DNA of 64,000 nt, taken from positions 101,007 to 165,006 of the IMG/VR virus record IMGVR_UViG_3300021431_000079; one strand, 5' to 3'. Under the pieces are notes generated by a model that was given only the letters and a program-made list of their open reading frames with translations, searched no databases and had not been told where the DNA came from. This DNA is from a virus. Taxonomy: Duplodnaviria > Caudoviricetes. Below, piece by piece: positions 1 through 64,000 of this stretch. Within the stretch, counting starts at the first letter, position 1, and each line of letters starts with the position of its first letter. A program made the position numbers and the translations under genes.

Positions 1-118
1 TGTGTTGACTGCAAAATAATTGATGCTAAAGAAGCCGCAAGATTAAGAAAGCTTAACAGAGGATTCTGCGGATATGATTGGATGGTCAACAGTATTATCT
101 ATAAAGATAGAATAGAAT

Positions 119-750
119 ATGCGAGGTACTAATATGCTTACTTGTGATCTTGAAAGTATCAATCTGGGTGCTGCTTGGCATAAAGCTGTTGGAGACAGAA
201 AGATCGTTGTTATCAATGGTGTTGGTGGATCTGGCAAAGACACTTTTGTATTTACGGTTACCGATCTTCTGAAGAAAATTATTAACCCCAGTTTATTTGC
301 AGATGATTCCGTTTCTATTGTAAAAACATCTCTACAATTGATTGCGTGAAACATGCGGCGATGAGATTAGGGTGGAAGTATGGCAACAAAGATGATAAGA
401 GCAGAAAGTTTCTGTCAGAAATAAAAAAGCTGTCTTGTGCTTATAATGATATGCCGTATCAGGATTGCAGACAGAAGATATATTTGGGTAATTACAAAAT
501 CTGTTTTGTGCATTGTAGAGAGCCAGAAGAGATTCAGAGATTTAAGGATGAATTCAATGCAACAACATTATTGATAACAAGACATAGTGTTGATATACCA
601 GATAATTCATCTGATCGAAATGTGTTTGATTTTGAATATGATATGTACATTAATAATGATGGCAGTTTTTCAGACTTAAAGAAGGAAGCAATTAAATTTA
701 TTAAGAATATGGGTATGGAAGAATGGATGGTGAACAAGATTGATGATTAA
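119..750 (+). pseudogene. P-loop nucleotide (dNMP-like) kinase split by a 1-nt frameshift
   Basis: Walker A GVGGSGKDT in ORF 119-349. One extra A in the A5 run at 322-326 would join it in frame (VKNISTIDCVKHAA) to ORF 346-750. Confidence 0.6.
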
Positions 751-946
751 GTTGTATTCGACTGGTTGCCCTAAGTGTAACGTTTTAAAGAAAAAGTTAG
801 AAATGAAGCACATCGAATATGAAGAAGATGGTGATGTTGACTTTTTATTAAAGAACGGCATTCAGCAAGTGCCGATTTTAGATGTGGATGGACAGTTATT
901 AAATTTCACAGAAGCGAATAAATGGATTAATAATTATAGAAACTAA
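740..946 (+). CDS. Glutaredoxin/NrdH-like redoxin
   Basis: CPKC and QVP motifs, 68 aa, directly upstream of nrdD. Confidence 0.85.
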   Translation: MMIKLYSTGCPKCNVLKKKLEMKHIEYEEDGDVDFLLKNGIQQVPILDVDGQLLNFTEANKWINNYRN

Positions 947-971
947 GAAAAGAGAGTTAAAATGATGCCTC

Positions 972-2921
972 ATGAAAATAGATATTAAATTGATTAAGAA
1001 TTTTGTATCACAATACAATAAATTACAAGCTGAATTTGGAACTGATATATCCGAATTAAATGGTTTTGGTGATGATCAGTTAAGTTATACGGACTTCATT
1101 GATAATTTTATTGATGAAGATACTGTAGCAAACTCAAGTATTGATGGCAATTCAAATGTTGCTCATAAAGATATTGTAACATTAGAGAGAGAAATGCCTA
1201 AGCCGCACTCAAAATTACTGGCATTTAATAAAATATATTATGAGATATCAAAAAAGTTTGGATTTAAAATCGCAAATGATTGGTTGAGGCTTGAGTGGAC
1301 TGGCTCTCTTTATATGCATGATGCACCGTCAAGTACATTCCGCTCATATTGTTTTGCCTATGATCTTAAAGACCTTGCTGAGAAGGGATTATACTTTATT
1401 GATGGACAGAATCCAGAACCCGCAAAGCACCTTACTACTTTTGTTGATTTTGTGAAAGAGTTTGTAAGCTTTGCTTGTAACAGGACAAGCGGCGCGGTGG
1501 GCTTGTCTAACATAATACCATATATGTATTATTTCTGGAAGAAGGATGTTGACAGTGATTATTTGGGTATCAAAACTTCACATAATGAGAAGTATTATGC
1601 AAGACAGAACTTCCAGAGATTTATCTATGCAGTCAATCAACCATATGTAAGAGACGGATCGCAGAGTGCCTTTACAAATACATCTGTGTTTGATCATGAA
1701 TATTTTGAAGCTTTATTTGGTGGTGCTGAGTTCCCTGACGGAACATTCATGATTGATTTCGAAGAAGAAATTATTGACTTCCAGAAATGGTATATGGAAG
1801 TTATGGCAGAAATCAGAAGCACGAATATGTTTACTTTCCCTGTTTCTACAATTTCTCTTCTTAGACAAAACCATAAATTTGTTGACGAGGATTTTGCCAA
1901 GTGGGCTGTTAAACATAATATGAAGTGGTCAGACAGCAATCTCTTTGTAGATAGTACAGTTAATTCATTAAGTAATTGCTGTAGGTTAAAAAGTAATATA
2001 GAAGATCTGGGGTATTTTAACAGTATCGGAGGAACTGCTTTAAAGGTTGGTTCAGTAAAAGTAAACACAATCAACCTCGCAAGACTCGCACTTGACTCAA
2101 AAAATGAGGACGAATACTTGGAAAATCTTCGGTATAGAGCATATGTGTGCTTATGTGCTTTGGATGCGGTAAGACATATCATCCAGAGAAATGTAGAGAA
2201 GGGCATTCTTCCTAATTTTACTTATGGCCTGATTGATTTTGAGCATCTTTATAACACAATAGGATTTTTGGGGATCTATGAAACCATGAAGAAGTTTGGT
2301 TATATTACAATTGATGAATTCGGAAATACTTTTTACACAGAAGAAGCATCAAAATTTGGCAAAAAGATTTTTGAAACCATAAGATCAACAGCCGATGAAT
2401 TCATCAAAGAATACAACTGCAACTATCAGATCAATACAGAACAAATTCCCGGAGAATCAGCGGCGGCAAAACTTATGAAGAAGGATAAGTTTTTTTATCC
2501 AAGAGCAAAGATTTATGATCTTCCGCTTTATGGAAATCAGTTTATCCCGCTTGGTGTAAAAACAACACTTCAAGAACGTGTAAGAATTCAAGCATTGTTT
2601 GACAGCTATTGCAATGGCGGTTCGATTCTTCATGCGAATATTGATGCACCATTTGATAGCTTTGAAAAAGCATGGAAAGTAACAGAGTATATCGCAGATC
2701 AAGGTGTTACATATTTTGCATTTAATACAAAAATTCAGGCTTGTAAAAACAATCACGCATTTTACGGAGATAAATGTCCAGTATGTGGTAATTCAGTAAG
2801 CACTGAATACACGAGAATTGTAGGATTTTACACACCAATTAAAACATGGTCTAAAGAAAGAACTGATGAATACAAGCTTCGCAGGTGGGAGCAGGTCAAC
2901 AAAACTTCGGAAGAAATATAA
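972..2921 (+). CDS. nrdD: Anaerobic (class III) ribonucleoside-triphosphate reductase, no obvious ATP cone
   Basis: SNCCRL catalytic cysteines, C-terminal CPVCG Zn site, RIVGFY glycyl-radical loop. Confidence 0.93.
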   Translation: MKIDIKLIKNFVSQYNKLQAEFGTDISELNGFGDDQLSYTDFIDNFIDEDTVANSSIDGNSNVAHKDIVTLEREMPKPHSKLLAFNKIYYEISKKFGFKIANDWLRLEWTGSLYMHDAPSSTFRSYCFAYDLKDLAEKGLYFIDGQNPEPAKHLTTFVDFVKEFVSFACNRTSGAVGLSNIIPYMYYFWKKDVDSDYLGIKTSHNEKYYARQNFQRFIYAVNQPYVRDGSQSAFTNTSVFDHEYFEALFGGAEFPDGTFMIDFEEEIIDFQKWYMEVMAEIRSTNMFTFPVSTISLLRQNHKFVDEDFAKWAVKHNMKWSDSNLFVDSTVNSLSNCCRLKSNIEDLGYFNSIGGTALKVGSVKVNTINLARLALDSKNEDEYLENLRYRAYVCLCALDAVRHIIQRNVEKGILPNFTYGLIDFEHLYNTIGFLGIYETMKKFGYITIDEFGNTFYTEEASKFGKKIFETIRSTADEFIKEYNCNYQINTEQIPGESAAAKLMKKDKFFYPRAKIYDLPLYGNQFIPLGVKTTLQERVRIQALFDSYCNGGSILHANIDAPFDSFEKAWKVTEYIADQGVTYFAFNTKIQACKNNHAFYGDKCPVCGNSVSTEYTRIVGFYTPIKTWSKERTDEYKLRRWEQVNKTSEEI

Positions 2922-3430
2922 TGAAACCAATAACAACAGAAATAACCGAAACCATAACAGTAAAAGGAATTATAGATGAGGACTTTATAAATTATAAGAG
3001 TCCGTCTATGACCATTATGTTTCCATATTGTACTTTTAAATGCGAGACAAATGAAGGTGTCCATTGTCATAATTCTTCATTGGTTAATGAGCCGAATATT
3101 AAAATAGCTATAAAAGATATTTACAAAAGATACGCTTCAAATCCAATAACAGAGGCTATTGTTTGCCAAGGACTTGAACCATTTGATTCATGGCAGGAGC
3201 TTAATGGATTGTTGTTTCATTTTAAGATACATGAGTCATGCCATGATATGTTTGTGATCTATACTGGTTATACCAAAGATGAGATTATGGATAAGGTGTC
3301 TTACATACAAGCAATGTACAGTAACGTGATTATAAAATACGGAAGATTTATTCCGAATAACAAAAAACATTTTGATGAAACGCTTGGTGTGTATTTAAGT
3401 AGTGATAACCAGTATGCAGAAAGAATATAA
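2921..3430 (+). CDS. nrdG: Anaerobic RNR activase
   Basis: Follows nrdD with TAATG overlap; CTFKC..CHN cluster motif, GLEP, YTGY, KYGRF, SDNQ. Confidence 0.85.
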   Translation: MKPITTEITETITVKGIIDEDFINYKSPSMTIMFPYCTFKCETNEGVHCHNSSLVNEPNIKIAIKDIYKRYASNPITEAIVCQGLEPFDSWQELNGLLFHFKIHESCHDMFVIYTGYTKDEIMDKVSYIQAMYSNVIIKYGRFIPNNKKHFDETLGVYLSSDNQYAERI

Positions 3431-3495
3431 AGATGTGTATGTCCATTATTATTTACAAAAGTACATATAAATGTATATAATAATGGACAACCATT

Positions 3496-3549
3496 AAGCC
3501 CAACATAATTAAGGTATAAAGTGTATTTTAATTGTGTTGGGCTTTTTTT
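3496..3549 (+). terminator. Rho-independent terminator after nrdG
   Basis: AAGCCCAACATAATTAA...TTAATTGTGTTGGGCTT followed by a T run. A second inverted repeat lies at about 3440-3489. Confidence 0.7.
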
Positions 3550-3569
3550 GACTTAAAATTAAAATGTGC

Positions 3570-3598
3570 TTGACAAAATAAGTTATATATGATATCAT
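3570..3598 (+). promoter_or_regulatory. SigA-type promoter
   Basis: TTGACA-17nt-TATCAT with TG extension, upstream of ORF 3643. Confidence 0.65.
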
Positions 3599-3642
3599 AC
3601 AACATATAAATAATATCAACGCACCAGAAAGGATGTTAAAAT

Positions 3643-4158
3643 ATGATAAAAATCAGATATGGAGTATTTGAAACTAATTCATCGTCCTGCCATTCTATTT
3701 CCTTTTCAAATAAATATAAACGAATCACTAAGAGCAAATTAAAATATGAGACAACAAAAGACAATGCAAAAGAGCTAAGAGATATTGTTAATGGCAATTA
3801 CGATCATAGCTTAGAAATTCCACTTGGAGAATTTGGGTGGGGAGTTCAAACATATAATGATTGTTATACAAAGTTACAGTATGCATTAACTATGGCTTAT
3901 GTAACAGAGTGTGGGTATTCGTCAAATGGACAGGGCTTTGAAGAAACAGATGGATACAAAAAGATTTTAGATTTGCTCAAAGAAGAAATTGGATGTGAGT
4001 TTTTGATTGTGAGTAATTTTGAAGATGGTTATATTGATCATCAGTCTTGTTACGATTACTCATCATTAGCTGATTTTCTAAGTGATTGGGGTGTATCACT
4101 GTACGACTTTATTTTTAATCCTTATGTAAAGCTTAATATAGACAACGACAATCACTGA
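3643..4158 (+). CDS. Conserved phage protein (IRxGVFETNSSSxHS motif)
   Basis: 171-aa ORF with RBS; N-terminal FETNSSS motif; immediately precedes the radical SAM gene. Confidence 0.7.
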   Translation: MIKIRYGVFETNSSSCHSISFSNKYKRITKSKLKYETTKDNAKELRDIVNGNYDHSLEIPLGEFGWGVQTYNDCYTKLQYALTMAYVTECGYSSNGQGFEETDGYKKILDLLKEEIGCEFLIVSNFEDGYIDHQSCYDYSSLADFLSDWGVSLYDFIFNPYVKLNIDNDNH

Positions 4159-4169
4159 TGGGAGGATAA

Positions 4170-5093
4170 ATGAAAAAGATATCTGACTACATGAATGGGA
4201 ATGTTCACATTACTCTGTATGATAATGGAACACGCATTATGGATTCTGGTGAGGATGATTATTTTGATTTTGCGTATCCAACCAATACAGATATAACAAT
4301 CACGAAAAAGTGTGATGGCAACTGTCCTTGGTGTTATCTTGGGTGTACGAAAAATGGTGAACACGCTGACTTAATGAGTTGGAAGTTTTTTGACACTATA
4401 CCATCTGGTATAGAGATGGCAATTAACCTTAATGATATGTCTCATCCTCAGCTTGAAGAGTTCCTACTTAAGATGAAGAATAAAAGCATCTTTGTCAATG
4501 GTACAATTAATGAGAAACATTTTCTTAAACACTATGACATAATTAAAAAATATGCAGATGAAGGATTACTTCATGGAGTCGGAATATCTCTTACAGATCC
4601 AACAGATGAATTTATTGATAAAGTCAGCACAATCCGCAATGCTGTTGTTCATATAGTCAATGGTCTCTTTACAAAAGATGATTACATAAAAACGTATAAC
4701 AAGAATCTTAAGCTTCTGATACTTGGATATAAGGATATTGGGAGAGGATATGGATTTCAGGTTGTTCATCAAGACGAAATTAAAGAGAACCAAGATTTCT
4801 TATATTCTATTCTCCCTGTTATGATGTTAGAGTATGATGTGATAAGTTTTGATAACTTAGCAATAGAACAATTAAAGATCAAGGATTTTGTTTCAAAAGA
4901 AGAGTGGGATAGGTTATATCAGGGTGATGATGGAACAAGTACATTTGCAATAGATCTTGTAGATGGAACATTCAGTAGAAACTCGATGGAGAGGAATAAG
5001 AAATACCCCATTTCAAATAGTATCACAGATATGTTTGATACGATTAAAAAAGAGAGGCTAAATGATCTTAATAAGGAATACAATCATTATTAA
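4170..5093 (+). CDS. Radical SAM protein
   Basis: CDGNCPWC (CxxxCxxC); GGAGG RBS. Confidence 0.85.
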   Translation: MKKISDYMNGNVHITLYDNGTRIMDSGEDDYFDFAYPTNTDITITKKCDGNCPWCYLGCTKNGEHADLMSWKFFDTIPSGIEMAINLNDMSHPQLEEFLLKMKNKSIFVNGTINEKHFLKHYDIIKKYADEGLLHGVGISLTDPTDEFIDKVSTIRNAVVHIVNGLFTKDDYIKTYNKNLKLLILGYKDIGRGYGFQVVHQDEIKENQDFLYSILPVMMLEYDVISFDNLAIEQLKIKDFVSKEEWDRLYQGDDGTSTFAIDLVDGTFSRNSMERNKKYPISNSITDMFDTIKKERLNDLNKEYNHY

Positions 5094-5147
5094 TATAGTC
5101 ATCCTTGTTCTTATTCGAATTTCTAAAGAACAGGAAGGAGTGTGCTA

Positions 5148-5315
5148 ATGAAGCCAAGAATGAAGACAATTAACACGGCAGGATGTTCAAAGTGCCAATA
5201 TTGCACTTTGGATGAATCAGATAAATCAAACATAAAAGTTAACTGCTCTGCACATGATAAAACATATACATATGGCAAACGAATAGAGTGTGAAGATTTC
5301 TTGAGAAGATCATAA
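5148..5315 (+). CDS. Small Cys-rich hypothetical protein (55 aa)
   Basis: AAGGAG RBS; hand translation MKPRMKTINTAGCSKCQYC... Confidence 0.6.
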   Translation: MKPRMKTINTAGCSKCQYCTLDESDKSNIKVNCSAHDKTYTYGKRIECEDFLRRS

Positions 5316-5325
5316 ATTAAAAGAC

Positions 5326-5661
5326 ATGAACAAAGATCAGCTTTTTGAATTTGAGTATTCTTTCTATGATAAATTGCAAATCTCATATAAGAAACGAGAT
5401 ACATTATTATATAGAAGAGAGTGTTTCCTGAAGCATCGTGATAAAATGAAGAGACTTGCTAATGATGTTTACTTGTGGATTCCAAGCGGATATTTAATCA
5501 GAAATAATAACGGTAAGGAATATGTAAAAAGATTCTATCGTGGACAGAGAAGCAGTTACTTAAAACAGATTGGAAATAAAGCAGTAAGAAGATATAAACA
5601 CTCGTTACCCAACAAAGGTGACTATAAAAAGGTGTTTGATTTTTGGTGGAGTTATTGGTGA
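5326..5661 (+). CDS. Hypothetical protein
   Basis: 111-aa ORF in the + strand operon. Confidence 0.6.
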   Translation: MNKDQLFEFEYSFYDKLQISYKKRDTLLYRRECFLKHRDKMKRLANDVYLWIPSGYLIRNNNGKEYVKRFYRGQRSSYLKQIGNKAVRRYKHSLPNKGDYKKVFDFWWSYW

Positions 5662-6899
5662 TGGAAGAAATGAATACAAATATTTACATACCGAAACGAA
5701 TAAATGTTGGATATCAAAATCGCACTGGTACATATACTGGTAAGCTTGCTTATGTTATTTATTATGATGAGCACAACAAACTCAGAAAAGAAGCATCGTG
5801 GAATAGTTGGAGAGACGAAAGCATTCCTAACGATGAGTACGACAACGAACCTATGGAGGGATTTGTATTAAATAAAAATGTGGGTGGCGTTCAGGACTCT
5901 TGGAGTCATTATGTAAGAAACTCATATGTTAGAATTTATGATCCGAGAGGGTTTGAGTTTGAAATCACTATTCCTAATCTCTTGTGGATACTTGAGAATT
6001 GCAACTGTATTAAGGGTAAGGGGCTTGAAGGTGAATTTGTTTACGGATGGGATGGTAAAGACTTGGTTCTCGTCCCAGTAGAATCACCAGACTATAAAGT
6101 CATTAAAGCACAAAGTGAGATAATCAATAAAGCAGAATACATCAAGTCATCAGATTTAATTATAGGTGCAACCTATCAGGGGAAAGATAGTAGCAGGTAT
6201 TATGTATATCTTGGGAGATTTGATGCATATAAGGAAAGTTGGAACAGTGTAACTTGGAATGGCATGTATAATCGTTCTACGTGGCATTATACAAAAGAAG
6301 ATGATGGTACATATCATAGTGATCCATTTGATCCGACAAGATACAAATACATAAATCGTGGAAAACATTATTGGTTTATGGAGTGTTCTAAATCAAAATA
6401 TTCTGATACCACTTATGAGTGTTTAACGCAGATTAAAAATATAAAAAACAGATTTATAAAATGTATTGATGATAAATGTAGCGAAAAATATATCGAATAT
6501 GTTAATAGAATGGAGACATCTAATGAATTTTCGCCTATTGATTTTGATAATGTTGTGATAGAAAAATTACCATATCAAACATTTGAAAAAATATTAATAA
6601 ATTTAAAATGTAATAGTCCGTATAGTAAGAGCTTTTATACATTAAATAAAGATCAGTTTGGATGCTACAAAAATATAAAAATCTTATATGGATATAATAC
6701 ATATTATTTTAAAAATCGTGGGTATTATATATCAGATGCTTATGAAAAAAATGTTCTTTTAGGAGATATTCCAGAAGATATTTCATTTAAAGAAGTATAC
6801 GATCGTGTGCAACCAATATATGGTATATATTATTTAAAGAATGGTAAAGAATATAAAAGAAAAGGATGGTATAACGAAGATGGCACAGCAAAACGATGA
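5661..6899 (+). CDS. Conserved hypothetical phage protein
   Basis: ORF of about 412 aa coupled to its neighbours; YDPRGFEFEI motif. Confidence 0.75.
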   Translation: MEEMNTNIYIPKRINVGYQNRTGTYTGKLAYVIYYDEHNKLRKEASWNSWRDESIPNDEYDNEPMEGFVLNKNVGGVQDSWSHYVRNSYVRIYDPRGFEFEITIPNLLWILENCNCIKGKGLEGEFVYGWDGKDLVLVPVESPDYKVIKAQSEIINKAEYIKSSDLIIGATYQGKDSSRYYVYLGRFDAYKESWNSVTWNGMYNRSTWHYTKEDDGTYHSDPFDPTRYKYINRGKHYWFMECSKSKYSDTTYECLTQIKNIKNRFIKCIDDKCSEKYIEYVNRMETSNEFSPIDFDNVVIEKLPYQTFEKILINLKCNSPYSKSFYTLNKDQFGCYKNIKILYGYNTYYFKNRGYYISDAYEKNVLLGDIPEDISFKEVYDRVQPIYGIYYLKNGKEYKRKGWYNEDGTAKR

Positions 6900-7296
6900 G
6901 AGAATTATGTCATTAAAGAAACAGATTGAAGAGAAGAAAGCTGAACTTGAAAAGCTCAAAACAAGATTTGTTCCTGAAACGAATTGTATGTTAGAGCTTG
7001 ATTCTGCGAGATATAATCTGCATACAATAACTGATCCTTGCAATCTGCTACTGCTACTTAAGCTTTCGTCTCTTATGATGGCGGCAGAGAAACTTGATAT
7101 CAACCCAGATGATGTTATGATCTCTGGCTATTCTTTATCGCTGTGGATAAATGACATTAAGAATAAAATGAAAGCAGACAAGTACAAGCTTGAAAAGAAT
7201 AATCTCAATAATATTGAAAAGCAGTTGACCGATTTATTATCAAGTGATAAACAGACGGAATTAAAAATTGACGCACTTGAGAGTCTGATTCATTAA
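6880..7296 (+). CDS. Coiled-coil hypothetical protein
   Basis: Overlaps the end of the upstream gene; heptad-rich. Confidence 0.65.
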   Translation: MAQQNDERIMSLKKQIEEKKAELEKLKTRFVPETNCMLELDSARYNLHTITDPCNLLLLLKLSSLMMAAEKLDINPDDVMISGYSLSLWINDIKNKMKADKYKLEKNNLNNIEKQLTDLLSSDKQTELKIDALESLIH

Positions 7297-7305
7297 GAGG
7301 TTATC

Positions 7306-7551
7306 ATGAATAGAGATACAAAAACAATTTTATTACCATACATCTATCAGGGATATCGTGGCAATGCAACATATGACGATATAGAAGATTTGTGGTTTGG
7401 AAAAGTGATCAATTCTGGTGTTGATCTCGTACCATATGAAGCAAAAACTCTTGATGGATTGCGTGAAGAATTCAAGAAAGCTGTAGACAACTATCTTGTC
7501 TTCCTGAAAGAGCTTGAAGAAAAACAAAAATTAGGAGAGCAGTTATGGTAG
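7306..7551 (+). CDS. HicB-like antitoxin domain protein (no HicA neighbour)
   Basis: YQGYRG..YD....FGKV...V.YEA.T...L.EEF..AVD.YL matches the HicB N-terminal pattern. Confidence 0.7.
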   Translation: MNRDTKTILLPYIYQGYRGNATYDDIEDLWFGKVINSGVDLVPYEAKTLDGLREEFKKAVDNYLVFLKELEEKQKLGEQLW

Positions 7552-7811
7552 AAAGACTATCTGGTGATTTTAATAGGGGCTATACAAAAGCAATTCTCGA
7601 TCTAATATCAACTGTCGATTATGTTTATGATGATTTGAGATTTCATCATAAAACGTTCAACTATTTAGTCCTAAAAAAGTTTCTTAAATGCTGTCTTGAC
7701 AACAGAGAAATGTTGAGAGATTCACAAATGACTGATTCAGGAAAGAATTGTATCAGATGGAATAAACGGTTAAACAATTTTGAATTTTACGAAGGAGAAT
7801 CAATACAATGA
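7545..7811 (+). CDS. Hypothetical protein
   Basis: 88-aa ORF with AGGAG RBS. Confidence 0.6.
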   Translation: MVERLSGDFNRGYTKAILDLISTVDYVYDDLRFHHKTFNYLVLKKFLKCCLDNREMLRDSQMTDSGKNCIRWNKRLNNFEFYEGESIQ

Positions 7812-8059
7812 AGAAGAAGTTATTAGTGTTATTACTATGTGGACTTATGTTGATAATGGGTTTTGCAGGATGCAACAGGTCTTTGTTTGATACCAAGTTT
7901 AAGTTTGATGAGGCTTATATTTATATGCCAGATGGAACAGTAATTCATGGTGAGGTTGAAAAGTGGAGAGACTTTGAAGATGGCGATCAGTTACAAGTTA
8001 CCATTGATGGAATTACTTATCTGACTCATGCAACAAACGTAGTTCTGATAGCACGATAA
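7808..8059 (+). CDS. Putative lipoprotein
   Basis: Basic N-terminus, hydrophobic stretch, lipobox FAGC. Confidence 0.7.
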   Translation: MKKKLLVLLLCGLMLIMGFAGCNRSLFDTKFKFDEAYIYMPDGTVIHGEVEKWRDFEDGDQLQVTIDGITYLTHATNVVLIAR

Positions 8060-8094
8060 CATAGTCAATATAAAACAGCGAGGAAATAGTAATA

Positions 8095-8622
8095 ATGAAT
8101 AAGAAGAAAATAATTTTATTGATGTTGTCTTTGATTGTTATCTTAATGGTCGGTTGTGATCCAAGTGGGTCAGCACAGGACTCTATGAATCAGAGAGCTG
8201 TTGCCAACTCTCTTGCTAAAAACCAGTCAACACCAACAGATATAAATTATTCGCTTGAAAGATATAATTTAATTCGTAGAGCATATTGGGTAAATGGTAT
8301 GCGTGAAAAGGCGAATACTTTGGTTTGTGAAATTCAAAAGCCCCTTGGTTACATTATTTTGTTCACAGAAGGTGGCGGTACTGTTGGAAGATTTGTTGTA
8401 GATGGTAAGATTACATCGCTAAATAGTTTTCTTACACCATCATATGACTATAATGGTAGCGAGCTTGCTGATGTAGATGGATCATACGGAGAAAATGATA
8501 GCGGTATTTTCTTCTTTACACCAGATGGGAAGTATATTGAATGGACAGGAATATATCTATACTCAGATATTCCTTTTGAAATTGATGATGTGAATGTCAT
8601 TGTTAAGGAGGCAGAAGAATGA
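8095..8622 (+). CDS. Putative lipoprotein
   Basis: Signal peptide with lipobox MVGC. Confidence 0.7.
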   Translation: MNKKKIILLMLSLIVILMVGCDPSGSAQDSMNQRAVANSLAKNQSTPTDINYSLERYNLIRRAYWVNGMREKANTLVCEIQKPLGYIILFTEGGGTVGRFVVDGKITSLNSFLTPSYDYNGSELADVDGSYGENDSGIFFFTPDGKYIEWTGIYLYSDIPFEIDDVNVIVKEAEE

Positions 8623-9041
8623 AGAGATCATTAAGAGACGTATTAACATTTTTGGGTACGATGGTAGCGCTTATCATCATCCTGTTTGTCATGTATATAA
8701 TCTTCACACCATCTGGAAGAGCACTGATCAATAATTACACTCATCTTATGAAAGAGGTGGATGATAAGACGCTTTATCAGACGAGAAAAGATGTAGAAGA
8801 TACATGCAGAAGTATGCAAGCGTCATATGAATCAGATAAGCTTGTGTGGCTACAATTCAAGGATAGTGATAACACAGAGAAACAAAACTGGGCTGATGCC
8901 GCAATGATTAGAGCAAATAAGACAGCCGCAGAATATAATAATTATGTTCTTAAGAATAGATATGTTTGGAAAGATAATATTCCTGCTGACATATATGTTA
9001 CAATGCAATATCTTGGAATGGAAGAAGAGGTAGAAAAATGA
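8619..9041 (+). CDS. Single-pass membrane protein
   Basis: N-terminal TM helix; ATGA overlap with the lipoprotein gene. Confidence 0.65.
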   Translation: MKRSLRDVLTFLGTMVALIIILFVMYIIFTPSGRALINNYTHLMKEVDDKTLYQTRKDVEDTCRSMQASYESDKLVWLQFKDSDNTEKQNWADAAMIRANKTAAEYNNYVLKNRYVWKDNIPADIYVTMQYLGMEEEVEK

Positions 9042-9232
9042 GAAAAACGAATAATAATCCTGTTGATGAAAAACTTTTGGTTACAACAAACGACCTTGCA
9101 GGTATGCTATCCTGTGGCCTTGTAACGGCTAAGAAGATTGGCGAAGAGTCAGGAGCAAGATTACAAGTAGGTGGAAGAGTTCTATATTCAGTAGAAAAAA
9201 TTAAGAAGTATATTGAGGAGAAAACACACTGA
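9038..9232 (+). CDS. Small excisionase-like winged-HTH protein
   Basis: LAGMLSCG..TA.KIG..SGAR..VGGRVLY pattern. Confidence 0.6.
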   Translation: MRKTNNNPVDEKLLVTTNDLAGMLSCGLVTAKKIGEESGARLQVGGRVLYSVEKIKKYIEEKTH

Positions 9233-9756
9233 TGATCACAACTAATGATGATTTTACACTTACTAAGGATTCACACAATGTTGATGCTTTATATATTAAG
9301 AAGCTATACAGCGATGCGATTGTTCCGACAAAAGGTACAGTATATTCTGCCGGATTTGACTTGTACGCACATAACATAAAGGATGTTATTGAAAATAAAG
9401 ATTATACAGACTTTAAGTATTTTACGATTCGACCTAATGAAACTGTTAAGGTTGGAACAGGAATTGCTTTAGAGATCCCTGAGAAATGTTTTGGTGGTAT
9501 CTTTGCAAGAAGTGGTCTTGCTACGAAACAAGGATTAAGGCCGAGCAACTGTGTAGGTGTTATTGATTCAGATTATCGTGGTGAGATTATAGTCGCACTA
9601 CATAATGACTCAGATAAACCACAGCAGATTAACTTTGGAGACCGCATTGCACAGTTAGTGCTTATCCCTTATTTGCTATCATATGTACAACTGGTAGATG
9701 ATCTTTCTGAAACAGATCGTGGTAATGGTGGCTTTGGAAGCACAGGAAGTAATTAA
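9232..9756 (+). CDS. dut: Trimeric dUTPase
   Basis: AGFDL, RSGL, GVIDSDYRGE, RIAQL and RGNGGFGSTG motifs. Confidence 0.96.
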   Translation: MITTNDDFTLTKDSHNVDALYIKKLYSDAIVPTKGTVYSAGFDLYAHNIKDVIENKDYTDFKYFTIRPNETVKVGTGIALEIPEKCFGGIFARSGLATKQGLRPSNCVGVIDSDYRGEIIVALHNDSDKPQQINFGDRIAQLVLIPYLLSYVQLVDDLSETDRGNGGFGSTGSN

Positions 9757-9762
9757 GAAAAG

Positions 9763-10092
9763 ATGAAAACTACAGAAGAATACATCGTAAGCAAAGGTTA
9801 CAAAGAGTATCCAACATCTGAATATGATTCACCATATGTTATAAAGAATTTTCAAAAAAGATTTACTGATAATAATGGTGCAAAATATTTTATTAATATA
9901 AGCAAATGGGATATAAAAATTGACTCAAGCGTGTTAAAAGATAGATATGAATTTTCATATAACATATATTTTATAGCATCAGATTGTGATAACCCAATTA
10001 AAATAGAACTATATGCAGGTTGGGAACTTGATGATGTTGAAAAACACATAGAAAAATTATGGAACACTGGACTGTATAAAAATGATGGCTGA
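9763..10092 (+). CDS. Hypothetical protein
   Basis: 109-aa ORF in the operon. Confidence 0.6.
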   Translation: MKTTEEYIVSKGYKEYPTSEYDSPYVIKNFQKRFTDNNGAKYFINISKWDIKIDSSVLKDRYEFSYNIYFIASDCDNPIKIELYAGWELDDVEKHIEKLWNTGLYKNDG

Positions 10093-10330
10093 CAGTTTTT
10101 GAGAAAGCGAGGAATAATATATGTCAGAAATAAAAATAGATTTTAATAAATTACTTTTGAAAGTATGGGACGAAACAGTTAGTGATCTAAGTGAGGCATT
10201 GTTCGGTTATCAAGTGATCCAGATAAAAGCAAAGAAAATAAAAATAGACTTAGAGATGAAATTAGTATAGCTTTTAGAAAATCCATGATAATAGATAAAT
10301 TAAAAGCATATATTAAAGAGGAAGACAATT

Positions 10331-11431
10331 ATGAGTAGAAGTTTAGCACATATTGAAGAGATTAAAGCGCTTCATCCAATTGAAGGAAAAGATAGAATTG
10401 TTCTTGCTGAAGTGCTTGGGTGGACAGTTATTGTTCAGAAATCAGAATTTAACATTGGAGACAAAGTAGTATATGTAGAGATTGATTCTGTCCTTCCTGA
10501 GAAACCAGAGTTTGAATTTTTAAGAGATAAGAACTTTAGAATCAAAACTATGAAAATGGCAGGATACTATAGTCAGGGAATTTGTTTTCCGCTTTCCATT
10601 CTCCCAGAAACAAGAGAGTATAATGTTGGTGATGATGTTACAGACATTATTGGCATTAAGCAATATGAGCCGACAATGGATGATGATAAAGAGGTAATTA
10701 AAAACACGCCTCAGAATACAAAACAAAACACAAAGCATTATCCTGAGTTCTTAATGAAGTGGAAGTGGTTCAGAAAGCTTGTACTGCCAAAGAAACAGGC
10801 AAAAGGATTCCCTGATTTTATTAACAAAAGTGATGAAACGAGGATTGAATCTGCACCTTTTTATCTTCAGAATAAAACTCCAATGATCTGTACAGAAAAA
10901 ATTGAGGGACAATCCGGCTCGTTTGCGCTAAAGAAGATTCCTAAGAAACATTTTTGGCAAAAGACACAATATGATTTCATTGTTTGTTCTCGTAATCTCA
11001 GACTTTGGAATGAAAACAATTCATCATACTGGACAGTTGCGAAGAAGTATCATATTAAAGATGTTCTTATGAAGTTAATTGGCAATAATGATTTTGTCGC
11101 TATTCAGGGCGAATGCGTAGGAACTGGTATTCATAAGAACATTTATCATATTAATGGTTATGATCTTTATGTGTACAATCTCATTTATCCATCTGGAAGA
11201 ATGGGAAGTCTTGAAGCTAAGAAAATTATTGAAAAGAATGGAATGAAGTTCGTTCCTATTGTAAATGATAGCTATGTACTTCCTGATACCATTGAAGAGT
11301 TAAGAGAGTACGCACATGGACAAAGCGTATTATATCCAACACTTAGAGAGGGTCTTGTGATTAGATCAAGAGATGGACGTAGAAGTTTTAAGTGCGTTGA
11401 TCCTGAATATCTTATCAAGCACAATGCATAA
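10331..11431 (+). CDS. ATP-dependent RNA ligase (DRB0094/Rnl5-like)
   Basis: N-terminal OB-like domain (VYVEIDSVLP, SQGI); nucleotidyltransferase motifs TEKIEG, QGE, REGLV, FK. Confidence 0.85.
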   Translation: MSRSLAHIEEIKALHPIEGKDRIVLAEVLGWTVIVQKSEFNIGDKVVYVEIDSVLPEKPEFEFLRDKNFRIKTMKMAGYYSQGICFPLSILPETREYNVGDDVTDIIGIKQYEPTMDDDKEVIKNTPQNTKQNTKHYPEFLMKWKWFRKLVLPKKQAKGFPDFINKSDETRIESAPFYLQNKTPMICTEKIEGQSGSFALKKIPKKHFWQKTQYDFIVCSRNLRLWNENNSSYWTVAKKYHIKDVLMKLIGNNDFVAIQGECVGTGIHKNIYHINGYDLYVYNLIYPSGRMGSLEAKKIIEKNGMKFVPIVNDSYVLPDTIEELREYAHGQSVLYPTLREGLVIRSRDGRRSFKCVDPEYLIKHNA

Positions 11432-11586
11432 ATTAAAAAACATCAGTTAAAAGGACGCTTTAAAAAAAAAGGACACTTGGGACGCATCCCCTTGCCAAAG
11501 CCGTAGTGCGTGGCTGTAAATAACGGACGGTGGGATGCACGACAACCTGTTGGAAGAAGGCTTGGGTTGTCACTTAAAGGAGATAT

Positions 11587-11760
11587 ATGGTGGAAGCACT
11601 CAATAAGCGAGAAATTCATGAACAGCTTGATGAAATCAAAAGTATTGTTGAGATGAATGTTCATCCTGCTGTTTCGCCTGACAACTGGTATATCTATTCA
11701 AATCTGCATGATGAACTTGAGCAACTTGAACTGTTATTAAAACGAAATAACGTAATTTAA
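11587..11760 (+). CDS. Cassette micro-ORF (57 aa)
   Basis: AAGGAG RBS; MVEALNKREIHEQL... Confidence 0.65.
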   Translation: MVEALNKREIHEQLDEIKSIVEMNVHPAVSPDNWYIYSNLHDELEQLELLLKRNNVI

Positions 11761-11886
11761 ATAAAATTGCGGTTTCGCCACAGTATCGTTGATGGGCGTG
11801 TAATAAATAGGTGTGTAGCCTACTTGCAAAGACCTTCCGCATTCTATATTAAAGGGCGATTTGAAGCACAGGAGATAATTTTTAAT

Positions 11887-11973
11887 ATGCTGTTAGCGAT
11901 ATGCTTTTTATGCTTACCCTTTGCATGGACATATATGCTCTATATCTTATGCAAAGAAATAGACGAATTGTAA
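11887..11973 (+). CDS. Cassette micro-ORF, hydrophobic peptide (28 aa)
   Basis: AGGAG RBS; MLLAICFLCLPFAW... Confidence 0.45.
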   Translation: MLLAICFLCLPFAWTYMLYILCKEIDEL

Positions 11974-11993
11974 TTTAAAGGGGTAATAAGACT

Positions 11994-12155
11994 ATGGCGA
12001 TCATGAAATGGGAAGAACTTTCTAATGAACAGAAACAGGAATGCTACATGTCCTACTGCGAGGATGTGCGCTATGAGTGGGGAGATAGAGCTAAACCGAT
12101 GTCATACGATGAATGGTGCAAAGAATCAGAGGAACTTGGTGAAGCACTTTATTAA
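11994..12155 (+). CDS. Cassette micro-ORF, acidic (53 aa)
   Basis: MAIMKWEELSNEQKQECY...; the stop lies inside the next site. Confidence 0.6.
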   Translation: MAIMKWEELSNEQKQECYMSYCEDVRYEWGDRAKPMSYDEWCKESEELGEALY

Positions 12156-12167
12156 ATGAGTTTGGAT

Positions 12168-12251
12168 ATGTGGATAGTCCCATTACTTATTGCTGTTGGA
12201 TTTGGTGGCATTATTGTGCTTTTTGTGCTTATTGATAAAGATGAATCATAA
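12168..12251 (+). CDS. Cassette micro-ORF, TM peptide (27 aa)
   Basis: MWIVPLLIAVGFGGIIVLFVL... Confidence 0.5.
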   Translation: MWIVPLLIAVGFGGIIVLFVLIDKDES

Positions 12252-12271
12252 CTTAAAAAGGGAGTTTTGGC

Positions 12272-12373
12272 ATGATGGATGATTGGAAATTATGGAGGTT
12301 ATGGTTTATATTTACCATCGTCTGCTGTGTGCTATTAGTTATCCTTGACATTTTAGGTGTGCCAATTGATTAA
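12272..12373 (+). CDS. Cassette micro-ORF, TM peptide (33 aa)
   Basis: GGGAG RBS; MMDDWKLWRLWFIFTIVCC... Confidence 0.5.
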   Translation: MMDDWKLWRLWFIFTIVCCVLLVILDILGVPID

Positions 12374-12386
12374 AACGAGCAAAGCA

Positions 12387-12551
12387 ATGAGAAGGCGAAT
12401 TGACGCTACAATTTATTTTGGCGAAAACAGAAAAGAAACAACCGTTTTTGTGGATGAAAATGCCACATATGAAGAGATCTATGATGCAGTCATGAGCGAT
12501 GCTTTAGACATGATCGAAATTGAGTGGCACGAAGTTGAAACTGCTTTTTAA
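12387..12551 (+). CDS. Cassette micro-ORF (54 aa)
   Basis: MRRRIDATIYF...; the stop lies inside site 12548. Confidence 0.6.
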   Translation: MRRRIDATIYFGENRKETTVFVDENATYEEIYDAVMSDALDMIEIEWHEVETAF

Positions 12552-12577
12552 CGGATGCTTAAAAGGAGGGCTGAGGT

Positions 12578-12769
12578 GTGATCATTATTTTTGCAATAAT
12601 CGTTATAATTCATGCACTTTGGTATACATTTTTGTATGTCGAGTGGCGTAACGACTGTAAAGAGATATGTAAAGAAAATCTTGCCGTACCTTTATCAGAG
12701 CGGTTGTATAGCTCGTTCTTTTATATTACAATTCCATGTTTTGTTGGAGTGTTAATGGGTTTGTTATGA
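12578..12769 (+). CDS. Cassette micro-ORF, two-TM protein
   Basis: AGGAGG/GAGGTG RBS; two hydrophobic stretches. Confidence 0.6.
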   Translation: MIIIFAIIVIIHALWYTFLYVEWRNDCKEICKENLAVPLSERLYSSFFYITIPCFVGVLMGLL

Positions 12770-12942
12770 AAACTTTTCAATTTAAAAGTAACTGTCTTAA
12801 TTGCAAATATCATTTAGATAATTGTATTTGTGGAAAAGATGGCACAGATACAAGTGAATGGTTTATGGATGAGGTAACATGTTGTGAGCTATCCGAATCA
12901 GCCAAACAGTACGAATACACAATAAATACAACGCTAAATTAA
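12766..12942 (+). CDS. Cassette micro-ORF, Cys-rich
   Basis: MKTFQFKSNCLNCKY...; ATGA overlap. Confidence 0.55.
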   Translation: MKTFQFKSNCLNCKYHLDNCICGKDGTDTSEWFMDEVTCCELSESAKQYEYTINTTLN

Positions 12943-12957
12943 AGGGAGGCAATATCA

Positions 12958-13071
12958 ATGGAGAAGTATTCATACTATCTGGGCGGGAAACTGTATTTTG
13001 TCTTGCTGTCACCAGAAGAAAAAGTGCTTTTTGAGAATCGGTATGGTGTGTGCCTGTCAATAGTACGTTAA
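12958..13071 (+). CDS. Cassette micro-ORF (37 aa)
   Basis: GGAGG RBS; MEKYSYYLGGKLYF... Confidence 0.55.
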   Translation: MEKYSYYLGGKLYFVLLSPEEKVLFENRYGVCLSIVR

Positions 13072-13090
13072 AAGAGGAAGAGGCAGAGTA

Positions 13091-13312
13091 ATGTTCACGA
13101 AAAAGAAAAATGCAAGATTTGGCAGATATCCATGTTGTGATATGGTCAATAACGCCATAAGGCTCATCGCAAACGGAAAAACAGAACATGCCATTGAAGA
13201 ATTATATATGGCTATACAGAAAGCTGATGGTTATATCCATGAAGACCTTATTGATATAGTCAACGAGGCTCATAAGCAAACATGGAGTGAACGGCACGGT
13301 TTTGATTATTGA
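13091..13312 (+). CDS. Cassette small protein (73 aa)
   Basis: GAGG RBS; ORF track. Confidence 0.6.
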   Translation: MFTKKKNARFGRYPCCDMVNNAIRLIANGKTEHAIEELYMAIQKADGYIHEDLIDIVNEAHKQTWSERHGFDY

Positions 13313-13374
13313 GGTACGATTAATGAGCGTGATTATTAAGTGGTCATTTACAAATTAAAAGATCGGAGTATCGT

Positions 13375-13530
13375 ATGGCATATAATATTGGTGACACAAG
13401 GGTGTTTTATAGCCAGAAATATCGAGACGAAAAGGCAGACAAACTTGAGAAAATGGGATATCGCATTAAACGATATGATGGCCTGACCAATTATTTTTTC
13501 AAGGTGCTGGACACCCCAAGTCGTTTCTAA
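13375..13530 (+). CDS. Cassette micro-ORF (51 aa)
   Basis: GGAG RBS; the stop lies inside site CTAAAGGACGC. Confidence 0.55.
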   Translation: MAYNIGDTRVFYSQKYRDEKADKLEKMGYRIKRYDGLTNYFFKVLDTPSRF

Positions 13531-13538
13531 AGGACGCT

Positions 13539-13814
13539 ATGGATGAGAAGAAACTAAAAGGTTTGTGTAGAAATTGCATGTATCGTAAAAGATGTGAAGA
13601 TGCTAAACGGTATCTCAACATGATTGCATGTTCCAGTTATAGGATACATGGCAATAGGAAGAAACTCACTAAAAGGAGTGTAATCATGAATACTGTCTAT
13701 GATTTTGAAACTGCTATCAGCGAACTGATGGACAAGGCATTGAACAAACTTTCTCCGAATGAATTTGAAGTCCTTAAGGACAGAGTTTCTGTGATTCTTA
13801 CGGAGTATGACTAA
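13539..13814 (+). CDS. Two cassette ORFs read through in frame (second start at 13686)
   Basis: Internal site/RBS CTAAAAGGAGTGTAATC at 13669. Confidence 0.5.
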   Translation: MDEKKLKGLCRNCMYRKRCEDAKRYLNMIACSSYRIHGNRKKLTKRSVIMNTVYDFETAISELMDKALNKLSPNEFEVLKDRVSVILTEYD

Positions 13815-13847
13815 CATTAGAGACGCATATGGGAGCTAACACGAGAA

Positions 13848-14018
13848 ATGAAGGAAACATTTTTAGAGCTGTGTAAACTTTGGTCATTTGTACACTTCTG
13901 CGAATGGAATGGAACGTACACAAAAGCGATTGACGCATGTAAGAGAATTGATGTTGTCGCAAAAGGACATCCAGTGCTCAATTTTTTAGCGCAACATTTT
14001 TGCTCATTCTTTTGTTAA
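13848..14018 (+). CDS. Cassette micro-ORF (56 aa)
   Basis: MKETFLELCKLWSF...; the stop lies inside site 14015. Confidence 0.5.
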   Translation: MKETFLELCKLWSFVHFCEWNGTYTKAIDACKRIDVVAKGHPVLNFLAQHFCSFFC

Positions 14019-14031
14019 AGGATGTTTATAA

Positions 14032-14121
14032 ATGGGAAAAATTATATGTGTATTAACTGTATTTTTAGTGCTTTATTTGATATTAGCCGTTTTTTATGAT
14101 GACTGGTTTTTCTTTAAGTAA
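14032..14121 (+). CDS. Cassette micro-ORF, TM peptide (29 aa)
   Basis: MGKIICVLTVFLVLYLILAVF... Confidence 0.5.
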   Translation: MGKIICVLTVFLVLYLILAVFYDDWFFFK

Positions 14122-14134
14122 AGAAGTTCGATCA

Positions 14135-14305
14135 ATGAATGTTAGAAAAGACTGTTTTTATTACGAATATAACATAAGTACCAACACTGATTGTTGCACA
14201 TGCAACGAATTAGGAATTTGTCAATGCTCAGATACCTGTGAAGATTATGTGGATAGAGAGGAAATGTCTCAGTCTATTCTTCAGATATTAGAAAGGGTTT
14301 ATTAA
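14135..14305 (+). CDS. Cassette micro-ORF, Cys-rich
   Basis: MNVRKDCFYY...CCTC...CQC...C. Confidence 0.55.
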   Translation: MNVRKDCFYYEYNISTNTDCCTCNELGICQCSDTCEDYVDREEMSQSILQILERVY

Positions 14306-14318
14306 ACGGTGTTTATGA

Positions 14319-14525
14319 ATGATCAAGAAACATAAAATGAGTAATAAGCTTAAATGGTGTTTAGGTTTTAGCAAAGCTGTCGATCTTCGTGGGCATCCAA
14401 GATGGAGAACCCGAAAAAAGAATATTCACAGAGTTCAGAAAATGATGCGAAAAGCCTTCAGGCGATGGGGATGCTTTCCTTTACCGCCTGAGTGGAAACA
14501 AAACTCAACTATAAGGAGGGAATGA
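14319..14525 (+). CDS. Cassette small basic protein
   Basis: 68-aa ORF, HPRWRTRKKN motif. Confidence 0.55.
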   Translation: MIKKHKMSNKLKWCLGFSKAVDLRGHPRWRTRKKNIHRVQKMMRKAFRRWGCFPLPPEWKQNSTIRRE

Positions 14526-14527
14526 AA

Positions 14528-14662
14528 ATGGCTTGCCTTTGGTATTTAGGATTAGAAGCAACAGAAGAGTGCATAAAAACGTGTACTATAACAGAGAAAA
14601 ATAGGGATATTTGTGTGCGCCCAGAAACTTTAGACGCAGATGACGATTTTGAGTTAATTTAA
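14528..14662 (+). CDS. Cassette micro-ORF (44 aa)
   Basis: AGGAGG RBS; MACLWYLGLE... Confidence 0.5.
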   Translation: MACLWYLGLEATEECIKTCTITEKNRDICVRPETLDADDDFELI

Positions 14663-14680
14663 AGGAGTATAGATGAAAAC

Positions 14681-14815
14681 ATGATGCAACTAATAGCACA
14701 TGGCATAGCAAGTGGCAATCTTGTTGCATATATGATACTTTACATAATTCTTTTACCGCCAATAATGCTTATTTGTTTTGCTATTATTGACTGGATAAAG
14801 AACAAAAATAAATAA
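14681..14815 (+). CDS. Cassette micro-ORF, TM peptide (44 aa)
   Basis: MMQLIAHGIASGNLVAYMILYIILL... Confidence 0.5.
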   Translation: MMQLIAHGIASGNLVAYMILYIILLPPIMLICFAIIDWIKNKNK

Positions 14816-14831
14816 CTTAAAGGCAGGTATT

Positions 14832-14984
14832 ATGACAGTAAAGGAGTTGATTGAGAAATTACAGCAAGAAAATCCCGATACGCTTGTTTATACAACGGAC
14901 GATACAAATTATGATGATATTGCTTTAGTGACCGAAATTAGTAGAAATATACTTTTTGGAAAGGAGATCATATTTCTTCATTAG
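14832..14984 (+). CDS. Cassette micro-ORF (MTVKELIEKL type, 50 aa)
   Basis: Common small phage protein start motif. Confidence 0.6.
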   Translation: MTVKELIEKLQQENPDTLVYTTDDTNYDDIALVTEISRNILFGKEIIFLH

Positions 14985-15016
14985 ACGTATATGGAAGGAG
15001 ATTGTTTATTTTTATT

Positions 15017-15274
15017 ATGAATTTATTATTTTACAATAATAATGGCGAATGGCATAAACTGTGTGAAACATCTGAGTTTGAAGTAACCAATATAGAGACA
15101 GAAGAGATTACAGAAGGAAAACAGCAAACTCTAATGTTCGATGGCCACTATTCGTGTGATGGAGTGTTCACCCTTACAAAACAATCAAGAATCAAATTGT
15201 TGCAAAAAGTATTTTGTATGTCCAACAACTGGTTGCGTATGCATGGGTATCCGATGAAAAAGAAAAGGGAGTAA
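15017..15274 (+). CDS. Hypothetical protein
   Basis: ORF ending NNWLRMHGYPM. Confidence 0.55.
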   Translation: MNLLFYNNNGEWHKLCETSEFEVTNIETEEITEGKQQTLMFDGHYSCDGVFTLTKQSRIKLLQKVFCMSNNWLRMHGYPMKKKRE

Positions 15275-15276
15275 CT

Positions 15277-15693
15277 ATGATCAACGGATTAAGATTAAAA
15301 AACGCCTTATTGTGTCAAACAGGAGAGGGTAAAAAATATTGCAAGCATTGTTCGTATAATAACGATGATAAATGTGATATTAAAAAACTCTCGTCAGATG
15401 TGTTGGAGTATATCAAAACGGGTGAAGACACTTTTAATATGCTACAAGATGAATTATTAAAACACATGAAAGCGTCGGAGGGAGACCTTCAAATAGAACG
15501 AATAAATAAACATAATTCTTTCTTTGTACCAAAAGAGGAAGAGCCAACTTATAAGTGGATAATAGATGGACATCATATTATTTGTGAGCACTGTGGAATG
15601 TGTATGTGTAGGACAGATAGAGAAGGTGACACAATCCCGCATAACTTTTGTCCTGAGTGTGGTGTGAGGATGGAAGAAATAATAGAAGGGTAA
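15277..15693 (+). CDS. Zn-ribbon hypothetical protein
   Basis: CEHCG...NFCPECG. Confidence 0.6.
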   Translation: MINGLRLKNALLCQTGEGKKYCKHCSYNNDDKCDIKKLSSDVLEYIKTGEDTFNMLQDELLKHMKASEGDLQIERINKHNSFFVPKEEEPTYKWIIDGHHIICEHCGMCMCRTDREGDTIPHNFCPECGVRMEEIIEG

Positions 15694-15700
15694 TGAAAGA

Positions 15701-16054
15701 ATGGATGGATATTGTGCAAAGCATAATCGACCATGGACTATTATATGTATTGGATTCAATGAATGGGGCTATGGATGCCCTGAATGTCAAAAGGAAGGAA
15801 TGCTTATTCCATCATATAAAGCAGATACAATAACAATAAACACTCAACAAGGATGGGACAATAAAATGGAAAATCAACGAAATGAATTAACGAACGACAA
15901 AGAAGACAATAAATGCAGGTGTTGTGGCTATCATGGTTTGGAGCAAGGGGATACGTTATATATTTCTGCTGACTGGGATGGTGGAATCGGATTCGATTAC
16001 ATTCGCAATATAAAATACTGTCCTGTTTGTGGTAAAAAGTTACCCGAAACGTGA
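15701..16054 (+). CDS. Zn-ribbon hypothetical protein
   Basis: CPEC, CRCC, YCPVCGKKL. Confidence 0.55.
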   Translation: MDGYCAKHNRPWTIICIGFNEWGYGCPECQKEGMLIPSYKADTITINTQQGWDNKMENQRNELTNDKEDNKCRCCGYHGLEQGDTLYISADWDGGIGFDYIRNIKYCPVCGKKLPET

Positions 16055-16066
16055 TGAGGTGTTGTG

Positions 16067-16243
16067 GTGAAGAGATATAGATGTATAGAGTGTAAACATT
16101 GTAATGAAGATGAAAAGAAATGTTATCCTCAGTCGAAAGATTGTCAGGCTGAATATGACTTAACAGAAGATGATATTTATGAGTATTCAACCGAACGCTG
16201 TGATTTCTTTGAGGCGAAAGTTGAGAAGATGGAGGATGCATGA
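16067..16243 (+). CDS. Cys-rich 58-aa protein, paralog of 26277-26450
   Basis: GAGGTG RBS; MKRYRCIECKHCNEDEKKCYPQSKDC... Confidence 0.7.
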   Translation: MKRYRCIECKHCNEDEKKCYPQSKDCQAEYDLTEDDIYEYSTERCDFFEAKVEKMEDA

Positions 16244-16458
16244 AGAACATCTTGAGTTATCCTGTTGGAACAACGTTCTCTGGGAGTGAAATCAAAGAAT
16301 ATATCACATACCATTTAACACATGAAACATCTCATACAAAAACGGCAAAACAAATGGAAGAGTATCTATCTGTTAAAGACGAAGAAACCTATGTATTTTA
16401 TAAAGGAAGCTACGAATCCTCCGCTTCTTTCAACAAACCAATGTTTAAAAAGAGGTAA
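16240..16458 (+). CDS. Hypothetical protein
   Basis: GGAGG RBS, 72 aa. Confidence 0.6.
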   Translation: MKNILSYPVGTTFSGSEIKEYITYHLTHETSHTKTAKQMEEYLSVKDEETYVFYKGSYESSASFNKPMFKKR

Positions 16459-16556
16459 TTAAAAATGATTGGAATTATTATTATGACTTTTATTTTTGGT
16501 TTTGTATCAGGAGCATTACTTACAACGTATTATTATGATAAAGGAGAATAAATAAA

Positions 16557-16826
16557 ATGAAAACAATTATAGATAAATATATTTATTATACTGTAAGGTT
16601 TAACTTAAGTAGCTTGAAAGATTTTTGGGAAGTCATTATGAGGTTCTATGCCAACATGGACGCAATACAAGGAAAGTATATCGTTGATGCAAAGAGTCTT
16701 CTTGGAATGCATTCACTGAATTTACTTGAGCCTGTTGTGATTAAGGTGTATGAGGACGATCTTAATAAAGAGGAACAAATAGCACTGGATAAAGTGCTGT
16801 TGCCACTCAGTGTTAATGTTAGATAA
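16557..16826 (+). CDS. HPr-like protein
   Basis: YIVDAKSLLGM matches the HPr Ser46 motif; 89 aa; no His15 motif. Confidence 0.7.
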   Translation: MKTIIDKYIYYTVRFNLSSLKDFWEVIMRFYANMDAIQGKYIVDAKSLLGMHSLNLLEPVVIKVYEDDLNKEEQIALDKVLLPLSVNVR

Positions 16827-16852
16827 AACAAACAAGATATATGATTAAATTA

Positions 16853-16883
16853 AAATTCGGCTATTTCACAAGTAGCCGAATTT
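16853..16883 (+). terminator. Rho-independent terminator
   Basis: AATTCGGCTA-loop-TAGCCGAATT hairpin. Confidence 0.7.
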
Positions 16884-16905
16884 CGTTTAATGGGAGATAC
16901 TATAT

Positions 16906-17085
16906 ATGGAAGAAACTGACGAAAGAGATCATATTACAAATGATGAGTTAATACTTTTAAGCGCACTAAATCATATGTGCGAATCTGGAAAAATATCACA
17001 CAGCCTATTTACTTCTGTCCTTCGTGATTATAAATCAAAAGTTGACATATCTAAGTTCACATGCTATAATCATAATTACAAATGA
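16906..17085 (+). CDS. Small protein upstream of the integrase (possible directionality factor)
   Basis: GGGAG RBS; 59 aa, L..L...GKIS..LF pattern. Confidence 0.5.
   Translation: MEETDERDHITNDELILLSALNHMCESGKISHSLFTSVLRDYKSKVDISKFTCYNHNYK
17042..17070 (+). promoter_or_regulatory. Consensus SigA promoter for the serine integrase
   Basis: TTGACA-17nt-TATAAT with TG extended -10. Confidence 0.8.
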
Positions 17086-17109
17086 TTATAATTATATGTG
17101 AGGTTAGTT

Positions 17110-18933
17110 ATGAGAGTAGAAAATAATCAACCAAGAAACATAGCTATATATGCACGAGTATCTACAGAACATGAGGCACAACTATATGCTCTTGACAATC
17201 AAATAGACTGGTACGAAATCATACTACAGAGTCACCCCAATTGGAATATCATTCATAAATATATTGACAGGGGAATCACTGGAACATCTGCAACAAAAAG
17301 ACCACAATTCATGCAGATGATAAAAGATGCAGAGAGTAAAGAGTTTGATCTTATCATCACTCGTGAGGTTTCGAGGTTCGCAAGAAACACAGTTGACACA
17401 TTACAGTACACCAGACAATTGAAAAAGATCGGAATAGAAGTCTATTTCGTTGAGGATAACATCTGGACATTTGATGCAGATGGTGAGTTGAGACTAACTA
17501 TTATGGCAACTCTCGCTCAAGATGAGAGTAGAAAAACATCACTGAGAGTTAAAGCAGGACAAAGGGCAAGTATGGAGAAAGGTGTGTTCTTTCAGAACGG
17601 AAGCATACTTGGATACGATAAAATAGGTAACAACATGGTAATAAACCCAGAACAATCTGCTACTGTCAAATTGATATTTGATCGGTATAATTCAGGGATG
17701 GGTGTTCGTAAAATTCAATGGGAGCTTGAATCACTTGGCAGAAAAACAGCCAAAGGTAGCACAAAGTGGACTGCTTCTGTAATATGCAGAATCTTGAAGA
17801 ACAAATTCTATGCAGGATACATTGTGTGGTACAAGCAATTCGTTCCTGATTTTCTTGAACAGAAGAAGATCAATAACCACGGAGAGAAAGAGCAGTTTGA
17901 AGTTCTTGGAAGTCACGAGCCAATAGTATCTCTTGAAGATTGGGAGCTTGCTCAGAGAAGATTGGAGCAATCAAGTCAGATAGTCAACAAGGGTAGAAAG
18001 GTCGGTGCTAAACCTAAGACAGGGTTATGGACAAACAAGCTTAGATGTTCATGTGGTAGATCATTCAACAGAAAGATATGGCACAAGGATAAAAAAGATG
18101 GATCAATCCAATATGGATACCAATGTTACAGCAGTATAAAGTCTGGATCAGTTGCAACAAGAATAAATAAAGGCTTGCCACTTGATGGAATCTGTAAGAG
18201 TCCTGCGATCTCAGAGTGGAAGCTTGAAGCAATGGCACTATATATTTTCAAAGATTTTACCTTCAATAAAGATAGAATCATCCAACTTGGAATGCGTGAA
18301 ATAGAAAAAGCATTAAGGTCTGTTAATAATAATGATAACAAAGAACAAATAAATAGTCTAAAAAATGAGCTTGACAAATACAATAAAAAGATAGATAATC
18401 TAATCGAAATGCGCACAGATGGGGAGATCTCTAAAGAGCAATTCACCGCAAAGAAAAAGGACTTTGAAATCGAGATAAACAGAATAGAGAAAGAGATAGA
18501 ATCAATAAGTGATAAGCAGGATGCCATTAAAGATATCCCACAGTTATTGAGTGAGTTCAAAGCAAATTTAACAAGCATGTTGAACGAGCCTATTGTGGAT
18601 AAAGTGCCTGAGTATATTATTGATGCTATGGTTGAGTATATCTTGGTGGATGAGAATAAGTTCACTTGGAAGCTACGCTATCCATCTGATAAGTATTATT
18701 TATCTATTGATGGTAGTAAAAAACAGCATACAGTGTCAGAAAGTCCATCTTTACGTCAATGCCTCACAGGCTGCAATACACGAAATGCGGAACAAGCAGT
18801 AAACAATATCTCATTTACAAACGATTCTATCCTCATCTTATTTGATAAAAAGATGGTACAGCAATATGGCAATCTCAAACCAACAGATAGAATCCACAGA
18901 TGGTATGATATTGTGATCGAGATTATTTTTTAA
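17110..18933 (+). CDS. Large serine recombinase (integrase)
   Basis: YARVST catalytic motif, SRFARN, recombinase domain, Zn ribbon (CSCG...C...C) and coiled coil. Confidence 0.95.
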   Translation: MRVENNQPRNIAIYARVSTEHEAQLYALDNQIDWYEIILQSHPNWNIIHKYIDRGITGTSATKRPQFMQMIKDAESKEFDLIITREVSRFARNTVDTLQYTRQLKKIGIEVYFVEDNIWTFDADGELRLTIMATLAQDESRKTSLRVKAGQRASMEKGVFFQNGSILGYDKIGNNMVINPEQSATVKLIFDRYNSGMGVRKIQWELESLGRKTAKGSTKWTASVICRILKNKFYAGYIVWYKQFVPDFLEQKKINNHGEKEQFEVLGSHEPIVSLEDWELAQRRLEQSSQIVNKGRKVGAKPKTGLWTNKLRCSCGRSFNRKIWHKDKKDGSIQYGYQCYSSIKSGSVATRINKGLPLDGICKSPAISEWKLEAMALYIFKDFTFNKDRIIQLGMREIEKALRSVNNNDNKEQINSLKNELDKYNKKIDNLIEMRTDGEISKEQFTAKKKDFEIEINRIEKEIESISDKQDAIKDIPQLLSEFKANLTSMLNEPIVDKVPEYIIDAMVEYILVDENKFTWKLRYPSDKYYLSIDGSKKQHTVSESPSLRQCLTGCNTRNAEQAVNNISFTNDSILILFDKKMVQQYGNLKPTDRIHRWYDIVIEIIF

Positions 18934-18964
18934 GCTATTTAATTGCCTACAGTTAAAGGGCGAA

Positions 18965-19003
18965 AAAAGCCGCTTCTGAGAGTTTATCTCAAAAGCGGCT
19001 TTT
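18965..19003. terminator. Bidirectional terminator at the convergence of the two gene arms
   Basis: AAAAGCCGCTT...AAGCGGCTTTT. Confidence 0.8.
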
Positions 19004-19009
19004 ATTTAA

Positions 19010-20155
19010 TTACACTTTTCGAATATAATTCTTGTGAGCATATGCGATATGAAAATCAGTTCCATTTTCAATTCGAATTCTATCCCAATCTCCGACAGTT
19101 CCAATTACTCTGACATAGTTACCATTCCCAAGCTTAGGAAATGGAGTGTAGATATTATTCGCAGTCTGCTCAGGAGTCTTTCTTACATTTAAGTAAGCTC
19201 CTGCATCATGTACAACACCAACATAATCACCAGTGGTTGGCATGATATAACTTGCATTTACATATCCACTAAACCTTTCAGCAATTACAATCTTATACCA
19301 CATCCTGTTGTTCGGTGCAAACTCCTCACCAATAATTCTTACCATGTTTCCATTACCAAGACGAGGCCAATCAGCGAGAAGAGCAGAAGATGGATTCGGG
19401 GAAACTCTTACAGAAAGAGTATCACCGTTCACAAGTCTTACGACTTTACCTACCCACTGCTCATAACCCTTCTGAGGTTCAGGAGTTGGCTTCTTGTTGT
19501 TGTCAGAGAGAATATATGGAGCAGAAGAGTTAGAGAATATATAATCTCTGAATGTGTTCCAGAGTTCATTTCCAGTTCTTCCATAATACTTCATAACCAT
19601 ATCAGAGAAGAATGGGAGAGGACACCACTTATGATAATTAAGATCATCAAGCCTTGGGTCTACGCTTTTACCATAAACATCAGCGTGTCTAATAACTCTT
19701 TCCTTTGGAATATGATACTTCTCTACAAGATACTTGCCAAGCTCAATAGCATTGTTGATTGTACCCTGTTCAAAATAGCAATCATCCTCACGACCAGTGA
19801 GCTGAGAAGCAGTTTTACCAGACAGACATTTAGGACACATCTCAATGCTAATAGAGTTTGAATTTCTGCACTCGGTGATATACACAGAGTTCTTCCATTT
19901 ACCGACAGATCCCGCAATGTCCTTTTCTCTTGTTGACATCACAATTTCATTTTCATCTACAAAATAATGAGCGCCAACATGACCAGTGTTTCCACTACGA
20001 TAATAGTCTGCATTCGCAACAGCAGTAGCACCCTTAGATGTGTTTGCAGTCCAGTGATAAACCAGATACCTGATCTCACCACTCTCTGGTGTTCTATTGG
20101 CAGGAGTGTAATTATTGATATTGTTATTTACATAATTCATATTAATTGCTACCAT
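19010..20155 (-). CDS. Endolysin: Amidase_2 N-acetylmuramoyl-L-alanine amidase with SH3b-like domains
   Basis: YHWTA, AHYFVD, SISIEMC, RHAD and KWCP motifs; two C-terminal L.VR..P...LGNG repeats. Confidence 0.9.
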   Translation of the reverse strand: MVAINMNYVNNNINNYTPANRTPESGEIRYLVYHWTANTSKGATAVANADYYRSGNTGHVGAHYFVDENEIVMSTREKDIAGSVGKWKNSVYITECRNSNSISIEMCPKCLSGKTASQLTGREDDCYFEQGTINNAIELGKYLVEKYHIPKERVIRHADVYGKSVDPRLDDLNYHKWCPLPFFSDMVMKYYGRTGNELWNTFRDYIFSNSSAPYILSDNNKKPTPEPQKGYEQWVGKVVRLVNGDTLSVRVSPNPSSALLADWPRLGNGNMVRIIGEEFAPNNRMWYKIVIAERFSGYVNASYIMPTTGDYVGVVHDAGAYLNVRKTPEQTANNIYTPFPKLGNGNYVRVIGTVGDWDRIRIENGTDFHIAYAHKNYIRKV

Positions 20156-20227
20156 TTCATACCTCCTTATAAAATAAAAAAGCAGTGCTATAAAATAGCA
20201 CTGCCATGTTATAAATATTAGTAGTTG

Positions 20228-20728
20228 TTATTGTTGTTCTTCTGTTTGTTCTTCTGGTTTAGCCCCAATCAGATTATCTATAGCTTCTTTAACTGCAATG
20301 AACTTTGTAAATTCATCAAATGAAACTTTTGAGATTCCTATCTTAGAGATATCATCCCTGATAGAAGATAGTCGCTCAAGTATCTGTGGTATACTGACTT
20401 CTGTATTTGTTTCTGAGTAAATGAGAGTTTGCTTCGGTACTCGATTAAGTTCTTCCTCTGACATATTCGCTACAATATCAGCAACTCTTTGAGCTTCTTG
20501 TTCACCTGCTTCAGTTAGACAATTATTCTTATCTTCATCAAGAGCAATAAAACCAAGTAACTTTTTGTTGTAAATAAATTGCGCTATCTTTTGTGTGGCT
20601 ACTTCTCGTTGTAATTTTTGCTGTGTGAGCTTTCTCAGATCTCTTGTGTTTAAGTGTTGTTCCAAAAGAAGCTGATAAACAGCATTCGCAAAAACCACAT
20701 CACCAGTTCTCCCATTTACATTGTACAT
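20228..20728 (-). CDS. Hypothetical protein
   Basis: ORF on the late strand. Confidence 0.55.
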   Translation of the reverse strand: MYNVNGRTGDVVFANAVYQLLLEQHLNTRDLRKLTQQKLQREVATQKIAQFIYNKKLLGFIALDEDKNNCLTEAGEQEAQRVADIVANMSEEELNRVPKQTLIYSETNTEVSIPQILERLSSIRDDISKIGISKVSFDEFTKFIAVKEAIDNLIGAKPEEQTEEQQ

Positions 20729-20867
20729 ATTTATATACCACCCTTCTAATAAATACATCGCAATTCATGCACATATGTATAAATGTATATTAAGTTATGA
20801 AAGATGGTTTGTCAAGTTTAAAAAGCATCAAAATGTTCACTTTTAATATTAATTAGAAATATTATTT

Positions 20868-21278
20868 TTATTTATTGACAGATAGTTTATTCTCTCGTAC
20901 TGAAGCCTCGATCACAGAATCAATCCAAGCATTGAAGTCACCATATAATATAGATACAGCCTGTTTAGCTTCAGATGTAATCAGCGCAACAGCTTTATCA
21001 AGAGCCATTTGTTTTGCTGTTACCTGAGCTTCTTTATCAAATTTGCCTGCGCTTTTGAGACTATCAACATATGTCTGACAAACATCAAGAACACAATTGT
21101 TTACAACATCAGTAGCATAATAAACATAGTCACGAAGTTTAGCATCTTCGATTTTCTCAGTTGCCGTAGCTATTACTGTGGTAATATACTTTATAATATA
21201 CCTTACAAGTATCGGCATAATAATTGTTAAACAAACATACAAAACATTCAAAAGCATTTCATTCCATTCAAATTTCAT
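20868..21278 (-). CDS. Holin (LL-H-like)
   Basis: One N-terminal TM helix; C-terminal IEASV motif; in the lysis cluster. Confidence 0.75.
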   Translation of the reverse strand: MKFEWNEMLLNVLYVCLTIIMPILVRYIIKYITTVIATATEKIEDAKLRDYVYYATDVVNNCVLDVCQTYVDSLKSAGKFDKEAQVTAKQMALDKAVALITSEAKQAVSILYGDFNAWIDSVIEASVRENKLSVNK

Positions 21279-21282
21279 CTCT

Positions 21283-21675
21283 TTATCCCTCTCCACCAAT
21301 GTCATTTATTGTATTATCAACATCAAACTTAACATTATCTAATGATACATCAGACTCACACAAAGCACTTGACGTTACATCTTCCATGTAATTAATCTGT
21401 TCAATTTCAAGTTGCTTCATTGCAGTGTCATAAGTAATACCGCCCTTTATATTTTGTGATCGAGCTTTCCAGTAGTATCCAAGAATAATAGGCACTAATG
21501 TAACAGGAACACCAACAAGAGTATAAAGAGCATTACTATCACGCAGGATCAAAACAACTACTTGAGTATATATAAGTATCTCAATACAAATAATAAATAC
21601 AATCCAAAGAACTAATTTACTTGTCTCAAGTTTTTTCTTTGGCTGTTTGTTTTCTGTTTCTTTCTTTCCAAACAT
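21283..21675 (-). CDS. Two-TM holin-like protein
   Basis: Two TM helices followed by YYWKA. Confidence 0.6.
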   Translation of the reverse strand: MFGKKETENKQPKKKLETSKLVLWIVFIICIEILIYTQVVVLILRDSNALYTLVGVPVTLVPIILGYYWKARSQNIKGGITYDTAMKQLEIEQINYMEDVTSSALCESDVSLDNVKFDVDNTINDIGGEG

Positions 21676-21677
21676 AA

Positions 21678-22472
21678 TTATATCCTCTCCGTGAAATCCA
21701 GTGATATCCAACCATTACGTTTATCTGAATATGCTTTGAGCAGTCCCCATCCTTTATTAGAACCAAGACCATAACACTCTTCAACGATAGTATATGATCC
21801 CTTTGGAATTGGATTTTCGTAATTCACATAGTTCGTTCCATGTCCCTTACGAATATTCAGATCGTCAATGTTCACACGCACCATATAATTCACACGCTTA
21901 CCTTCATACACACAAGTAAGAGATGGGAGAGCAGAGATATATACACCAGACTTTAATTTCCAGAATTTTCCATCTTGCGTTTTTTCTGCAACAGTATATT
22001 CACCACCCTTAAAAACAACACCGACAATGTTATCTTTAATCTCTGGTGTACTTCTTACGTTTACACCATCAGCACCATCGTATACAACAGTAAGTCTCAG
22101 TTCATGATTCCTCGGAATGCCAAAATAAAAAGAACCCCAAGGTTCTTTCCCATCTTTACCAAGATAAATATAATTGTCAGGAATCGGGCAAATACCAGAC
22201 TTAATCTTTGTCCAATCAGGATTACCATTTCCATCAGAGTATTTCTTGAAGCTTCTAAACTGTAATAACTGATACTCTGGGAATCTATGAACACCATCCA
22301 TAGCCATTTCTGCGGCCTTAATACTATCAGCAGAAGTGTAATTGACAGGAGTTGTAAAAGCACTTGCGTTAAAATTATTATCTACAATACATTGTCCAAC
22401 AGCAAGCTTTCCCATGAAATCTAATACACCTGCTTCAGCCTCTATAATCTGAGCCATTTCATTTATTGTCAT
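21678..22472 (-). CDS. Cell-wall hydrolase (SleB/Hydrolase_2-like) with SH3-like domains
   Basis: MAQIIEAEAG...LAVG N-terminus; LNIRKG.G and GWISL SH3 signatures. Confidence 0.65.
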   Translation of the reverse strand: MTINEMAQIIEAEAGVLDFMGKLAVGQCIVDNNFNASAFTTPVNYTSADSIKAAEMAMDGVHRFPEYQLLQFRSFKKYSDGNGNPDWTKIKSGICPIPDNYIYLGKDGKEPWGSFYFGIPRNHELRLTVVYDGADGVNVRSTPEIKDNIVGVVFKGGEYTVAEKTQDGKFWKLKSGVYISALPSLTCVYEGKRVNYMVRVNIDDLNIRKGHGTNYVNYENPIPKGSYTIVEECYGLGSNKGWGLLKAYSDKRNGWISLDFTERI

Positions 22473-22496
22473 TTTAACATCACCTCCAAGAAATGT

Positions 22497-24584
22497 TTAA
22501 TAACCTCTCACTGTATTAAATTCAATAAATCCAGATAATCCATTTAGTGGTATTGCAGAATTACTTGCATTACTTAAAATAATATTCACACCCAACTCAG
22601 TTACACCGCTTGAATCAACAGTGATAGCGTTAGAAGATTGAGTTGTAGTACCATTAACTGTTTTATAACTTGTTACGCCAGATACATATAATCCAGAGTT
22701 TGTTGGGCTATTTAAAGATACCGATATAGAATGTGTTCTTCCTGTGAGATCACTAATATCTGAACTACTTAAAACATAGGTATAGATATAGCTTCCATTT
22801 GCCGCAATACTATCCGTAATTGTTGTATCAGATGGAATAGTAACAACTGTTTTTCTTGGAATAACATATTTTGTATCTGTAACAGATACAGCCCACTGTT
22901 CTTCATCGTTGGCATCAGTATAACAGCTTATTGTTAATACACTTGCAACAAAATTATATGCGCTATTATATTTTACGGATATGTATCTGGTCGCACTAAT
23001 TCCACCAGAAACATTATTATATGGTAAATATACAGTTGATTCTCCTGCATACATCGGACTCTCAAGTACAACATATTGTGGATAATATTTAAACTTACCA
23101 ATTTTGTTTTTAATATTTTCAAGATCACCTATTGTATAAGTTGTAGTTCCACCATAACTTACTTTACTTATCTTAATAGCTAATACGTTGGACGATGTAG
23201 ATGATGATGAAAGTAATACGCCTAACTGTATGGCACTCATGGTTACTTGATCTGATGTACCATAACCAAGTGTAAGACCACCAGATAAGTATTCATTACC
23301 GCCCCAATCTAACATTCTCGCATTAGAGCGACTTGTATTTGCTGTACCATTTCCAACCATTTCAACATAAGTACCACGAGCACTCGCTGATGATACACTA
23401 CTATTTAAGTCGTTATTATATTCGCCAAAAACACGAGCGGATCTTCCAGACGCAATTGTTCCTTGTCCCTCGGCATGAGACATATTACCAGATGCATTTG
23501 TATTATAACCTTCAGCGTGAGAATTTAAACCAGACGCTGTATTATAGTTTCCTTCAGCATGAGAATTCGCGCCAGACGCAGTAACATTAGACCCTTCAGC
23601 ATGAGAAAAAACACCAGACGCTGTATTATATAATATATTGTTTGTTATTAGTCCATAGTCACCAGTTCCTTTTGCAATTCTATCTGAAAAATCATCTATA
23701 CCAAGCATTGTCTTAATAGCAGACTTCGCATCATTAGTATATGTTCCTATAGTATTACTTGATTGTGACTGGGTGGTGTCTCCTGCAGCTTTAGCAAGAC
23801 CATAAAAAGCAGACTCATGTTGATGTGATGGGACAATTGATTTATTGCCCTCTGTTCCAGTTTTAATCTCACCCGATGAAGCAACACTTTGTGATACCAC
23901 ACCATTACTAACGGATAAACCAGAGCCAACTTTCAGAATTCCAAAATTATTTTGTGTTGCATAATCTGTATTTTTTACATAGTTACTCAGATCAATAGAA
24001 TCTTCCACATCAGAAACAATCTCAGATTTATCTGTTGCAGTCCAATAATCAACACCTTTTACTGGTGTATAACCGTTCTGTCCGTTACTTCCTGCATCAC
24101 CCTTATCACCCTTAGCCCCAGTATCTCCCTTGTCTCCTTTATCGCCCTTATCTCCTTTATCACCCTTCACGCCTTGAATGCCCTGAATACCTTGTGCTCC
24201 CGTATCACCCTTATCACCTTTGTCGCCTTTTGCACCTTGAGCACCCTGAGCGCCATCTTGTCCGTTTTCACCATCTTTACCATCATTTATTGTTGCAATT
24301 GCTACGCTGTCAACATAAACAGTTGTTACACCATTGCTTTTACTTGCTGTAATAACTGGTGTATAACCATCAGCACCTTTAAGAGGTTGGGTATCATAAC
24401 TTGAACCATCGGCAAGAGTTATTGTTAATGTGCCATCTTGGTTCTGCGAGATATTTGTAATCCCCATACCCGGAGAACCCTCTTTACCATCTTTACCTCT
24501 TTCTCCGGGTTCTCCCTTTTCTCCTCGTGCTATAATTAATTTAGTAACAATGTTATTGTCAAAATCATAATTTATATTATTCAT
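22497..24584 (-). CDS. Tail fibre/adhesin with collagen-like and ASG-SHAEG repeats
   Basis: Gly-X-Y runs (GDKGDK); tandem ASGxxSHAEG beta-roll repeats. Confidence 0.8.
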   Translation of the reverse strand: MNNINYDFDNNIVTKLIIARGEKGEPGERGKDGKEGSPGMGITNISQNQDGTLTITLADGSSYDTQPLKGADGYTPVITASKSNGVTTVYVDSVAIATINDGKDGENGQDGAQGAQGAKGDKGDKGDTGAQGIQGIQGVKGDKGDKGDKGDKGDTGAKGDKGDAGSNGQNGYTPVKGVDYWTATDKSEIVSDVEDSIDLSNYVKNTDYATQNNFGILKVGSGLSVSNGVVSQSVASSGEIKTGTEGNKSIVPSHQHESAFYGLAKAAGDTTQSQSSNTIGTYTNDAKSAIKTMLGIDDFSDRIAKGTGDYGLITNNILYNTASGVFSHAEGSNVTASGANSHAEGNYNTASGLNSHAEGYNTNASGNMSHAEGQGTIASGRSARVFGEYNNDLNSSVSSASARGTYVEMVGNGTANTSRSNARMLDWGGNEYLSGGLTLGYGTSDQVTMSAIQLGVLLSSSSTSSNVLAIKISKVSYGGTTTYTIGDLENIKNKIGKFKYYPQYVVLESPMYAGESTVYLPYNNVSGGISATRYISVKYNSAYNFVASVLTISCYTDANDEEQWAVSVTDTKYVIPRKTVVTIPSDTTITDSIAANGSYIYTYVLSSSDISDLTGRTHSISVSLNSPTNSGLYVSGVTSYKTVNGTTTQSSNAITVDSSGVTELGVNIILSNASNSAIPLNGLSGFIEFNTVRGY

Positions 24585-24650
24585 AATTATATTCTCCAAT
24601 CATTATCTTGCACATAAAGAATATAATATATTATAACATTAACATATTTA

Positions 24651-25640
24651 TTATGAGCAATATCTATAATAAGCGTTTTTAACGTTATCCTTTTCGATGT
24701 AAACATATTTCATTGTGGTGTCAATTTTGTCGTGACCCAAAATATAAGCCACATCCTGAATCGACATACCACGCTTAATTAAATTCGTTGCAAGTGTTCT
24801 TCTAAATCTATGCGGATGAACATTCACAACACCAACTTTTTCAGATAACTTTGTCAACATAAATCTAACTCCATGCTGAGTTAGTCTTTCTGATCTCTTA
24901 CCAATTCCAGAGAAGAGAGCTTCGCTATCATCCGTTCTACTTTCAAAATACTGCTTGAGATACATAGCCGTGATATCATCTATGTAAACAGTACGCTCCT
25001 TATTCCCTTTACCAAGTACACGCACTTCAAGATTCTTGAAATCAACATCGCTTTTATTTAATCTTGTCACTTCACCGATTCTACATCCAGTAGAAATAAG
25101 AAAACAGACAAGCGCCTTATCTCTGATATTAATACAACCTTCTTTTAATTTCTCTATTTCAACACTGTCAAAAGGTAGTCTTTCTAACTTAGCATACTTA
25201 ATCCTACTTAGATTAATGCATGGATCAGTAGGGATAAGATTTTCTCTAAATAACCATCCGAAAAACGAGCACATGACACTTCTATATCCATTCAACGTTC
25301 TATCAGATATTCCACGACTTTTTAATCCTGCTAAATAGTTTCTAATGTGATATACACTTATATCTCTGGTTGGAACATTGATCTTTTCATACATCTTCTC
25401 AAGCACATAACGATAATGCCCCAATGTCTTTGAAGAACAACCTTCAATCTGCTTAGAGGAGATAAATGCATCCAATAAGTCTGCGCTATCATCATTTTTA
25501 ATTTCATCAATATTAACAGAACAGACAGAGAGATTATTCGCAACAACTTCCATCACCATAAACAGATCATCATATGACAACTTCGATATAAGATCGTTTT
25601 TAATATTTTTAATTAAAACCTGCTTATCAGCAATTGACAT
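24651..25640 (-). CDS. Tyrosine recombinase (XerC/D-like, with N-terminal SAM-like domain)
   Basis: TGCRIGE (R), GKGNKER (K), HRFRR (HxxR), LGH...TTMKY (H, Y); catalytic set intact. Confidence 0.95.
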   Translation of the reverse strand: MSIADKQVLIKNIKNDLISKLSYDDLFMVMEVVANNLSVCSVNIDEIKNDDSADLLDAFISSKQIEGCSSKTLGHYRYVLEKMYEKINVPTRDISVYHIRNYLAGLKSRGISDRTLNGYRSVMCSFFGWLFRENLIPTDPCINLSRIKYAKLERLPFDSVEIEKLKEGCINIRDKALVCFLISTGCRIGEVTRLNKSDVDFKNLEVRVLGKGNKERTVYIDDITAMYLKQYFESRTDDSEALFSGIGKRSERLTQHGVRFMLTKLSEKVGVVNVHPHRFRRTLATNLIKRGMSIQDVAYILGHDKIDTTMKYVYIEKDNVKNAYYRYCS

Positions 25641-25686
25641 AGCATATACCTCACAATAACACACAAGCAACTATAATGTTATAGCA

Positions 25687-25715
25687 ATTATAACATGAGA
25701 CAATATAAATGTCAA
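25687..25715 (-). promoter_or_regulatory. Consensus SigA promoter of the tyrosine recombinase
   Basis: Minus strand TTGACA-17nt-TATAAT with TG extension. Confidence 0.8.
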
Positions 25716-25761
25716 TTTAAATATAATGTAAGATATAAATAATAGCTAATAAAACAGTCAA

Positions 25762-25798
25762 AAATAGCCCCGCTCTATAATATAGAACAGGGCTATTT
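25762..25798. terminator. Terminator between the cassette array and the recombinase
   Basis: AAATAGCCC...GGGCTATTT hairpin. Confidence 0.7.
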
Positions 25799-25889
25799 AT
25801 TATTATATCGTATTCAGTTTTTATTCAATTTTTATTCGGTTTTTTATTTTAAGTACATTGTGTTGTGATGCGAAAAAGGCCGTTCATAT

Positions 25890-25908
25890 TACTTACCAAA
25901 AGCGTCCT
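25890..25908 (-). repeat. 19-bp direct repeat copy 1 / putative recombination site
   Basis: TACTTACCAAAAGCGTCCT, identical to 26819-26837. Confidence 0.9.
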
Positions 25909-25922
25909 ACTAATGTTAGGTA

Positions 25923-26141
25923 TTATACACTATTAGTATCTACTGTCCTCTCCCGATGGAGATGCTCTTTGAACATTCGACAGTCACTTTGCAGGCAAGC
26001 TTTCTCGAACGGAGAGTCACAAGATGCAGAACCGTCAGAATTGTAATAAATGTGCTTACAATTGTCGCACGTTTCTATTCTGTGTTCTTTCCCGTGTTTC
26101 CGCTTACGTCTTTCCAACAGCCATCTTGTCACGATACTCAT
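25923..26141 (-). CDS. Cassette Cys-rich small protein (72 aa)
   Basis: Start lies within site TAAAAGGAGCGCTAATG; CDNCKH...C...C...C. Confidence 0.6.
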   Translation of the reverse strand: MSIVTRWLLERRKRKHGKEHRIETCDNCKHIYYNSDGSASCDSPFEKACLQSDCRMFKEHLHRERTVDTNSV

Positions 26142-26276
26142 TAGCGCTCCTTTTACAATTTGCGGCATAGCAGAATCGAACTGTCTATTATACGGTGTCA
26201 CGCACTCGCTCTCTACCCTTGAGATAATGCCGCAGATTGTTTATGGTGTTTTAACATAAAGCCATAATAAACAGAT

Positions 26277-26450
26277 TTATACACTCATGTTATTTACTTT
26301 CGGTTTATAAAAATCACACCTTTCAGTAGAATAGTCATAGATATCATTATCTGTAAGCGCATATTCACTGAGACAATCCCTCGATTGAGGATAGCACTTC
26401 TTTTCATCTACATTACAATGTTTACATTCTATACACCTATATTTCTGCAT
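26277..26450 (-). CDS. Cassette Cys-rich 57-aa protein, paralog of 16067-16243
   Basis: GAGG RBS; MQKYRCIECKHCNVDEKKCYPQSRDC... Confidence 0.7.
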   Translation of the reverse strand: MQKYRCIECKHCNVDEKKCYPQSRDCLSEYALTDNDIYDYSTERCDFYKPKVNNMSV

Positions 26451-26587
26451 AAATAATCCTCATTTGCGTTCTATTATATGTAGGTATATTACACCATTGA
26501 TATATACATTCCTCTCCTGATACCGACTGTCCTACATTGACAACAGAGTGCCTACTTTGGTACACTAATGTCGAGGAGGTGATACGG

Positions 26588-26773
26588 ATGGGTATCAATG
26601 GAGGCCGTAACATCCGGGGAGTTGAAGAGGAGGGTGGATATACCAAATTCAACATCACTCTCCCTCCGTCCCTGATCGAGCGTCTGGATAAGTACATGAG
26701 GGAAGAAGAACGCAACCGCTCATGGACAATCCAAAAGGCACTCGATGCTTACCTAAGAGAGAAGGGCTATTAA
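26588..26773 (+). CDS. Ribbon-helix-helix (CopG-like) regulator
   Basis: KFNITLPPSLIERLDKY...RSWTIQKAL; GAGGAGG RBS; candidate promoter TTGACA..TACACT upstream (about 26538-26567). Confidence 0.85.
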   Translation: MGINGGRNIRGVEEEGGYTKFNITLPPSLIERLDKYMREEERNRSWTIQKALDAYLREKGY

Positions 26774-26818
26774 GCCCCTCTCTTTTTGTCTCCCCTGATA
26801 ACCACCAGTAGTTATTGA

Positions 26819-26846
26819 TACTTACCAAAAGCGTCCTTTAAGTTAG
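26819..26846 (-). repeat. 19-bp direct repeat copy 2 / putative recombination site abutting the fibre stop codon
   Basis: Minus strand TAA-CTTAAAGGACGCTTTTGGTAAGTA. Confidence 0.9.
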
Positions 26847-28717
26847 TTGCTCGGCAGTAATGATTTTATCTTACCGCCAATAAGGTTACCAATCCGTTCC
26901 CGTCCTTTTTCGTTCGGATGTGTTCCATCATCAGCCGGATAGAAATAAAGCCTTGTAAACGGGTTAAAACTTGTTTCATGATAAAGGTCAAGAAACGGAA
27001 CGTTCATATCAGTACAAGCCTGCTTATATGCTTCCGCATATTGCAGAAGTGTACCGCTACCCCAATCTTTCGTATCACTATATGATTCAGGCGTTGTCGT
27101 TCCATCTTGGAAGAACGTTCTGAAAATCGGGCAGGTCACAAGGATTTGAACGCCCGGATACTTGGACAAAATTTGCTTTATCGAATACCGAAGCGCACCG
27201 CAAACAGTGGAAGTATCAAATTTATTATTAGGATTGTCGAGTGTGCTTGATGGTTCTCTATAATCGTTCGTTCCATAGGCAATTATTATTGCATCCACTT
27301 TTGAAAAGTCACAAGCATTTAGCCAAGCAACAGTATTCCTGTAATATCCCGGCATTCCACTCCAACCCGTGTTGATTGCAGAGACAAGGCTTGTGAAATC
27401 ATCAGCATATATATCGTCTGCAAGCCTGTACATAGAGCAGTTATCCCACCCGGTTGCGTGTACGCTCATTCTGCACCCGCCAAATCCGAAGTTAAAAACC
27501 GTTGCACCACAAGCTTTGCTAATAAATGCAGGAGTTGAGGTTACATCTCGTGTGTTGCCCATTATGGAGTCTCCAAATACTGCAATTCGTTTTCCCTGCA
27601 ATGCAGTATTATCGGTCACAATTTGGCTCTTGATTTCGTTCCCGTCCGCAAAAAGATCGGATGTACTGTAATCAGTGACAAACCATTTCAGTGGAGAAGC
27701 TGAATCATTAACACCAACACGGATGAAATATGCATTATTCGGCGCAATAAACTTTATAAAGCCGCCATCCCAATCGCATCTTGTGTGGTCGTACCCGCTT
27801 GCGTACACAAAAGTGTCTGCCAACCCAATAGTGCCTGCATCATAAAAGCACACTGTTATTGCATTATATTCAAAAGATGGTGCATTGTTTTGATTGAACA
27901 GCCCCAACTTATATGTATTTCCGGGAGTGATGGCAATAAAATCAGAAGCTCTATATCCGTCATTGTCAAAGACTCGGCCTGTAGTATTTTGCAGATATTT
28001 ATTATCTTCTATGTTTCCAACAATATTATAACTGCCATGCAGATTGACAACTTCATTTGATACGTCTTCAATTTCGCGTGACAACGAAAATGCGTTTCCC
28101 CAATATGGTTCATATTCCGTTTTTGTTTCTCCGATTTCCACTTGAAGATTTTTATGAATATCTCTTGACCAACGAATATACCGCACTTCGTAATCCGAAC
28201 TAATGCCGATCGTCCTTTCAGATACGTTAGAGGGGAATGTATAATAATTTAACTGTGTCTTGTTAGCATCATAGATATAAAGGTACATACCAGAATATCC
28301 ACAATTTGAACCGTCAGCCGTTGACAATGTAAGACGCTCGCCGCCATTAAGAAAAACAGGATAATAAACGTTGGGATCGGTTCCACATAAATTTTTCCCT
28401 TGCCCAATCCAATTTAAAGCGCTCTTTAAGTCAGTAATTTCGTCACCAGTTTTCTTTGCATCTGCCGCCGCACCTGCAACGGTAAGTGAATTATCTACTG
28501 CATATCCTTCCTGAATATGCTGACCCAACCAAGTGCTTGCAGTCGTGGCTACTGGGTCAGTTACAACACTTGGGTTCGTGTCTATATATGTGTCTATGGC
28601 ATCTACTACTTGTGTATCTGTTGGGTAACCAGTGTCACCCTTGTCTCCCTTTTTTCCTCTCGCAACTACCAATTTTGCTTTTATACTATCTTCAAAATCA
28701 AAATCAATATCTGCCAT
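26843..28717 (-). CDS. Tail fibre/receptor-binding protein with C-terminal SGNH/GDSL esterase
   Basis: N-terminal anchor with short collagen-like stretch; FGDSI, GTND and DGTHP SGNH blocks. Confidence 0.85.
   Translation of the reverse strand: MADIDFDFEDSIKAKLVVARGKKGDKGDTGYPTDTQVVDAIDTYIDTNPSVVTDPVATTASTWLGQHIQEGYAVDNSLTVAGAAADAKKTGDEITDLKSALNWIGQGKNLCGTDPNVYYPVFLNGGERLTLSTADGSNCGYSGMYLYIYDANKTQLNYYTFPSNVSERTIGISSDYEVRYIRWSRDIHKNLQVEIGETKTEYEPYWGNAFSLSREIEDVSNEVVNLHGSYNIVGNIEDNKYLQNTTGRVFDNDGYRASDFIAITPGNTYKLGLFNQNNAPSFEYNAITVCFYDAGTIGLADTFVYASGYDHTRCDWDGGFIKFIAPNNAYFIRVGVNDSASPLKWFVTDYSTSDLFADGNEIKSQIVTDNTALQGKRIAVFGDSIMGNTRDVTSTPAFISKACGATVFNFGFGGCRMSVHATGWDNCSMYRLADDIYADDFTSLVSAINTGWSGMPGYYRNTVAWLNACDFSKVDAIIIAYGTNDYREPSSTLDNPNNKFDTSTVCGALRYSIKQILSKYPGVQILVTCPIFRTFFQDGTTTPESYSDTKDWGSGTLLQYAEAYKQACTDMNVPFLDLYHETSFNPFTRLYFYPADDGTHPNEKGRERIGNLIGGKIKSLLPSN
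28413..28435 (-). repeat. Palindromic putative recombination site inside the fibre gene (encodes TDLKSAL)
   Basis: ACTGACTTAAAGAGCGCTTTAAA; 17/20 identical to the site at the gene's stop. Confidence 0.7.
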
Positions 28718-28734
28718 ATTTTCACCTCCTCATA

Positions 28735-29070
28735 TTATCTTGTAACATCGGGCATAAGATCTATTTGTCCAATCAGGATTGTATAAACATCACTTTCTAT
28801 AGTGACTTCTAAATCATAATAATAATTTCGTGTTGGTAAAGTATTCGTATCTTCTGGCGCAATTCTTACATTATATTTTCCTGCTTCTACTAAGGAGATA
28901 CCATTATCCATTGTTTTTTGAAAAACATATTCAGTATCACTAAGATCAGACTTGCAAGAAAAAACAGCGCTATCAATAGTATCGGGATTACCATCAGTAT
29001 CCTGAACAAGAAATCCGAATATCAATGAATCACCACGAACTAATTTAAAATTCTTATTCGTTGTTACCAT
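28735..29070 (-). CDS. Baseplate/fibre adaptor (BppU N-terminal-like)
   Basis: LVRGD...IAPEDT..L....YYYDLE pattern. Confidence 0.65.
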   Translation of the reverse strand: MVTTNKNFKLVRGDSLIFGFLVQDTDGNPDTIDSAVFSCKSDLSDTEYVFQKTMDNGISLVEAGKYNVRIAPEDTNTLPTRNYYYDLEVTIESDVYTILIGQIDLMPDVTR

Positions 29071-29082
29071 AATATCACCACC

Positions 29083-29727
29083 TTAAATGTTTACGTTTAC
29101 GGTGTTATTTTCATCATGTTTATCTATCGCATCAATTAAAGCTTGTAAAGAGATACCATTACCCACACGAGTATTATCATGAGCAAGGTGAATATCTTCT
29201 GTAGTAATTACAATATCATTAGGAGCAGAAGAGGATATAATGCTTGCCTGATCTCTAAGTGCCATAATATTTTGCTGATTCTGTAAATAAAGCTGAGTCA
29301 GTTGTGTAAGCGCAGTATCAGGAGCGGAGAACCATGATTCAACAGGAAGAATGTTTAAGTGTCCAACTTGTATTCTTCGAACATAATTAATGGTTTTTCC
29401 AGTATCAGGATCAAGATCTGCCTTAATGAACGATAAAGAAAATTGTAAATCGCCCGCTTCTTTTGTTAGGCCAGAATTAAGAGGAAGCTGATAAGCATAG
29501 TAGAGATCTTTGTAATTGTTATCAGCAATAGTCAGAGTTTCTATCTGTATCTCATGACTGATAGGAAGATAACCCTCAATCACTAAATCAAACTCACTCA
29601 TATCAAAACCATTGTATTCTTTCTCTACAATAAATTGCAGTGTGTCAACAAGGCTTGACTTCTCCATAATCCTGTCTTTTTCTGTGGCGATTAATGTATT
29701 ATCTTGACAAATTAAAAAGGTATACAT
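29083..29727 (-). CDS. Baseplate upper protein-like
   Basis: Position after Tal; LTKEAGDLQFSLSF pattern. Confidence 0.55.
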   Translation of the reverse strand: MYTFLICQDNTLIATEKDRIMEKSSLVDTLQFIVEKEYNGFDMSEFDLVIEGYLPISHEIQIETLTIADNNYKDLYYAYQLPLNSGLTKEAGDLQFSLSFIKADLDPDTGKTINYVRRIQVGHLNILPVESWFSAPDTALTQLTQLYLQNQQNIMALRDQASIISSSAPNDIVITTEDIHLAHDNTRVGNGISLQALIDAIDKHDENNTVNVNI

Positions 29728-29747
29728 AGTAAGACCACCTTTCGAAA

Positions 29748-29978
29748 TTATTGTGGTTGATTTTCCTTCTGTTCTGGTTCTGCCTTTTTCATTTCAGCAA
29801 GAGCTTGGTTATAAGCTTGAAGCTCTGCATTGTATTGTTCTATTGCCTTGTTATCTAAGATCGGCAACAGAGTCTTTATCGAATCAACCATGCTAAACAT
29901 CGGCAAACCAGAATTCTCAATCACACGAAGTAAATTTTGTTTAAATTCTTCAATTAATAAAATCAATGATTTTTCCAT
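29748..29978 (-). CDS. Small tail-associated hypothetical protein
   Basis: 76 aa, AGGAG/AAGGA RBS. Confidence 0.55.
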   Translation of the reverse strand: MEKSLILLIEEFKQNLLRVIENSGLPMFSMVDSIKTLLPILDNKAIEQYNAELQAYNQALAEMKKAEPEQKENQPQ

Positions 29979-30066
29979 ATTCCTTTTCTCCTCATATTAA
30001 AAAAATATGGATAAGTCCAAAAAGAACTTATCCACAACAAAAATAGTTGTATACTATATTGATATA

Positions 30067-33000
30067 TTACTTTGACATGAGAGCAATTTTATCTTCAAGT
30101 TCTGCTATTTTACTCATAGCATTTTCATATCTCTCATCACTACGTTTCAATTCTTTCTGTAACACAGCAACAATATCAGGAATAATTTCTGTCAGGTTGA
30201 CTGCACCATAATAAACTTCCTTATCATCAACAGTAGTTCCAATTTGCCTTGAAACAACCCATTTATTATCTTTCTTAATTGGATCGACTTCATCATAAAT
30301 AAATCCATGGTGATGATCACTGTTTTCATCGCTGATGTATTCAAATTTAGAGGGAATCAAACCTTTGATAAAATCCTCAGAATCATTTGCATTTAATTTC
30401 ACTATGTTCTTCTTTAATCTACGATCAGAAGGATTATTATAGTTGCTTGCAATCATTGTAGTGGCAGAGAATGTGTGAGCAGTTACGGTACAGTTCTCTA
30501 CAGTCGCACCAGAGCTTGTGTGTCTACCTTGGAAAGCAACTGTGTTAGTTCCGCTATTTATAATTCTTGCAGAATAATCATATCCACCGCTCTGTCCGGG
30601 TTGCTTCATTTCTCTATGGAAATCTATATATGGAGAGTTACCATCATTATCTGCTAACAACTCAAGGCCATAGCTTACGAACAACGCATTAGTTACCCAA
30701 GTATCATCATTTGTACTTGAACTGCTTACAGATTGAATAGAACCAAATTTATATTCTCCTGTGCTCTTAATATAAACAGAAGATTTAGCAAATGCAATAC
30801 CATTAGAACCAAGATACACACCATTATGATTCGGGTCTGTAAAGCTCGTCATACCATTAAACAATGCTCCATTTGTTCCAGTACCTATATTCCATGCTCC
30901 AAGTCTCCCACCATTTGCGGCATAGATATATCCATCATAGTTAATATAAAATGTATTCGAATAAGTTCCATATGTAGAACCATTATATGTTCTTTGTCGG
31001 CATTGAAGTGCCACGGAATCAGCCTTTGGATTCGAAGGACAATACAACCTAACATTATATTGTGTAGAAGATGTTCCAGACGTAACCGTACTTTGATTAT
31101 ATATCTCGGTATCATTTATCACCCATCTACCAAATCTTCCTGTTGTAGCATTAACCGTACCACTGATCTCAGCGCTCTTAGCAACTAAATGACCATCATT
31201 TCTAACAACAAATGTTGGGGTATAGTTTGAGAAAGTGCTTCCATCATAAGAACACTTTTGAACAGAGATAGCCCATCCACCGTCACCCGCATTTTCAGTT
31301 CCCCATATTTTCTTTAGGTATGCGGAATCAGTTGGTGTTCCTACTGTATAGTTAGTAAACTTATGAATATCATTTGTACTGATTACCCAACCTGCAATGT
31401 TACCAGATGAAGCAGTAATATTACCTGCAATCTTCGCATTCTTACAATACATATAACCATCTTGTCTAACATAGAAATTAGATGCAGTTTCAGAAGCAAT
31501 CGCGCCTCCTGCGGCAGTATTTGTCCCTGCATAAAATACAGCACTACCATTAGTTGCTGTTGCTGTATTTTGCATACCAACCCTATAACCACCACTACCA
31601 GTTAAATCTTTCTCTATTCTTGTTCCATTAATAGCCCATCCACCAATATTAGCAGATATAGACTCAAGATTATTTACTTTGATTTTATCAGCAGTTATAG
31701 ATCCAGTGTAAATTTGAGCACCATCAATCTTTGTCTTGTCATTTGAATTGCACCAAAGAGAAGAGTAGCTTAACGTAGACAAAGCAGTAACATCTGTGAA
31801 ACTCGTAATGCCATCCGTGTATACAATCATATCACACATGAAATAATAACAGTTCCGTTTAGGATCTGGCATTGACTTACACCACTTATTTGTATCACTA
31901 TCAGATAGTGTAGAATAAATAGTCGTAGTAGATGTTGGTTTGCTTGGTATGGTATTCGTTGTAGACCTATAATAAATAGGTGTGGTCTGCTTGATTGTTT
32001 TCATTACTCCTCTATTTGAAACATAGGTATGAGTAGTCTCGCCAGTTTCAAACATCGGAAAGAAGGTAATACCATCTGACGGTGTTGCATATCCAGAGAA
32101 AATCACAATATAAAGATGCACATACTTGAATCCGGCAGAAACGGTAACTCCACTTCCGCTGTCTGTATATATTGTACCGCTTGTTGCTGTCGGTGTTGTT
32201 CCATCTGCCGTACACCTTGCACACAGAGAATATGAGGTATTTGTTCCTCCCGAAGGACAGCCTGACAGTCTGTACTTTTTATTTGGATCAATAAACAAAA
32301 CAGATTGTTCATTTGTCAATTCGGGTAATGTATATCCCGTAATGGTAAAATATGTCTCTCTCGTTGCAGTTCCAGTTACCTTCACAGAACCATCAGGATT
32401 AACTGTAAATGTTAATCCATTCACTGTCCAAGGTGAACCACTAACATACTCTCTATTATAAACAGACGGAACAAGGTTTATCGCAGGTATTGTAGCAGAT
32501 AAACTTGTCACAGCGGCATTCGCATCATCAGCAGTCTGCTGTGCATTATCTGCGGCAAGTTGAGCGGCAATAGCGGCTTTTTGTGCAGATGTCTCTGTCA
32601 ATACCCAATTTGTTCCATCATAAATAAATGTAACAGTATCTTTATTCTTCCAGTAATAATCAGAAGTAATTGCCGCACCATTAGCATAAATAGGTTTAGC
32701 ACCAGTTCCACTTACATTCAATGTTGGGTTTGCTACTGTATTTTCATTATTAAAATACACAGTAACAGTCGCACCAGTATACAGCAGGAAGTCATTTATT
32801 GTTGTTGTCTTTGCCGCTGTATTTGCAGATGTCGTACACAAACCATAGTTTGCTTTGGTAGCTTTAAGATCGTTCTTAACCTCATTGTTAAAGCTTGAAT
32901 ATGTAACAGCACCATTAAGGTTAATCCTTTCTGCATCAACCTGATAAGTGGTAGCAGTTTGGTTAACCCTTGATATGATTTCATTACCATTAAAATCTTC

Positions 33001-36000
33001 CTCAGATACTTTAGACTCTATGCTATCAGCATTTATTTTTATAGATGCTTCTGCCTTTTTAATTCTTGTGGCAGAATTATCTACTGGACTTTTCCATGCA
33101 TGTATAATAATACCGCTTTCCAACATAGGATAGAAAGTAATATTGTTAACAGTTGCACCACTACCAACACATATTCTGATTAACATTTCTGTTTTTTCAG
33201 TAAGCACGAGAGAAACACCAGTACCATAATCATACCAATATACTATAGGAGAGGTGCTTACTGTACTTAATCGCATATAATAACTGGCATTCGAACCACC
33301 CGGATAACAACCACTTAAGCTATATGCTCCCGGTTGTAACTCAACCCTATTTATATCTATATACGATCCACCAATATCACTTGTACCATTAGCGGTAACA
33401 GAACCATCAGTATGAATGGTATATGTAATTCCAGATTTTTGTATCACATAATCAGATGTACCCTCATTATTACCATGAGCAAGATAAGGATAGGTGAGCA
33501 TATTATCAACAGACGATAACTCTTTATCTGCCAAGCACCACTCAGAAGCATAGCTACCACGTTCAATCTTGAATCCGCACATCTCATTGGATGCTACAGC
33601 ATTGTATTTAACGAGGAATGCAAAGGCTATCCCACCATTCTTCATCGTGTTTTCCGGGGCAACAAATGTAAAGCTGTATCTTTGCCATCCTACTGACGCA
33701 ACATCTGATTCATATATTATAGTATAATCAGTAGCATTCGGATCTGTTTTATATCCAAAAGCAATAGTGTTTCCACTACCAATAATACCATAACATGATA
33801 CAGTATATGTTTCTCCCGCAGTTAAAATAGTACCACAATCATCATCATAGAAAGCAATACCATAATAATTGTTATCAGGAGAAGAGGAGCAAAGGCATCT
33901 TACTAAATACCTGATGTTGGTTTGTGGCATTTCAAATCCATAATTAGAATCTTCTCGTATAGAAACTGTATTACGTAACGAACCAGTTGCCACAATTTTC
34001 TTATCAGCGACAGCAGATATCCTAATAGTACCCGGAGTATTCGTATCAAGCAATAACTGCTCCCCACCTCTACGATATGAATCTTCTGGGGCGGGAGTCC
34101 ATGCGGTAGCCTTATTACCAAATTCAACCTTAAGATTCCTGATAGTCACAATAAGACCATCTGGTAATTGTCTTCCTTCGACCCTGATCTTTGTAAAGTT
34201 GGCGCTCTTATCAGCACTTGTAATCTTAAAGGATTCACTCACATGACCAGAACCAGTTGAAATATCAGCAACACCAGAAACATTTTCAGGTAGTCTCGGT
34301 GGAACATTAAATCCCACATAAATAGAACCAGACGGAGTAACGTTATCACTTGTGCTCCAATCATAAGAGAATGTTACCCAACCATCAATTACATTATCAG
34401 AATAACTTCTCCAAGTATCAGATAAATAATATGAGTCGTTTGAAACAACACTCTCACTCGTACCAATAATAGATGCAGGATAAACAGTATCCAACACAAT
34501 ATTTCTTCCACCAATGGAGAAATCATCAAACGCCTGTTGAACCTTAGCTTCTATAGACTGTTCAAGAATAGTCACTTGAGCTTGAGATTGTGTAACGCCA
34601 GTAATGCTTGATCCCTTCTTAGGAGGAGTAAACAGCTCACCACCAAATATTACACCATCTTCACCATACATATATGTTGCAATAACAATATCTGTTGACT
34701 CAACAAAAGCCCATAAGAATGGATTACCATGAGAACCATCATTAGCTGTATATTTTACAGCCTTATAAGATTTTGTGTTTTCATCCCACCAAGCATCATA
34801 ATGTCCACTGTCGCTTGTTCTATACACATGATAGATCGGGGTGTTATATGGAATAACATCAGTATACATACCATTCGCAGGATAAATCCATACGCCTTTT
34901 GCAATATTAACTTTCTGTTTATTCCACCATACCCAACCATCAACATCCGCTCTATTTCCGCTATCATTGAATCCACAGAAATAGCATCTTCCATCATTTG
35001 GATATAAAAACGATCCGTAATTTACCAACCAAGAAAGTCCAGTGTCACCAAGAGAATCATCAAGATAATCAAGATGATTCGTGTATTTACCATTAACTAT
35101 ATTTTGAATAGAAGAGTTCGTAATAAGAGTCTGGACAGAACTATCATATTGATAGAAATGCTCTTGAAGAGTATCATTAATAACAGTAGTCCATTCATAA
35201 TGTCCATCAGAATACTTTAGCTGATGGCACATATAAAGGTGGCAATACACATCAGTCCACAACGGCCTTCCCTGTGTCCATTTGTTTGCCACATTACCAG
35301 TCTCAGTAACAGCCACAACTGGCTTACTCGGAGGAGTGGTCATATCAGAAGATATATAAAGTGGGATATCTTCAGTAATACTATTCTCCATATAGATTAC
35401 TGACCACGAGAATATCTTATTTATGGTAACACCACCAACAGTAACAGGAATGGTTAAGAATCCAGTCTGCTGTGTGAGGTTTTCTGTTGTAGATACAGTG
35501 ATAGAGGTTCTTGTTGTACCATTGTAATTCACAGTTGCGGTTAACGCTCCTTCAATTGTTCCAGTGATAGTTCCAACAGTAGTGTTAACACGAGTAGAAC
35601 CCTGATAACCAATAACATCAAATGTCACACTGTCTACTTCGGCACTTGTATATCCACCTGCAAACATATGGGAATCATTTGTAAGGATTGCAACCCTTGA
35701 ATCCGTTCCGTCAGCAACAACAGGTATTGTCTGGCTGTCAAGTAATACAGTTGTTCCACCTGCTTCATACAAGGAGCACTTAATATATGTAAGTGATTCT
35801 TGTATATTAAAAGTAACAGTAGAATCATCCTGAGTAAACGTGTAAATTCTGTCACTATCACTTTCGGCATTATATGTTTCAATTGTAAATCTACCAACAT
35901 AATCTGTTGGAGCATTGTCACCAACTTTTTGATATGCATGGAACACAAGTCTATTTGGACTATTTGTTCCATCATTTCCTCTTACAACTGCATAATAATC

Positions 36001-39000
36001 TGATTCCAAATACCTTCTAACAGCTGCCTGACCCTGATTACCATAAGCGCCAATAATACACGGATTTGTTGAAGATGGATTGCCAGTTGTATAAGTGATC
36101 TCCTCATAATTCCAGAGATATTTATTTGTTGGTGTTATATTTTGAATTGTTTCAGTCCATCCAGAAGTGTCCTTTGTTACACCAGAGGACTGACTTGTGG
36201 CAAGGTAGTAATTCGTAATGCTGACAATTCCCCTACCATCTGTTCCACTTTCACCATAAACGCCAATAACACGCTTACCAGTGGGAGCAATACTTCCGTT
36301 AGAATAATTTACGATCTCATAGTTCCAAAGATATTTGTCTGTTGGTGTCATTACTGGAATAGTTGTAGTGAACTCACTGTCAGAAGGAGCAGAAGAGGAC
36401 GAATTAGATATAGCGTACTTTTCAACAATACTGCTAATCCCAACACCACTTGTTCCAGAAGTTCCGTATGTACCAACTATAATAGGCGTGGTTGATGTTT
36501 GCGTAGCAGAATCCCCATACCCATATGTATATAAATGGTACATCCATAAATACTTATTTGTCTCACTGATAACAGCTTGTGAAGCATCTGTTGTCCAACC
36601 CGGAGTAGATGTTGTTACACCAGAATCCAAATTGGTTGCAAGATAATAAAGAACATCACTTGTGATAGCACGACCAGAAAGATCATTAACCTTGCTTAAT
36701 GCTTCAGCGGCATCCGCAATAGCCTTAGCCGCACTACTATCCTCAATCAGATACCATTGATATTGTCCATTGATCAAGGAGAAACGATATGCGAACCCAT
36801 TGTATTCATCACTTGATTGCACATAATACATATCACCCAAGTGTCTGTTTTTCGTTTCATCAGTTCTCCAATTGACAGCAGGTTCATTAGTTAAGGTAGG
36901 AACAACAGAACCATTCCATGTTTCAATAGTACCATCAATCTGGCTTTGAATATCTGCAATAGTCTCATCAAATGTTTTTCCTGTTGTCATGGTAATACTG
37001 CTACCATTAAAAACAAGGTTTCCATTTTCATCTATATAAACTTGTTTCTCAATATTAAATCCACCCTGACCATCACTTGTCTTTTTCTGGATGGTAAATG
37101 TATTCGAATTTACATCATCATCACCATTTGATGTAATAGTGATTCCGTTCTTATCAATGGTCACATCACCATTCTCGCTGAAGATACTCATATCTTCACC
37201 AAGGATCATGTTGCCTATCAATTGTTTTGCAATGATACCATAACCTTCTTCGATCTGACCAGTCTTTGGATTATAATAATCAAATCTACCAAGTGCGGTT
37301 TCTGTAGTTTCCCAATTATCTGTAGTAAAGGCAAGAGTTGTATTAATCCACTTGGATTGAAAATCAGAATAGTCTTGCTCTATATCATCCCACTGTTTCA
37401 TTGACATACCAGTATCATCAAGAACCATTGTTTGATTAGTGGCATTAAGGATTCTCATTGTAGTTAAGTCGAGTCCCTTTTTAATCCAATCATTCACCTG
37501 TTCTTTTGTCTGTACTGAAGTAGCGGCTTGATACTTAATTGACTCATATGATTTTGCCATTGACTTTGCTGATTCAAAAATATCAGAAAGGCTCGTATCG
37601 CCATGTCCAACAACATCAGAAAAGTCTACCTGAATAGTATCAATACTATCAAAATCAATAGAATAGGAGAGAAGTCTTACACGATATATCTCACCATCTA
37701 CCTTTATTCTAATCCAATTTCCAACTGAGAAATAATTCACAAGAGGTTTGAACTCATCAATAGTCAATAAGTTATTCAGCGTAGTAGATATAGAATGATT
37801 TTCTGTTGCCGCTTTATGAATCTCATAATTCGCAATCTGAACAAACTCAGCGGCTTTCTTAAATAACTCAGCATTGTCAAGCCCATCAGAAATATAATTA
37901 TTATTCTGATAATCATCTTCCATTTTATACGAATACAGTTCCGTTGCAAGATCCTGACCAAGATAGTTAACAATATCCAATGTATCATTGATGATGTGCT
38001 TACGTTCCATAAGACTATCATATAAATCTTCAATAGCGGCGATCTCTTCATCACGAGTTTTTACCTCTGCTTCAATTGCCCTTAGCTTTTGAACATATGG
38101 AAGATAAATATAAGTATAGGCATTTACTCCACCTTCAACCAGTGCGGCACTTGTTGGATTGGAGATTCCCATTTCAACCATTACACCAATAGCACCTTCA
38201 CAAGCAGAGAGAATAGATGCAAGTCCTGCTCTGGAATATTTCTTTAATCTATCCTTGAAATCTTCAATTCCAAGATCAAACAGTTCTGTTATAGAATAGC
38301 TATTCTTATCTAATTGGGCTACAGCCTTTTCAATCTTTTGTCTTGCATATATCTCATATGTGTCGTTGATTGGAATGTTAATTGTATCTGTTGTTGCCGT
38401 ATCCTCTTTATCAGATACAGCGGTAACCTCAAAGCTACCTGTCCAAATATGATTCACAGAATCATAAACAGAGGATACGATCTTGGCTTTATATCTTGTA
38501 TCAAGAATAATCTTGGTTGCATTAACAACAGCATTATCAACAGTAGTAGAAGATGCAGACCTTAGATTCGCCACAGCAACAGACGGAAGATTAATAGGTG
38601 TTATCCTATTTGCCTGTTCTTGTGCCGTAGTGTCCATATCTAATGTCGGTAATAAACCAGACTCAAGATAGATTTGAAAATCCATAACATCATAGACAGC
38701 GTTCATCAACTGAGCATATCCAATAATATCATCTATCTTAACAAGATCATCTTTGTATGGGAGATATTTATCTACTAAATGATTATATAATGTTAACTTT
38801 GCTGTTGGAATTGGAACATCATAAGTGTTCTCATAGTATTCATAATCAGCATCATAAGCAGATAGGCCATTCTTCAACTCAGGACTCATATCTTCCTTCA
38901 TCTCATCTGTGAAGTACCAGATATATTGAGAGCCATTTGGGTTAGAGGAGATAATAGCCGCATCCATCAAACCATCACCAGACAATAATCTGAAACAGTT

Positions 39001-39813
39001 TTTAACAGCATCAGTATTTGTAGTTAAATTGATTTGCGTTGCAAGTCCGTCTGTATCTACAAAAATAGTAGTATCCTCTCCATAAGGATACTCAATATTC
39101 GAGCTTCCACAGTTCGGGCAAACACCACTAAAATCATCTCGTTTCCCACAGTTTTTACAATAGCTTCTTAAGTCGTAAGCTGAGATAGCTCTTTCAATAC
39201 TTCCATCAGGAAGAGTGCCAGAGTCATAAACAAAGATACATTGCACCTCTTGTGCAATAGTATTAAAAGTATCATAAACATTCTGACCATCCAATGAGAA
39301 CGTTCTTTGAATGTTCCTTAAGGATTCATCAACGTGTTTAATTGTAAAACCCATAGTAAAAGAAAGCACCCTATGTAAAAGGGACGCTTCTGGTTTTTGT
39401 GGATTAAAGAATACAGTAGGTTCTGTATATTCTTTTCGTAATATATCAGACTCAGTATTGATCTCAAGATTGTGAACGTTCATGTTAGATAGCTCAAACT
39501 CTGAGTTCGGTGTGAGGCTGATATTCTTTATCAATTCATTGCTTTCATCTACATCATATGTAAGTGCAAACCACTTATCATATTCTGGTATCCAAACCTT
39601 CCTGAAATTCTTGATCTCTTTCCAGTTGGCACTTGTAGCATCATCAACATAGTGCGTAGCGAAATTGATTTCAGTAGGAGAGTTCATATTGTCAGCAATA
39701 TGAAAACCAGTAATGTTATCAATCACACCAATCTTTTTACCACTACGAGTTGCTAAGACCATAGTCGGTTTTGTTGGTGTGTTTTTTCCATTGAATTTTA
39801 TCTTTATTGCCAT
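30067..39813 (-). CDS. Tal/central tail spike with repeats, carbohydrate-binding-like modules and a C-terminal intramolecular chaperone
   Basis: Follows Dit; prophage-tail-like N-terminus; three NKYLW repeats; KVEFGNKATAWTPAPED; SDRRLKKNI (peptidase S74-like). Confidence 0.85.
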   Translation of the reverse strand: MAIKIKFNGKNTPTKPTMVLATRSGKKIGVIDNITGFHIADNMNSPTEINFATHYVDDATSANWKEIKNFRKVWIPEYDKWFALTYDVDESNELIKNISLTPNSEFELSNMNVHNLEINTESDILRKEYTEPTVFFNPQKPEASLLHRVLSFTMGFTIKHVDESLRNIQRTFSLDGQNVYDTFNTIAQEVQCIFVYDSGTLPDGSIERAISAYDLRSYCKNCGKRDDFSGVCPNCGSSNIEYPYGEDTTIFVDTDGLATQINLTTNTDAVKNCFRLLSGDGLMDAAIISSNPNGSQYIWYFTDEMKEDMSPELKNGLSAYDADYEYYENTYDVPIPTAKLTLYNHLVDKYLPYKDDLVKIDDIIGYAQLMNAVYDVMDFQIYLESGLLPTLDMDTTAQEQANRITPINLPSVAVANLRSASSTTVDNAVVNATKIILDTRYKAKIVSSVYDSVNHIWTGSFEVTAVSDKEDTATTDTINIPINDTYEIYARQKIEKAVAQLDKNSYSITELFDLGIEDFKDRLKKYSRAGLASILSACEGAIGVMVEMGISNPTSAALVEGGVNAYTYIYLPYVQKLRAIEAEVKTRDEEIAAIEDLYDSLMERKHIINDTLDIVNYLGQDLATELYSYKMEDDYQNNNYISDGLDNAELFKKAAEFVQIANYEIHKAATENHSISTTLNNLLTIDEFKPLVNYFSVGNWIRIKVDGEIYRVRLLSYSIDFDSIDTIQVDFSDVVGHGDTSLSDIFESAKSMAKSYESIKYQAATSVQTKEQVNDWIKKGLDLTTMRILNATNQTMVLDDTGMSMKQWDDIEQDYSDFQSKWINTTLAFTTDNWETTETALGRFDYYNPKTGQIEEGYGIIAKQLIGNMILGEDMSIFSENGDVTIDKNGITITSNGDDDVNSNTFTIQKKTSDGQGGFNIEKQVYIDENGNLVFNGSSITMTTGKTFDETIADIQSQIDGTIETWNGSVVPTLTNEPAVNWRTDETKNRHLGDMYYVQSSDEYNGFAYRFSLINGQYQWYLIEDSSAAKAIADAAEALSKVNDLSGRAITSDVLYYLATNLDSGVTTSTPGWTTDASQAVISETNKYLWMYHLYTYGYGDSATQTSTTPIIVGTYGTSGTSGVGISSIVEKYAISNSSSSAPSDSEFTTTIPVMTPTDKYLWNYEIVNYSNGSIAPTGKRVIGVYGESGTDGRGIVSITNYYLATSQSSGVTKDTSGWTETIQNITPTNKYLWNYEEITYTTGNPSSTNPCIIGAYGNQGQAAVRRYLESDYYAVVRGNDGTNSPNRLVFHAYQKVGDNAPTDYVGRFTIETYNAESDSDRIYTFTQDDSTVTFNIQESLTYIKCSLYEAGGTTVLLDSQTIPVVADGTDSRVAILTNDSHMFAGGYTSAEVDSVTFDVIGYQGSTRVNTTVGTITGTIEGALTATVNYNGTTRTSITVSTTENLTQQTGFLTIPVTVGGVTINKIFSWSVIYMENSITEDIPLYISSDMTTPPSKPVVAVTETGNVANKWTQGRPLWTDVYCHLYMCHQLKYSDGHYEWTTVINDTLQEHFYQYDSSVQTLITNSSIQNIVNGKYTNHLDYLDDSLGDTGLSWLVNYGSFLYPNDGRCYFCGFNDSGNRADVDGWVWWNKQKVNIAKGVWIYPANGMYTDVIPYNTPIYHVYRTSDSGHYDAWWDENTKSYKAVKYTANDGSHGNPFLWAFVESTDIVIATYMYGEDGVIFGGELFTPPKKGSSITGVTQSQAQVTILEQSIEAKVQQAFDDFSIGGRNIVLDTVYPASIIGTSESVVSNDSYYLSDTWRSYSDNVIDGWVTFSYDWSTSDNVTPSGSIYVGFNVPPRLPENVSGVADISTGSGHVSESFKITSADKSANFTKIRVEGRQLPDGLIVTIRNLKVEFGNKATAWTPAPEDSYRRGGEQLLLDTNTPGTIRISAVADKKIVATGSLRNTVSIREDSNYGFEMPQTNIRYLVRCLCSSSPDNNYYGIAFYDDDCGTILTAGETYTVSCYGIIGSGNTIAFGYKTDPNATDYTIIYESDVASVGWQRYSFTFVAPENTMKNGGIAFAFLVKYNAVASNEMCGFKIERGSYASEWCLADKELSSVDNMLTYPYLAHGNNEGTSDYVIQKSGITYTIHTDGSVTANGTSDIGGSYIDINRVELQPGAYSLSGCYPGGSNASYYMRLSTVSTSPIVYWYDYGTGVSLVLTEKTEMLIRICVGSGATVNNITFYPMLESGIIIHAWKSPVDNSATRIKKAEASIKINADSIESKVSEEDFNGNEIISRVNQTATTYQVDAERINLNGAVTYSSFNNEVKNDLKATKANYGLCTTSANTAAKTTTINDFLLYTGATVTVYFNNENTVANPTLNVSGTGAKPIYANGAAITSDYYWKNKDTVTFIYDGTNWVLTETSAQKAAIAAQLAADNAQQTADDANAAVTSLSATIPAINLVPSVYNREYVSGSPWTVNGLTFTVNPDGSVKVTGTATRETYFTITGYTLPELTNEQSVLFIDPNKKYRLSGCPSGGTNTSYSLCARCTADGTTPTATSGTIYTDSGSGVTVSAGFKYVHLYIVIFSGYATPSDGITFFPMFETGETTHTYVSNRGVMKTIKQTTPIYYRSTTNTIPSKPTSTTTIYSTLSDSDTNKWCKSMPDPKRNCYYFMCDMIVYTDGITSFTDVTALSTLSYSSLWCNSNDKTKIDGAQIYTGSITADKIKVNNLESISANIGGWAINGTRIEKDLTGSGGYRVGMQNTATATNGSAVFYAGTNTAAGGAIASETASNFYVRQDGYMYCKNAKIAGNITASSGNIAGWVISTNDIHKFTNYTVGTPTDSAYLKKIWGTENAGDGGWAISVQKCSYDGSTFSNYTPTFVVRNDGHLVAKSAEISGTVNATTGRFGRWVINDTEIYNQSTVTSGTSSTQYNVRLYCPSNPKADSVALQCRQRTYNGSTYGTYSNTFYINYDGYIYAANGGRLGAWNIGTGTNGALFNGMTSFTDPNHNGVYLGSNGIAFAKSSVYIKSTGEYKFGSIQSVSSSSTNDDTWVTNALFVSYGLELLADNDGNSPYIDFHREMKQPGQSGGYDYSARIINSGTNTVAFQGRHTSSGATVENCTVTAHTFSATTMIASNYNNPSDRRLKKNIVKLNANDSEDFIKGLIPSKFEYISDENSDHHHGFIYDEVDPIKKDNKWVVSRQIGTTVDDKEVYYGAVNLTEIIPDIVAVLQKELKRSDERYENAMSKIAELEDKIALMSK

Positions 39814-39817
39814 TTTA

Positions 39818-40615
39818 TCACACTCCAATCTTTGCTAATGGACGATAAGATATCGTAACATTACATGGCATAGATAAAGTATACGTGTTCCTTTTCTCAT
39901 CAAATGTATTTATAACTTTTGGATAGATATAATTAAAATCATTTGCTATATCATGTGAAGTATCACCAGAGGTGATGATAGGATGATAAATAGCGATAGA
40001 TTCATTTGCGCTACAGTTTTTAATTACAGTTGATTCATCAGGTGTCATATTATTGGAGATAGTTAAGTCTCCGCTATTTAAACAAGTGATGATAAACTTC
40101 GGATACAGTGTACCAACTTCATCTGAGGTGTTAAGAATAGAAAGTGAAGTTGTGTTGTTGTATGTGTAGCTTCTCTCCATATCCCATCCAAAAGGACTAT
40201 TCGTAGTTAATGTTAATTCCAATCCAATGATATTTGTTCCTGCTCTAACCTGATTGATAGTGAAAGAGCCATAATATGTTATGTTCTCATAACCGTTTGA
40301 ATACAATTGAAATGGCAAGTATTCTTTTCTCTGTAACCATCTTGCCAAATCCCTTACGTCTTCTACAGATAAATAATCACCTTGTGACCACATATCACAA
40401 ACACTTTTGCAAATACAAAACGTTGTCGTTATAACAGTTTCATATGATATTCCTGATATTGTCCGTTTAATCCCATGTTGTAGCGGCACTTCAGCGAATG
40501 TAATCTCAGCACCATTAGAGATCTGATCATTTATCCCACTAAACTGGCAAATAATATATCCTTTTTCACTTAAAAGGATTCCATCATACATAAAATCCAT
40601 TGCGCTTACACTCAT
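39818..40615 (-). CDS. Distal tail protein (Dit)
   Basis: Lies between tape measure and Tal; NSPFGW motif. Confidence 0.75.
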   Translation of the reverse strand: MSVSAMDFMYDGILLSEKGYIICQFSGINDQISNGAEITFAEVPLQHGIKRTISGISYETVITTTFCICKSVCDMWSQGDYLSVEDVRDLARWLQRKEYLPFQLYSNGYENITYYGSFTINQVRAGTNIIGLELTLTTNSPFGWDMERSYTYNNTTSLSILNTSDEVGTLYPKFIITCLNSGDLTISNNMTPDESTVIKNCSANESIAIYHPIITSGDTSHDIANDFNYIYPKVINTFDEKRNTYTLSMPCNVTISYRPLAKIGV

Positions 40616-40634
40616 CGCGCCACCTCCCGATATT

Positions 40635-40937
40635 TTAGAGTCTTAGCTTCAACTGAAGAATCTTATCGTCAATATCCAGTTGCGACTCTTTCATTTCTTT
40701 CAATCCATTTATAGTTTCTTTTAGTTCATTCATTTTTTCCTGATATTCATTTTTTAAATTTGAAAGATCAGATACGAGCTTATTGTATTCATCAATAGTT
40801 TGATTCACAGTATCACGAGCCTGAGTAATCTCTTTTTCCTCAGATAATTCCTTTAGCTGTTGTCTCAGCTTATCATTTTCTTCGACAAGCTCTGAATTAC
40901 GATCTCTCAATATTTGAATTGTTTTGTTATAATCCAT
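40635..40937 (-). CDS. Coiled-coil hypothetical protein
   Basis: Heptad-rich ORF with GGAG RBS. Confidence 0.55.
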   Translation of the reverse strand: MDYNKTIQILRDRNSELVEENDKLRQQLKELSEEKEITQARDTVNQTIDEYNKLVSDLSNLKNEYQEKMNELKETINGLKEMKESQLDIDDKILQLKLRL

Positions 40938-40956
40938 GATATATTCTCCAAAATAA

Positions 40957-40988
40957 AGTAGAGTCTGCACTTTCGCACAGACTCTACT
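40957..40988 (-). terminator. Hairpin downstream of the tape measure gene
   Basis: AGTAGAGTCTG...CAGACTCTACT. Confidence 0.65.
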
Positions 40989-41002
40989 TATATTATATAT
41001 TG

Positions 41003-44000
41003 TTAAAACTTCACATTGTACTTATCAAATCTGCTTGTTCCTTTCAGTCTGTTATTCAACATTGCGTCAAACATTCTTTCCCACTTGTCACTACTCTGAA
41101 TCTGTCTCATCAGATCCTCAAAGTCGGAAACATTGGAAATAGGAATAGTAATATTAATATCATTATTAATATCACCTGCATTATTTGTATTAACAATGTT
41201 TGTATCCTTAAGAACAGTAGACATGAACTTCTCAGGATCTTTGAGCATTCTCCACATATTATCTGTAGCCTGAGCATCCACGACCATGCTTTGTCTTGCC
41301 AATGGAGTAAGGATACTACCATCAGGACGAACAATAGTTTCCGTACCACGTTCGTTAACAAGAGCAAATCTATCTTTGTCTACAGATTGTGTACCTGTCC
41401 AATATCCCTTAAGCTGATCAAGAGATACCCAACCAAGGTCAGACCAAGGATCTCCGGGTTTAGTACCTGCCTTTCTAATACGATAAGGTTTACTAACTCC
41501 TGCGTAATTCGTAGCAGTCTGATAAATCTCTACGGCATTAGGCTGTCCAGAGAACTGAGAACCAACAGGCTTTACACCCCATGCGGAATAGTTATATTGT
41601 CCAGTGAATGTGACAATGTCACCTACCTCTGGTTTACCATTTCCTTGTGAGGTATTCTTGGCAGAATTGACCGCGGCTTTAGCACCAACACCTACACTGC
41701 CAGACCCGTTTCCTGCGCCAGTATTTGACTTAACAGGTTTGAGGTTTGAAACATCAGCTTTGGTGTATGTACCATTCCCCTTTGCGGCGGCTGAATTTGC
41801 ATTCGCTTTCACATTGGAAGAAGATGGCGTACCAGTTTTTGTCTCAAACAATTTCTCCATAAGCTCTCTGATTTTGTCAAGATCATCTTTAACACTTCCC
41901 ATGTTATTGATAACATCACCGACTTTTCCAGTTCCCATATCAATGGCGGCTAAGATATTAGAAGCTTTATCCATCTCCTGAATCTTATTTTTCACGCCAT
42001 TAATCTGATCCTGAATGGCAGTTGAGTTCTCATCAAACGAACGTTTGATCGCATTAGTATCTCCATTGCCAAGGTATGCATCAAGAGCAGTTCCAATGTT
42101 ATTGATAGATGTACCGACAGATCCACTCTCACCAATCAATGCTTTCTGTAATGTAGAGGCCATTGTATTGATAAGATTCTGGATAGACTGTTCGCCAGAA
42201 AGAGCAGAGTTGATAACAGACAAGTCTTCACTGAATGCATTATGGATATTCTCAGAGAGATTTCCATCACCAGTTCCAAGAAGCTTTGCAATGTTATCAA
42301 TCTTCTCAGCATTCAACGTGATACCATATACCGAATCTCCAATTAAGGATGCGGCAGTTTGTCCATCGTATCCAAGAGCAGAAGCTACAGCAGTCAAGTA
42401 TCCTTCAATCAATCCTGCGTGTGTAGAAATGTTTTCAAGCGTACTTGTCTGTCCGTTGGTTAATGTCTCAGTAATGATAGCACGATCATTGGAAAGTTCG
42501 GTCATCAACTCAGAGGTATATGTAGCAAGAGCAGGAAGACTATTAAAGTCAGAGCTTGCAAATACTTCATTAACCCCAGAAGTCACCTGATAACCAACAT
42601 TTCCCGCAACTGTATTGATGGTATCACTAATCTGTCCAGACGCAAGGTTAATCTCGCCGATCTGTTCAGCAATTAAAACATCCAGATTGTCAAGTCTTTC
42701 ATTGAGTACAGTATTGAAATCATCATACAGACCATTTAACAATTCCTTCTGATCAGAAATAGCTCTCTCGTAAAGAGTTTCTTGTAAACTTTCTTGAGCA
42801 GTTTCCAGAGAATTGTTAAGTTCCTGAAGTCTCTTACGATTTTCTTCTGAATCATCACCAGAAAGAGCGGCAAGCTGTTTCTGAATATTAGTAATGTTCT
42901 TAGTCTGGTTAGCTACATTCTTCTGATAGTCATAAAGAGATTTCTGCTGATCAAGGGCATTGCTATATGTATCAATGAGTTCCTTGAGATAGGAGAGTGT
43001 GCTTTGGATTCCCTGTTCAACGAGACTCTTTAATGCTTGCTTCTCTTGTTCTGCGGCAAGAATCATTTCCTGCTGAAGCTCAAGAAGCTGTTTACGTCTC
43101 TCATAAAGAGTTTTGTTATTCGGATCTTTTGCAAGGTCTTCAGATATCTTAAGCATCTCATCTCTGTACTCGTCTGCCTGTTGCATATAGACATTGTAGT
43201 TTAATCCATGCAAACCTTTAGTGCTCATACCACGATTAGTAATATAGCCTTGGTCAGAATACATCTTAAAGTTTGACATAAGATTGATTAAGAAATCAGC
43301 CTCAGAGGTAATATCTCCAATCATGGTTTGAGTAAGATCAAATTTATCCCACTGAAGCTGACGAATAGCATTATTATATTCTATAATACTATTAGTCATT
43401 TCATCAATAGCAATAGTAACTTGATCAACCTGATTCTTGTAATTGTACCACGCCTCAGAACCTTCCTCTACAGCACCAGTATCAACAGCCTCTTGGAACA
43501 TAGTAAGCATTTCTTCATGCTTCTTATTAAGAATGAACATCTGGGTTTCTGCGTTGTCAATAAGCTTTTCATAATACTTCTGACTTACAAGATAGCCCTT
43601 CTGTTCTGTTCTATTGATAGCACTGTTGATTAAATTGCTTGCGTTCTCAAAAGATGTGAGTACGGAATCTGCACGATTCTGAATAAGATCAAATGCTTCT
43701 TGGTAAAGATTGGAAATATCCATGCAGAGATCGTATAAGGAATCCTGCATTTTTATAGCCTTATTGTACCATTCAGTATAGCTCTTAATAGAATTACTAA
43801 GCTCCTCATTCTGAATGTTCTCAATATCAATTGCACCCTTACGAACAAGTTCTTTATAGTAATCACTGAGCGGAATGTTCTCTGCCTCAGTCATATATCG
43901 CCAGTAAGCGGCTCTTGTCACAGCGATCTCATCATTAACATTATTGATGTTATCCATGATAGCATCCGCTCTGGTCTTATACTTCTGGAACGAGTTACCA

Positions 44001-47000
44001 ATTACCTTATCAAGTTTTGCAATTTCTTCTTCAAGTCTCTGAATCTTTACCTCAATCCAGTCAATAACCTCTGAAAACTCATTGGCATTTTCTGTAGCAT
44101 CAGAGCCTCCGCTTCCACCAGAACCTTCAGATGGAGTACGATCAGAACCGCCACCAGAACCACCAGAATCTTTTGCATTATCTGCGGCAAGACGATTTGC
44201 AATATCCTGAACATTGATACCACCATTGGCTTTAAGGAGTTCGATTTGGTAAAGATTCTTTGCAAGAGTATTACGAAGATCGTTAAGAACATTGGTATCA
44301 CCCGTTATGATCTCTTCAAGTCTTGCTTTCGCTTCTGCATAACGCTGTTCTACATCTTGCCTGAAAATATTATTCCTATTAGTATCATCAGTAACAAGAC
44401 CATCATTATCAAGAACACGCTCGAAATCTAATTTGGCATTTTTTCCAACATCTCTTTTATATTTTTTCGCAACGCTATTAGATTCTTTTACTCCTGCTAC
44501 AGTAACGCTATGGTTAATAGTATCTCTTATATTTTCTATACCATTATATAAAGTAGACGCAAATGAACCAACAGAAGATTTGACATCAGAAACAAACCAA
44601 TCACCAATTGGCTTTGCAACATTCCCGAAAAATGTACCAAGATTAGTCTTAATAGAATCTTTAAGATTTGAGAACATGGTAGTAACGCCACTTGTGTCCA
44701 CGCCACCCATATCTACATTTCCACCGTTTCCAGTGAAAATATTCTTTACTGCTTGAGCGGCAGAATTTGCTTTGTTTCCAATATTAATTAATGCAGTTTG
44801 AAGATTGGAGCTTGATGTACTGGCGTTCTGTTGCATTTTTGTAAACGCATCAGCGAATGCCTCAAGAACAGCCTGAGCAACATTAATACCCTTTTCCTCT
44901 ACATAATCATCGTTCTCCTGAAGCATCTTAGAAGAATCTGAAGAAATGGTAACCTGATCGGTTTTTGCCGCCGCATAGTTCTCCATTTCATTATTGAGAC
45001 TATCTGTATACTCTTGATTTTCAGTATGGATATTTTCTATTTCAGCATTGGTCTTTGCATCATCTGTCTCAGTTTCATCAACATCATTTTCTTGTTTATT
45101 TTCAGAAGCGTTGTTGTCAGATTCAATCTTATAATCCGTTAAAGCTTCCTGATCATCAGCAATCATCTTTGCCGCTTGAACATAAGAATCAACTTGAGCT
45201 TGATCGCTCTCTTCAGCATTCTGAACAACAGCATCAGCATTTTCAAGCTTAAGCAATGTTGACTCCATATCAGCAATGTTCTCGCTTTCAAGTGCAGCCT
45301 TAGCGGCTTTAACTCTCTGCTCATAATACTGAATCTGAGATTGAAGAACTACGTTATTGTTTTCAAGCTCTTTAACCTTTGCGTCAATATCACCCTTAAG
45401 TTCTGCTTCTCTGGTCTTAATAAAGTTCTCATAAATTTCTTTATTTAACTCTACAGTGCCATCACCGTAAATCTTGGCATTCTCAAGAAGCTGTGGGAAA
45501 TAATTAAACACATCATCCGATCCACTCATATCAAGATGAAGACCAGTAGTGTTTACCTTATTGATAAACTCAGCAAGCTGATTCATTTCACCACGAACAT
45601 CCTTAAGAACATTCATAGTGTGATCCATTGAGAAGGGTTGATTTCCAAGGTTATAGAAAGAATTGATTAGCGCATCTATCTTTCCTCTAAGCTCATCTGG
45701 AATACCTTCTTCAGCGGCAAGCTCACGAAGTCTAAGAATCAACGAATCACTCTTTTCGTTAAGCAACATGGCAACAGCATTACGAAGCTCGTGTACACTT
45801 CCAGTGTGACCAATTAACTCTGGGAACTGCTGAAGAAGAGTATTAACAAGAGAAGTAAACTCTACGGAATCCTCTCTTATATCAACGCTCATCAATGTGG
45901 TGTATGCATCATGAAGAGTATTGATTTCTGACTCGACATCAGAGATAGCTTGTGTAAATGATCTTGCTTCATCACCTGCACGATCAAAATAAATCTTGTC
46001 AAGCTGATCAGCAATATCTTTAAGACCACCCTTAATATCATAGGTTGTGATACCAGAAAGAATTCTTAAAAACTCATTGAAAGCCGCTTTTGCTTCATCT
46101 GTCATATTTTCCAGACCATCAAGTCCAGATGTATTCCTAAGAAACTCTTGATAAAGTAATCCAAGTTGATCTTTAAGGTATGAGATTGCAATAGATGTTT
46201 GATCATCACTATCTGCAAACTGCTTCATATATGAAGATAAACCCGGAATTATTTGATTAAGTTTGTTATAAGTATCATAATCTTTCTCAATATCTTCCCA
46301 AAGTTTACCACCATGTTCACTGTCATTTGTAAGAGTGCTGATAACTTGACTTATTGTTTCGGCCTCAGACTTAACAGTATCCATATAGCTATTAAGATTA
46401 GTTTCTTGACCATCTACATATATAGAAAGATTAAGAAGCTTCTCAGTGTCAATTCTATGTTTGAGTTTTTCAAAGTCTGCTTGAATCTCATCAAGGCTTG
46501 CATTTTCATCTATATCAAGTGTGAGTGCAAGAGAAAGATCTTCCGAAGAAAGCGAACGTAACCAGTTATCAATTTCTTGCTTTTGATAAGTCCAGTTTCT
46601 ATTATTGGTTAATCCAAGATCATCTACCCTATTTAAAAGAGATTGTCTTGTGTTACTAACAGTATCGTATTCTTTCTTCCATGCTTCTTCACGTTGCTCT
46701 AACCACGCTAAGCCCGCTTCCCCACCTGCTTCCGCATATAACTTGATAACATTATGCAGACCGCCTTTTATCATGTTAATAACATTATGATCGGGGACAA
46801 ATCCATATGTTTCTAACAATGTTTGTTGTTCGGATTCATCAATACCATCCTGAATTATTCCAAGTAATTGTTCGTATTCAGAAATAGCAGAAGAGAATCC
46901 TTCATCATCAAGCATATCTGATATGGAATTAAATTGTGCTATAGCGTCTCCATAATGATTAACCGCATCTGAAAAAGAAACACCTTGATCTGTTAATTGA

Positions 47001-50000
47001 AGTATTAAACGTTTTTGAGCATTAGATATAGTATCTGGATTAACACTATAGCCACCAGACACAGCAGAAATAGACGCAATTGAACCATCCCATTTATACT
47101 TTATTTCTTCATTACTTCCCGCATCAATCCATACATCATGCTTAACTTCATTATATCTCTGAAGAATAGACTTCTGAGCATTAACAGCGCTATTATATAT
47201 ATTATTGATATACTCGTCAAAGCCTGCAACATCGACTCCAAGAGCTTCCAACATTACATCAAATTGTTCTTTGATCTTGGTAAGAGATGTTTCATTTACA
47301 CCCTCTTCAGCAAGCCACGGAAATACTTCAACAAGAGAATTTCTTTCATCACCAGTAAGAGAGTAGATACTATCTATACCTTTTTCAATAAGAGCGATGT
47401 TGTTTTTGTATAAGTTAATATAACCAGAAGCATCCTCATCGGCAAGAAGCTGTTCAAGAGATGTAAACTTTTTAGAAGACATATAATCTTCATACATCTG
47501 AATGGCTTCTGTTGCAGATGTAGCATCAGCAGTTACTTTAGCCCAGATCTCTTTTTGATATTTACCGAAATCTTTAGTATATTCCTCAAGCTCATCTTGC
47601 GCTTTTTTAAATTTACCCGGATCAACACTATCATCAAAAAATCCTTCTACTTGTTTTGAAATATTAAATGCATTAGAAGATTCCTTTGCCTCGTCTTTTA
47701 ACGCTCTAAGAACGGCAAGCAATTCTTCAGCACCTTCGACTTCAGATAATGTTGCCTCAAGATCATCCCACTTTTTATCAATAAGCGTATTAAGCATATC
47801 AATAGTAAGCTCACCACCATTAACAATTTCTGGGAATGAACCTGCAAGGGTTTCGTATAGATCAAGCTTATCTGAAGCAGACATTGTATAGAAGTTATCT
47901 ATAGCATTGCCAAGCTTCTCCCATAAAGCAACTGCATCGTCTACTTGTTTTTTAGAAGATTCATCTGTAAGGAAAGAAGATAAAGATATAGGTTCGCCTT
48001 TTAATTTATCCTCATATTCTTGTCTTATAGCATCTATTGCACTAAATATAGTGAACCCTTCAGTATCAACATTTTCTTCGCGTATCTTCTTTATTCGTGC
48101 ATAAAAATCAGTAAGTTCTTTTTCACTATTTATACTGTAAGTTTTATATAAATCTTCTAATTCGGTTTCTACAACACGATCATCACTATCAGAAATTCCA
48201 AATAATTCTTTAATGCTAATAAAATCATTAGAGTTATTATAATCATTATATATTTCTCTTTGCTTCTCGCTTGCGGCTTTAATAATGTTAAAGCCATAGT
48301 AATCAAATATATCATCAATAGAGGACTGGATTAGTTTTTTTTCATTATTATCTAAAGCTGTAGAACCAAGTATAGCAAATATAATATTAGTCTTTATTGA
48401 ATTTATTGATTCCTCTACATCAGTTGCCAATCTACCACTAATTAAATCACCGTTATTGACGAAATCTGCATTGATTAAATCAGAAAGTGAATTTAATATT
48501 ATCCCCGAACTATCATTAGATAAAGCAGTTGTAAACGCAGTTAATATAGAGTCTACATAATCATGTTGAGTAATTCCATCCGAAACAATTTTAGTGATAT
48601 CAGATTCAGAAATACCAGAAAACAAATTAGATAATAATTGATAAAAAATATTATCACTTTTTAAAATATCAGAATCTGGTAATTTTGTGAAAGAAGACTC
48701 AAATTCAGCTATAAATAAACTTCGCATGTTATCTATATCAGTCATTGACTCTGTACGATATTCATCTAATTTAGCAAGTGCCTCATTCATATTATCATGA
48801 TACATTTCTAAAGTACCATCTAAATTGAATAACGTACCACCATTATACATATCAATATCTAACATGCCAGTATCACGAAGAGCGTATACTACATCACTTG
48901 CAAGTATATTATATTTTTTTGAAAATTCATTTATTGAATCGTTTATTAACGATGGAATATTATTTCTGTTATCATTAAGATTGCCGTCTATAATAGAAAA
49001 TATATTTTTTGCTAAATCAAAATAATCTGTTGGTGCTATATTCTCTTCGTATAAACCACCAGTTAATCTATTTTGAATATTTAAGTTGTTCTTTCTGATA
49101 TTAGATGAGTCAAGGATTAAAACATTATTGGCTTTTTCTCTTTCGGCATCTAAAGCTTTATTAAGAAGATCAACATTATCCTTTACTTTTAAAATTACTC
49201 TACCCTGATCATCATATCCTTTTACGAGTCTTGGAAACATATCAGCTATCTGAGAAGATATATTATGATATTCATCAAACTCATCAGTTGTAAGACCAAT
49301 ATTATTACCAACAGAATCAACACCAGATGCAAGTTCTATATATCTCTCACGAAGCTTCTTAATACTTTCGCTGTTTTTTTTATATGTAGAATCAAGCGTT
49401 TCGAATTCACCAAAAGTAGATTTTACTTTTTCTGCTATTATATTAGACTCATTAGCCGCATTATATGCTACCTCAATAAGTTTACTAATTCCATAACTTA
49501 CAGCTGCAAAAATGGCGGTCATACCTATGTTACCAAGCAAAGATATTGAACTCTTTAAAATATTATTAAATAAGTTACCAGACTTTCCAGTTTTTGTAAA
49601 TGCCTGTGCCAACCCATTCGATGTTACAATTGCATCTTTTTGCGAATTCGTAAACTTATTTAAAACATCATCTGATAACGTTAAATCTTTTCCATATTTT
49701 TCAACAGCCGCATTAAGAGCCGTTTGTGTATTATATGATGCGTCAGAAGTTAAAAGCCTCTCAGCTTCGGCTCTTATCTTTTCATATTTTCCAAGTGTAT
49801 CATTAGATATAGATAATTTAAAACCAGATTTGTTTCTTTTAAAAAATTGACCTATATTAGATAATGAATCCCCAATCTCAGATACTCTTTTTCCAAAGAT
49901 GGTAATCTTTTTTATGCCATCTGCGCTCACTATAGTTCCAAAAGCACCAAGCTTCTTATATGTTAATAACGCTCCTAAAGCAGCAAAAACACTTTTTTGC

Positions 50001-53000
50001 TGACCAATAGTATTTATGAATTTTACAAATTGCGTAATTAAATCAGTAAAGAATTTAATTACATCAGAATCTATTAAACCATTCCAAAATTCTTGTACTT
50101 GGTTTTGTAATAAAGTGAGTTTATTAGTTATGCTATCAAGATATTTATCAAGTTCTTGCTGTGCAGAACCAACATAATCATTTGCAGAAGATTCGAATGC
50201 CTCTTTTAATGTATCTGGACTGGATAATATACTTGCGGCAATATTAGCTCTGTTTTTTCCTGCTATCGTCTCTAATAGAAGGTTGACATTGTTGCTTTGT
50301 GTTTTTTTATCAGTATCAGCTATTTCTTTATATATTTCTGCTATACCAAGAAGTATTTCGTAGGTACTTTTATAATTCCCAGTATTTGTAAGTATATCAA
50401 AACCCTTAAAACCATTAGATGCAACTTTTGTAGCATTCATAATGGTGTCTCTTAATTTAGATGTTGTTGTCATAAAACCATCAACATCTTCACCAAGATC
50501 TTGAAGTTGTTGTTTTGCTTCTTTTGTACCAGTTAACCTTAATGCAATTGTTCTGATTCCCTTACCTACAGAAGTTGGATCTTGTGCTATGCGGTTACCC
50601 GCAGTAATTAATGCTATGCTTTCATCAAGTGTATTATTAGCAGTCTGCAAAGCAGAAGCAGAATCTTGTAATGCAACAGACAGCCCTTCAGTAGAAATAG
50701 CAAAGTTATTACCAATAAGATTCATCTTATTTACAAGATCTATTTTTTCTATATCATCATACGCCTGAGACATAGATATGAGCGCTTCTGTTGCGGCATC
50801 AATTGATTGGAATTCTGATACATTAAATAAGATATTTGCTGTTTCAGCAGACTTCTTTGCTTCAGCAATAGATTCACCAAGTCTTAAAAAATCTGCGGCA
50901 GATTTTTGAATTTGTAGACCTGTCGTGCCGACAGTCTCTCCAATATCAAAGCTTGCCTTTTTGAAATTCTCTAACACCGCAATAGAATCATTACTTACTT
51001 TTCTTAACTCAACAAAAGCATCATCATATTGTTGAATGACTCCAATGCCCTGTCTAACTAAACCGATTATCCTTAATGGATTAAGGAAGTTACCGACCCA
51101 GTATGCCGCCACATCGCCAATTTTCTTTTTTAACTTATCTAATACACCTGATAAACCAACAAGTTGTTTACCTGCATCCTTTGTAGAATAGGACACATTT
51201 GAAGACAATTTATTCCAAGTAAATACAACATTTTGTAAACTTCCATCATATTGTTTTACTTGTCCTGTTAAACGATAAATCCCTTCCTGCTGTTTTGATG
51301 TATCAAGTTCAAGTTCTTTTGTTACCTTTTTACCCATTCCTGACAACTGGCTTTGAGCAAGAGATTTGAAATCGTTTTCACTTGATACTTTTTTAGTAAG
51401 GAATGTGCCGTTAGACTGATATTTTAATGTTGATTGTATGATTCTATTTTCTTTTTCAAGTTCATTTACTTGATCTTCGGTAAGCTTATTACCATTTTTA
51501 ATAAGATCATTAATAATTGAATAATTTGATTTTATTTGATTTAATATTTCTGTGTGCTTACTTCCAAAGTCACTATTTTCCCATTGTTTTGTATTATTTT
51601 CAAGAGCGTCATATGCATTTCTCGCTCTGTGTATAAGATCAATATCATTCTGGAAATCTTTATCATTAAGTAATTTTATTTTATTATTTGCGACCTCATT
51701 GTTAAGACGAGTAAGCTCAGTTTTAAATATCTCAAATGCCTCAATTCTATCATTATCAGAAAGATCAACATTTGACATAATATTAAATTCTTCAAGAAGC
51801 GACTTGACTTTTCCCTGAGTTTTTTCCGATGAAATAGAAAACGCATCTAATTCTTTTTGGATTTTTACTATTTGATTTAAGAACGCACCATTATCAACAC
51901 CATCATTAATGGATTTTAGTGTTTTTTTTATATTCTTATCTTCTTCTGATTCATAGTTCTTAACTGATTCAGTAACTTTAAAAATAGAATCATTGGCTGA
52001 CTTAACCGCTGAATCAATCTGCTTTATCTGCGAGACCGTTGTTCCGGCAAGTTTCTTCATATTCTCAAGATTATTCTGAGCTTTATTAAAACTTTCAACG
52101 GTTTCATCTGAAACAGCGCCACTATTATTTAATTCAGATTTATATTGATTAGTATCCCTGTTATACTCTTTTAATGCATCACTTATTTTTAACTGATTTT
52201 CTCGCTGTATGCTTTCTTTAGCTTCTTTTGTAACAGAAGAAGGTTTGCTAATAATATTGGCAAGATTCTTTAATTCATCAGTTTTATTGAGTAAATCATT
52301 GATAGAAGATAGTACATTGTTAAGAGAAGAGTATGACTTATTCCCTTTTATATTTCCAAGATTATCAAAACCAGTTTTTATTGATACAGTTGCTTGATTA
52401 AATGATTCTGCTTTTTTGATTGACGGGAAAGCGTTTATCAAGGATGAGAGTTTTTCAAAACCAGTATCGTCAAAATTAAGAGACTTTACTTTTTCAAGTT
52501 TACCAAGCGCCTCTTTTATTGTAGCAATATTCTTTGAAAACGCACTTAAACTTTCAGGTGTTTTCTTGGATATATTATTAAGAAACTTTATTATATTAGA
52601 AAAATCTACGTCTTTTACTGATATTTGACTAATGGTATTAATAGCATCAATAATCTTCTGAAGATTACCTAAAGACCCTTCGTTGCCACCTTGAGATAAA
52701 GTATTTATAGCATTAGTTATTGTCTCAATAGCATCTGCCATAATATAGAATTCTTCAATTTCTTTATTCAATACGCTTTCCGCATAAGCACCTTCTTCAA
52801 TTATAGCATCAGTCTTTCGGTTTACAGCATCAGTAACTTCTGATATTTTCAGCTTTAATTCATCAAATTTTTGATTCTCTTTATTTACAGAAGTATCAAC
52901 CGCCTGTTGTTCGTTGTTTAAACTATCAGATGCAGGAGATACCTGCTGTGGTAGTTGTACCTGCTGTGGTAATTGTAGTTGATTTGAATCACCAACTAAT

Positions 53001-55813
53001 TCATCAAATGCACTCTTAAGTTTTTCAACAGATAAAATGGTCTTTGAATACTGATCGCCAAGTTCTCCGAATATTCTTTTTGCACTTTCAACATTCTCTG
53101 TTGTAATTTTATATTCTTCAGAATATTCGTTTTCAAGTGCTCCATTAAGCATATTGTTAGCTTCAACAATCATATTACTAATTCTATCATAATCATCACC
53201 CATAATATTATGATCATCATTATAATTGTTGTCTAACTCATATTCAATTTCTGCAAGAGCTTTACCTAAAACAAGAGTTTTTTCCGTTGATAGATCTAAT
53301 TGATTGATCAAATCTTTAAAGAATTCTAAATCCAATTGCAGATTTCCAAACCAACTATCTTCAAACTGTAGATCTTTATATCTGTTAAAGTTTTCAAACT
53401 CGCTAAGATATTGTCTGAATTCATCAATAGAACGTTCATTGCCTTTTGACCCATATGAACTTGGAGAAATACCAGGAAGGAAATATCCAGTCTGACTAAC
53501 AAGTTTATTTACATCAAAAATTTTACCGCTATTAGATGTATCTTGAGCCTTATCTTTTAATTTGGTCATTAAATCATAAGACTGCATTATTCTTTCTTCT
53601 AATACTGTAAAATAATCTGTAAGCGTACTTAAATAACTTGGAGCTTTCTTTTCTCTAACTGCATCAAATAATTGTCTTAAAGCATCTTGCGTAGTACCAG
53701 ATAAATCAAAGGTTGTTCCCAATGCCGCATTCATATCATTAAGCGCGGCAATAATATCAATATCTCCTTTATTTCTTCTGAAAACATTAAAACCAACAGA
53801 CTGTCTTAGATTATTCCAATTATCACCAAATTCTTCGGCGTCTCCTCTGGAAATATTTATTTTACGTCCTTTTAAATACGATTTGATTTTTTGAGGAGTA
53901 TCATTAAACTGTGCATCTAATTTCTTCTGTTCTTTATATACATTTGCATCATCTTCAAAAATTCTTCTTATTGGACTTAAGTCAATATCTTTTGCACCAA
54001 GACTCAGTTCCTTAAACATTTTAAATAATGCATCTTGCAAATCAACAACAGAATCCTTTGTTAGATTCATTTCACCAGAAATAGCAGTAGATAATTTGTG
54101 AACCTCATTTTTAATTTTGTTATAATCAATTATATTGCGATCAACTTCGATGGTTTCTGTTGGATTATTTATAGCAGTTTTTATCTCGTCAAGTATATCA
54201 CTTTCACCCGACAGCACCTTATTAGTATTAACACTTTGGAATCTATTTTTTTCAAGGGCATTATATCCGACATTATCAAAATACTCATTTATAGATTGAT
54301 AATAGTATTCTATGCCACTATGAACATCTTCTTTAAGATTGTCTAATTCTTGATGCGCCGAATACCAATCATTACGCATTTCATTTACTATATCGCTTAA
54401 AAATCTTATTTTGTCATTTGATAATTGCGAAGAAAATTTTTCACTTTTATAAAACTTTTCTGCCGCCATTATCATTTTTGGATCTATTAAACTATTATAA
54501 TTAAATGCATCATTAATAGCACTTTTAATATTAACCCTATTTCTGGGAAGACTAACTAACATTTTTTCTATTTCATCTTTAGAAAAACGATAGTCGTCTT
54601 CTTTATTCATATTTTGATATTCAGCATAAAAATCACGCGTACTTTTAATTTTTCTTATAGATTCGGTTATTTTTTTCTTTAAATTCTCGATCCCGCCCAA
54701 ATAATCATCAATAAATTTTTGAGCATTTTCTGCTATTTCCCTATTAATTTCATCAGGGGTAGCATCAAAAGGATCATCCTTGATATCTTGATTTTTTGAT
54801 GCGTTATTTACAGATATATCTACAGGAATTTCGCCAACATTGCTTTTTATTTTTTCGCCAAAACTTTCAAGAGATTTTGTAGATGGGGTAATATTTATCC
54901 CCATGCCAATGCCTACTCTATCAAGATCCGCGCTTATTTCATCCAAATCAGACTGAAACTTATTAGGATCATTAATTACTGGCCTTGAATTTATACCAAT
55001 AGTTGCATTATCTTCGTCTAATTTTTTTTGAGCTTCATCTACAAAAGCATCCGAATTTATTATTGGTTTAACCTCGATACCTGCTTTTGCACCAGATTCT
55101 TTTAGTATATTTGTAACATCATCAGCGAACCCTTTAGGATCAGAAATGGTTGGCTTCGCTTCTACACCAACAGTCATATCTGACGGAAGAGTGTCTGATA
55201 ATATGTCTTCAATTTTAATTGTATTTCTAAAAGAAAACTTTAATGTCTTGCCGATTTCATCAGCAAGAGTTTCAAGAGAACTAAGTTCTTTTTTTAACGA
55301 ATTTTTATCAATTAAAGAACCAATGTTTATTGACCCAATATCATCAATACCAACAAACTCATGTTGTATTTTTTTGATTGTATTTAAAAGAACCTCTACG
55401 TCCTTTATTTTATCTGAAGAAAAAGAGCTTTTAGTAATTAACTTACCAAAATCAAAAGATCGTAAATCCAGATTCTTAAACTCTTTATCTGCTTGTTTTA
55501 AGGTGTTTGCTAAAACAAGCATTTGCTTTTGATATGTGGTTATTAAATTATCATCTTTGTTTGTCTTGCTTAATTCAGCATTTAATTTTTGTGATACAGA
55601 TAATAACGCAGGTAACAAGTCTTTTTTGGAATCCCATTTTCCACTTGCTAATTTGTTTATTCTTTGTAAATTTTCTACTATCTGCAAAAGATCTTTAATC
55701 TTACCATCTGTTTTTGTGGTAATCTCTACTTTCGCATTCTTTTTAAGTTCATCAATTTGATTCTTAAGATTATCATTATTTAATGAAATAAATATTTCGT
55801 GCTTATATGCCAT
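41003..55813 (-). CDS. Tail tape measure protein (4936 aa)
   Basis: TP901-type core (GNNFAIST, VGKGIRTIALRL, IAGKNRAN); long coiled coil; upstream of Dit and Tal. Confidence 0.9.
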   Translation of the reverse strand: MAYKHEIFISLNNDNLKNQIDELKKNAKVEITTKTDGKIKDLLQIVENLQRINKLASGKWDSKKDLLPALLSVSQKLNAELSKTNKDDNLITTYQKQMLVLANTLKQADKEFKNLDLRSFDFGKLITKSSFSSDKIKDVEVLLNTIKKIQHEFVGIDDIGSINIGSLIDKNSLKKELSSLETLADEIGKTLKFSFRNTIKIEDILSDTLPSDMTVGVEAKPTISDPKGFADDVTNILKESGAKAGIEVKPIINSDAFVDEAQKKLDEDNATIGINSRPVINDPNKFQSDLDEISADLDRVGIGMGINITPSTKSLESFGEKIKSNVGEIPVDISVNNASKNQDIKDDPFDATPDEINREIAENAQKFIDDYLGGIENLKKKITESIRKIKSTRDFYAEYQNMNKEDDYRFSKDEIEKMLVSLPRNRVNIKSAINDAFNYNSLIDPKMIMAAEKFYKSEKFSSQLSNDKIRFLSDIVNEMRNDWYSAHQELDNLKEDVHSGIEYYYQSINEYFDNVGYNALEKNRFQSVNTNKVLSGESDILDEIKTAINNPTETIEVDRNIIDYNKIKNEVHKLSTAISGEMNLTKDSVVDLQDALFKMFKELSLGAKDIDLSPIRRIFEDDANVYKEQKKLDAQFNDTPQKIKSYLKGRKINISRGDAEEFGDNWNNLRQSVGFNVFRRNKGDIDIIAALNDMNAALGTTFDLSGTTQDALRQLFDAVREKKAPSYLSTLTDYFTVLEERIMQSYDLMTKLKDKAQDTSNSGKIFDVNKLVSQTGYFLPGISPSSYGSKGNERSIDEFRQYLSEFENFNRYKDLQFEDSWFGNLQLDLEFFKDLINQLDLSTEKTLVLGKALAEIEYELDNNYNDDHNIMGDDYDRISNMIVEANNMLNGALENEYSEEYKITTENVESAKRIFGELGDQYSKTILSVEKLKSAFDELVGDSNQLQLPQQVQLPQQVSPASDSLNNEQQAVDTSVNKENQKFDELKLKISEVTDAVNRKTDAIIEEGAYAESVLNKEIEEFYIMADAIETITNAINTLSQGGNEGSLGNLQKIIDAINTISQISVKDVDFSNIIKFLNNISKKTPESLSAFSKNIATIKEALGKLEKVKSLNFDDTGFEKLSSLINAFPSIKKAESFNQATVSIKTGFDNLGNIKGNKSYSSLNNVLSSINDLLNKTDELKNLANIISKPSSVTKEAKESIQRENQLKISDALKEYNRDTNQYKSELNNSGAVSDETVESFNKAQNNLENMKKLAGTTVSQIKQIDSAVKSANDSIFKVTESVKNYESEEDKNIKKTLKSINDGVDNGAFLNQIVKIQKELDAFSISSEKTQGKVKSLLEEFNIMSNVDLSDNDRIEAFEIFKTELTRLNNEVANNKIKLLNDKDFQNDIDLIHRARNAYDALENNTKQWENSDFGSKHTEILNQIKSNYSIINDLIKNGNKLTEDQVNELEKENRIIQSTLKYQSNGTFLTKKVSSENDFKSLAQSQLSGMGKKVTKELELDTSKQQEGIYRLTGQVKQYDGSLQNVVFTWNKLSSNVSYSTKDAGKQLVGLSGVLDKLKKKIGDVAAYWVGNFLNPLRIIGLVRQGIGVIQQYDDAFVELRKVSNDSIAVLENFKKASFDIGETVGTTGLQIQKSAADFLRLGESIAEAKKSAETANILFNVSEFQSIDAATEALISMSQAYDDIEKIDLVNKMNLIGNNFAISTEGLSVALQDSASALQTANNTLDESIALITAGNRIAQDPTSVGKGIRTIALRLTGTKEAKQQLQDLGEDVDGFMTTTSKLRDTIMNATKVASNGFKGFDILTNTGNYKSTYEILLGIAEIYKEIADTDKKTQSNNVNLLLETIAGKNRANIAASILSSPDTLKEAFESSANDYVGSAQQELDKYLDSITNKLTLLQNQVQEFWNGLIDSDVIKFFTDLITQFVKFINTIGQQKSVFAALGALLTYKKLGAFGTIVSADGIKKITIFGKRVSEIGDSLSNIGQFFKRNKSGFKLSISNDTLGKYEKIRAEAERLLTSDASYNTQTALNAAVEKYGKDLTLSDDVLNKFTNSQKDAIVTSNGLAQAFTKTGKSGNLFNNILKSSISLLGNIGMTAIFAAVSYGISKLIEVAYNAANESNIIAEKVKSTFGEFETLDSTYKKNSESIKKLRERYIELASGVDSVGNNIGLTTDEFDEYHNISSQIADMFPRLVKGYDDQGRVILKVKDNVDLLNKALDAEREKANNVLILDSSNIRKNNLNIQNRLTGGLYEENIAPTDYFDLAKNIFSIIDGNLNDNRNNIPSLINDSINEFSKKYNILASDVVYALRDTGMLDIDMYNGGTLFNLDGTLEMYHDNMNEALAKLDEYRTESMTDIDNMRSLFIAEFESSFTKLPDSDILKSDNIFYQLLSNLFSGISESDITKIVSDGITQHDYVDSILTAFTTALSNDSSGIILNSLSDLINADFVNNGDLISGRLATDVEESINSIKTNIIFAILGSTALDNNEKKLIQSSIDDIFDYYGFNIIKAASEKQREIYNDYNNSNDFISIKELFGISDSDDRVVETELEDLYKTYSINSEKELTDFYARIKKIREENVDTEGFTIFSAIDAIRQEYEDKLKGEPISLSSFLTDESSKKQVDDAVALWEKLGNAIDNFYTMSASDKLDLYETLAGSFPEIVNGGELTIDMLNTLIDKKWDDLEATLSEVEGAEELLAVLRALKDEAKESSNAFNISKQVEGFFDDSVDPGKFKKAQDELEEYTKDFGKYQKEIWAKVTADATSATEAIQMYEDYMSSKKFTSLEQLLADEDASGYINLYKNNIALIEKGIDSIYSLTGDERNSLVEVFPWLAEEGVNETSLTKIKEQFDVMLEALGVDVAGFDEYINNIYNSAVNAQKSILQRYNEVKHDVWIDAGSNEEIKYKWDGSIASISAVSGGYSVNPDTISNAQKRLILQLTDQGVSFSDAVNHYGDAIAQFNSISDMLDDEGFSSAISEYEQLLGIIQDGIDESEQQTLLETYGFVPDHNVINMIKGGLHNVIKLYAEAGGEAGLAWLEQREEAWKKEYDTVSNTRQSLLNRVDDLGLTNNRNWTYQKQEIDNWLRSLSSEDLSLALTLDIDENASLDEIQADFEKLKHRIDTEKLLNLSIYVDGQETNLNSYMDTVKSEAETISQVISTLTNDSEHGGKLWEDIEKDYDTYNKLNQIIPGLSSYMKQFADSDDQTSIAISYLKDQLGLLYQEFLRNTSGLDGLENMTDEAKAAFNEFLRILSGITTYDIKGGLKDIADQLDKIYFDRAGDEARSFTQAISDVESEINTLHDAYTTLMSVDIREDSVEFTSLVNTLLQQFPELIGHTGSVHELRNAVAMLLNEKSDSLILRLRELAAEEGIPDELRGKIDALINSFYNLGNQPFSMDHTMNVLKDVRGEMNQLAEFINKVNTTGLHLDMSGSDDVFNYFPQLLENAKIYGDGTVELNKEIYENFIKTREAELKGDIDAKVKELENNNVVLQSQIQYYEQRVKAAKAALESENIADMESTLLKLENADAVVQNAEESDQAQVDSYVQAAKMIADDQEALTDYKIESDNNASENKQENDVDETETDDAKTNAEIENIHTENQEYTDSLNNEMENYAAAKTDQVTISSDSSKMLQENDDYVEEKGINVAQAVLEAFADAFTKMQQNASTSSSNLQTALINIGNKANSAAQAVKNIFTGNGGNVDMGGVDTSGVTTMFSNLKDSIKTNLGTFFGNVAKPIGDWFVSDVKSSVGSFASTLYNGIENIRDTINHSVTVAGVKESNSVAKKYKRDVGKNAKLDFERVLDNDGLVTDDTNRNNIFRQDVEQRYAEAKARLEEIITGDTNVLNDLRNTLAKNLYQIELLKANGGINVQDIANRLAADNAKDSGGSGGGSDRTPSEGSGGSGGSDATENANEFSEVIDWIEVKIQRLEEEIAKLDKVIGNSFQKYKTRADAIMDNINNVNDEIAVTRAAYWRYMTEAENIPLSDYYKELVRKGAIDIENIQNEELSNSIKSYTEWYNKAIKMQDSLYDLCMDISNLYQEAFDLIQNRADSVLTSFENASNLINSAINRTEQKGYLVSQKYYEKLIDNAETQMFILNKKHEEMLTMFQEAVDTGAVEEGSEAWYNYKNQVDQVTIAIDEMTNSIIEYNNAIRQLQWDKFDLTQTMIGDITSEADFLINLMSNFKMYSDQGYITNRGMSTKGLHGLNYNVYMQQADEYRDEMLKISEDLAKDPNNKTLYERRKQLLELQQEMILAAEQEKQALKSLVEQGIQSTLSYLKELIDTYSNALDQQKSLYDYQKNVANQTKNITNIQKQLAALSGDDSEENRKRLQELNNSLETAQESLQETLYERAISDQKELLNGLYDDFNTVLNERLDNLDVLIAEQIGEINLASGQISDTINTVAGNVGYQVTSGVNEVFASSDFNSLPALATYTSELMTELSNDRAIITETLTNGQTSTLENISTHAGLIEGYLTAVASALGYDGQTAASLIGDSVYGITLNAEKIDNIAKLLGTGDGNLSENIHNAFSEDLSVINSALSGEQSIQNLINTMASTLQKALIGESGSVGTSINNIGTALDAYLGNGDTNAIKRSFDENSTAIQDQINGVKNKIQEMDKASNILAAIDMGTGKVGDVINNMGSVKDDLDKIRELMEKLFETKTGTPSSSNVKANANSAAAKGNGTYTKADVSNLKPVKSNTGAGNGSGSVGVGAKAAVNSAKNTSQGNGKPEVGDIVTFTGQYNYSAWGVKPVGSQFSGQPNAVEIYQTATNYAGVSKPYRIRKAGTKPGDPWSDLGWVSLDQLKGYWTGTQSVDKDRFALVNERGTETIVRPDGSILTPLARQSMVVDAQATDNMWRMLKDPEKFMSTVLKDTNIVNTNNAGDINNDINITIPISNVSDFEDLMRQIQSSDKWERMFDAMLNNRLKGTSRFDKYNVKF

Positions 55814-55824
55814 ATTTAATCACC

Positions 55825-56538
55825 TCACTGATAAAGACCCATTTTTCTCATTTCTATATTAAAAAAATTATCAAATACCGCATTGTTTTTAATATACGTT
55901 TTATTAAGATCTTTAATCATTTTATCTGTTTGTATATTTAATTTACCCTTTTTGGATATAAAACCAGAAAAGTGTTTTGCGGTACTGTATCCCATATCAT
56001 ATTCGTGAACACCAATTTTTGGTTCTGTTTTCCTTGGTATCCATCTTGATAGATTACCCCATCTGTTTATATGTCTGCCAGTGTCGTAATATGTTGGGTT
56101 TCCATGCAACCATGTGTTCCTATTTTCGGTTCGTGTAAAGCCATGAATAAAACCTCCATAAGAACGCTCAAAAACCCATTCCTTACCACCCGCACCGGGA
56201 TCATACGGATTAAAATCAGCATGATATGGATTTCCTTCTATATATTTACCATCTATATCCATAGTTATTTTCATATTCAAATAGCTTCCGCTTTTTTTTA
56301 GATTAAAGATCTGACTTTTATAAGCACCACCGTGAAAAGGAGAGTTGGTTGCCGCCTCGTACAAACTATATGTTCTTCTATAATACTTTGGTGTATAGTC
56401 TTTATAAAAGATATCAATTGTACGTTTATAACAGTCGTACATTTTTTTTGATATTTCTTCACTATATGCAATTAAAGCTTTTTCTGCGGCCTTTTCCACA
56501 TCCTTCTCTATCTGATCAAATGTTCTGTCTTTTGCCAT
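55825..56538 (-). CDS. Tail-associated protein
   Basis: FYKDYTPKYYRRT motif; directly precedes the tape measure gene. Confidence 0.55.
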   Translation of the reverse strand: MAKDRTFDQIEKDVEKAAEKALIAYSEEISKKMYDCYKRTIDIFYKDYTPKYYRRTYSLYEAATNSPFHGGAYKSQIFNLKKSGSYLNMKITMDIDGKYIEGNPYHADFNPYDPGAGGKEWVFERSYGGFIHGFTRTENRNTWLHGNPTYYDTGRHINRWGNLSRWIPRKTEPKIGVHEYDMGYSTAKHFSGFISKKGKLNIQTDKMIKDLNKTYIKNNAVFDNFFNIEMRKMGLYQ

Positions 56539-56639
56539 TTTTCACCCTCCACAAACCTGCGAAATATCGGGGTTCTTGAAGGGTGAAAAACCCCATCAAA
56601 TAATTTTTTGATTCCCGATGTTTCTCATTGTTTTAATCT

Positions 56640-57275
56640 TTACTCCTTATTAGTTCCAGTGAGATTAGCCAACTTATCAATGATCTCACTAAAACCATTC
56701 GGATCTTCCTCAATCGCTTCCATAAAACCCTCAATGAATTTTCCTGCAAACGTACTAACAGCCATCTTTATATTATCAATTGTACTTACAATATTTCTTT
56801 CATTCTCTAATTCGTCACTAAGACACATATCTAAAATTGTAGAAATCATATCTACCTCTTTCTCAGGAATGAAATGGAATATAATATCAACACCACCATT
56901 CTCAGAGAGAGTATCAAATGACTCCACAGATTTTTCAAAATCAATCTCAATATCTGTATACGCATCAATTACACTCAGGCAGAAGAGCATATATCTGGCA
57001 GGAGAGTTCATACTGAATACCTTCTTGTTCTCTCCGAATCTCTCCGCATCAATATAGCATGTGGCATTAATAATCCTTCTTGCTATATCACACTTCTGAG
57101 CATACGAGATATACTTCTTATTAATATGCGTAGTCACATACTTACTCACCATATCATCCTTGTTGTCAGTATCAGTGCGAAGATCAGTGAGCCTCTTCAA
57201 TCCTATTGCAAAATTCTTTGCAGAAACCTTTTTTGCCATCGTGTTTTCCAATACGTTATTATTCATTTCACTCAT
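56640..57275 (-). CDS. Putative tail assembly chaperone
   Basis: Position upstream of the tape measure gene; acidic helical protein. Confidence 0.5.
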   Translation of the reverse strand: MSEMNNNVLENTMAKKVSAKNFAIGLKRLTDLRTDTDNKDDMVSKYVTTHINKKYISYAQKCDIARRIINATCYIDAERFGENKKVFSMNSPARYMLFCLSVIDAYTDIEIDFEKSVESFDTLSENGGVDIIFHFIPEKEVDMISTILDMCLSDELENERNIVSTIDNIKMAVSTFAGKFIEGFMEAIEEDPNGFSEIIDKLANLTGTNKE

Positions 57276-57298
57276 TATATTATTCTCCTTTTATCACA

Positions 57299-57520
57299 TT
57301 ATTTAAAATCATAAAAATATTTGGCTTTTCTAACCGTTTTGAAATGCTGTGCTAAACAATCCTTACACAACATTCGACCGTCACTATACACATATAAATC
57401 CTCTGGCATGAATTCCTTATTGCAATCATCACAAGTGCAAATCTCTATCATATAATATGGACACGCCATAGCTAAACAACCAGTCCTACAATCAGCACAT
57501 TCTGTGTCATACAGTATCAT
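57299..57520 (-). CDS. Cys-rich zinc-finger protein
   Basis: CADC, CDDC, CKDC. Confidence 0.55.
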   Translation of the reverse strand: MILYDTECADCRTGCLAMACPYYMIEICTCDDCNKEFMPEDLYVYSDGRMLCKDCLAQHFKTVRKAKYFYDFK

Positions 57521-58109
57521 TTTTAATTTTCTCCTTTGTGCATACATGATGATCATCTACATATATTATTTCTTCTTGTATCTTTCCAATTTTTGCATTG
57601 TTCAGCAGACTACAATTCTTACTGTATCTACTACACAATTTGCATCTATCTTCAAATGTATTTAATTTCTCTCTATTAGAGAATATCCCAATATAGTCAA
57701 CGGGATATATCTTTATTTCAATATGAGGATTCTTTGTATCATACAGAATCCCATTCACACGTTCACAAACCACATTATCATCAACCCAAATAAGTTGCGA
57801 CTCTGTGATTGAATCTTTTAATAACTTAAAATAATTATCAGGATCTTTATCAATCCTGTCAAAATAGAAAAAACAGTCCATATAAAAATGTTGGAACTTG
57901 TCAAGTGGCAAGTCCCAACATTGTTCTTTAATCTGTTGTTTAACGTATTTTATAAAATCTCTTTTATAATCCTTGGCCTCTTTTGTCTCATACACCATCG
58001 CCATAGGCTTTCCATTTTTTATAACAGCTCTATGAGCAAGATAGTGATTCACCGATGGTGGAATAGGAGAGGAGAGAAAGAGACAATCTTTATTCTCACT
58101 TGTACTCAT
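57507..58109 (-). CDS. rusA: RusA-family Holliday junction resolvase
   Basis: PPSVNHY, DPDNYFKLLKDS, WVDDN. Confidence 0.85.
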   Translation of the reverse strand: MSTSENKDCLFLSSPIPPSVNHYLAHRAVIKNGKPMAMVYETKEAKDYKRDFIKYVKQQIKEQCWDLPLDKFQHFYMDCFFYFDRIDKDPDNYFKLLKDSITESQLIWVDDNVVCERVNGILYDTKNPHIEIKIYPVDYIGIFSNREKLNTFEDRCKLCSRYSKNCSLLNNAKIGKIQEEIIYVDDHHVCTKEKIKNDTV

Positions 58110-58153
58110 TATTTATCACCCATACTACAACATTCTATTACCATCATTAAAGT

Positions 58154-58456
58154 TTACACTTCGCTTGGATCTTCGGCTTTATCACCATCATTAACAGAAA
58201 GCAACCTGTTGATTGTGTCACGAGCTTCCTCAGTTAAATTATTTCCATCAAAAATAATTGACTTTATCCATTTAGGAGCAAACCCATCTTCTATTAAACC
58301 ATTGATCATTAAGTCTATATCTGGATCAATCAACCCCAAATACTTAAAACGAGCCTCATCAGTTAAATAAGATTCATCACCTGTGTTCTCATCATGAAGC
58401 AAGTCATTAATTCTTTCCCTTGTCTCTATGGTTAAACGACTCAGTTCATCAATCAT
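58154..58456 (-). CDS. Acidic hypothetical protein with LTxEA repeats
   Basis: ORF track; three LT.E(A/T)R motifs. Confidence 0.55.
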   Translation of the reverse strand: MIDELSRLTIETRERINDLLHDENTGDESYLTDEARFKYLGLIDPDIDLMINGLIEDGFAPKWIKSIIFDGNNLTEEARDTINRLLSVNDGDKAEDPSEV

Positions 58457-58476
58457 GTCATTTTACCCCACTACGC

Positions 58477-58821
58477 TTATTCTTCTTTTAATCTCACTGT
58501 AATTAAATAAACATTTTTCCCATTAAAAACAATTGGTTCTGAAGACATAATACTCATATCATTCAAGAATGATACCCATTCAGCAGGAGGTTCATCACTG
58601 TGAAGCATAAGCGACAATTCAATATAATTGTATCTGTCCTGTGGGGCAACATAAGACTCATCATTCTCATCAATATCAGCAATAGCCTTTCCGTTAATAA
58701 TCTCAATGACTCTTTGCTGTGCTTCTGCTGTTAATGCAACCCAGTCAACATAAATCTCATCACCAATATTATTTGCGCTCGTGCTTTCTACATTATAAAT
58801 TTCATCAGCCAAAACAATCAC
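58477..58821 (-). CDS. Acidic hypothetical protein
   Basis: ORF track. Confidence 0.55.
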   Translation of the reverse strand: MIVLADEIYNVESTSANNIGDEIYVDWVALTAEAQQRVIEIINGKAIADIDENDESYVAPQDRYNYIELSLMLHSDEPPAEWVSFLNDMSIMSSEPIVFNGKNVYLITVRLKEE

Positions 58822-58833
58822 CCCCCACTTATA

Positions 58834-59661
58834 TTATGTAATAGGAATGGTCTCACGAGAGATTTCTGTACCACATGCAGAACAATAAACTACAGAATCA
58901 TAACTGGTTGCGGTTTCGTTTTCTCTCACAGGTTCACCCGGAGTATGAACACTACTATCATATCCAGTTGAAACAGTTCTACGAGAGATCTCTTCACCAC
59001 AGACTTTACAATACACAACTCTTTCATAGCTTCCTTCAATAGAACACGTTCCTGCAATTACATTTTCTCTTACAACATTACCACTTGTGTGAGCCTTCTT
59101 TTCAGATGGCCTTGACTCTCTGGCGATCTCCTGACCACAGAAACGGCAATAAGTTACCAAATCATTTATTCCTTCGGCAGTACAAGTAGCGGCCTTTTTG
59201 ACCTCAACCTTCGTATATCCCGCAACATGATCTCGCACTGGTATTGTTACATTCTTATACTGTGTAGTAAAAGCACTATTTGTAAAAGTGGCAACATATT
59301 GCATCTCACCAGTTTCTGAACAAGTAGCAGATGATATTGTTGTAGAAGTCGTATTCACTGTCTCGGTTTCAGCACCATCCTCATCTATATTATCATCACC
59401 AATCAATCTTTTATTATAACCAATTAAATTTGCATTTCTTATGCGTGTCTGATTATTCGTAGGCGTTTTAGTAAAAAGATAATAGTTCTTGACATTATTA
59501 TTTCCAATACCACCTAATATCTTTTTGAATATTTTCTTCCCATTTGTTGTAGCATATACACCATCCACATCAATGTTACTATTGGGAATTTCTTCTCTCT
59601 CAGCAGTAACAGTGCTGTTATCCTGCGCCCACGAATATGTCGGTGCATAGTATTGTTTCAT
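58834..59661 (-). CDS. Protein with tandem Cys/His Zn-knuckle repeats
   Basis: Repeats of H..G....E...ATC...G.....YCxxCG.EISRE. Confidence 0.7.
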   Translation of the reverse strand: MKQYYAPTYSWAQDNSTVTAEREEIPNSNIDVDGVYATTNGKKIFKKILGGIGNNNVKNYYLFTKTPTNNQTRIRNANLIGYNKRLIGDDNIDEDGAETETVNTTSTTISSATCSETGEMQYVATFTNSAFTTQYKNVTIPVRDHVAGYTKVEVKKAATCTAEGINDLVTYCRFCGQEIARESRPSEKKAHTSGNVVRENVIAGTCSIEGSYERVVYCKVCGEEISRRTVSTGYDSSVHTPGEPVRENETATSYDSVVYCSACGTEISRETIPIT

Positions 59662-59679
59662 GTTCCTGTCTCCATTTTA

Positions 59680-60192
59680 TTATTCATTTGTTTCAAACAA
59701 ATATAATACAAGCCAATGCTCACAAGGACTAATAGCCGCATCTGTTGGATTATAAATTGCATACAAAGCCGTTAACGGTTTTGGATCAATAATAAACTTA
59801 CCATCATTATCTGTTTTTAATATAGGCATTATCTCTGTAGATAATAATCCACTTGACAAAGCCAGAGCAGGCTGTGTATATATTAATTTCAAGTTGGCAG
59901 GATTACCAAATTCAAATGGGGCTACCTGTGCTATTATTTTGTATGATGTATTAGGCTTTATTTTATCAATATCACCATATGCCTTGTAATCACCATCAGC
60001 TTTTGCTATATGTGTATTTAAAATATTAGCCAATGGAATACGATCAATAACAGAAGAATTAGAACTAACTGATCTGATAGAATATATTAGCCTAATATAC
60101 AGCATACCATCATTACATTTGCCACCATTTAATAATCTCTGATATGTCTCTCTTCCATCAGCAGTTAATTCACTTAAATTATCTATATTCAT
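59680..60192 (-). CDS. Hypothetical protein
   Basis: Likely start MNIDNL after AGGAG. Confidence 0.55.
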   Translation of the reverse strand: MNIDNLSELTADGRETYQRLLNGGKCNDGMLYIRLIYSIRSVSSNSSVIDRIPLANILNTHIAKADGDYKAYGDIDKIKPNTSYKIIAQVAPFEFGNPANLKLIYTQPALALSSGLLSTEIMPILKTDNDGKFIIDPKPLTALYAIYNPTDAAISPCEHWLVLYLFETNE

Positions 60193-60778
60193 GATATGTA
60201 TTAGCTCCTTCCTCGGATACTTCAGACGTATGATTCGGTACATCAGCATCGTTGTCTACCACTACCCATGTATACGATTCTGGTTCACATATAGTGTGAA
60301 CAAAACTATTTTCACCACCGTGTTCCTCATAATCCCTTATCAAACCAATAAAAGCTTCTTTTTCCATAGCAGTCCACTGTTTATCTACGCTATACTTTCT
60401 GTATCGTTGTGCTATCTTATCTTTAAGATCCGCTCTCTTTGTAGCGTTCGTCTTATCAATCATTGAGTCGAATTTTTCATTCAATCTTGCCATAGCCATA
60501 GTTAGTTTATCTATATCTGCCTTTAAAGCACTATTATGATTCTTGGATTCTTCAATCATGTTCGTCTGACTTTTTTCCACTTCATCTAATCTTCCAATCG
60601 TTTTTATCAATAAGTCATGTTCTTCGTTCCTCTTTCTTACACGTTTGAACTCAATACCGAACTGTCCAATGAACCACTTCACAGATTCTATTACTACCTT
60701 TAACCCTCCTACAACAATAAGAATACTGAGTAGGAGAGTAGGCAAGTCGATATTGAGTGCTTCTTTCAACTCGCTCAT
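60179..60778 (-). CDS. Membrane protein (N-terminal TM, coiled coil, YEEHGGEN motif)
   Basis: Hydrophobic helix followed by a coiled coil. Confidence 0.6.
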   Translation of the reverse strand: MSELKEALNIDLPTLLLSILIVVGGLKVVIESVKWFIGQFGIEFKRVRKRNEEHDLLIKTIGRLDEVEKSQTNMIEESKNHNSALKADIDKLTMAMARLNEKFDSMIDKTNATKRADLKDKIAQRYRKYSVDKQWTAMEKEAFIGLIRDYEEHGGENSFVHTICEPESYTWVVVDNDADVPNHTSEVSEEGANTYHEYR

Positions 60779-60931
60779 TGTTTTTATTATTCCCTTCTTG
60801 AAGCGTTTTTGTTATATTTGTGATACTAAGTGTTGGTTATAATATGTAATGTATATTACTGATATATTGGTGAGTTGTAATAGAGGTTGATATAGGTTGT
60901 ATACATGTTAATCCTTTCTTATTTATAACCA

Positions 60932-61524
60932 TTATCCGATATTTGGTGAGCCATATATATAACCATCGTTTCCTACCCATAAAGAATCTAAACGAACTGT
61001 CACACTACCAAATGTAATAGTTGCATCTAACGTTCCTATACAAACCACTTCATTTTCATTTGACGATGTTTCCCCCGTAGGTAAAAACATAAACAAGCTA
61101 CCGACCGGATGTATTACTGGCTCACCGCTCACAACAGCACGATAAAGGAAAACATCACAAACAGATTCGGGAACATTCAATGTAGAATTTGCCGTGATAT
61201 TACACCTCATAGACATATAGCCCGTAAGCGCAGTGTCAGGCGTATATATTAAACTTTGTGGAACGTATTCGGGAGATTCGCCATTTAGGACAACATCACC
61301 AGATGCGATTAAATCGGGCAAAAACCGTCCGCCCTGCTTCATCTCTTCCAGTTCAGCCGCACTCACACTAACCTCATTCTCAGTACCCTTCCCAAGAGTA
61401 AGTCCACCAGTAGCCTCTAACTCACTAACAACCTCACCACTATCTAAGTCTAACAGTTCCTTTATATCCTTCTTGGCTTCATCTGTAAGATAGCTGTCGT
61501 TTTTTTTTTTTTTTGATTATCCAT
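60932..61524 (-). pseudogene. Fibre-like gene out of frame at a 5' poly-A tract (A15)
   Basis: GAGGTG RBS and ATG at 61524. The main frame (DSYLTDEAKKDIKELLDLD...) needs A13 or A16. Confidence 0.65.
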
Positions 61525-61528
61525 ATTA

Positions 61529-62671
61529 TTACACCTCGTTATTGTATTTTAAATATAATTTAATCATGTTAATCACATAATCCAAATCTTCATAGGATAC
61601 ATTATTATCAATTGTAAATCTCACACATGATGATGCTTCTTCATCAGAATAACCAAGCGCTTTTATTACATGAGATGGTTCATCAACATGAGATGAGCAA
61701 GCAGATCCAGTTGAAGCACAAATACCTTTATCATTCAAGAACTGAACAATATTTCCACCATCAATACCTTGGAACATAACACAGATATTATTAGGAAGTC
61801 TATATATCTTATTTCCAATTACCTTTAGCCCAATATTCTCAATTGAAGTCATAAACGCCTGTTGTCTTGAAAGAAGATCAGAATAAAACTCTATGTTATG
61901 TTTATCCAGTTCACTAAATGCAACAGACAAACAAGAAACCCCAATAACATTTTCTGTACCGCCTATCAGTCCTTGTTCTCCAAAAATGACAGGGAGAACA
62001 TTCACACCAGACCTTACATACAACAGTCCAGTTCCCTTGATACATCTGATTTTCTGACCAGACATAGACAACATATCAATACCAAGTTTTTCTACGTCCA
62101 TAGGAAAATGAGCTATAAACTGCGTAGCATCTGTATGGTACACTCCACCATATTCATGTGTAAGTCTGGATAGAAGAGTAGTGTACTGTACCACACCGAT
62201 TTCATTGTTTGCTATTTGTATTGTTACTAAGAACTTTTTGCTTCTTTCTTTTAATTCACTTATTATTCCTTCGAATATTGCAATATCTATGAACCCATTT
62301 TTATCAACTGGAACTTCTATACACTCTATGCCAGTACCTTTGAGATAATTAACAAGCATCATAATATCGTTGTGTTCAATAGAAGAGTAGACTATCACAC
62401 CATCTGGATTTGCCCTCAACCATCCTTGAATAGCAAGATTGTTCGCCATAGTTGCACCAGTTGTAAAATACAATTCATCTGGTAAACAATTCAAATAATG
62501 AGAAATATTCTTTTTAGCATCCTCTATTTTTGCTTTCGCCTTAAATCCAACCTCATGAACAGAAGAGGGGTTACCATAAATATCTCTTGCACAGTTTATC
62601 ATCTCTTGAATCACAGCTTCAGATGGTTTTGTTGATGCGGCAGTATCCATATAAATTTCTTTATGTTTCAT
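61529..62671 (-). CDS. Cysteine desulfurase (IscS/NifS family)
   Basis: YMDTAAST, GNPSS, HTDATQ, SGQK (PLP lysine), GGTEN, STGSACSS. Confidence 0.92.
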   Translation of the reverse strand: MKHKEIYMDTAASTKPSEAVIQEMINCARDIYGNPSSVHEVGFKAKAKIEDAKKNISHYLNCLPDELYFTTGATMANNLAIQGWLRANPDGVIVYSSIEHNDIMMLVNYLKGTGIECIEVPVDKNGFIDIAIFEGIISELKERSKKFLVTIQIANNEIGVVQYTTLLSRLTHEYGGVYHTDATQFIAHFPMDVEKLGIDMLSMSGQKIRCIKGTGLLYVRSGVNVLPVIFGEQGLIGGTENVIGVSCLSVAFSELDKHNIEFYSDLLSRQQAFMTSIENIGLKVIGNKIYRLPNNICVMFQGIDGGNIVQFLNDKGICASTGSACSSHVDEPSHVIKALGYSDEEASSCVRFTIDNNVSYEDLDYVINMIKLYLKYNNEV

Positions 62672-62675
62672 TATG

Positions 62676-63020
62676 TTATTCTCCGTATTCATTTTGATGT
62701 TGTGTGTACTCTGTCTGCTCAATCAGGCTATATTTGATTTGCAGTGGCAATACCACAAACTCCGTATCAACATCACCAGTATCAGCACGATACAAGTCAA
62801 TTATCTCAAGCGCTACGTGCATGGAGTATGTTTTTGTAGCTCCTTCAATATCTTCTACAAAAAAGTATTTATACACTGTTTCAGCAGGAACTACACTATC
62901 TGTTTGTTTGTATACGTGTTCCTTAATATATTTTAAATATTGCACAGGCTCAGAAGGATCTGCTAAGATTGCAATAACATATTTCCTTTTTACACATACC
63001 TCGTGTTCGATTTCTCTCAT
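62676..63020 (-). CDS. Hypothetical protein
   Basis: AAGGAG RBS; ORF track. Confidence 0.6.
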   Translation of the reverse strand: MREIEHEVCVKRKYVIAILADPSEPVQYLKYIKEHVYKQTDSVVPAETVYKYFFVEDIEGATKTYSMHVALEIIDLYRADTGDVDTEFVVLPLQIKYSLIEQTEYTQHQNEYGE

Positions 63021-63021
63021 T

Positions 63022-63249
63022 TTATTCTAATTCTCCTTTACACCACAGATCATATACCTCTTTTGTGTTGCGTTTATTCACTATAAACACAAGAACAGGA
63101 ACGTTGTTGAAGTTTATACTTGGGTATATATCCAACAACTCTACTCCGTGTTTCATATATGCAATTATCTGTTGTGTATTTAATATACGCACTACATCTT
63201 GTAGCGCATATGTTTTCCCAGTTACATTACTTGTAACATATTCTTTCAT
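63022..63249 (-). CDS. Conserved small phage protein
   Basis: AGAGG RBS; Q..AY.KHGV.LLDIY...LVF pattern. Confidence 0.6.
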   Translation of the reverse strand: MKEYVTSNVTGKTYALQDVVRILNTQQIIAYMKHGVELLDIYPSINFNNVPVLVFIVNKRNTKEVYDLWCKGELE

Positions 63250-63416
63250 CGTTTTTATCCTCTTATATTAAATGTAATAAATCAATATAAATTAAAATTG
63301 GCGTGCAAATAGAGTATTATATATATTTACTATTTGATTATTTTAAAATTTTTCTCTCGGTTTGGGTTGTGTGTCGGTGTGGGTTGTAGCAGGGGTTGTT
63401 ATATGTGGTGTACATT

Positions 63417-64000
63417 TTATTCCTCCAATGAGTAAACACCGGCTACATAGATGCCTGATCCTGTAGAATATCCTTCTACCACTGTTTCGCCTGTTCTGTT
63501 GATAACATTGATAGCAAACCCAGTTAACGTATCAATCTGATTTCTATTCAAATAGTAATCGTGAAACGTGTCCTTAGTAAACATCGGCACATAGTCCAGT
63601 TTTGCGGTATTTGCATTAACAGCCTGCCGTACACCGGGAGCTATCAGATAAAACTGTATTGCACCGCTATCTTTCATCCACTGTTTTAATCTCGTAAGAT
63701 CATAAAAACTGTATTCAAAAACCACAGCAGCATAGGGATTAATTGTCTGAAACGGAGAAGAGATATTAAAGCCGCCAACTCCAATAATGCTTTCCTTGCT
63801 CTGTTTCATCGCCGCCAGTTCCGCCGCCGTTACGCTTGTTTCATCCTCCGTTCCCTTGCCAAGGGTCAGTCCTTCAGTGGTCTCTATTTGAGTTGCGAAA
63901 GAAGATGGTTGTTCGTCACCATCCAAATCCAACATCTCTTTAATATCTTTTTTTGCCTCTTCGGTTAAATAGCTATCGTTTTTTTTTTTTTTTTTGATTA
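63417..64000 (-). CDS. Paralog of 60932-61524 with a 5' poly-A tract (A17); start lies outside the window
   Basis: DSYLTEEAKKDIKEMLDLD...GLTLGKGTEDETSVTAAEL. Confidence 0.6.
   Translation of the reverse strand, partial: IKKKKKNDSYLTEEAKKDIKEMLDLDGDEQPSSFATQIETTEGLTLGKGTEDETSVTAAELAAMKQSKESIIGVGGFNISSPFQTINPYAAVVFEYSFYDLTRLKQWMKDSGAIQFYLIAPGVRQAVNANTAKLDYVPMFTKDTFHDYYLNRNQIDTLTGFAINVINRTGETVVEGYSTGSGIYVAGVYSLEE

Follow-up and report, generated by a model that had tools for sequence, protein, structure and literature searches.

A probable accessory block of small, exchanged modules with a start-associated junction box in a large phage genome

Results

The segment at positions 11447 to 15274 of the window (the whole stretch of 64,000 nucleotides that was analyzed, from a ~165-kb phage of a ruminant gut metagenome) contains 20 tiled plus-strand ORFs and two conserved structured non-coding modules. 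We lean toward reading it as a hyperplastic accessory block of a large phage, equipped with a start-associated junction box, whose modules are traded by short-homology recombination. Nineteen of the ORFs, 28 to 91 amino acids long, tile positions 11587 to 14984, and the 20th reaches 15274; the left flank is an RNA ligase gene (10331-11431, plus strand; phrog_968 RNA ligase, E = 3.4e-64, with Pfam RNA_ligase found on the identical gene of L007). Junctions within the block mostly measure -4 to 33 nt, with a median of 17 nt. Neither a sigma-70-like promoter scoring at least 11/12 nor a plus-strand terminator was found inside the block, which agrees with the promoterless cassettes of the original prediction; because no sigma-70-type promoter lies within, the modules, all on one strand, are probably transcribed from upstream. 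Strong AAAGGAGG-type ribosome sites and a G+C content of 35% suggest a Firmicutes host.

Micro-genes of the block

The micro-genes are real genes. Relative to L008, a 94%-identical relative, changes at the three codon positions number 27/17/53, a third-position bias, and comprise 46 synonymous and 51 non-synonymous changes. A GGAG/GAGG Shine-Dalgarno core lies at most 30 nt upstream of 13 of the 20 ORFs, Shine-Dalgarno use being the same as in the rest of the genome, and TAA is the stop codon in 16/20. The array ORFs are unrelated to each other and are not paralogues; Pfam and PHROG searches assigned them no family, barring a weak match of ORF19 (phrog_7217, E = 7.7e-5). Of the encoded peptides, about six are hydrophobic and about five Cys-rich. 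Some 20 unrelated micro-gene cassettes had been predicted, and the 20 unrelated ORFs bear this out, but the initial 140 nt past 11447 form a conserved structured element rather than an ORF cassette.

Working from left to right on the plus strand, ORF1 (57 aa, 11587-11760) has AAAGGAG 4 nt upstream and is followed by ORF2 (28 aa, hydrophobic, 11887-11973) and by ORF3 (53 aa, 11994-12155), which is also a gene call on L007, L010, and L011 and has a homologue in L059. The start of ORF4 (31 aa, hydrophobic, 12156-12251) abuts the ORF3 stop in TAAATG, at a spacing of 0. ORF5 (33 aa, hydrophobic, 12272-12373) precedes ORF6 (54 aa, 12387-12551), a mobile module whose homologues, 74-83% identical, sit in five or more other contexts. 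The GTG start of ORF7 (63 aa, hydrophobic, 12578-12769) lies 8 nt downstream of AAAGGAGG, and ORF8 (58 aa, Cys-rich, 12766-12942) overlaps ORF7 by ATGA. ORF9 (37 aa, 12958-13071) has a homologue in L091, and ORF10 (73 aa, 13091-13312) is a highly mobile micro-gene represented by 17 protein clusters (56-99% identity) at 64 loci. ORF11 (51 aa, 13375-13530) shows six synonymous and five non-synonymous changes relative to L008; ORF12 (91 aa, 13539-13814) may have an internal start at 13686, and its homologues are 90-99% identical. ORF13 (56 aa, Cys-rich, 13848-14018), ORF14 (29 aa, hydrophobic, 14032-14121), ORF15 (56 aa, Cys-rich, 14135-14305), and ORF16 (68 aa, basic, 14319-14525) come next. Homologues of ORF17 (44 aa, Cys-rich, 14528-14662) occur in L019, at 61% identity, and in L051. 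ORF18 (44 aa, hydrophobic, 14681-14815) and ORF19 (50 aa, 14832-14984) complete the motif-rich stretch, and ORF20 (85 aa, 15017-15274) is the first gene past it.

Structured RNA-like modules

RNA1 (11479-11573, plus strand) is a structured non-coding module with two helices around a conserved core. In an alignment of eight sequences, 98% of cells are paired and 10 of the 28 pairs show compensatory changes; none of 500 shuffles was as good. It had no match in Rfam, and in the relatives L020-L022 it lies amid what were judged by eye to be tRNA sequences. RNA2 (11770-11847, plus strand) is a conserved non-coding module of 78 nt. An unrelated viral contig, L034, has it at 86% identity, with ACGG/CCGT as the counterpart of its terminal stem GCGG/CCGC; it was also found in L036 and in runs X5-X7. 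The junction box lies upstream of RNA1 or RNA2 in at least six cases and, since these modules are non-coding, a pure translation signal does not account for the box.

The junction motif

A near-palindromic box, TTAAAAGGACGCTTTAA (11447-11463, plus strand), with arms TTAAAAG and CTTTAA, opens the block and matches the strict family box at junctions of L018, L028, L041, and others; the original prediction had singled out this site, which is indeed a member of a real motif family at junctions in other phage lineages. A second copy, AAAGGACACTT (11468-11478, plus strand), abuts RNA1; upstream of RNA1, GGACACTT(TA) recurs in L026 and GGCACTTTA in L024 and L025. Also on the plus strand are the motif TTAAAGGAG ahead of ORF1 (11574-11582), the motif TTAAAGGGCGA (11849-11859), and the strict box TAAAGGACGCT (13528-13538), which contains the ORF11 stop and abuts the ORF12 start.

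The motif is enriched in the array. TTAAA(A)GG stands upstream of 8/20 starts there vs 4/230 elsewhere (Fisher p = 1.5e-7), and of the 41 occurrences of TTAAA{1,3}GG in 165 kb, 10 fall in the 3.5 kb of the array, all on the plus strand and all between modules. Most ORFs were said to stop in or just before a TTAAA; read by eye, 12-13 of 19 do. TTAAA at the stop itself occurs in 8/20 array ORFs vs 19/223 elsewhere and at 0/28 other plus-strand junctions within window 1-19 kb. A null model with a forced TAA stop plus a strong Shine-Dalgarno sequence at the array's own spacings, the comparison proposed with the prediction, gave a mean of 0.45-0.94 motifs vs 8 observed, a count that 20,000 simulations never reached; a trivial stop-plus-Shine-Dalgarno origin was rejected on this test. 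The real stop codon is the TAA of the motif in only three of 10 motifs, as read by eye.

Other gene blocks of the same genome have their own, equally strong junction dialects: GAAAGGA marks another 20-gene block (14/20 vs 14/230, p = 4e-11), and ATAAGGA or GAGGTGA characterize further blocks. The motif is thus a dialect and not a unique site. Between the window and L008, intergenic divergence is 9.8% vs 4.3% for coding sequence, so most spacer positions are without strong constraint. The predicted GGACGC-type spacers did not hold up: their class, GG[AG][CT]G[ACT], is found in 3/20 vs 21/230 cases, which is not significant, and L008 carries mutations or deletions in those at 14015 and 13811. 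The reported matches to fibre-locus sites are 10-12-mers with BLAST E values of 0.5-7.5, i.e., at chance level.

A wider, often palindromic family, TTAAAG[GC]A[CG][AG]C, is found where modules meet in several further lineages of metagenomic phages. Non-redundant loci totalling 227 kb contain 10 copies on the array strand and none on the opposite one, with 0.97 expected for both strands together, and an ATG often follows 0-5 nt downstream. The near-palindrome TTAAAG-N4-CTTTAA was seen by eye in about eight loci, and in L036 and L037 the box stands apart from the Shine-Dalgarno sequence. The strict family box occurs in the window at 11447, at 13527, and past the fibre stop. Homologues of modules in L015, L016, L031, and L033 have borders without the motif, which is thus not required for a module to move.

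Module shuffling and breakpoints

Modules have been shuffled, with breakpoints at junctions that show microhomology. Homologues of ORF6, ORF10, ORF17, ORF19, RNA1, and RNA2 have different neighbours elsewhere, and homology stops within a few bases of junctions, as was anticipated for single cassettes in other phages. Nucleotide homology of ORF6 is limited to 12373/12381-12551, and the 64 loci with ORF10 homologues hardly ever have another array gene in common. The C-terminal half of ORF12 alone adjoins an ORF10 homologue in L035 and L036, the latter carrying this half, ORF10, RNA1, and RNA2 in changed order, and the 3' end of ORF12 is swapped out in run X4. The ORF17 homologue adjoins RNA1 in L019 and an ORF10 homologue in L051. 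ORF19 is absent from the near-identical L007, L008, and L010 and from run X4, and is not among the L038 matches; its presence or absence among such close relatives upholds the view of a hyperplastic, modular block. The segment 14835-15012 is the indel; its joint lies in TATTATG, 7 nt repeated at two start codons.

A run X6 contig joins 11575 to 13529, i.e., TTAAAGGAG to TAAAGGACGCT, through six shared bases, AAAGGA. The L012 homology (99.3%) begins at 11851 with unrelated DNA upstream, L012 being a metagenome contig that could be chimeric, and a run X6 contig joint departs at 11854; TTAAAGGGCGA is thus a recurrent breakpoint, with two independent breaks at 11851-11854 within a 126-nt spacer. 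Both ends of the L036/L037 homology lie inside the box, though 10-25 nt of other spacer was available. Microhomologies at the joints are 6-7 nt, but one run X6 joint has zero shared bases, and crossover points vary by event (the start-codon TATTATG, AAAGGA, a stop codon, and the one without shared bases). Box repeats flank inserted modules in L028 (12 bp, on both sides of an RHH gene), in L024 and L025 (11-13 bp), and at the fibre locus of the window (19 bp). Because junctions are short (as above), breaks that spare genes must hit or adjoin the motif, and the coincidence of the two argues only weakly for directed recombination.

Recombinases and the fibre locus

The window encodes a large serine recombinase (17110-18933, plus strand; phrog_95, E = 8e-118; on L007, domains Resolvase and Recombinase) that has a consensus promoter of its own at 17042-17070 (12/12), and, at the fibre locus, an Xer-like tyrosine recombinase (24651-25670, minus strand; NF040815, 219.5 bits). 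The latter was rejected as IntI-like, scoring 55.8 bits with the integron integrase model TIGR02249 vs a cut-off of 265. Past the fibre gene stop, the box TTAAAGGACGC (26819-26841, minus strand) is fused to a 19-bp direct repeat whose second copy lies at 25890-25908; box and repeat delimit a 930-bp segment adjoining the tyrosine recombinase. This repeat was not found in the array, and other IMG/VR contigs contain neither it nor the joined empty-site sequence. In L019 and L030-L032, a homologue of the tyrosine recombinase is a near neighbour of ORF10 or ORF17 homologues; of the 64 loci with ORF10 homologues, only three have one.

Discussion

We picture the block as a row of independent small modules, ~20 micro-genes and two structured RNA-like elements, most of them headed by a short box at the junction, with (AC)TTAAAG as its core. 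Here the box has largely fused with the Shine-Dalgarno sequence (TTAAAGGAG), and often also with the previous stop. It may be a start-associated signal of this module class, with a presumed role in expression, of the kind described for Cluster K mycobacteriophages. Being common to unrelated modules and to different phages, it supplies short patches of identity, at which recombination could add, delete, or swap whole modules, with selection retaining products that have intact genes. The box would then also serve recombination as short homology, and either host enzymes or the Sak4-like annealase whose gene the phage carries may perform it; Sak4-like proteins anneal short, diverged DNA and are tied to phage mosaicism (PMC5928155, PMC5499656).

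Somewhat improbably, the box may instead be purely an expression signal (start-associated translation box, phage-specific promoter, or site of RNA processing), with random illegitimate recombination shuffling the modules and selection alone setting joints at gene borders. Phage mosaic joints are classically found at gene borders, a picture this fits; the box is strictly strand-specific and sits just upstream of starts, block-specific dialects exist elsewhere in the genome, module homologues lack the box in other phages, and one X6 joint has no shared bases. What tells against it are the two independent breaks at 11851-11854, the two L036/L037 breaks within the box despite the other spacer, the microhomologies, and the box repeats that bound inserted modules. 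A trivial origin of the motif, from TAA stops beside AAGGAG ribosome sites in tightly packed genes, is very improbable: frequent TAA stops, short spacing, and ordinary Shine-Dalgarno use are as it would have them, but the null model expects 0.9 motifs rather than eight, the motif TAA is seldom the real stop, the T ahead of TAA is not explained by rRNA pairing, and related boxes in other lineages stand apart from the Shine-Dalgarno sequence.

The original prediction went further, to accretion by a recombinase acting in trans at a common site; its observations largely hold and are partly confirmed, and its interpretation is partly supported, but not the recombinase mechanism. Integron-like capture of promoterless cassettes, with the box as the site of the Xer-like or the serine enzyme, is unlikely. 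It would accommodate the near-palindromic boxes, the 930-bp segment beside the tyrosine recombinase, the 12-bp repeat around the RHH gene, the recombinase homologues near ORF10 and ORF17 homologues, and the single orientation of promoterless cassettes. However, the recombinase is Xer-like and not IntI-like, most junctions are too short for an attC-like site, crossover positions vary between events, only three strict boxes are present in the array, and the predicted spacers are not kept in L008; likeness to the fibre-locus repeat is no greater than chance, the recombinase rarely co-occurs with ORF10, and the empty-site joint and 19-bp repeat are confined to this phage among IMG/VR contigs. None of this shows an integron-type recombinase to be the driver of module swaps.

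Like integron arrays (IntI, attI, attC), the block consists of promoterless, same-orientation, unrelated small cassettes with a recurring border element, and cassettes occur elsewhere beside other neighbours; integron features are nevertheless absent, there being no IntI-type integrase, no attC-sized sites, no attI or Pc beside a recombinase gene, and no fixed crossover points. In T4-type phages, hyperplastic regions are populated by PeSL (promoter-early stem-loop) cassettes (Arbiol et al. 2010, PMC2839356; Comeau et al. 2014, PMC4122927). There too, a repeated short element lies between small non-essential ORFan genes, bounds insertions, deletions, and replacements between close relatives, and is proposed to drive change through recombination between copies. 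PeSLs, however, are larger, with a strong sigma-70-like promoter and a terminator stem-loop, whereas our array has neither and its element, 7-16 nt long, overlaps the ribosome site. In the SAS/ESAS of Cluster K mycobacteriophages (Pope et al. 2011, PMC3203893), unrelated genes share a short conserved motif a few bases ahead of their starts. The box resembles it in having one orientation, in being restricted to the non-structural part of the genome, in combining a Shine-Dalgarno core with conserved positions unable to pair with rRNA, and in sometimes including the upstream stop codon. It differs in that (AC)TTAAAG[GC]... is unrelated in sequence to GGGATAGGAGCCC and the presumed host group is another; unlike SAS/ESAS, the box is often a short palindrome, also heads non-coding modules, and marks breakpoints of inter-phage module exchange.

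Genome Setting and Layout of the Block

The window spans bases 101007-165006 of an IMG/VR virus record of 165,006 bases. DNA near-identical to the window was found in gut metagenome runs, and bovine and sheep gut runs gave weaker matches; the block belongs to metagenomic gut phages whose hosts are apparently Firmicutes. Window 1-19 kb has genes of nucleotide metabolism on its + strand, including those for an NrdD-type reductase, a dUTPase-family enzyme (recognized through a Pfam mark on the near-identical contig L007) and an RNA ligase (10331-11431), and is closed by a large serine recombinase gene (17110-18933). Just 5' of the latter, at 17042-17070, lies a perfect sigma-70 consensus promoter (TTGACA, 17 nt, TG-TATAAT), the sole 12/12 match in 10.5 kb. 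Beyond ~19 kb, the - strand carries lysis and tail-fibre-like genes, an Xer-like tyrosine recombinase gene (24651-25670) and two giant, presumably structural ORFs (3253 and 4936 aa). Gene calls in the genome were made with our own heuristic. The strongest internal repeat genome-wide is a Cys-rich micro-gene pair, 80% identical in DNA and 73% in protein, with one copy in the + strand small-gene region (16067-16243) and the other on the - strand (26277-26450), in the 930-bp segment between the 19-bp repeats of the fibre locus; the homology of the pair is limited to the ribosome site and the coding part.

The block itself spans 11447-15274. It had been described as micro-ORF cassettes opened by a near-palindromic site at 11447, but a structured element precedes the first ORF: the RNA ligase stop is followed by the near-palindrome TTAAAAGGACGCTTTAA (11447), the half-copy AAAGGACACTT (11468) and RNA1, a 95-nt structured RNA-like element (11479-11573). 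Around and downstream of RNA1 and a second non-coding module, RNA2 (11770-11847), 20 ORFs of 28-91 aa are tiled on the + strand.

These ORFs show no mutual relatedness, and PHROG and Pfam scans of all of them returned no family save a weak match for ORF19; by eye, about six of the peptides are hydrophobic and about five Cys-rich. Compared with L008, a 94%-identical relative, the ORFs differ by 27/17/53 substitutions at codon positions 1/2/3, 46 being synonymous and 51 non-synonymous, and they behave as genes under purifying selection. On the + strand, the block contains no promoter-like site of at least 11/12 and no terminator-like site; promoter-like matches overall were as frequent as in shuffled sequence (50 vs 42 +/- 6). 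The phage collection yielded no nucleotide match to the block, whether searched for near or for distant relatives, and the distant RNA-ligase loci (L002-L006) hold no homologue of any micro-ORF.

Enrichment of a Junction Motif

The sequence TTAAA{1,3}GG occurs 41 times in the genome, with 10 copies within these 3.5 kb, every one of them on the + strand and between modules. It lies no more than 30 nt 5' of the start in 8 of the 20 array genes, compared with 4 of 230 genes elsewhere (p=1.5e-7), and is absent from structural gene junctions. The obvious trivial source of such a motif, a stop codon abutting a ribosome site, was modelled by placing real strong ribosome sites, with the observed spacings kept, after real gene ends with a forced TAA; the expectation was 0.9, and none of 20,000 trials reached 8, so that the original prediction, which had staked itself on enrichment over such a null, stands on this point. 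By our reading, moreover, the TAA of the motif is the functional stop in just 3 of the 10 copies, and a stop plus ribosome site therefore fails to explain it. Nor do the shared junctions originate by paralogy, which is ruled out because the ORFs are unrelated to each other. The anti-SD complement, AGAAAGGAGG, has no counterpart for the conserved TT of the motif.

The junction motif thus exceeds chance as TTAAA{1,3}GG, but not in the form originally defined. The GGACGC-type spacers on which that definition turned are not enriched (3/20 vs 21/230), and those at 14015 and 13811 are altered or deleted in L008. The reported matches between the array and the fibre locus proved to be 10-12-mers with E values of 0.5-7.5, equalled by dozens of chance matches, and the real 19-bp direct repeat of the fibre locus is absent from the array.

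As a control, other runs of 20 consecutive genes in the same genome were examined, and these have enriched junction words of their own. In a block of + strand small genes at genome bases ~39,600-46,200 (window -61348 to -54801), GAAAGGA, often as TAAGCGAAAGGAGA, precedes 14 of 20 starts vs 14 of 230 (p=4e-11), and further blocks prefer ATAAGGA or GAGGTGA. Junction dialects peculiar to single blocks are thus a general feature of this phage.

Structured Non-Coding Modules

RNA1 occurs in at least seven other viral contigs. Across eight sequences, 98% of cells pair and compensatory changes are seen in 10 of 28 pairs; none of 500 shuffles was as good. The element combines a covarying 7-bp outer stem with a core of 40 invariant nt and a second hairpin, the loop of which, TGTTGGGAGAAGGCT, is conserved. 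In three relatives its neighbours are sequences that by eye resemble tRNA genes. The ~78 nt of RNA2 are conserved in an unrelated 24-kb viral contig (L034, 7347-7420) at 86% identity with a compensated terminal stem, and in L036 at 1555-1642; L037 has a variant with the same 3' end. RNA1 has no match in Rfam, where searches at the gathering threshold and at E<=10 returned nothing relevant, and no tRNA was found. Single-sequence folding of the two non-coding gaps (z-scores -0.2 and +1.1) had been uninformative before homologues were found. A conserved non-coding stretch of ~290 nt lies 5' of the ORF6 homologue in L016 (535-826) and L017 (190-475), its other flank being an HNH endonuclease gene in the former and two apparent tRNA sequences in the latter; it may be a structured element, intron-like or of another kind.

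A Wider Family of Palindromic Boxes

The palindrome at 11447 is no accident, the same box being present in the contexts of homologues. The form TAAAGGAC[GA]CTTTA follows two micro-genes in L018, follows the ORF10 homologue in L028 and recurs there beyond an inverted RHH gene, and lies 5' of RNA1 in L026. RNA1 is flanked on both sides by GGCACTTTA in L024 and L025, and in the related array of L035-L037, ACTGAWTWAAAGCAGAC occurs at nearly every junction, 5' of a separate ribosome site. We infer that in the array the box has fused with the ribosome site, TTAAAGG(AG) being its collapsed form.

Matches to a loose regular expression were as frequent in shuffled as in real sequence (38 vs 41), so only the strict form, TTAAAG[GC]A[CG][AG]C, was used. 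In 227 kb of non-redundant ORF10 loci, all ten occurrences of this form are on the array strand, with ~1 expected for both strands combined. On the coding strand of the window's genome, just four copies occupy module junctions, namely those at 11450, 11468, 13529 and behind the fibre stop; the remaining ten matches are inside genes or scattered between them. TTAAAGG is not locally clustered in the more distant relatives L019-L026 (0.34 per kb), and the other IMG/VR contigs contain no copy of the L036-type 17-mer.

Two roles proposed for the box were set aside. A sigma-70 promoter was dropped because the spacing, judged by eye, would place the transcript start past the ribosome site. As for an antisense partner in the 3' hairpin of RNA1, the stem varies while the box is constant, and the GCAGAC box of L036 is not matched by a GCAGAC stem.

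At L037 351-420, an intact and a degenerate copy of the box surround only ~24 nt and resemble the scar of a lost module. In L035 (163-2755), a gene for an RVT_1 reverse transcriptase followed by an LRR_5/DUF6273 gene, possibly a diversity-generating retroelement, lies ~1 kb 5' of the related micro-gene array. Two unrelated phages share a layout in which direct repeats containing a GGAC[GA]CTTT box flank a small opposite-strand RHH gene: the repeats are of 19 bp in the window (25890-25908/26819-26837), beside the Xer-like recombinase, and of 12 bp in L028 (4071-4082/4438-4449), between a micro-gene and a holin region. Similarity between the two RHH proteins is weak (27% identity, E=2e-4), and the gene with its flanking repeats may be a small insertable module.

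Shuffling of Modules and Position of the Joints

Comparison of the loci clearly shows that modules are shuffled between phages: homologues of the array do not keep their neighbours, a second point on which the original prediction had staked itself and which held. ORF6 homologues (74-83% identity) lie downstream of an RHH gene in L015 and L018, and downstream of an HNH gene (L016) or apparent tRNA sequences (L017) plus a 290-nt spacer; in metagenome run X7, foreign DNA ending in TAACTTAAAAGG precedes the homologue. Nucleotide homology is confined to the stretch from 12373-12381 through the ORF6 stop at 12551. Homologues of ORF10 were found at 64 loci, almost never together with another gene of the window's array; these loci include tail/lysis junctions, lysogeny modules, small siphophage-like contigs and other large phages, where they adjoin NrdD or dUTPase homologues. 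The C-terminal half of ORF12, ORF10, RNA1 and RNA2 are all present in L036, in an order changed from that of the window, and ORF17 adjoins RNA1 in L019 and ORF10 in L051. ORF19 (14835-15012) is missing in L007, L008, L010 and run X4, and is not among the matches of L038.

TATTATG, present at two start codons, delimits the ORF19 indel. In run X6, one contig passes from 11575 to 13529 via a shared AAAGGA; another departs at 11854, and the homology of L012 (99.3% to its right) begins at 11851, both breaks lying at TTAAAGGGCGA, 3' of RNA2. The ORF6 module ends exactly at its stop, and both ends of the L036/L037 homology are inside the box. Therefore, the joints are at junctions, often with 6-7 nt shared, and not at a single fixed position. 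Four of the ~8 joints (11575 to 13529, 11851, 11854 and the L036/L037 ends) fall in the motif or box, although the short spacers weaken this test; the others are at start or stop codons. Independent joints are few, and the relatives are metagenome contigs, of which L012 could be chimeric; the 10-nt motif shared there is probably too short to have misled the assembler. Parts of the block in X5-X7 without contig cover, and the small word shares of these runs, were left out as evidence.

Interpretation and Comparison with Known Systems

Large phages have many tiny genes, whose gain and loss are poorly understood beyond the T4-type phages. The block is a documented case of such gain and loss in metagenomic gut phages, where single genes, chiefly ORF10, recur in dozens of unrelated phage contexts and a short junction box is common to several lineages. 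We regard the box as a putative start-associated signal of this class of module that would also provide short identity for module exchange. The Sak4-like annealase encoded by the phage may be involved in this exchange; RecT, ERF and RecA were not found in the genome. The Sak4-like family has been linked to recombination between short, diverged sequences (PMC5928155, PMC5499656).

A broader reading is kept open because the box precedes non-coding modules, is palindromic in ~8 loci (by eye) and flanks inserted modules as direct repeats, all of which fit poorly with a pure translation signal. Palindromic TTAAAG-N4-CTTTAA and collapsed TTAAAGG would then be a dedicated module-boundary signal across gut and rumen phage lineages, recognized by a phage-encoded factor, with the array, the fibre-locus insert and the RHH inserts of other phages belonging to one system; we consider this unlikely. 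The factor could be a recombinase, an RHH-type DNA binder, or an RNA-processing or transcription enzyme, and micro-genes and small structured RNAs would be plugged in, expressed and exchanged as standard parts. If the box turns out to be a recognized signal, phage accessory genes and small RNAs would have a defined plug-in format, and the box would help to locate such modules in viromes. Such junction motifs are block-specific dialects that are met with in many phages, and alone they are no sign of integron-like machinery.

An integron-like mechanism fails in three of the four features set and tested. Promoterless cassettes in the same orientation, with other neighbours elsewhere, are indeed present. 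However, the array has no IntI-type integrase, no room for attC-type sites and no attI-like head. The tyrosine recombinase scores 55.8 bits against integron integrase model TIGR02249 (cut-off 265) and 36.4 against NF011946 (cut-off 435), its best match being the Xer-type NF040815 (219.5 bits vs a cut-off of 220); it is encoded 9.7 kb from the array, and the serine recombinase 2.1 kb downstream. Seventeen of the 20 junction spacings are -4 to 33 nt, and no consistent inverted repeat is found at the cassette 3' ends. The array head is preceded by the RNA ligase gene rather than an integrase, with no promoter there. In other IMG/VR contigs, neither a joined "empty" fibre site nor the 19-bp fibre repeat was found.

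For the box as short identity in exchange, the closest analogue is the PeSL of T4-type phages (PMC2839356), although the array linkers lack its sigma-70-like early promoter and stem-loop terminator. For the start-associated role, it is the SAS of Cluster K mycobacteriophages (PMC3203893). The array motif has no sequence homology to the mycobacteriophage SAS, GGGATAGGAGCCC, and is so an analogue rather than a member. As with the SAS, the motif lies just 5' of unrelated starts in a non-structural region, with all ten copies on the + strand, and it presents a Shine-Dalgarno core, AAAGG(AG), behind a conserved, non-pairing TT.

Follow-up and report, generated by a model that had tools for sequence, protein, structure and literature searches.

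The tail-fibre locus analysed here lies in a 64,000-nucleotide stretch (the window) of a tailed phage genome, likely of sheep-rumen origin, and is probably a site-specific recombination locus of the Rin type, dedicated to the tail fibre and built for replacement, not inversion. Direct copies of one short site bound the fibre tip and the small genes behind it. The cassettes between these sites vary among near-isogenic phages, whose breakpoints coincide with the sites, and distant relatives preserve the pairing of site and recombinase. Unrelated enzymatic tips and extra small genes stand between the same sites in otherwise identical phages, so host recognition seems to be changed by the swapping of whole cassettes.

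In the proposed mechanism, a Xer-like tyrosine recombinase encoded beside the receptor-binding fibre gene would act on a site of about 26 bp, consisting of imperfect 10-bp inverted arms around GGACGC or GAGCGC, with every copy in the same direction. The DNA between sites would behave as cassettes: an enzymatic fibre tip, a 365-bp RHH regulatory unit and a block of two Cys-rich genes. Crossover would take place within the site centre, apparently at GGA^CGC (GAG^CGC in the hinge), and each junction would therefore combine one site's left half with another site's right half. With only direct sites and no stock of alternative tips in the genome, a tip can change only by being replaced. The new tip would be supplied by another genome, such as that of a co-infecting phage or a resident prophage, either through excision of a circle and its re-integration or through two intermolecular exchanges at the flanking sites. 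The recombinase of this locus presumably catalyses these exchanges, and the RHH protein may be a regulator or an accessory factor.

Sites, array and recombinase

Three direct copies of one site are present on the - strand: in the fibre hinge (S1), at the fibre stop (SA) and proximal to the recombinase (SB; Table 1). SA and SB share a perfect 19-nt direct repeat, AGGACGCTTTTGGTAAGTA (- strand, 26819-26837 and 25890-25908), and the hinge copy, CTGACTTAAAGAGCGCTTT (28416-28434), which encodes TDLKSAL in frame, shows three mismatches with the fibre-stop copy over 19 positions; according to shuffles, 0.01 such matches are expected in each case. By inspection, 10-bp arms matching at 7-8 of 10 positions surround GAGCGC or GGACGC, the distance being 2 nt longer in the 25892-25919 type. 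Xer/dif-type sites consist of two inverted arms of about 11 bp and a 6-8-bp centre. A weight-matrix scan of the whole 165,006-bp genome, a check proposed in an earlier, sequence-only reading of this DNA, placed exactly S1, SA and SB in the top ranks, on the same strand; these were the only three strong sites, and no inverted copy was detected anywhere in the 165-kb genome.

Table 1. Features of the fibre array and the recombinase gene (positions in the window; site sequences divided by slashes)
Feature	Position	Strand	Description
Fibre N-terminal constant part	28422-28717	-	about 99 aa; collagen-like GKKGDKGDTG stretch and AAADAKKTGDEITDLKS hinge motif
Hinge site S1	28409-28434	-	CTGACTTAAA / GAGCGC / TTTAAATTGG; read in frame as TDLKSALNW within the fibre gene; left, fixed end of the array
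Tip cassette 1	26840-28420	-	~1.58 kb; central domain, SGNH/GDSL esterase domain and stop codon
Site SA	26821-26846	-	CTAACTTAAA / GGACGC / TTTTGGTAAG; overlaps the fibre stop codon; contains one copy of the 19-nt repeat
RHH unit	26466-26831		365 bp; terminator hairpin, RHH/CopG gene, promoter, outward-facing left arm
Bidirectional terminator hairpin of the RHH unit	26764-26777
RHH/CopG gene	26588-26773	+	61 aa; promoter 26537-26566
Site SC, degenerate copy	26466-26517	-	left-arm extension GGAGAGGA...TATACCTACATATAATAGAACGC, then AAATGAGG; boundary of the RHH unit and the Cys-gene block
Cys-rich gene, 57 aa	26277-26450	-
Cys-rich gene, 72 aa	25923-26141	-	promoter-like site of its own
Site SB with left-arm extension	25892-25954	-	GGGAGAGGACAG...GTGTATAATACCTAACATTAGTAGGACGC / TTTTGGTAAGTAA; SB proper 25892-25919
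Terminator-like hairpin and T run	25762-25798	-	between the array and the recombinase promoter
Recombinase promoter	25687-25715	-	sigma-70-type TTGACA-17-TATAAT, 12/12 consensus, TG upstream
Tyrosine recombinase	24651-25640	-	329 aa; Xer-type, without arm-binding domain

The sequence-only reading had listed five direct sites on the - strand, three of which (28409-28434, 26821-26846 and 25892-25919) are those ranked highest. A fourth, at 26461-26476, is real but degenerate: it belongs to SC, whose left arm of about 50 nt (26466-26517) is homologous to the SB-type left arm (25902-25954), and natural junctions in three relatives (L034, L030 and L119) fall at this boundary. The fifth, at 26139-26156 (GTAAAAGGAGCGCTAATG, - strand), is not supported: these bases make up the ribosome-binding site and start codon of the 72-aa gene, and none of the natural breakpoints found among the variants falls on them. 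SB is situated about 250 nt upstream of the recombinase start. Its right half forms the fixed, recombinase-proximal end of the array, and its left-arm extension includes a promoter-like AGGACA-16-TATAAT at 25949-25922. In place of the single attI-like site postulated in the fibre gene, the array has two fixed half-sites at its ends: a left one in the hinge and a right one next to the recombinase.

The esterase domain of tip cassette 1 is recognised as Lipase_GDSL_2 (Pfam, 1.2e-16). Blastn and tblastn searches of the genome with the alternative tips found none of them stored there. The RHH gene had been listed with the - strand array and is in fact encoded on the + strand. Nor does every interval hold one unrelated gene, as had been supposed; the two Cys-rich genes (25923-26450) act as a single block in the variants found and are missing from L034 and L018. 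The 57-aa Cys-rich gene has a paralogue with 80% DNA identity at 16064-16243 (+).

The earlier description of a terminator after the array, followed by an intact tyrosine recombinase with its own consensus promoter (25715-25687), is borne out. The protein matches Pfam Phage_integrase (1.2e-34) and SAM-like N-domains, with nothing beyond the SAM-like N-domain and the catalytic domain, and its family-invariant catalytic residues include R173, K211/K214, H277, R280, H303 and Y312. The best models are XerA and XerC (NCBIfam XerA, 219.6 bits vs a cut-off of 220), and the nearest solved structure is the XerA/XerC-like 4A8E (4e-29). The gene is located 1.2 kb past the fibre stop codon, a neighbourhood that is the same in relatives. 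A large serine recombinase is encoded separately (17098-18933) and is presumably the lysogeny integrase of the phage, in which case the tyrosine enzyme would not be required for integration.

Natural variants and conservation of the site

Among public assemblies, six phages with flanks 93-100% identical carry six unrelated fibre tips, all of which split right after ACTTAAAGAGC (base 28421); the constant N-terminal part of the fibre is identical in L018, L020, L036 and L117. Two variants have 14 kb of 100% identical flanks. In L036, a genome of 164,319 bp, the 7,297 bp leading up to 28421 and the 6,991 bp from 26839 onward match the window with 100.000% identity and enclose an unrelated M14-peptidase tip of 1,740 bp. 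L018 and L020 agree fully with the window through 28419 and then have a metallophosphatase tip; this rejoins at GGACGCTTTTGGTAAGTAATATG (25907), and both phages therefore lack the RHH and Cys-rich genes. Three further tips start at the same divergence nucleotide (L119, L121 and L126), and tip cassette 1 is replaced in near-isogenic phages by metallophosphatase, M14-peptidase or other tips. Homologous SGNH tips also occur on unrelated N-termini, the homology beginning right after DLKSA[FL]; L127 is such a case that retains both flanking sites.

The smaller cassettes vary in the same manner. The RHH unit is found behind seven unrelated fibre 3′ ends, with the similarity always starting at AAAGGACG; its identity is 94-96% in the copies following six other unrelated fibre ends, and 88% in L119. 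L034 has the order fibre, RHH unit, recombinase, without the Cys block, and the breakpoints of L030 and L119 lie directly after GTAGGA. Both the RHH unit and the Cys-gene block are presence/absence polymorphisms with breakpoints at the sites. A half-site with the consensus ACTTAAAGGA is retained at the 3′ ends of unrelated cassettes. Altogether, at least twelve different natural junctions fall on the motif. The comparison of related phages, a check proposed in the sequence-only reading and taken here as decisive, came out positive: near-identical phages differ in cassette content with breakpoints at the motif.

In more distant relatives, with recombinases 50-55% identical (L037, L040, L041, L046 and L056), the recombinase gene is preceded, at a distance of 106-382 nt, by an exact AAAGGACACTTT at, or a few bases from, the stop codon of the preceding ORF. 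Where the fibre gene upstream is complete (L037, L040, L041 and L056), its hinge also contains TTAAAGAGCG. L042 contains one-mismatch versions of both sites, with its end site 428 nt upstream. Nine exact occurrences of the 11-mer TTAAAGAGCGC were counted against about 0.4 expected; eight of the nine are on the sense strand, 1.6-2.9 kb upstream. Of 22 [DENG]LKS motifs in hinges, 16 use the spelling TTAAAGAGC, where codon usage predicts 0.9%. Two direct sites and a recombinase are the standard layout across the whole 50-55% clade. At loci of recombinases about 40% identical, real inversions at related sites are seen between 97-99% identical contigs.

Alternative explanations

Several observations speak against the replacement mechanism, among them the lack of observed recombination intermediates and the gene order of L127, both described in the next paragraph. 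No recombinase is left in L119. Agreement with the consensus is poor for the left arm of the metallophosphatase tip of 721 aa (GCGTAATGGA) and for the right arm in three tips (CAGATAAAC, CAGTTTGAT and CAAATTAGT), and in L013 the recombinase-adjacent site fits better in the opposite orientation. The centres of the hinge and downstream sites differ in two of six bases (GAGCGC vs GGACGC), a mismatch of central bases that is badly tolerated by classical tyrosine recombinases. An active enzyme acting on perfect direct repeats should frequently cause the loss of the 929-bp block between them, yet the block is present, and identical, in at least three records assembled independently (the window record, L036 and L117; L017/L026, a near-duplicate assembly of the window genome, is outside this count).

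An unlikely alternative is ordinary mosaicism, a feature for which fibre genes are classic. The hinge and the RHH unit would be conserved linkers, co-infecting phages would trade tips through homologous or microhomology-mediated recombination, and the tyrosine recombinase would be employed otherwise, for example in multimer resolution or as a second integration system. Conserved DNA always bounds the variable tip, which alone is enough for sharp, recurrent boundaries; in L127 both sites persist although the gene that follows encodes an endolysin and no recombinase; and no recombination intermediates (circle junction, empty site or deletion between the 19-nt repeats) were seen in assembled sequences. 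However, the island conserved across distant phages is only about 11 nt long amid divergent flanks, too short for homologous exchange, and the hinge spelling is kept against codon bias. Mosaicism also does not account for the half-site at unrelated 3′ ends or for the four junctions of two isogenic variants, where no flanking SNP has been imported over 14 kb while other carriers of these units differ by 4-12%. The adjacency of site and recombinase persisting down to 50% protein identity, and the inversion of DNA at related sites in the ~40% identical relatives, likewise argue against mosaicism.

Less probable still is a decayed shufflon, whose ancestor stored several inverted tips as in Rin and and of which only the expressed tip, a pair of direct sites and the recombinase survive. 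The enzyme would now be idle or serve only as an off-switch by which the tip or the 929-bp block is deleted, and the polymorphism would go back to earlier events. Rin loci likewise have one in-gene site and one direct site just past the stop (PMC6109161), the 40%-identity relatives are true shufflons, and the 26466-26517 copy has visibly degenerated. A one-off decay, however, is at odds with a layout that is standard in the whole 50-55% clade. The flanks of three tip variants are 100% identical, and the exchanges are therefore very recent; the recombinase is intact, 96-100% conserved among the variants, and has a perfect promoter. The remaining explanation, that the repeats are RHH operators, translation signals or terminator parts unconnected with recombination, is very improbable: the left-arm extension does contain promoter-like boxes (25949-25922) and is located upstream of the RHH promoter, one proposed site was merely a ribosome-binding site and AAAGGA resembles a Shine-Dalgarno sequence, but neither the twelve or more junctions on the motif nor the single DNA spelling of the coding hinge would be explained. 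Regulatory and recombination roles are not exclusive, as the arms may carry both.

Relation to known systems

Among known systems, the Rin tail-fibre shufflon comes nearest to this locus; the sequence-only reading had missed it. It reportedly occurs in Eggerthella lenta prophages (PMC8778435) as well as in those of Bifidobacterium. The Bifidobacterium system was described by Mavrich et al. 2018 (PMC6109161). In layout, both loci have a XerD-like tyrosine recombinase without an arm-binding domain beside a receptor-binding tail gene (PMC6109161). In both, the N-terminal part of the tail protein is constant and the C-terminal part exchangeable, a short site inside the gene is accompanied by a second direct site just after the stop (here S1 and SA), and the lysogeny integrase is separate. 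Rin, however, has several stored tip segments, some behind inverted sites, whereas here none is stored and none inverted; variants differ by replacement and by presence or absence of cassettes, inversions being seen only at the loci of ~40% identical recombinases. Non-fibre genes (RHH, Cys-rich) fill cassettes here, and the site comprises about 26 bp around GGACGC, in contrast to the 11-bp rix TTCCCTAACCC of Rin.

Xer-dependent dif modules of Acinetobacter plasmids and IMEX elements use the host XerC/XerD. They share with the present locus a Xer-family enzyme, short two-arm sites with a 6-bp centre and small site-bounded gene modules in many contexts, but their modules are bounded by oppositely oriented sites, and none of them is known to be fused in frame to a structural gene. 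The tail-fibre switches of Mu (Gin), P1 (Cin) and p15B (Min), which are serine recombinases, and the R64 Rci/pilV shufflon also join a constant N-terminus of a fibre or adhesin to alternative C-termini at a short site, with the recombinase encoded next to the segment. They differ in inverting DNA between inverted sites, with a closed set of stored tips. Such constant-N/alternative-C adhesin switches are summarised in PMC6109161.

It is conceivable, as a more tentative reading, that the locus is an open integron-like phage platform, in which a Xer-type recombinase uses a single short duplex site to capture fibre tips in frame, and free-standing accessory genes too, from other genomes, each cassette 3′ arm bearing an outward promoter for the next gene. 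If so, host recognition and accessory content would be re-dealt among unrelated phages sharing the site. Class 1 and chromosomal integrons (IntI, attI, attC cassettes) resemble the present locus in having a recombinase gene at one, fixed end of a one-directional array, variable cassette content among otherwise identical genomes with breakpoints at the sites, and junctions that are half-site hybrids. The earlier cassette interpretation holds for the cassette polymorphism at the motif and for the site-recombinase pairing in distant relatives, and fails in the integron identity, the one-gene intervals, one of the five sites and the single attI.

No defining integron feature is present. The recombinase is not IntI (TIGR02249, 56 bits vs a cut-off of 265; NF011946, 36.6 vs 435) and is encoded downstream and co-directionally, whereas integrons have a divergent integrase gene with attI and the Pc promoter. 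A protein domain read in frame forms the first cassette, and the RHH and 72-aa genes have promoter-like sites of their own, unlike promoterless integron cassettes. The sites are of a short duplex type and not folded attC hairpins, the absence of which had been correctly noted before: ssDNA folding found no attC-type hairpins in the six segments folded (one site on both strands), five of which gave z from -0.65 to +0.9, while the sixth (z of -2.1) owes its value to a hairpin in coding sequence beyond the site.

Gene neighbourhood and the repeated site

The virus record is 165,006 bp long, is rated complete and has a G+C content of 36%; the window is its final 64 kb. Only the names of samples, SHIW14 and AUXO01 among them, suggest a sheep rumen source. 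The phage possesses two unrelated recombinases, one serine and one tyrosine. The best NCBIfam models for the serine enzyme are CcrB and CcrC, both below cut-off; this enzyme is the probable lysogeny integrase, and the tyrosine recombinase is therefore left without an obvious housekeeping role. The latter is Xer-like (219.6 bits with the XerA model against a cut-off of 220), with 4A8E as the closest solved structure, and belongs to a very large family (6,753 matches, mostly of about 328 aa). Its gene has its own promoter, as proposed in the sequence-only reading, matching the consensus at 12 of 12 positions.

Features of the tail, recombinase and lysis region (window coordinates)
Feature	Coordinates	Strand	Remarks
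Second giant tail-module ORF	41003–55813	−	4,936 aa
Tail protein	30067–39828	−	3,253 aa; weak Peptidase_S74 match recorded for C-terminus
Three small genes of tail module		−	after the 3,253-aa tail protein
Fibre	26843–28717	−	624 aa; collagen-like N-terminus, SGNH/GDSL C-terminus
RHH gene		+	after the 624-aa fibre
Two Cys-rich small genes, then hairpin			between RHH gene and tyrosine recombinase
Tyrosine recombinase	24651–25640	−	329 aa
Second fibre	22497–24599	−	collagen-rich; after tyrosine recombinase; lysis genes next in order
Large serine recombinase	17098–18933	+	611 aa; adjoins lysis genes

A perfect direct repeat of 19 nt, extending to about 30 nt with an imperfect left part, is located at 26819–26837 and 25890–25908; the 929-bp block between the two copies is still present. 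The copy at the hinge of the fibre gene (28416–28434) matches 16 of the 19 positions, and 0.01 matches are expected by shuffling in each case. The centres of the hinge and downstream sites differ at two bases. The directly oriented sites claimed in the sequence-only reading in frame in the fibre gene, at the fibre stop and at about 25896–25919 are the three highest-ranking in a weight-matrix scan of the whole genome, all in one orientation. The sole further candidate genome-wide is weak and lies at 11443 on the + strand. Here tandem site-like cores, TTAAAAGGACGCTTTAAAA and AAAGGACACTTGGG (11443–11480), inverted relative to the fibre locus, directly follow the stop codon of a 366-aa gene ending at 11431; the 12-mer AAAGGACGCTTT occurs at two places in the genome, this region and the fibre stop codon. 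The cores may be a secondary site or a chance occurrence. Two further copies had been listed: that at about 26461–26476 is real, its left arm of 50 nt sharing homology with that of the 25902–25954 copy, but it is a degenerate member, and that at 26139–26156 is only a ribosome-binding site.

Variation of fibre tips and cassettes among related phages

Variants were found by looking up exact window proteins in public assemblies. The retrieved contigs are 93–100% identical to the window in their flanks and differ from it between the sites. The genome L036 (164,319 bp) matches the window with 100.000% identity across 7,297 bp ending at base 28421 and across 6,991 bp starting at base 26839; the tip between these flanks is unrelated, measures 1,740 bp and includes an M14 peptidase domain, and L117 holds the variant a second time. 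Between the assemblies of 165,333 bp (ERZ12302815 NODE_82) and 164,319 bp (ERZ12302816 NODE_104), some 1.2 kb of difference remains. In contigs L018 and L020 the identity extends through 28419, after which the fibre, 721 aa in length, bears a metallophosphatase tip; past the stop codon of this fibre the contigs rejoin at GGACGCTTTTGGTAAGTAATATG, the recombinase-proximal copy, and therefore lack the RHH gene and both Cys genes. Three further tips, one of them a short tail plus a separate gene, are found in phages 93–95% identical to the window phage (L119, L121 and L126). All six tips diverge directly after ACTTAAAGAGC, and three of them have recognisable enzymatic domains (esterase, phosphatase and peptidase). 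A search of the window phage genome for alternative tips elsewhere found none. Two assemblies (L028 and one Logan contig) have contigs that break at 25907, a hint of co-existing variants in one sample; as the second branch is unseen, these breaks are not counted as evidence.

The 61-aa RHH protein has letter-for-letter identical copies in 15 contigs. The 365-bp RHH unit (26466–26831) stands, 94–96% identical, behind six other unrelated fibre 3′ ends; the similarity always begins at AAAGGACG and ends with the conserved left arm ...GTGTATAATACCTAACTTTAGTAGGA. In five of six further RHH loci this arm is followed by CGC and then by a variable right arm, TTTTGGTAAGTAA, TTTAAGTTAGTAA or TTTAAATCAGTAA. 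The exception is L030, where, as in L119, the left arm stops at GTAGGA and unrelated DNA is joined there; at the L119 junction the Cys genes are lost together with the recombinase and half of the second fibre. The order in L034 is fibre, RHH unit, recombinase, with the Cys block missing. The intervals between sites had been taken for cassettes in the initial reading, and related phages do differ in cassette content, with breakpoints at the sites (L018, L020, L034, L036 and L119, among others). The junctions, considered jointly, appear to narrow the exchange point down to GGA^CGC; a recognisable half-site, ACTTAAAGGA, is retained at the 3′ ends of unrelated cassettes. In contig L012 (recombinase 96% identical), the 8 nt after GGACGC differ as a block within the recombinase-proximal site, AATAAGTC against TTTTGGTA in the window, and the surrounding DNA is 95% identical (window 25890–25919 versus L012 1–60); this difference may mark a second exchange point.

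The second fibre varies in length (695–700 aa in the window, 651 aa in L012); in L119 it is reduced to its C-terminal 329 aa and joined to the RHH left arm. The 57-aa Cys-rich gene (26277–26450, − strand) has a paralogue with 80% DNA identity among small early genes (16064–16243, + strand); the ribosome-binding site marks the beginning of the homology, a few bases past the ACGC of the degenerate site. Its relatives in other phages lie in arrays of small same-strand genes. Compared with window positions 14529–15408 (+ strand), the early small-gene region of L012 is without three stretches of 104, 178 and 144 bp; two of the breakpoints coincide with start codons or fall immediately behind them (AACTTAAAGGCAGG precedes one of the two), and the gap of 104 bp is intragenic. 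Small genes are apparently gained and lost in this early region too.

Association of the site with the recombinase

Five IMG/VR loci with recombinases 50–55% identical (L037, L040, L041, L046 and L056) contain an exact AAAGGACACTTT that precedes the recombinase by 106–382 nt and sits at, or a few bases from, the stop codon of the ORF before it; the counterpart locus L042 has one mismatch. Where the upstream fibre genes of the 50–55% loci are complete, their hinge carries TTAAAGAGCG. The 11-mer TTAAAGAGCGC has nine copies in 1.5 Mb (about 0.4 expected), eight of them on the sense strand 1.6–2.9 kb upstream. Of 22 [DENG]LKS motifs in hinges, 16 have the spelling TTAAAGAGC (joint expectation 0.9%, Leu-TTA usage 7%), which is absent from the eight commonest (2–6 each) of 77 other LKS tripeptides. 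Since so many hinges share one rare codon spelling, the hinge is constrained as DNA and not merely as protein. SGNH tips 46–68% identical to that of the window are found on unrelated N-termini, the homology beginning directly after DLKSA[FL]. L056 (3439–5736) carries a duplication of the hinge region, the flanks being identical: a 156-aa N-terminal ORF is followed by a 582-aa fibre, with TTAAAGAGCGC in each.

Both flanking sites are kept in locus L127, where the next gene codes for an endolysin instead of a recombinase. The cultured phages TPELB_ph1 and phiCp-D (recombinases 28–33% identical) share the gene order fibre–recombinase–lysis; no convincing repeat was found when the site was sought in these two. 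The upstream regions of the 73 recombinase homologues have no 8-mer common to all of them, which makes the site clade-specific. In L013–L016, where the recombinase is 54% identical and TAG is read as glutamine, an 862-aa GDSL fibre lies 44 bp upstream of the recombinase, and a site-like sequence in this gap matches better on the opposite strand.

In IMG/VR, an exact search for a 17-mer from the repeat met only eight chance matches, all unrelated, and scans with the hinge 20-mer and the RHH-unit start gave none; in JGI metagenomes, the hinge 20-mer turned up the M14 variant once more, besides a single chance match. Megablast of the locus against GenBank phages and a pattern search of IMG/VR for relatives of the fibre protein found no match.

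Proposed mechanism and comparison with known systems

Judging from these comparisons, the recombinase probably exchanges cassettes at the sites, in the window clade through replacement from outside. A tip circle would join the tip 3′ end ...ACTTAAAGGA to CGCTTTAAATTGG, and an empty hinge would join ACTTAAAGAG to CGCTTTTGGTAAGTAATATG, reading ...TDLKSAFGK-stop. The main rival explanation, homologous recombination at conserved linkers with the tyrosine recombinase serving an unrelated purpose, is less likely: an 11-nt island is maintained against codon bias, unrelated cassettes retain half-sites, the flanks show no imported SNPs and the adjacency of site and recombinase is conserved. Six unrelated tips share one nucleotide-exact slot in phages otherwise 93–100% identical, and in unrelated phages, too, this site bounds the tips. 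If the recombinase drives the exchange, this would explain rapid, precise fibre mosaicism in dense communities and provide a natural plug-in point for receptor-binding domains, as well as a new recombinase–site pair for cassette exchange. The recombinase family is without an arm-binding domain, which raises the question of how such an enzyme avoids deleting whatever lies between directly repeated sites; candidate control elements are the long left arms and the conserved RHH unit.

A dispersed shufflon, with alternative tips stored elsewhere in the genome, was rejected after the genome search, and a strict shufflon is ruled out for the window phage because its locus has no inverted sites and no stored tips. 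The recombinase fails integron-integrase models, and the sites show no folding of the attC hairpin type, in line with the initial reading, in which no long hairpins of this type were visible.

Tail-fibre tips determine which bacteria a phage can attack. The known recombinase-driven switches Gin, Cin, Min and Rin select from a small set of tips kept in the genome of the phage itself, whereas the window locus appears to draw on an open pool. The closest known system is the Rin shufflon of Bifidobacterium prophages, described as having one site within the gene and a directly oriented one just behind it (PMC6109161); the window locus likewise has an in-gene site and a direct site just behind. Loci with recombinases about 40% identical (L104, L109, L111, L112 and L114) are true shufflons: 766-bp segments are inverted between contigs 97–99% identical, the fibre C-terminus is exchanged, and four sites GAAYTAAGTAGCAA occur in both orientations. 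In L105, two inverted copies of ttacttaaTTAAAGAGCAAg flank the recombinase gene, at −45 and +1117, which suggests that this gene itself lies on an invertible segment.

Follow-up and report, generated by a model that had tools for sequence, protein, structure and literature searches.

How do phages that are otherwise near-identical come to carry unrelated enzymes at the end of the same fibre gene? We have followed this question in a 165-kb phage (genome of 165,006 bp) from gut or rumen-type metagenomes, in which a stretch of 64,000 nucleotides, hereafter the window, was analysed. Near-identical phages with different tips at the same short sites beside a recombinase gene look like a cut-and-paste change of host recognition. 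A site-specific exchange of tips, resembling that of integrons or RMCE and not an inversion, is in our opinion the probable explanation, although a good deal of doubt remains.

The fibre ORF (26843-28717, minus strand) encodes 624 aa, in which an anchor of 99 aa precedes a pair of beta-sandwich domains and an intact SGNH esterase. The constant anchor (residues 1-99; 28421..28717, minus strand) ends with T-D-L-K-S and includes a short collagen-like stretch, GKKGDKGDTG, as well as the widespread motif AADAKKTGDE. The first-pass annotation had claimed that a segment of about 1.6 kb lying between two sites encodes everything after ...DAKKTGDEITDLKS and ends the fibre in an esterase, and both claims hold: the SGNH esterase has complete Ser, Gly, Asn and His blocks (I, II, III and V), with GDS at 382-384, GFGG at 411-414, GTND at 482-485 and DGTH at 597-600. 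Within the coding part of this first cassette (residues 100-624; 26846..28420, minus strand), Pfam, the structure model, Foldseek and the motif positions delineate a beta-sandwich at 119-195, a helix at 209-225, a second beta-sandwich at 236-349 and the SGNH/GDSL esterase at 377-620, the latter with Pfam scores of 62.2 bits for PF13472 (cut-off 32.9) and 47.1 bits for PF00657. The fold of the cassette, from the model and Foldseek, matches CE2-type carbohydrate esterases and a peptidoglycan O-acetylesterase, and the present tip is, as far as a model can tell, a carbohydrate O-acyl esterase. The model of the fibre protein is only moderate (mean pLDDT of 60 overall and below 50 in the anchor), therefore no claim is made on the anchor fold; a long helix modelled at residues 80-110, spanning the junction, is of low confidence in this monomer model. 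The cassette had also been described by eye as richer in GC and CpG than its surroundings, with a compositional step at about 28420 as the named check, and this stood only in part. Its GC content of 0.41 exceeds the 0.35 of the window and lies in the top 2% of 1581-nt windows, yet the anchor has a GC content of 0.424 and therefore no GC step exists at 28420, whereas the observed/expected CpG ratio does rise there, the anchor having 0.55 and the cassette 1.12.

Three sites, all in direct orientation on one strand, delimit the region. The two direct sites first described, matching at 17/20 nucleotides, were recovered on the same strand: the 20-mer at 28416-28435 has 26828-26847 as its sole other match in the window with at most 3 mismatches, no chance matches were obtained in 100 dinucleotide-preserving shuffles, and the whole 165,006-bp genome holds no copies of it beyond those two at the same threshold. 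Site A (28408..28435, minus strand) reads ACTGACTTAAA-GAGCGC-TTTAAATTGGA in the sense direction and is an 11-6-11 dyad translated in frame as T-D-L-K-S-A-L-N-W. The sense-strand palindrome TTAAAG-AGCG-CTTTAA is indeed read there as L-K-S-A-L, but it is not kept by all cassettes at the junction, the right arm of site A not being conserved among them. Site B (26820..26847, minus strand), reading ACTAACTTAAA-GGACGC-TTTTGGTAAGT, overlaps the stop codon of the fibre gene and lies one base out of frame relative to it. A third site, overlooked in the first-pass annotation, came from an exact 19-mer, AGGACGCTTTTGGTAAGTA, found at both 26819-26837 and 25890-25908. This site C (25891..25918, minus strand; TAACATTAGTA-GGACGC-TTTTGGTAAGT) shares with site B the central bases and the right arm, while its left arm is degenerate. 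Thus the centre is GAGCGC in A and GGACGC in B and C. The 11-6-11 core form fits A and B, and C with one good arm only, without binding or cleavage data; the position of crossover is inferred. No further site copy exists in the 165-kb genome.

Apart from these sites, one good core match was noticed at 11448, at the edge of a micro-gene array (11447-14994) that is conserved at 99.75% in relatives and whose single indel, near 14808-15013, is not at a site. The TTAAAGG found there is also compatible with a stop codon and a ribosome-binding site.

The strongest evidence comes from alternative tips on one backbone, where allelic cassettes with exact, site-bounded limits are directly observed. Public contigs of the same phage match the window at 99.97-100% identity across flanks of 10.3 kb and 8.8 kb. 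In one of them (L001) identity is 100.000% over 38717-28421 and 26839-18000, restarting at 26839 within site B, and a 1740-bp M14 peptidase cassette replaces the 1581-bp SGNH cassette. Another (L076/L087), 99.97% identical, has a metallophosphatase tip, and a more distant relative (L074, 94.9% identity) departs from the window at the same base, with a fourth cassette composed of a 20-aa tail and a separate gene. Up to window position 28421 the anchor is 100% identical in L001, L076 and L077 and 95% in L074; past ...TTAAAGAGC, at that position, all four alleles diverge. The 5′ limits of these four unrelated cassettes fall within 2 nt of each other and their 3′ limits all adjoin the same 18-mer. 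Three of the variants were found in a second independent assembly: M14 (L092), SGNH (L077) and metallophosphatase (L078). The claim of a constant anchor of about 100 aa with a swappable C-terminus is thereby supported, residues 1-99 being kept in front of SGNH, Peptidase_M14, Metallophos or the 20-aa tail with its gene. In-frame fusion, also claimed, is true of the fused tips but is not a necessity, as the 20-aa tail followed by a separate gene indicates.

None of the variants examined had more than one tip, and no silent tip was found anywhere in the 165-kb genome. Recombination products were not seen either, neither a circular cassette nor an empty site in which the anchor is joined directly to GGACGCTTTTGG. 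Megablast of 24000-30000 against a phage GenBank collection gave no match, nor did exact-pattern scans of IMG/VR, from which records close to that of the window may be missing, with the 5′ constant part, the 3′ constant part and the 18-mer. A metagenome scan for the 18-mer returned the second M14 copy (L092) and one unrelated match (L091), with no new cassette. Among IMG/VR fibre loci, none of the four cassettes had a near-identical counterpart, the closest SGNH cassette being only 64-68% identical, and therefore a recent transfer between lineages could not be shown.

Downstream of the tip lies a second cassette (25909..26818, minus strand), flanked on each side by the exact 19-mer. It includes a gene with RHH_1 in Pfam (26588-26773, plus strand) and, all on the minus strand, a Cys-rich 57-aa gene (26277-26450), a tRNA-like element (26161-26233; Rfam tRNA, 31.2 bits) and a 72-aa ORF (25923-26141). 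A paralogue of the Cys-rich gene has no site-like flanks. In the metallophosphatase variant (L076/L090), cassette 2 is cleanly missing between the 19-mers and the tip cassette abuts site C. The contig L090 and a Logan contig from SRR873604 begin exactly at site C, where L076 and L090 overlap by 55 nt; this overlap and the contig starts at 25907 fit assembly-graph branching in one sample.

The adjacent enzyme is a Xer-like tyrosine recombinase of 329 aa (24651..25640, minus strand; PF00589, 119.9 bits), whose gene starts 249 nt downstream of site C, the last of the sites. It is armless, with only a SAM-like core-binding and a catalytic domain. Its best model is the Xer-type NCBIfam NF040815, at 219.6 bits against a cut-off of 220, and it does not belong to the IntI family (TIGR02249, 56 bits against 265; PRK15417, 36.6 against 435). 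The catalytic R-K-H-R-H/W-Y set is complete (R187, K211 or K214, H277, R280, H303 and Y312), and all of these residues other than K214 are invariant among 8 homologues. A sigma-70-type consensus promoter, TTGACA-17-TATAAT with TG (25687..25715, minus strand), precedes the gene and is the sole 12/12 match in 24500-29200. A working recombinase is plausible from the full catalytic set and this promoter; that it catalyses recombination at the sites is an inference from sequence. No serine recombinase of the resolvase/invertase family stands beside the fibre segment, the only serine recombinase being a large one at 17098-18933, about 6 kb away.

Taken together, we propose that a recombination site divides the distal fibre gene into an anchor that stays and a tip cassette that can be exchanged. 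Three direct core sites, each with two mutually inverted 11-bp arms around a centre of about 6 bp, would bound the tip cassette (A-B) and the accessory cassette (B-C), and the Xer-like recombinase is inferred to cut and rejoin at A, B and C. The centres of B and C are identical, so the accessory cassette could leave by looping out or enter by insertion. Because the centre of site A differs, the tip is more likely to be exchanged between genomes than excised; simple excision would leave a tipless fibre. The tip would instead be replaced by paired exchanges, A with A and B/C with B/C, between co-resident phage genomes as in RMCE, a route that is only inferred. Since the left arm of site A encodes T-D-L-K, an incoming cassette would be either fused in frame or bring a short tail and its own gene. 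Host recognition probably changes together with the enzymatic or receptor-binding tip, an effect on host range that is likewise inferred. Perhaps this is a natural form of RMCE, with an in-frame T-D-L-K site and a post-stop site of different centre, in which unrelated phages of the habitat share a pool of enzyme tips and the recombinase acts in cis or in trans; we hold this fuller reading only tentatively, as possible but short of probable.

The alternative that survives best, unlikely in our judgment but not to be set aside, is homologous or short-homology recombination at conserved linker DNA (the anchor motif on one side and the 18-19-mer or the downstream genes on the other), the neighbouring recombinase being unrelated. 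In fact, with flanks that are 100% identical, any crossover there would yield the observed variants and reassort cassettes in the population, though it would not be expected to place the 5′ limits of four unrelated cassettes within 2 nt and their 3′ limits at one 18-mer. The anchor motif (AADAK...LK) is very widespread, occurring in 653 clusters. The first-pass annotation had suggested a comparison of N-terminal homologues, and the outcome was the one predicted there. In these 653 clusters, which are of more distant homologues of the N-terminal 110 aa, the match stopped at about residues 98-107 of the query and protein lengths varied; among the matches of a word-indexed search the precomputed Pfam content varied as well. 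Relatives of the SGNH cassette, at 46-64% identity, have unrelated anchors with the same DLKSA(L/F) junction. Against homologous recombination, conservation of the site is observed at the level of DNA: TTA-AAG is retained far above codon usage, Leu being TTA at 54/56 distinct fibre junctions (20% in background use) and Lys AAG at 48/56 (43%). Moreover, a non-coding dyad site is conserved past cassettes whose proteins share only 46-64% identity, and a related core occurs near the stop (-30 to +60) in 16/38 fibre ORFs that bear the junction and in 18/671 control ORFs (odds ratio 26, p 2e-13, with a pattern chosen after looking). The related core is also present past SGNH-cassette relatives on two contigs (L173, L175) that have both sites and no recombinase, and phages of this kind, with the same junction and 3′ element, speak for homologous recombination.

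A link between sites and recombinase is nevertheless observed to recur. Upstream of recombinase homologues (up to 700 nt), 12 site-like 28-mers were counted in 56.5 kb, against 18 in 879 kb elsewhere. This enrichment of about 10-fold, together with the arm-centre-arm form typical of core sites of tyrosine recombinases, argues against homologous recombination alone; the caveat is that the site consensus and the 3′ pattern were partly derived from the same sequences that were later counted. One homologue (L132) is preceded, at a distance of 359 nt, by a perfect 11-6-11 palindrome. Of the 4 closest homologues, 3 have the order fibre, cassette, site, recombinase in common (L094, L096 and L097; the M14-like tip of L096 is only 26% identical to the L001 cassette). 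Tip swaps beside their own recombinases were also seen in the pairs L057/L058 and L041/L032, and the site label clusters on a quick recombinase tree (7/500 shuffles as low). On the other side, most recombinase homologues lie in other contexts, as homologous recombination would have it: site evidence was found at about 9-11 of 64, most lacking this layout, the AADAK motif lay upstream of only 5/61, and about 10 of 70 junction-motif fibre loci had a recombinase homologue within the available sequence, most having none there.

We find it improbable that the recombinase serves the phage in a housekeeping role, such as that of a second integrase or of a multimer resolvase like Cre or Xer, with the site 249 nt upstream as its normal target and the swaps as a side effect at look-alike sites nearby. 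In P1, loxP is located beside cre, and the position of site C just upstream of the recombinase gene resembles that layout. The top score as a Xer-type recombinase and the many homologues without an upstream fibre cassette would also fit, and the large serine recombinase (17098-18933) could allow roles to be divided. However, the tip is bracketed by two full sites rather than one lone site, fibre genes from many lineages carry the left arm in frame and conserve it at the codon level, and the gene order recurs in separate clades.

An inversion switch is ruled out, the sites being all on one strand without a further copy in the 165-kb genome. The remnant of a Rin-type inversion shufflon, whose ancestor held several silent tips and gave the variants through different deletions, shares the constant N-terminus, variable C-terminal segments and armless tyrosine recombinase of Rin (PMC6109161) but is very improbable given three direct sites, no further site or silent tip in the genome and no multi-tip variant.

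If the tentative fuller reading, a natural form of RMCE with a shared pool of tips, is true, host recognition could be re-equipped in one step without flanking homology. The routes usually invoked for a change of host range are point mutation, slow mosaic recombination and flip-switches that select from a small stored set. Tips delimited by sites and passed from genome to genome would form a route without a fixed end, and the repertoire would belong to the phage community as a whole and not to a single genome. Confirmation would also explain assembly breaks at the fibre genes of such phages, and would give phage engineering an in-frame site and its recombinase as a ready means of exchanging receptor-binding domains. 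Direct tests are feasible, since the site limits are known to the base, the recombinase is small and apparently intact, and natural variants with identical flanks provide the products to be expected.

Among known systems, the Rin shufflon of Bifidobacterium prophages (Mavrich et al. 2018, PMC6109161) keeps several segments in one genome, which change places through inversion at inverted 11-bp sites. It is alike in its constant receptor-binding N-terminus, variable C-terminal segments, crossover sites at the borders and adjacent armless Xer-like tyrosine recombinase, which here too flanks the variable gene end, directly downstream of the cassettes. Unlike Rin, our phage has one tip per genome, direct sites, alternatives residing in other genomes of the population and a site-bounded accessory cassette that is not fibre; stored alternative segments with inverted crossover sites are absent from its 165-kb genome.

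Integron parts have been reported in phages (Qi et al. 2023, PMC9892861). The likeness to integrons (IntI, attI, attC) lies in an array of promoterless units, a repeated site and a tyrosine recombinase, with units lost or replaced at exact limits; here the sites mark the exact limits both of the replacement of cassette 1 and of the absence of cassette 2. Unlike in integrons, a recombinase outside the IntI family is encoded downstream of the cassettes and in their orientation, a structural gene and the first cassette form one reading frame, and the sites are short dyads of double-strand type rather than folded attC hairpins. Hairpin-type attC sites were ruled out, single-strand folds of the A, B and C regions giving z-scores of -0.3 to -1.6 against shuffles.

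Gin of Mu, Cin of P1 and Min of p15B are serine invertases that act at inverted sites with stored alternative ends. They are alike in that site-specific recombination alters the fibre C-terminus and host range (summarised in PMC6109161). Their enzyme class, site orientation and stored ends are all unlike this phage. P22-like tailspikes and Klebsiella phage depolymerases have a conserved N-terminal anchor of about 100 residues and enzymatic C-terminal domains that are exchanged horizontally, as in our fibre; to our knowledge, those swaps are ascribed to general recombination over evolutionary time without dedicated sites or a recombinase, whereas here the flanks are base-identical and the limits defined by sites. 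In engineered RMCE with heterospecific lox or FRT sites, different central bases favour intermolecular exchange over excision. That the different centres of A and of B/C may act likewise is an inference only, drawn from this analogy; in both systems two sites of different centre flank a cassette, the difference being that engineered RMCE is a laboratory design.

At least four tip alleles were found on one phage backbone, which supports the proposal of the first-pass annotation that the C-terminus of the 624-aa fibre (26843–28717, minus strand) is a swappable cassette on a constant anchor. A search with residues 1–110 retrieved a protein of 675 aa whose first 102 residues are 97% identical and whose remainder, with a Peptidase_M14 domain, is unrelated. 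Over window positions 38717–28421 and 26839–18000, the 164-kb contig encoding it (L001) matches the window at 100.000% identity, the difference being confined to the DNA between 28421 and 26839 (1740 bp vs 1581 bp in the window). Further variants were located through exact matches to neighbouring proteins. Contigs L076 and L087, whose flanks are 99.97% identical to the window, encode a fibre of 721 aa that ends in a metallophosphatase tip, and in L074, a 94.9%-identical relative, the breakpoint falls at the same base as in the window comparison. On the sense strand all four alleles have a common ...ACTGACTTAAAGAGC and diverge from there on. Misassembly is unlikely, since three variants were each recovered again from another, independent assembly (L092, L077 and L078); the sites are moreover shorter than the 55-nt overlap between L076 and L090. 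At L074:10001–11542, the anchor ORF stops 20 residues past the junction and is followed by a separate gene, >388 aa long and with a ribosome-binding site of its own; therefore, a cassette can supply a non-fused partner protein.

The anchor comprises residues 1–99 (28421–28717, minus strand). In a monomer model (mean pLDDT 60, the anchor at low confidence), its junction with the tip is spanned by a long helix, residues 80–110, followed by two beta-sandwich domains and an SGNH domain. Residues 378–613 are matched by GDSL families of Pfam, the SGNH blocks (Ser, Gly, Asn and His) are complete in the tip, and fold matches include CE2-type carbohydrate esterases and a peptidoglycan O-acetylesterase; the closest solved chain by sequence is the SGNH part of the phage 80alpha tail-associated lysin. 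The cassette had been described as richer in GC and CpG, and its GC of 0.41 (window 0.35) and observed/expected CpG of 1.12 agree with this. Yet because the anchor has a GC of 0.424 and a CpG of 0.55, the junction is marked by a CpG step and no GC step. GC of the other three cassettes is 0.40–0.48.

Cassette 1 (26846–28420, minus strand) is bounded by the two direct sites noticed earlier: 28416–28435 and 26828–26847 match at 17/20 positions, with zero matches in shuffles and no further copy elsewhere in the 165,006-bp genome. The palindrome claimed for the upstream site is indeed the dyad TTAAAG-AGCG-CTTTAA, translated LKSAL, and the downstream site overlaps the fibre stop codon, one base out of frame. 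Written as arm-centre-arm, site A (28408–28435) is ACTGACTTAAA-GAGCGC-TTTAAATTGGA and site B (26820–26847) is ACTAACTTAAA-GGACGC-TTTTGGTAAGT; a third site, C (25891–25918), has the centre and right arm of B with a poor left arm. The centres of B and C are thus the same, while A differs from them at two central bases. Single-strand folding of A, B and C was in no case better than that of shuffled sequence. The change from constant to variable DNA follows the fourth central base in A and coincides with the arm/centre border in B and C, and the exact crossover position cannot be fixed from the available sequence data.

On the 3′ side, each cassette abuts the same 18-mer, GGACGCTTTTGGTAAGTA, which occurs twice in the window (26819–26836 and 25890–25907; 19 nt counting the preceding A). 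The 0.9 kb between the copies make up cassette 2, which carries an RHH gene, a 57-aa gene rich in Cys, a tRNA-like element and an ORF of 72 aa. Cassette 2 is missing in the L076/L090 phage, where the 18-mer is followed by the DNA of window position 25889 and below, unlike the DNA after cassette 1 in the window. L076 and L090, both from one sample, share an overlap that begins at site C, where a contig of SRR873604 also begins; this is the branching pattern of an assembly graph at site C. In one NCBI metagenome assembly, two contigs that share their downstream genes have spacings that fit the M14 and SGNH variants respectively, the SGNH assignment being inferred from geometry alone. Several contigs of other samples end 10–155 nt before site A, three of them at one identical base, 10 nt away. 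Within cassette 2, the tRNA-like element (26161–26233, minus strand) scores 31.2 bits with the Rfam tRNA model (gathering 29) and has no ARAGORN call. The 57-aa gene (26277–26450, minus strand) is paralogous to a gene of the small-gene region (16067–16243, plus strand; 40/56 residues, DNA 80% over 154 nt), with homology ending at the coding limits and no site-like sequence in the flanks. A 56-nt direct repeat (25902–25957 and 26466–26521, 73–77% identical), one copy adjoining site C and the other upstream of the 57-aa gene, may mean that cassette 2 is a fusion of two older units.

The virus record, of which the window is bases 101007–165006, is rated complete by CheckV, and the locus is part of a run of virion genes on the minus strand. 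In this run, a tail protein of 3253 aa (30067–39828, minus strand) is followed by three small genes, the fibre gene, the RHH gene on the opposite strand, two small ORFs, a tyrosine recombinase (24651–25640, minus strand), a 700-aa collagen-like second fibre (22497–24599, minus strand), lysis genes and a large serine recombinase (17098–18933). The tyrosine recombinase scores as Xer type (NF040815, 219.6 bits, cut-off 220) and far under the integron-integrase models; it has SAM-like core-binding and catalytic domains (Pfam), no arm-binding domain, and retains the R, K, H, R, H and Y catalytic residues. The sole perfect sigma-70-type promoter match of the region lies in front of its gene. The second fibre, with collagen repeats and four 42-nt repeats, is identical across all variants; over its first ~30 residues it is similar to the N-terminus of the 624-aa fibre (D-F-D...KL..ARG.KG..G), which suggests a common attachment point. 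Elsewhere, AAAAGGACGCTTTA at 11448–11462 (plus strand), 17 nt past the RNA ligase gene, has the central bases of sites B and C, and two public contigs stop 88 and 143 nt past that gene. The small-gene array after it is 99.75% conserved in relatives except for an indel near 14808–15013. TTAAAGG may be merely a stop codon plus ribosome-binding site.

Three lines, namely codon conservation, the 3′ site and a recombinase link, indicate that this layout is more than an accident of one phage. Among 56 distinct junctions from IMG/VR loci sharing the anchor motif, Leu is TTA in 54 (background 20%) and Lys is AAG in 48 (background 43%), so that DNA and not the peptide alone is conserved; most also have ...TTTAA about six bases further on. 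A related core (AAAGGACAC-like) lies in or beside the end of 16/38 junction-bearing ORFs vs 18/671 other ORF ends, using a pattern picked after inspection. Relatives of the SGNH cassette (46–64% identity) stand behind unrelated anchors with the same junction DNA, DLKSA(L/F), and a TAAAGGACACTTTAA- or AAAATAACACTTTAAAT-type element past the stop codon. Recombinase homologues (32–50% identity) are found 2–3.5 kb downstream of the junction in ~10/70 junction loci, in some with an RHH gene between, and two pairs of such loci (L057/L058 and L041/L032) have conserved flanks and different tips.

In the homologue-to-site direction the evidence is mixed but consistent. The density of site-like 28-mers within 700 nt upstream of 87 recombinase homologues is ~10x that found elsewhere, and one homologue (L132) is preceded by a perfect 11-6-11 palindrome. 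Among the four closest homologues, three (L094, L096 and L097) follow a fibre with an in-frame junction, a cassette and a site, in that order, and a quick tree groups the site-bearing loci about the window's clade and within a single clade of 14 that is well supported. The layout was not seen in many other homologues examined; therefore, the family also has other roles. Another conserved element, TTGCTACTTAATTCAGT, precedes the recombinase genes of one clade (L140, L143–L145 and L151) by a constant 225 nt and is possibly that clade's own target site. Two homologues in IMG/VR phages (L009:7571–8557 and L012:9786–10622) align at full length despite 7 and 1 in-frame stops under table 11, which suggests, from the reading frames only, stop-codon reassignment.

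Apart from the GC step, the first-pass observations are confirmed and their interpretation is supported; it can be extended to three sites and two cassettes, with four or more tip alleles on the one backbone and a repeated association with an Xer-like recombinase. Site-specific exchange catalysed by the neighbouring recombinase is the reading we favour as probable, though neither the enzyme's role nor the exchange route has yet been shown. Recombination of B with C would lead to gain or loss of cassette 2. Because the centres of A and B/C differ, excision followed by reinsertion accounts for tip replacement less well than do paired exchanges, A with A and B/C with B/C, between co-resident genomes; by inference, this would also guard the phage against loss of its fibre tip. 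The main rival, general recombination through conserved patches, remains possible at a clearly lower level: it accounts for reassortment in a population with identical flanks and for junctions in phages whose contigs have no recombinase, but leaves unexplained the base-exact limits common to unrelated cassettes, the codon-level conservation at the junction, the conserved non-coding 3′ dyad and the positioning of sites before recombinase genes. That the recombinase is a housekeeping enzyme seems improbable. A decayed inversion shufflon is hardly credible, as the genome has no inverted site or stored tip.

Full-text literature searches found no integron-like or Xer-like system combined with tail fibres, and broader searches gave no account of this arrangement. 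Closest among the described systems is the Rin shufflon, which has the same parts but works by inverting stored segments (PMC6109161). The cassette logic of integrons is also seen at this locus, but their integrase family, site type and layout are different, and classical integron parts are known from phages as cargo, not within a fibre gene (PMC9892861). With the role of the recombinase and the route of exchange still to be demonstrated, the probable tip-exchange locus is a new form of an already known type of device.
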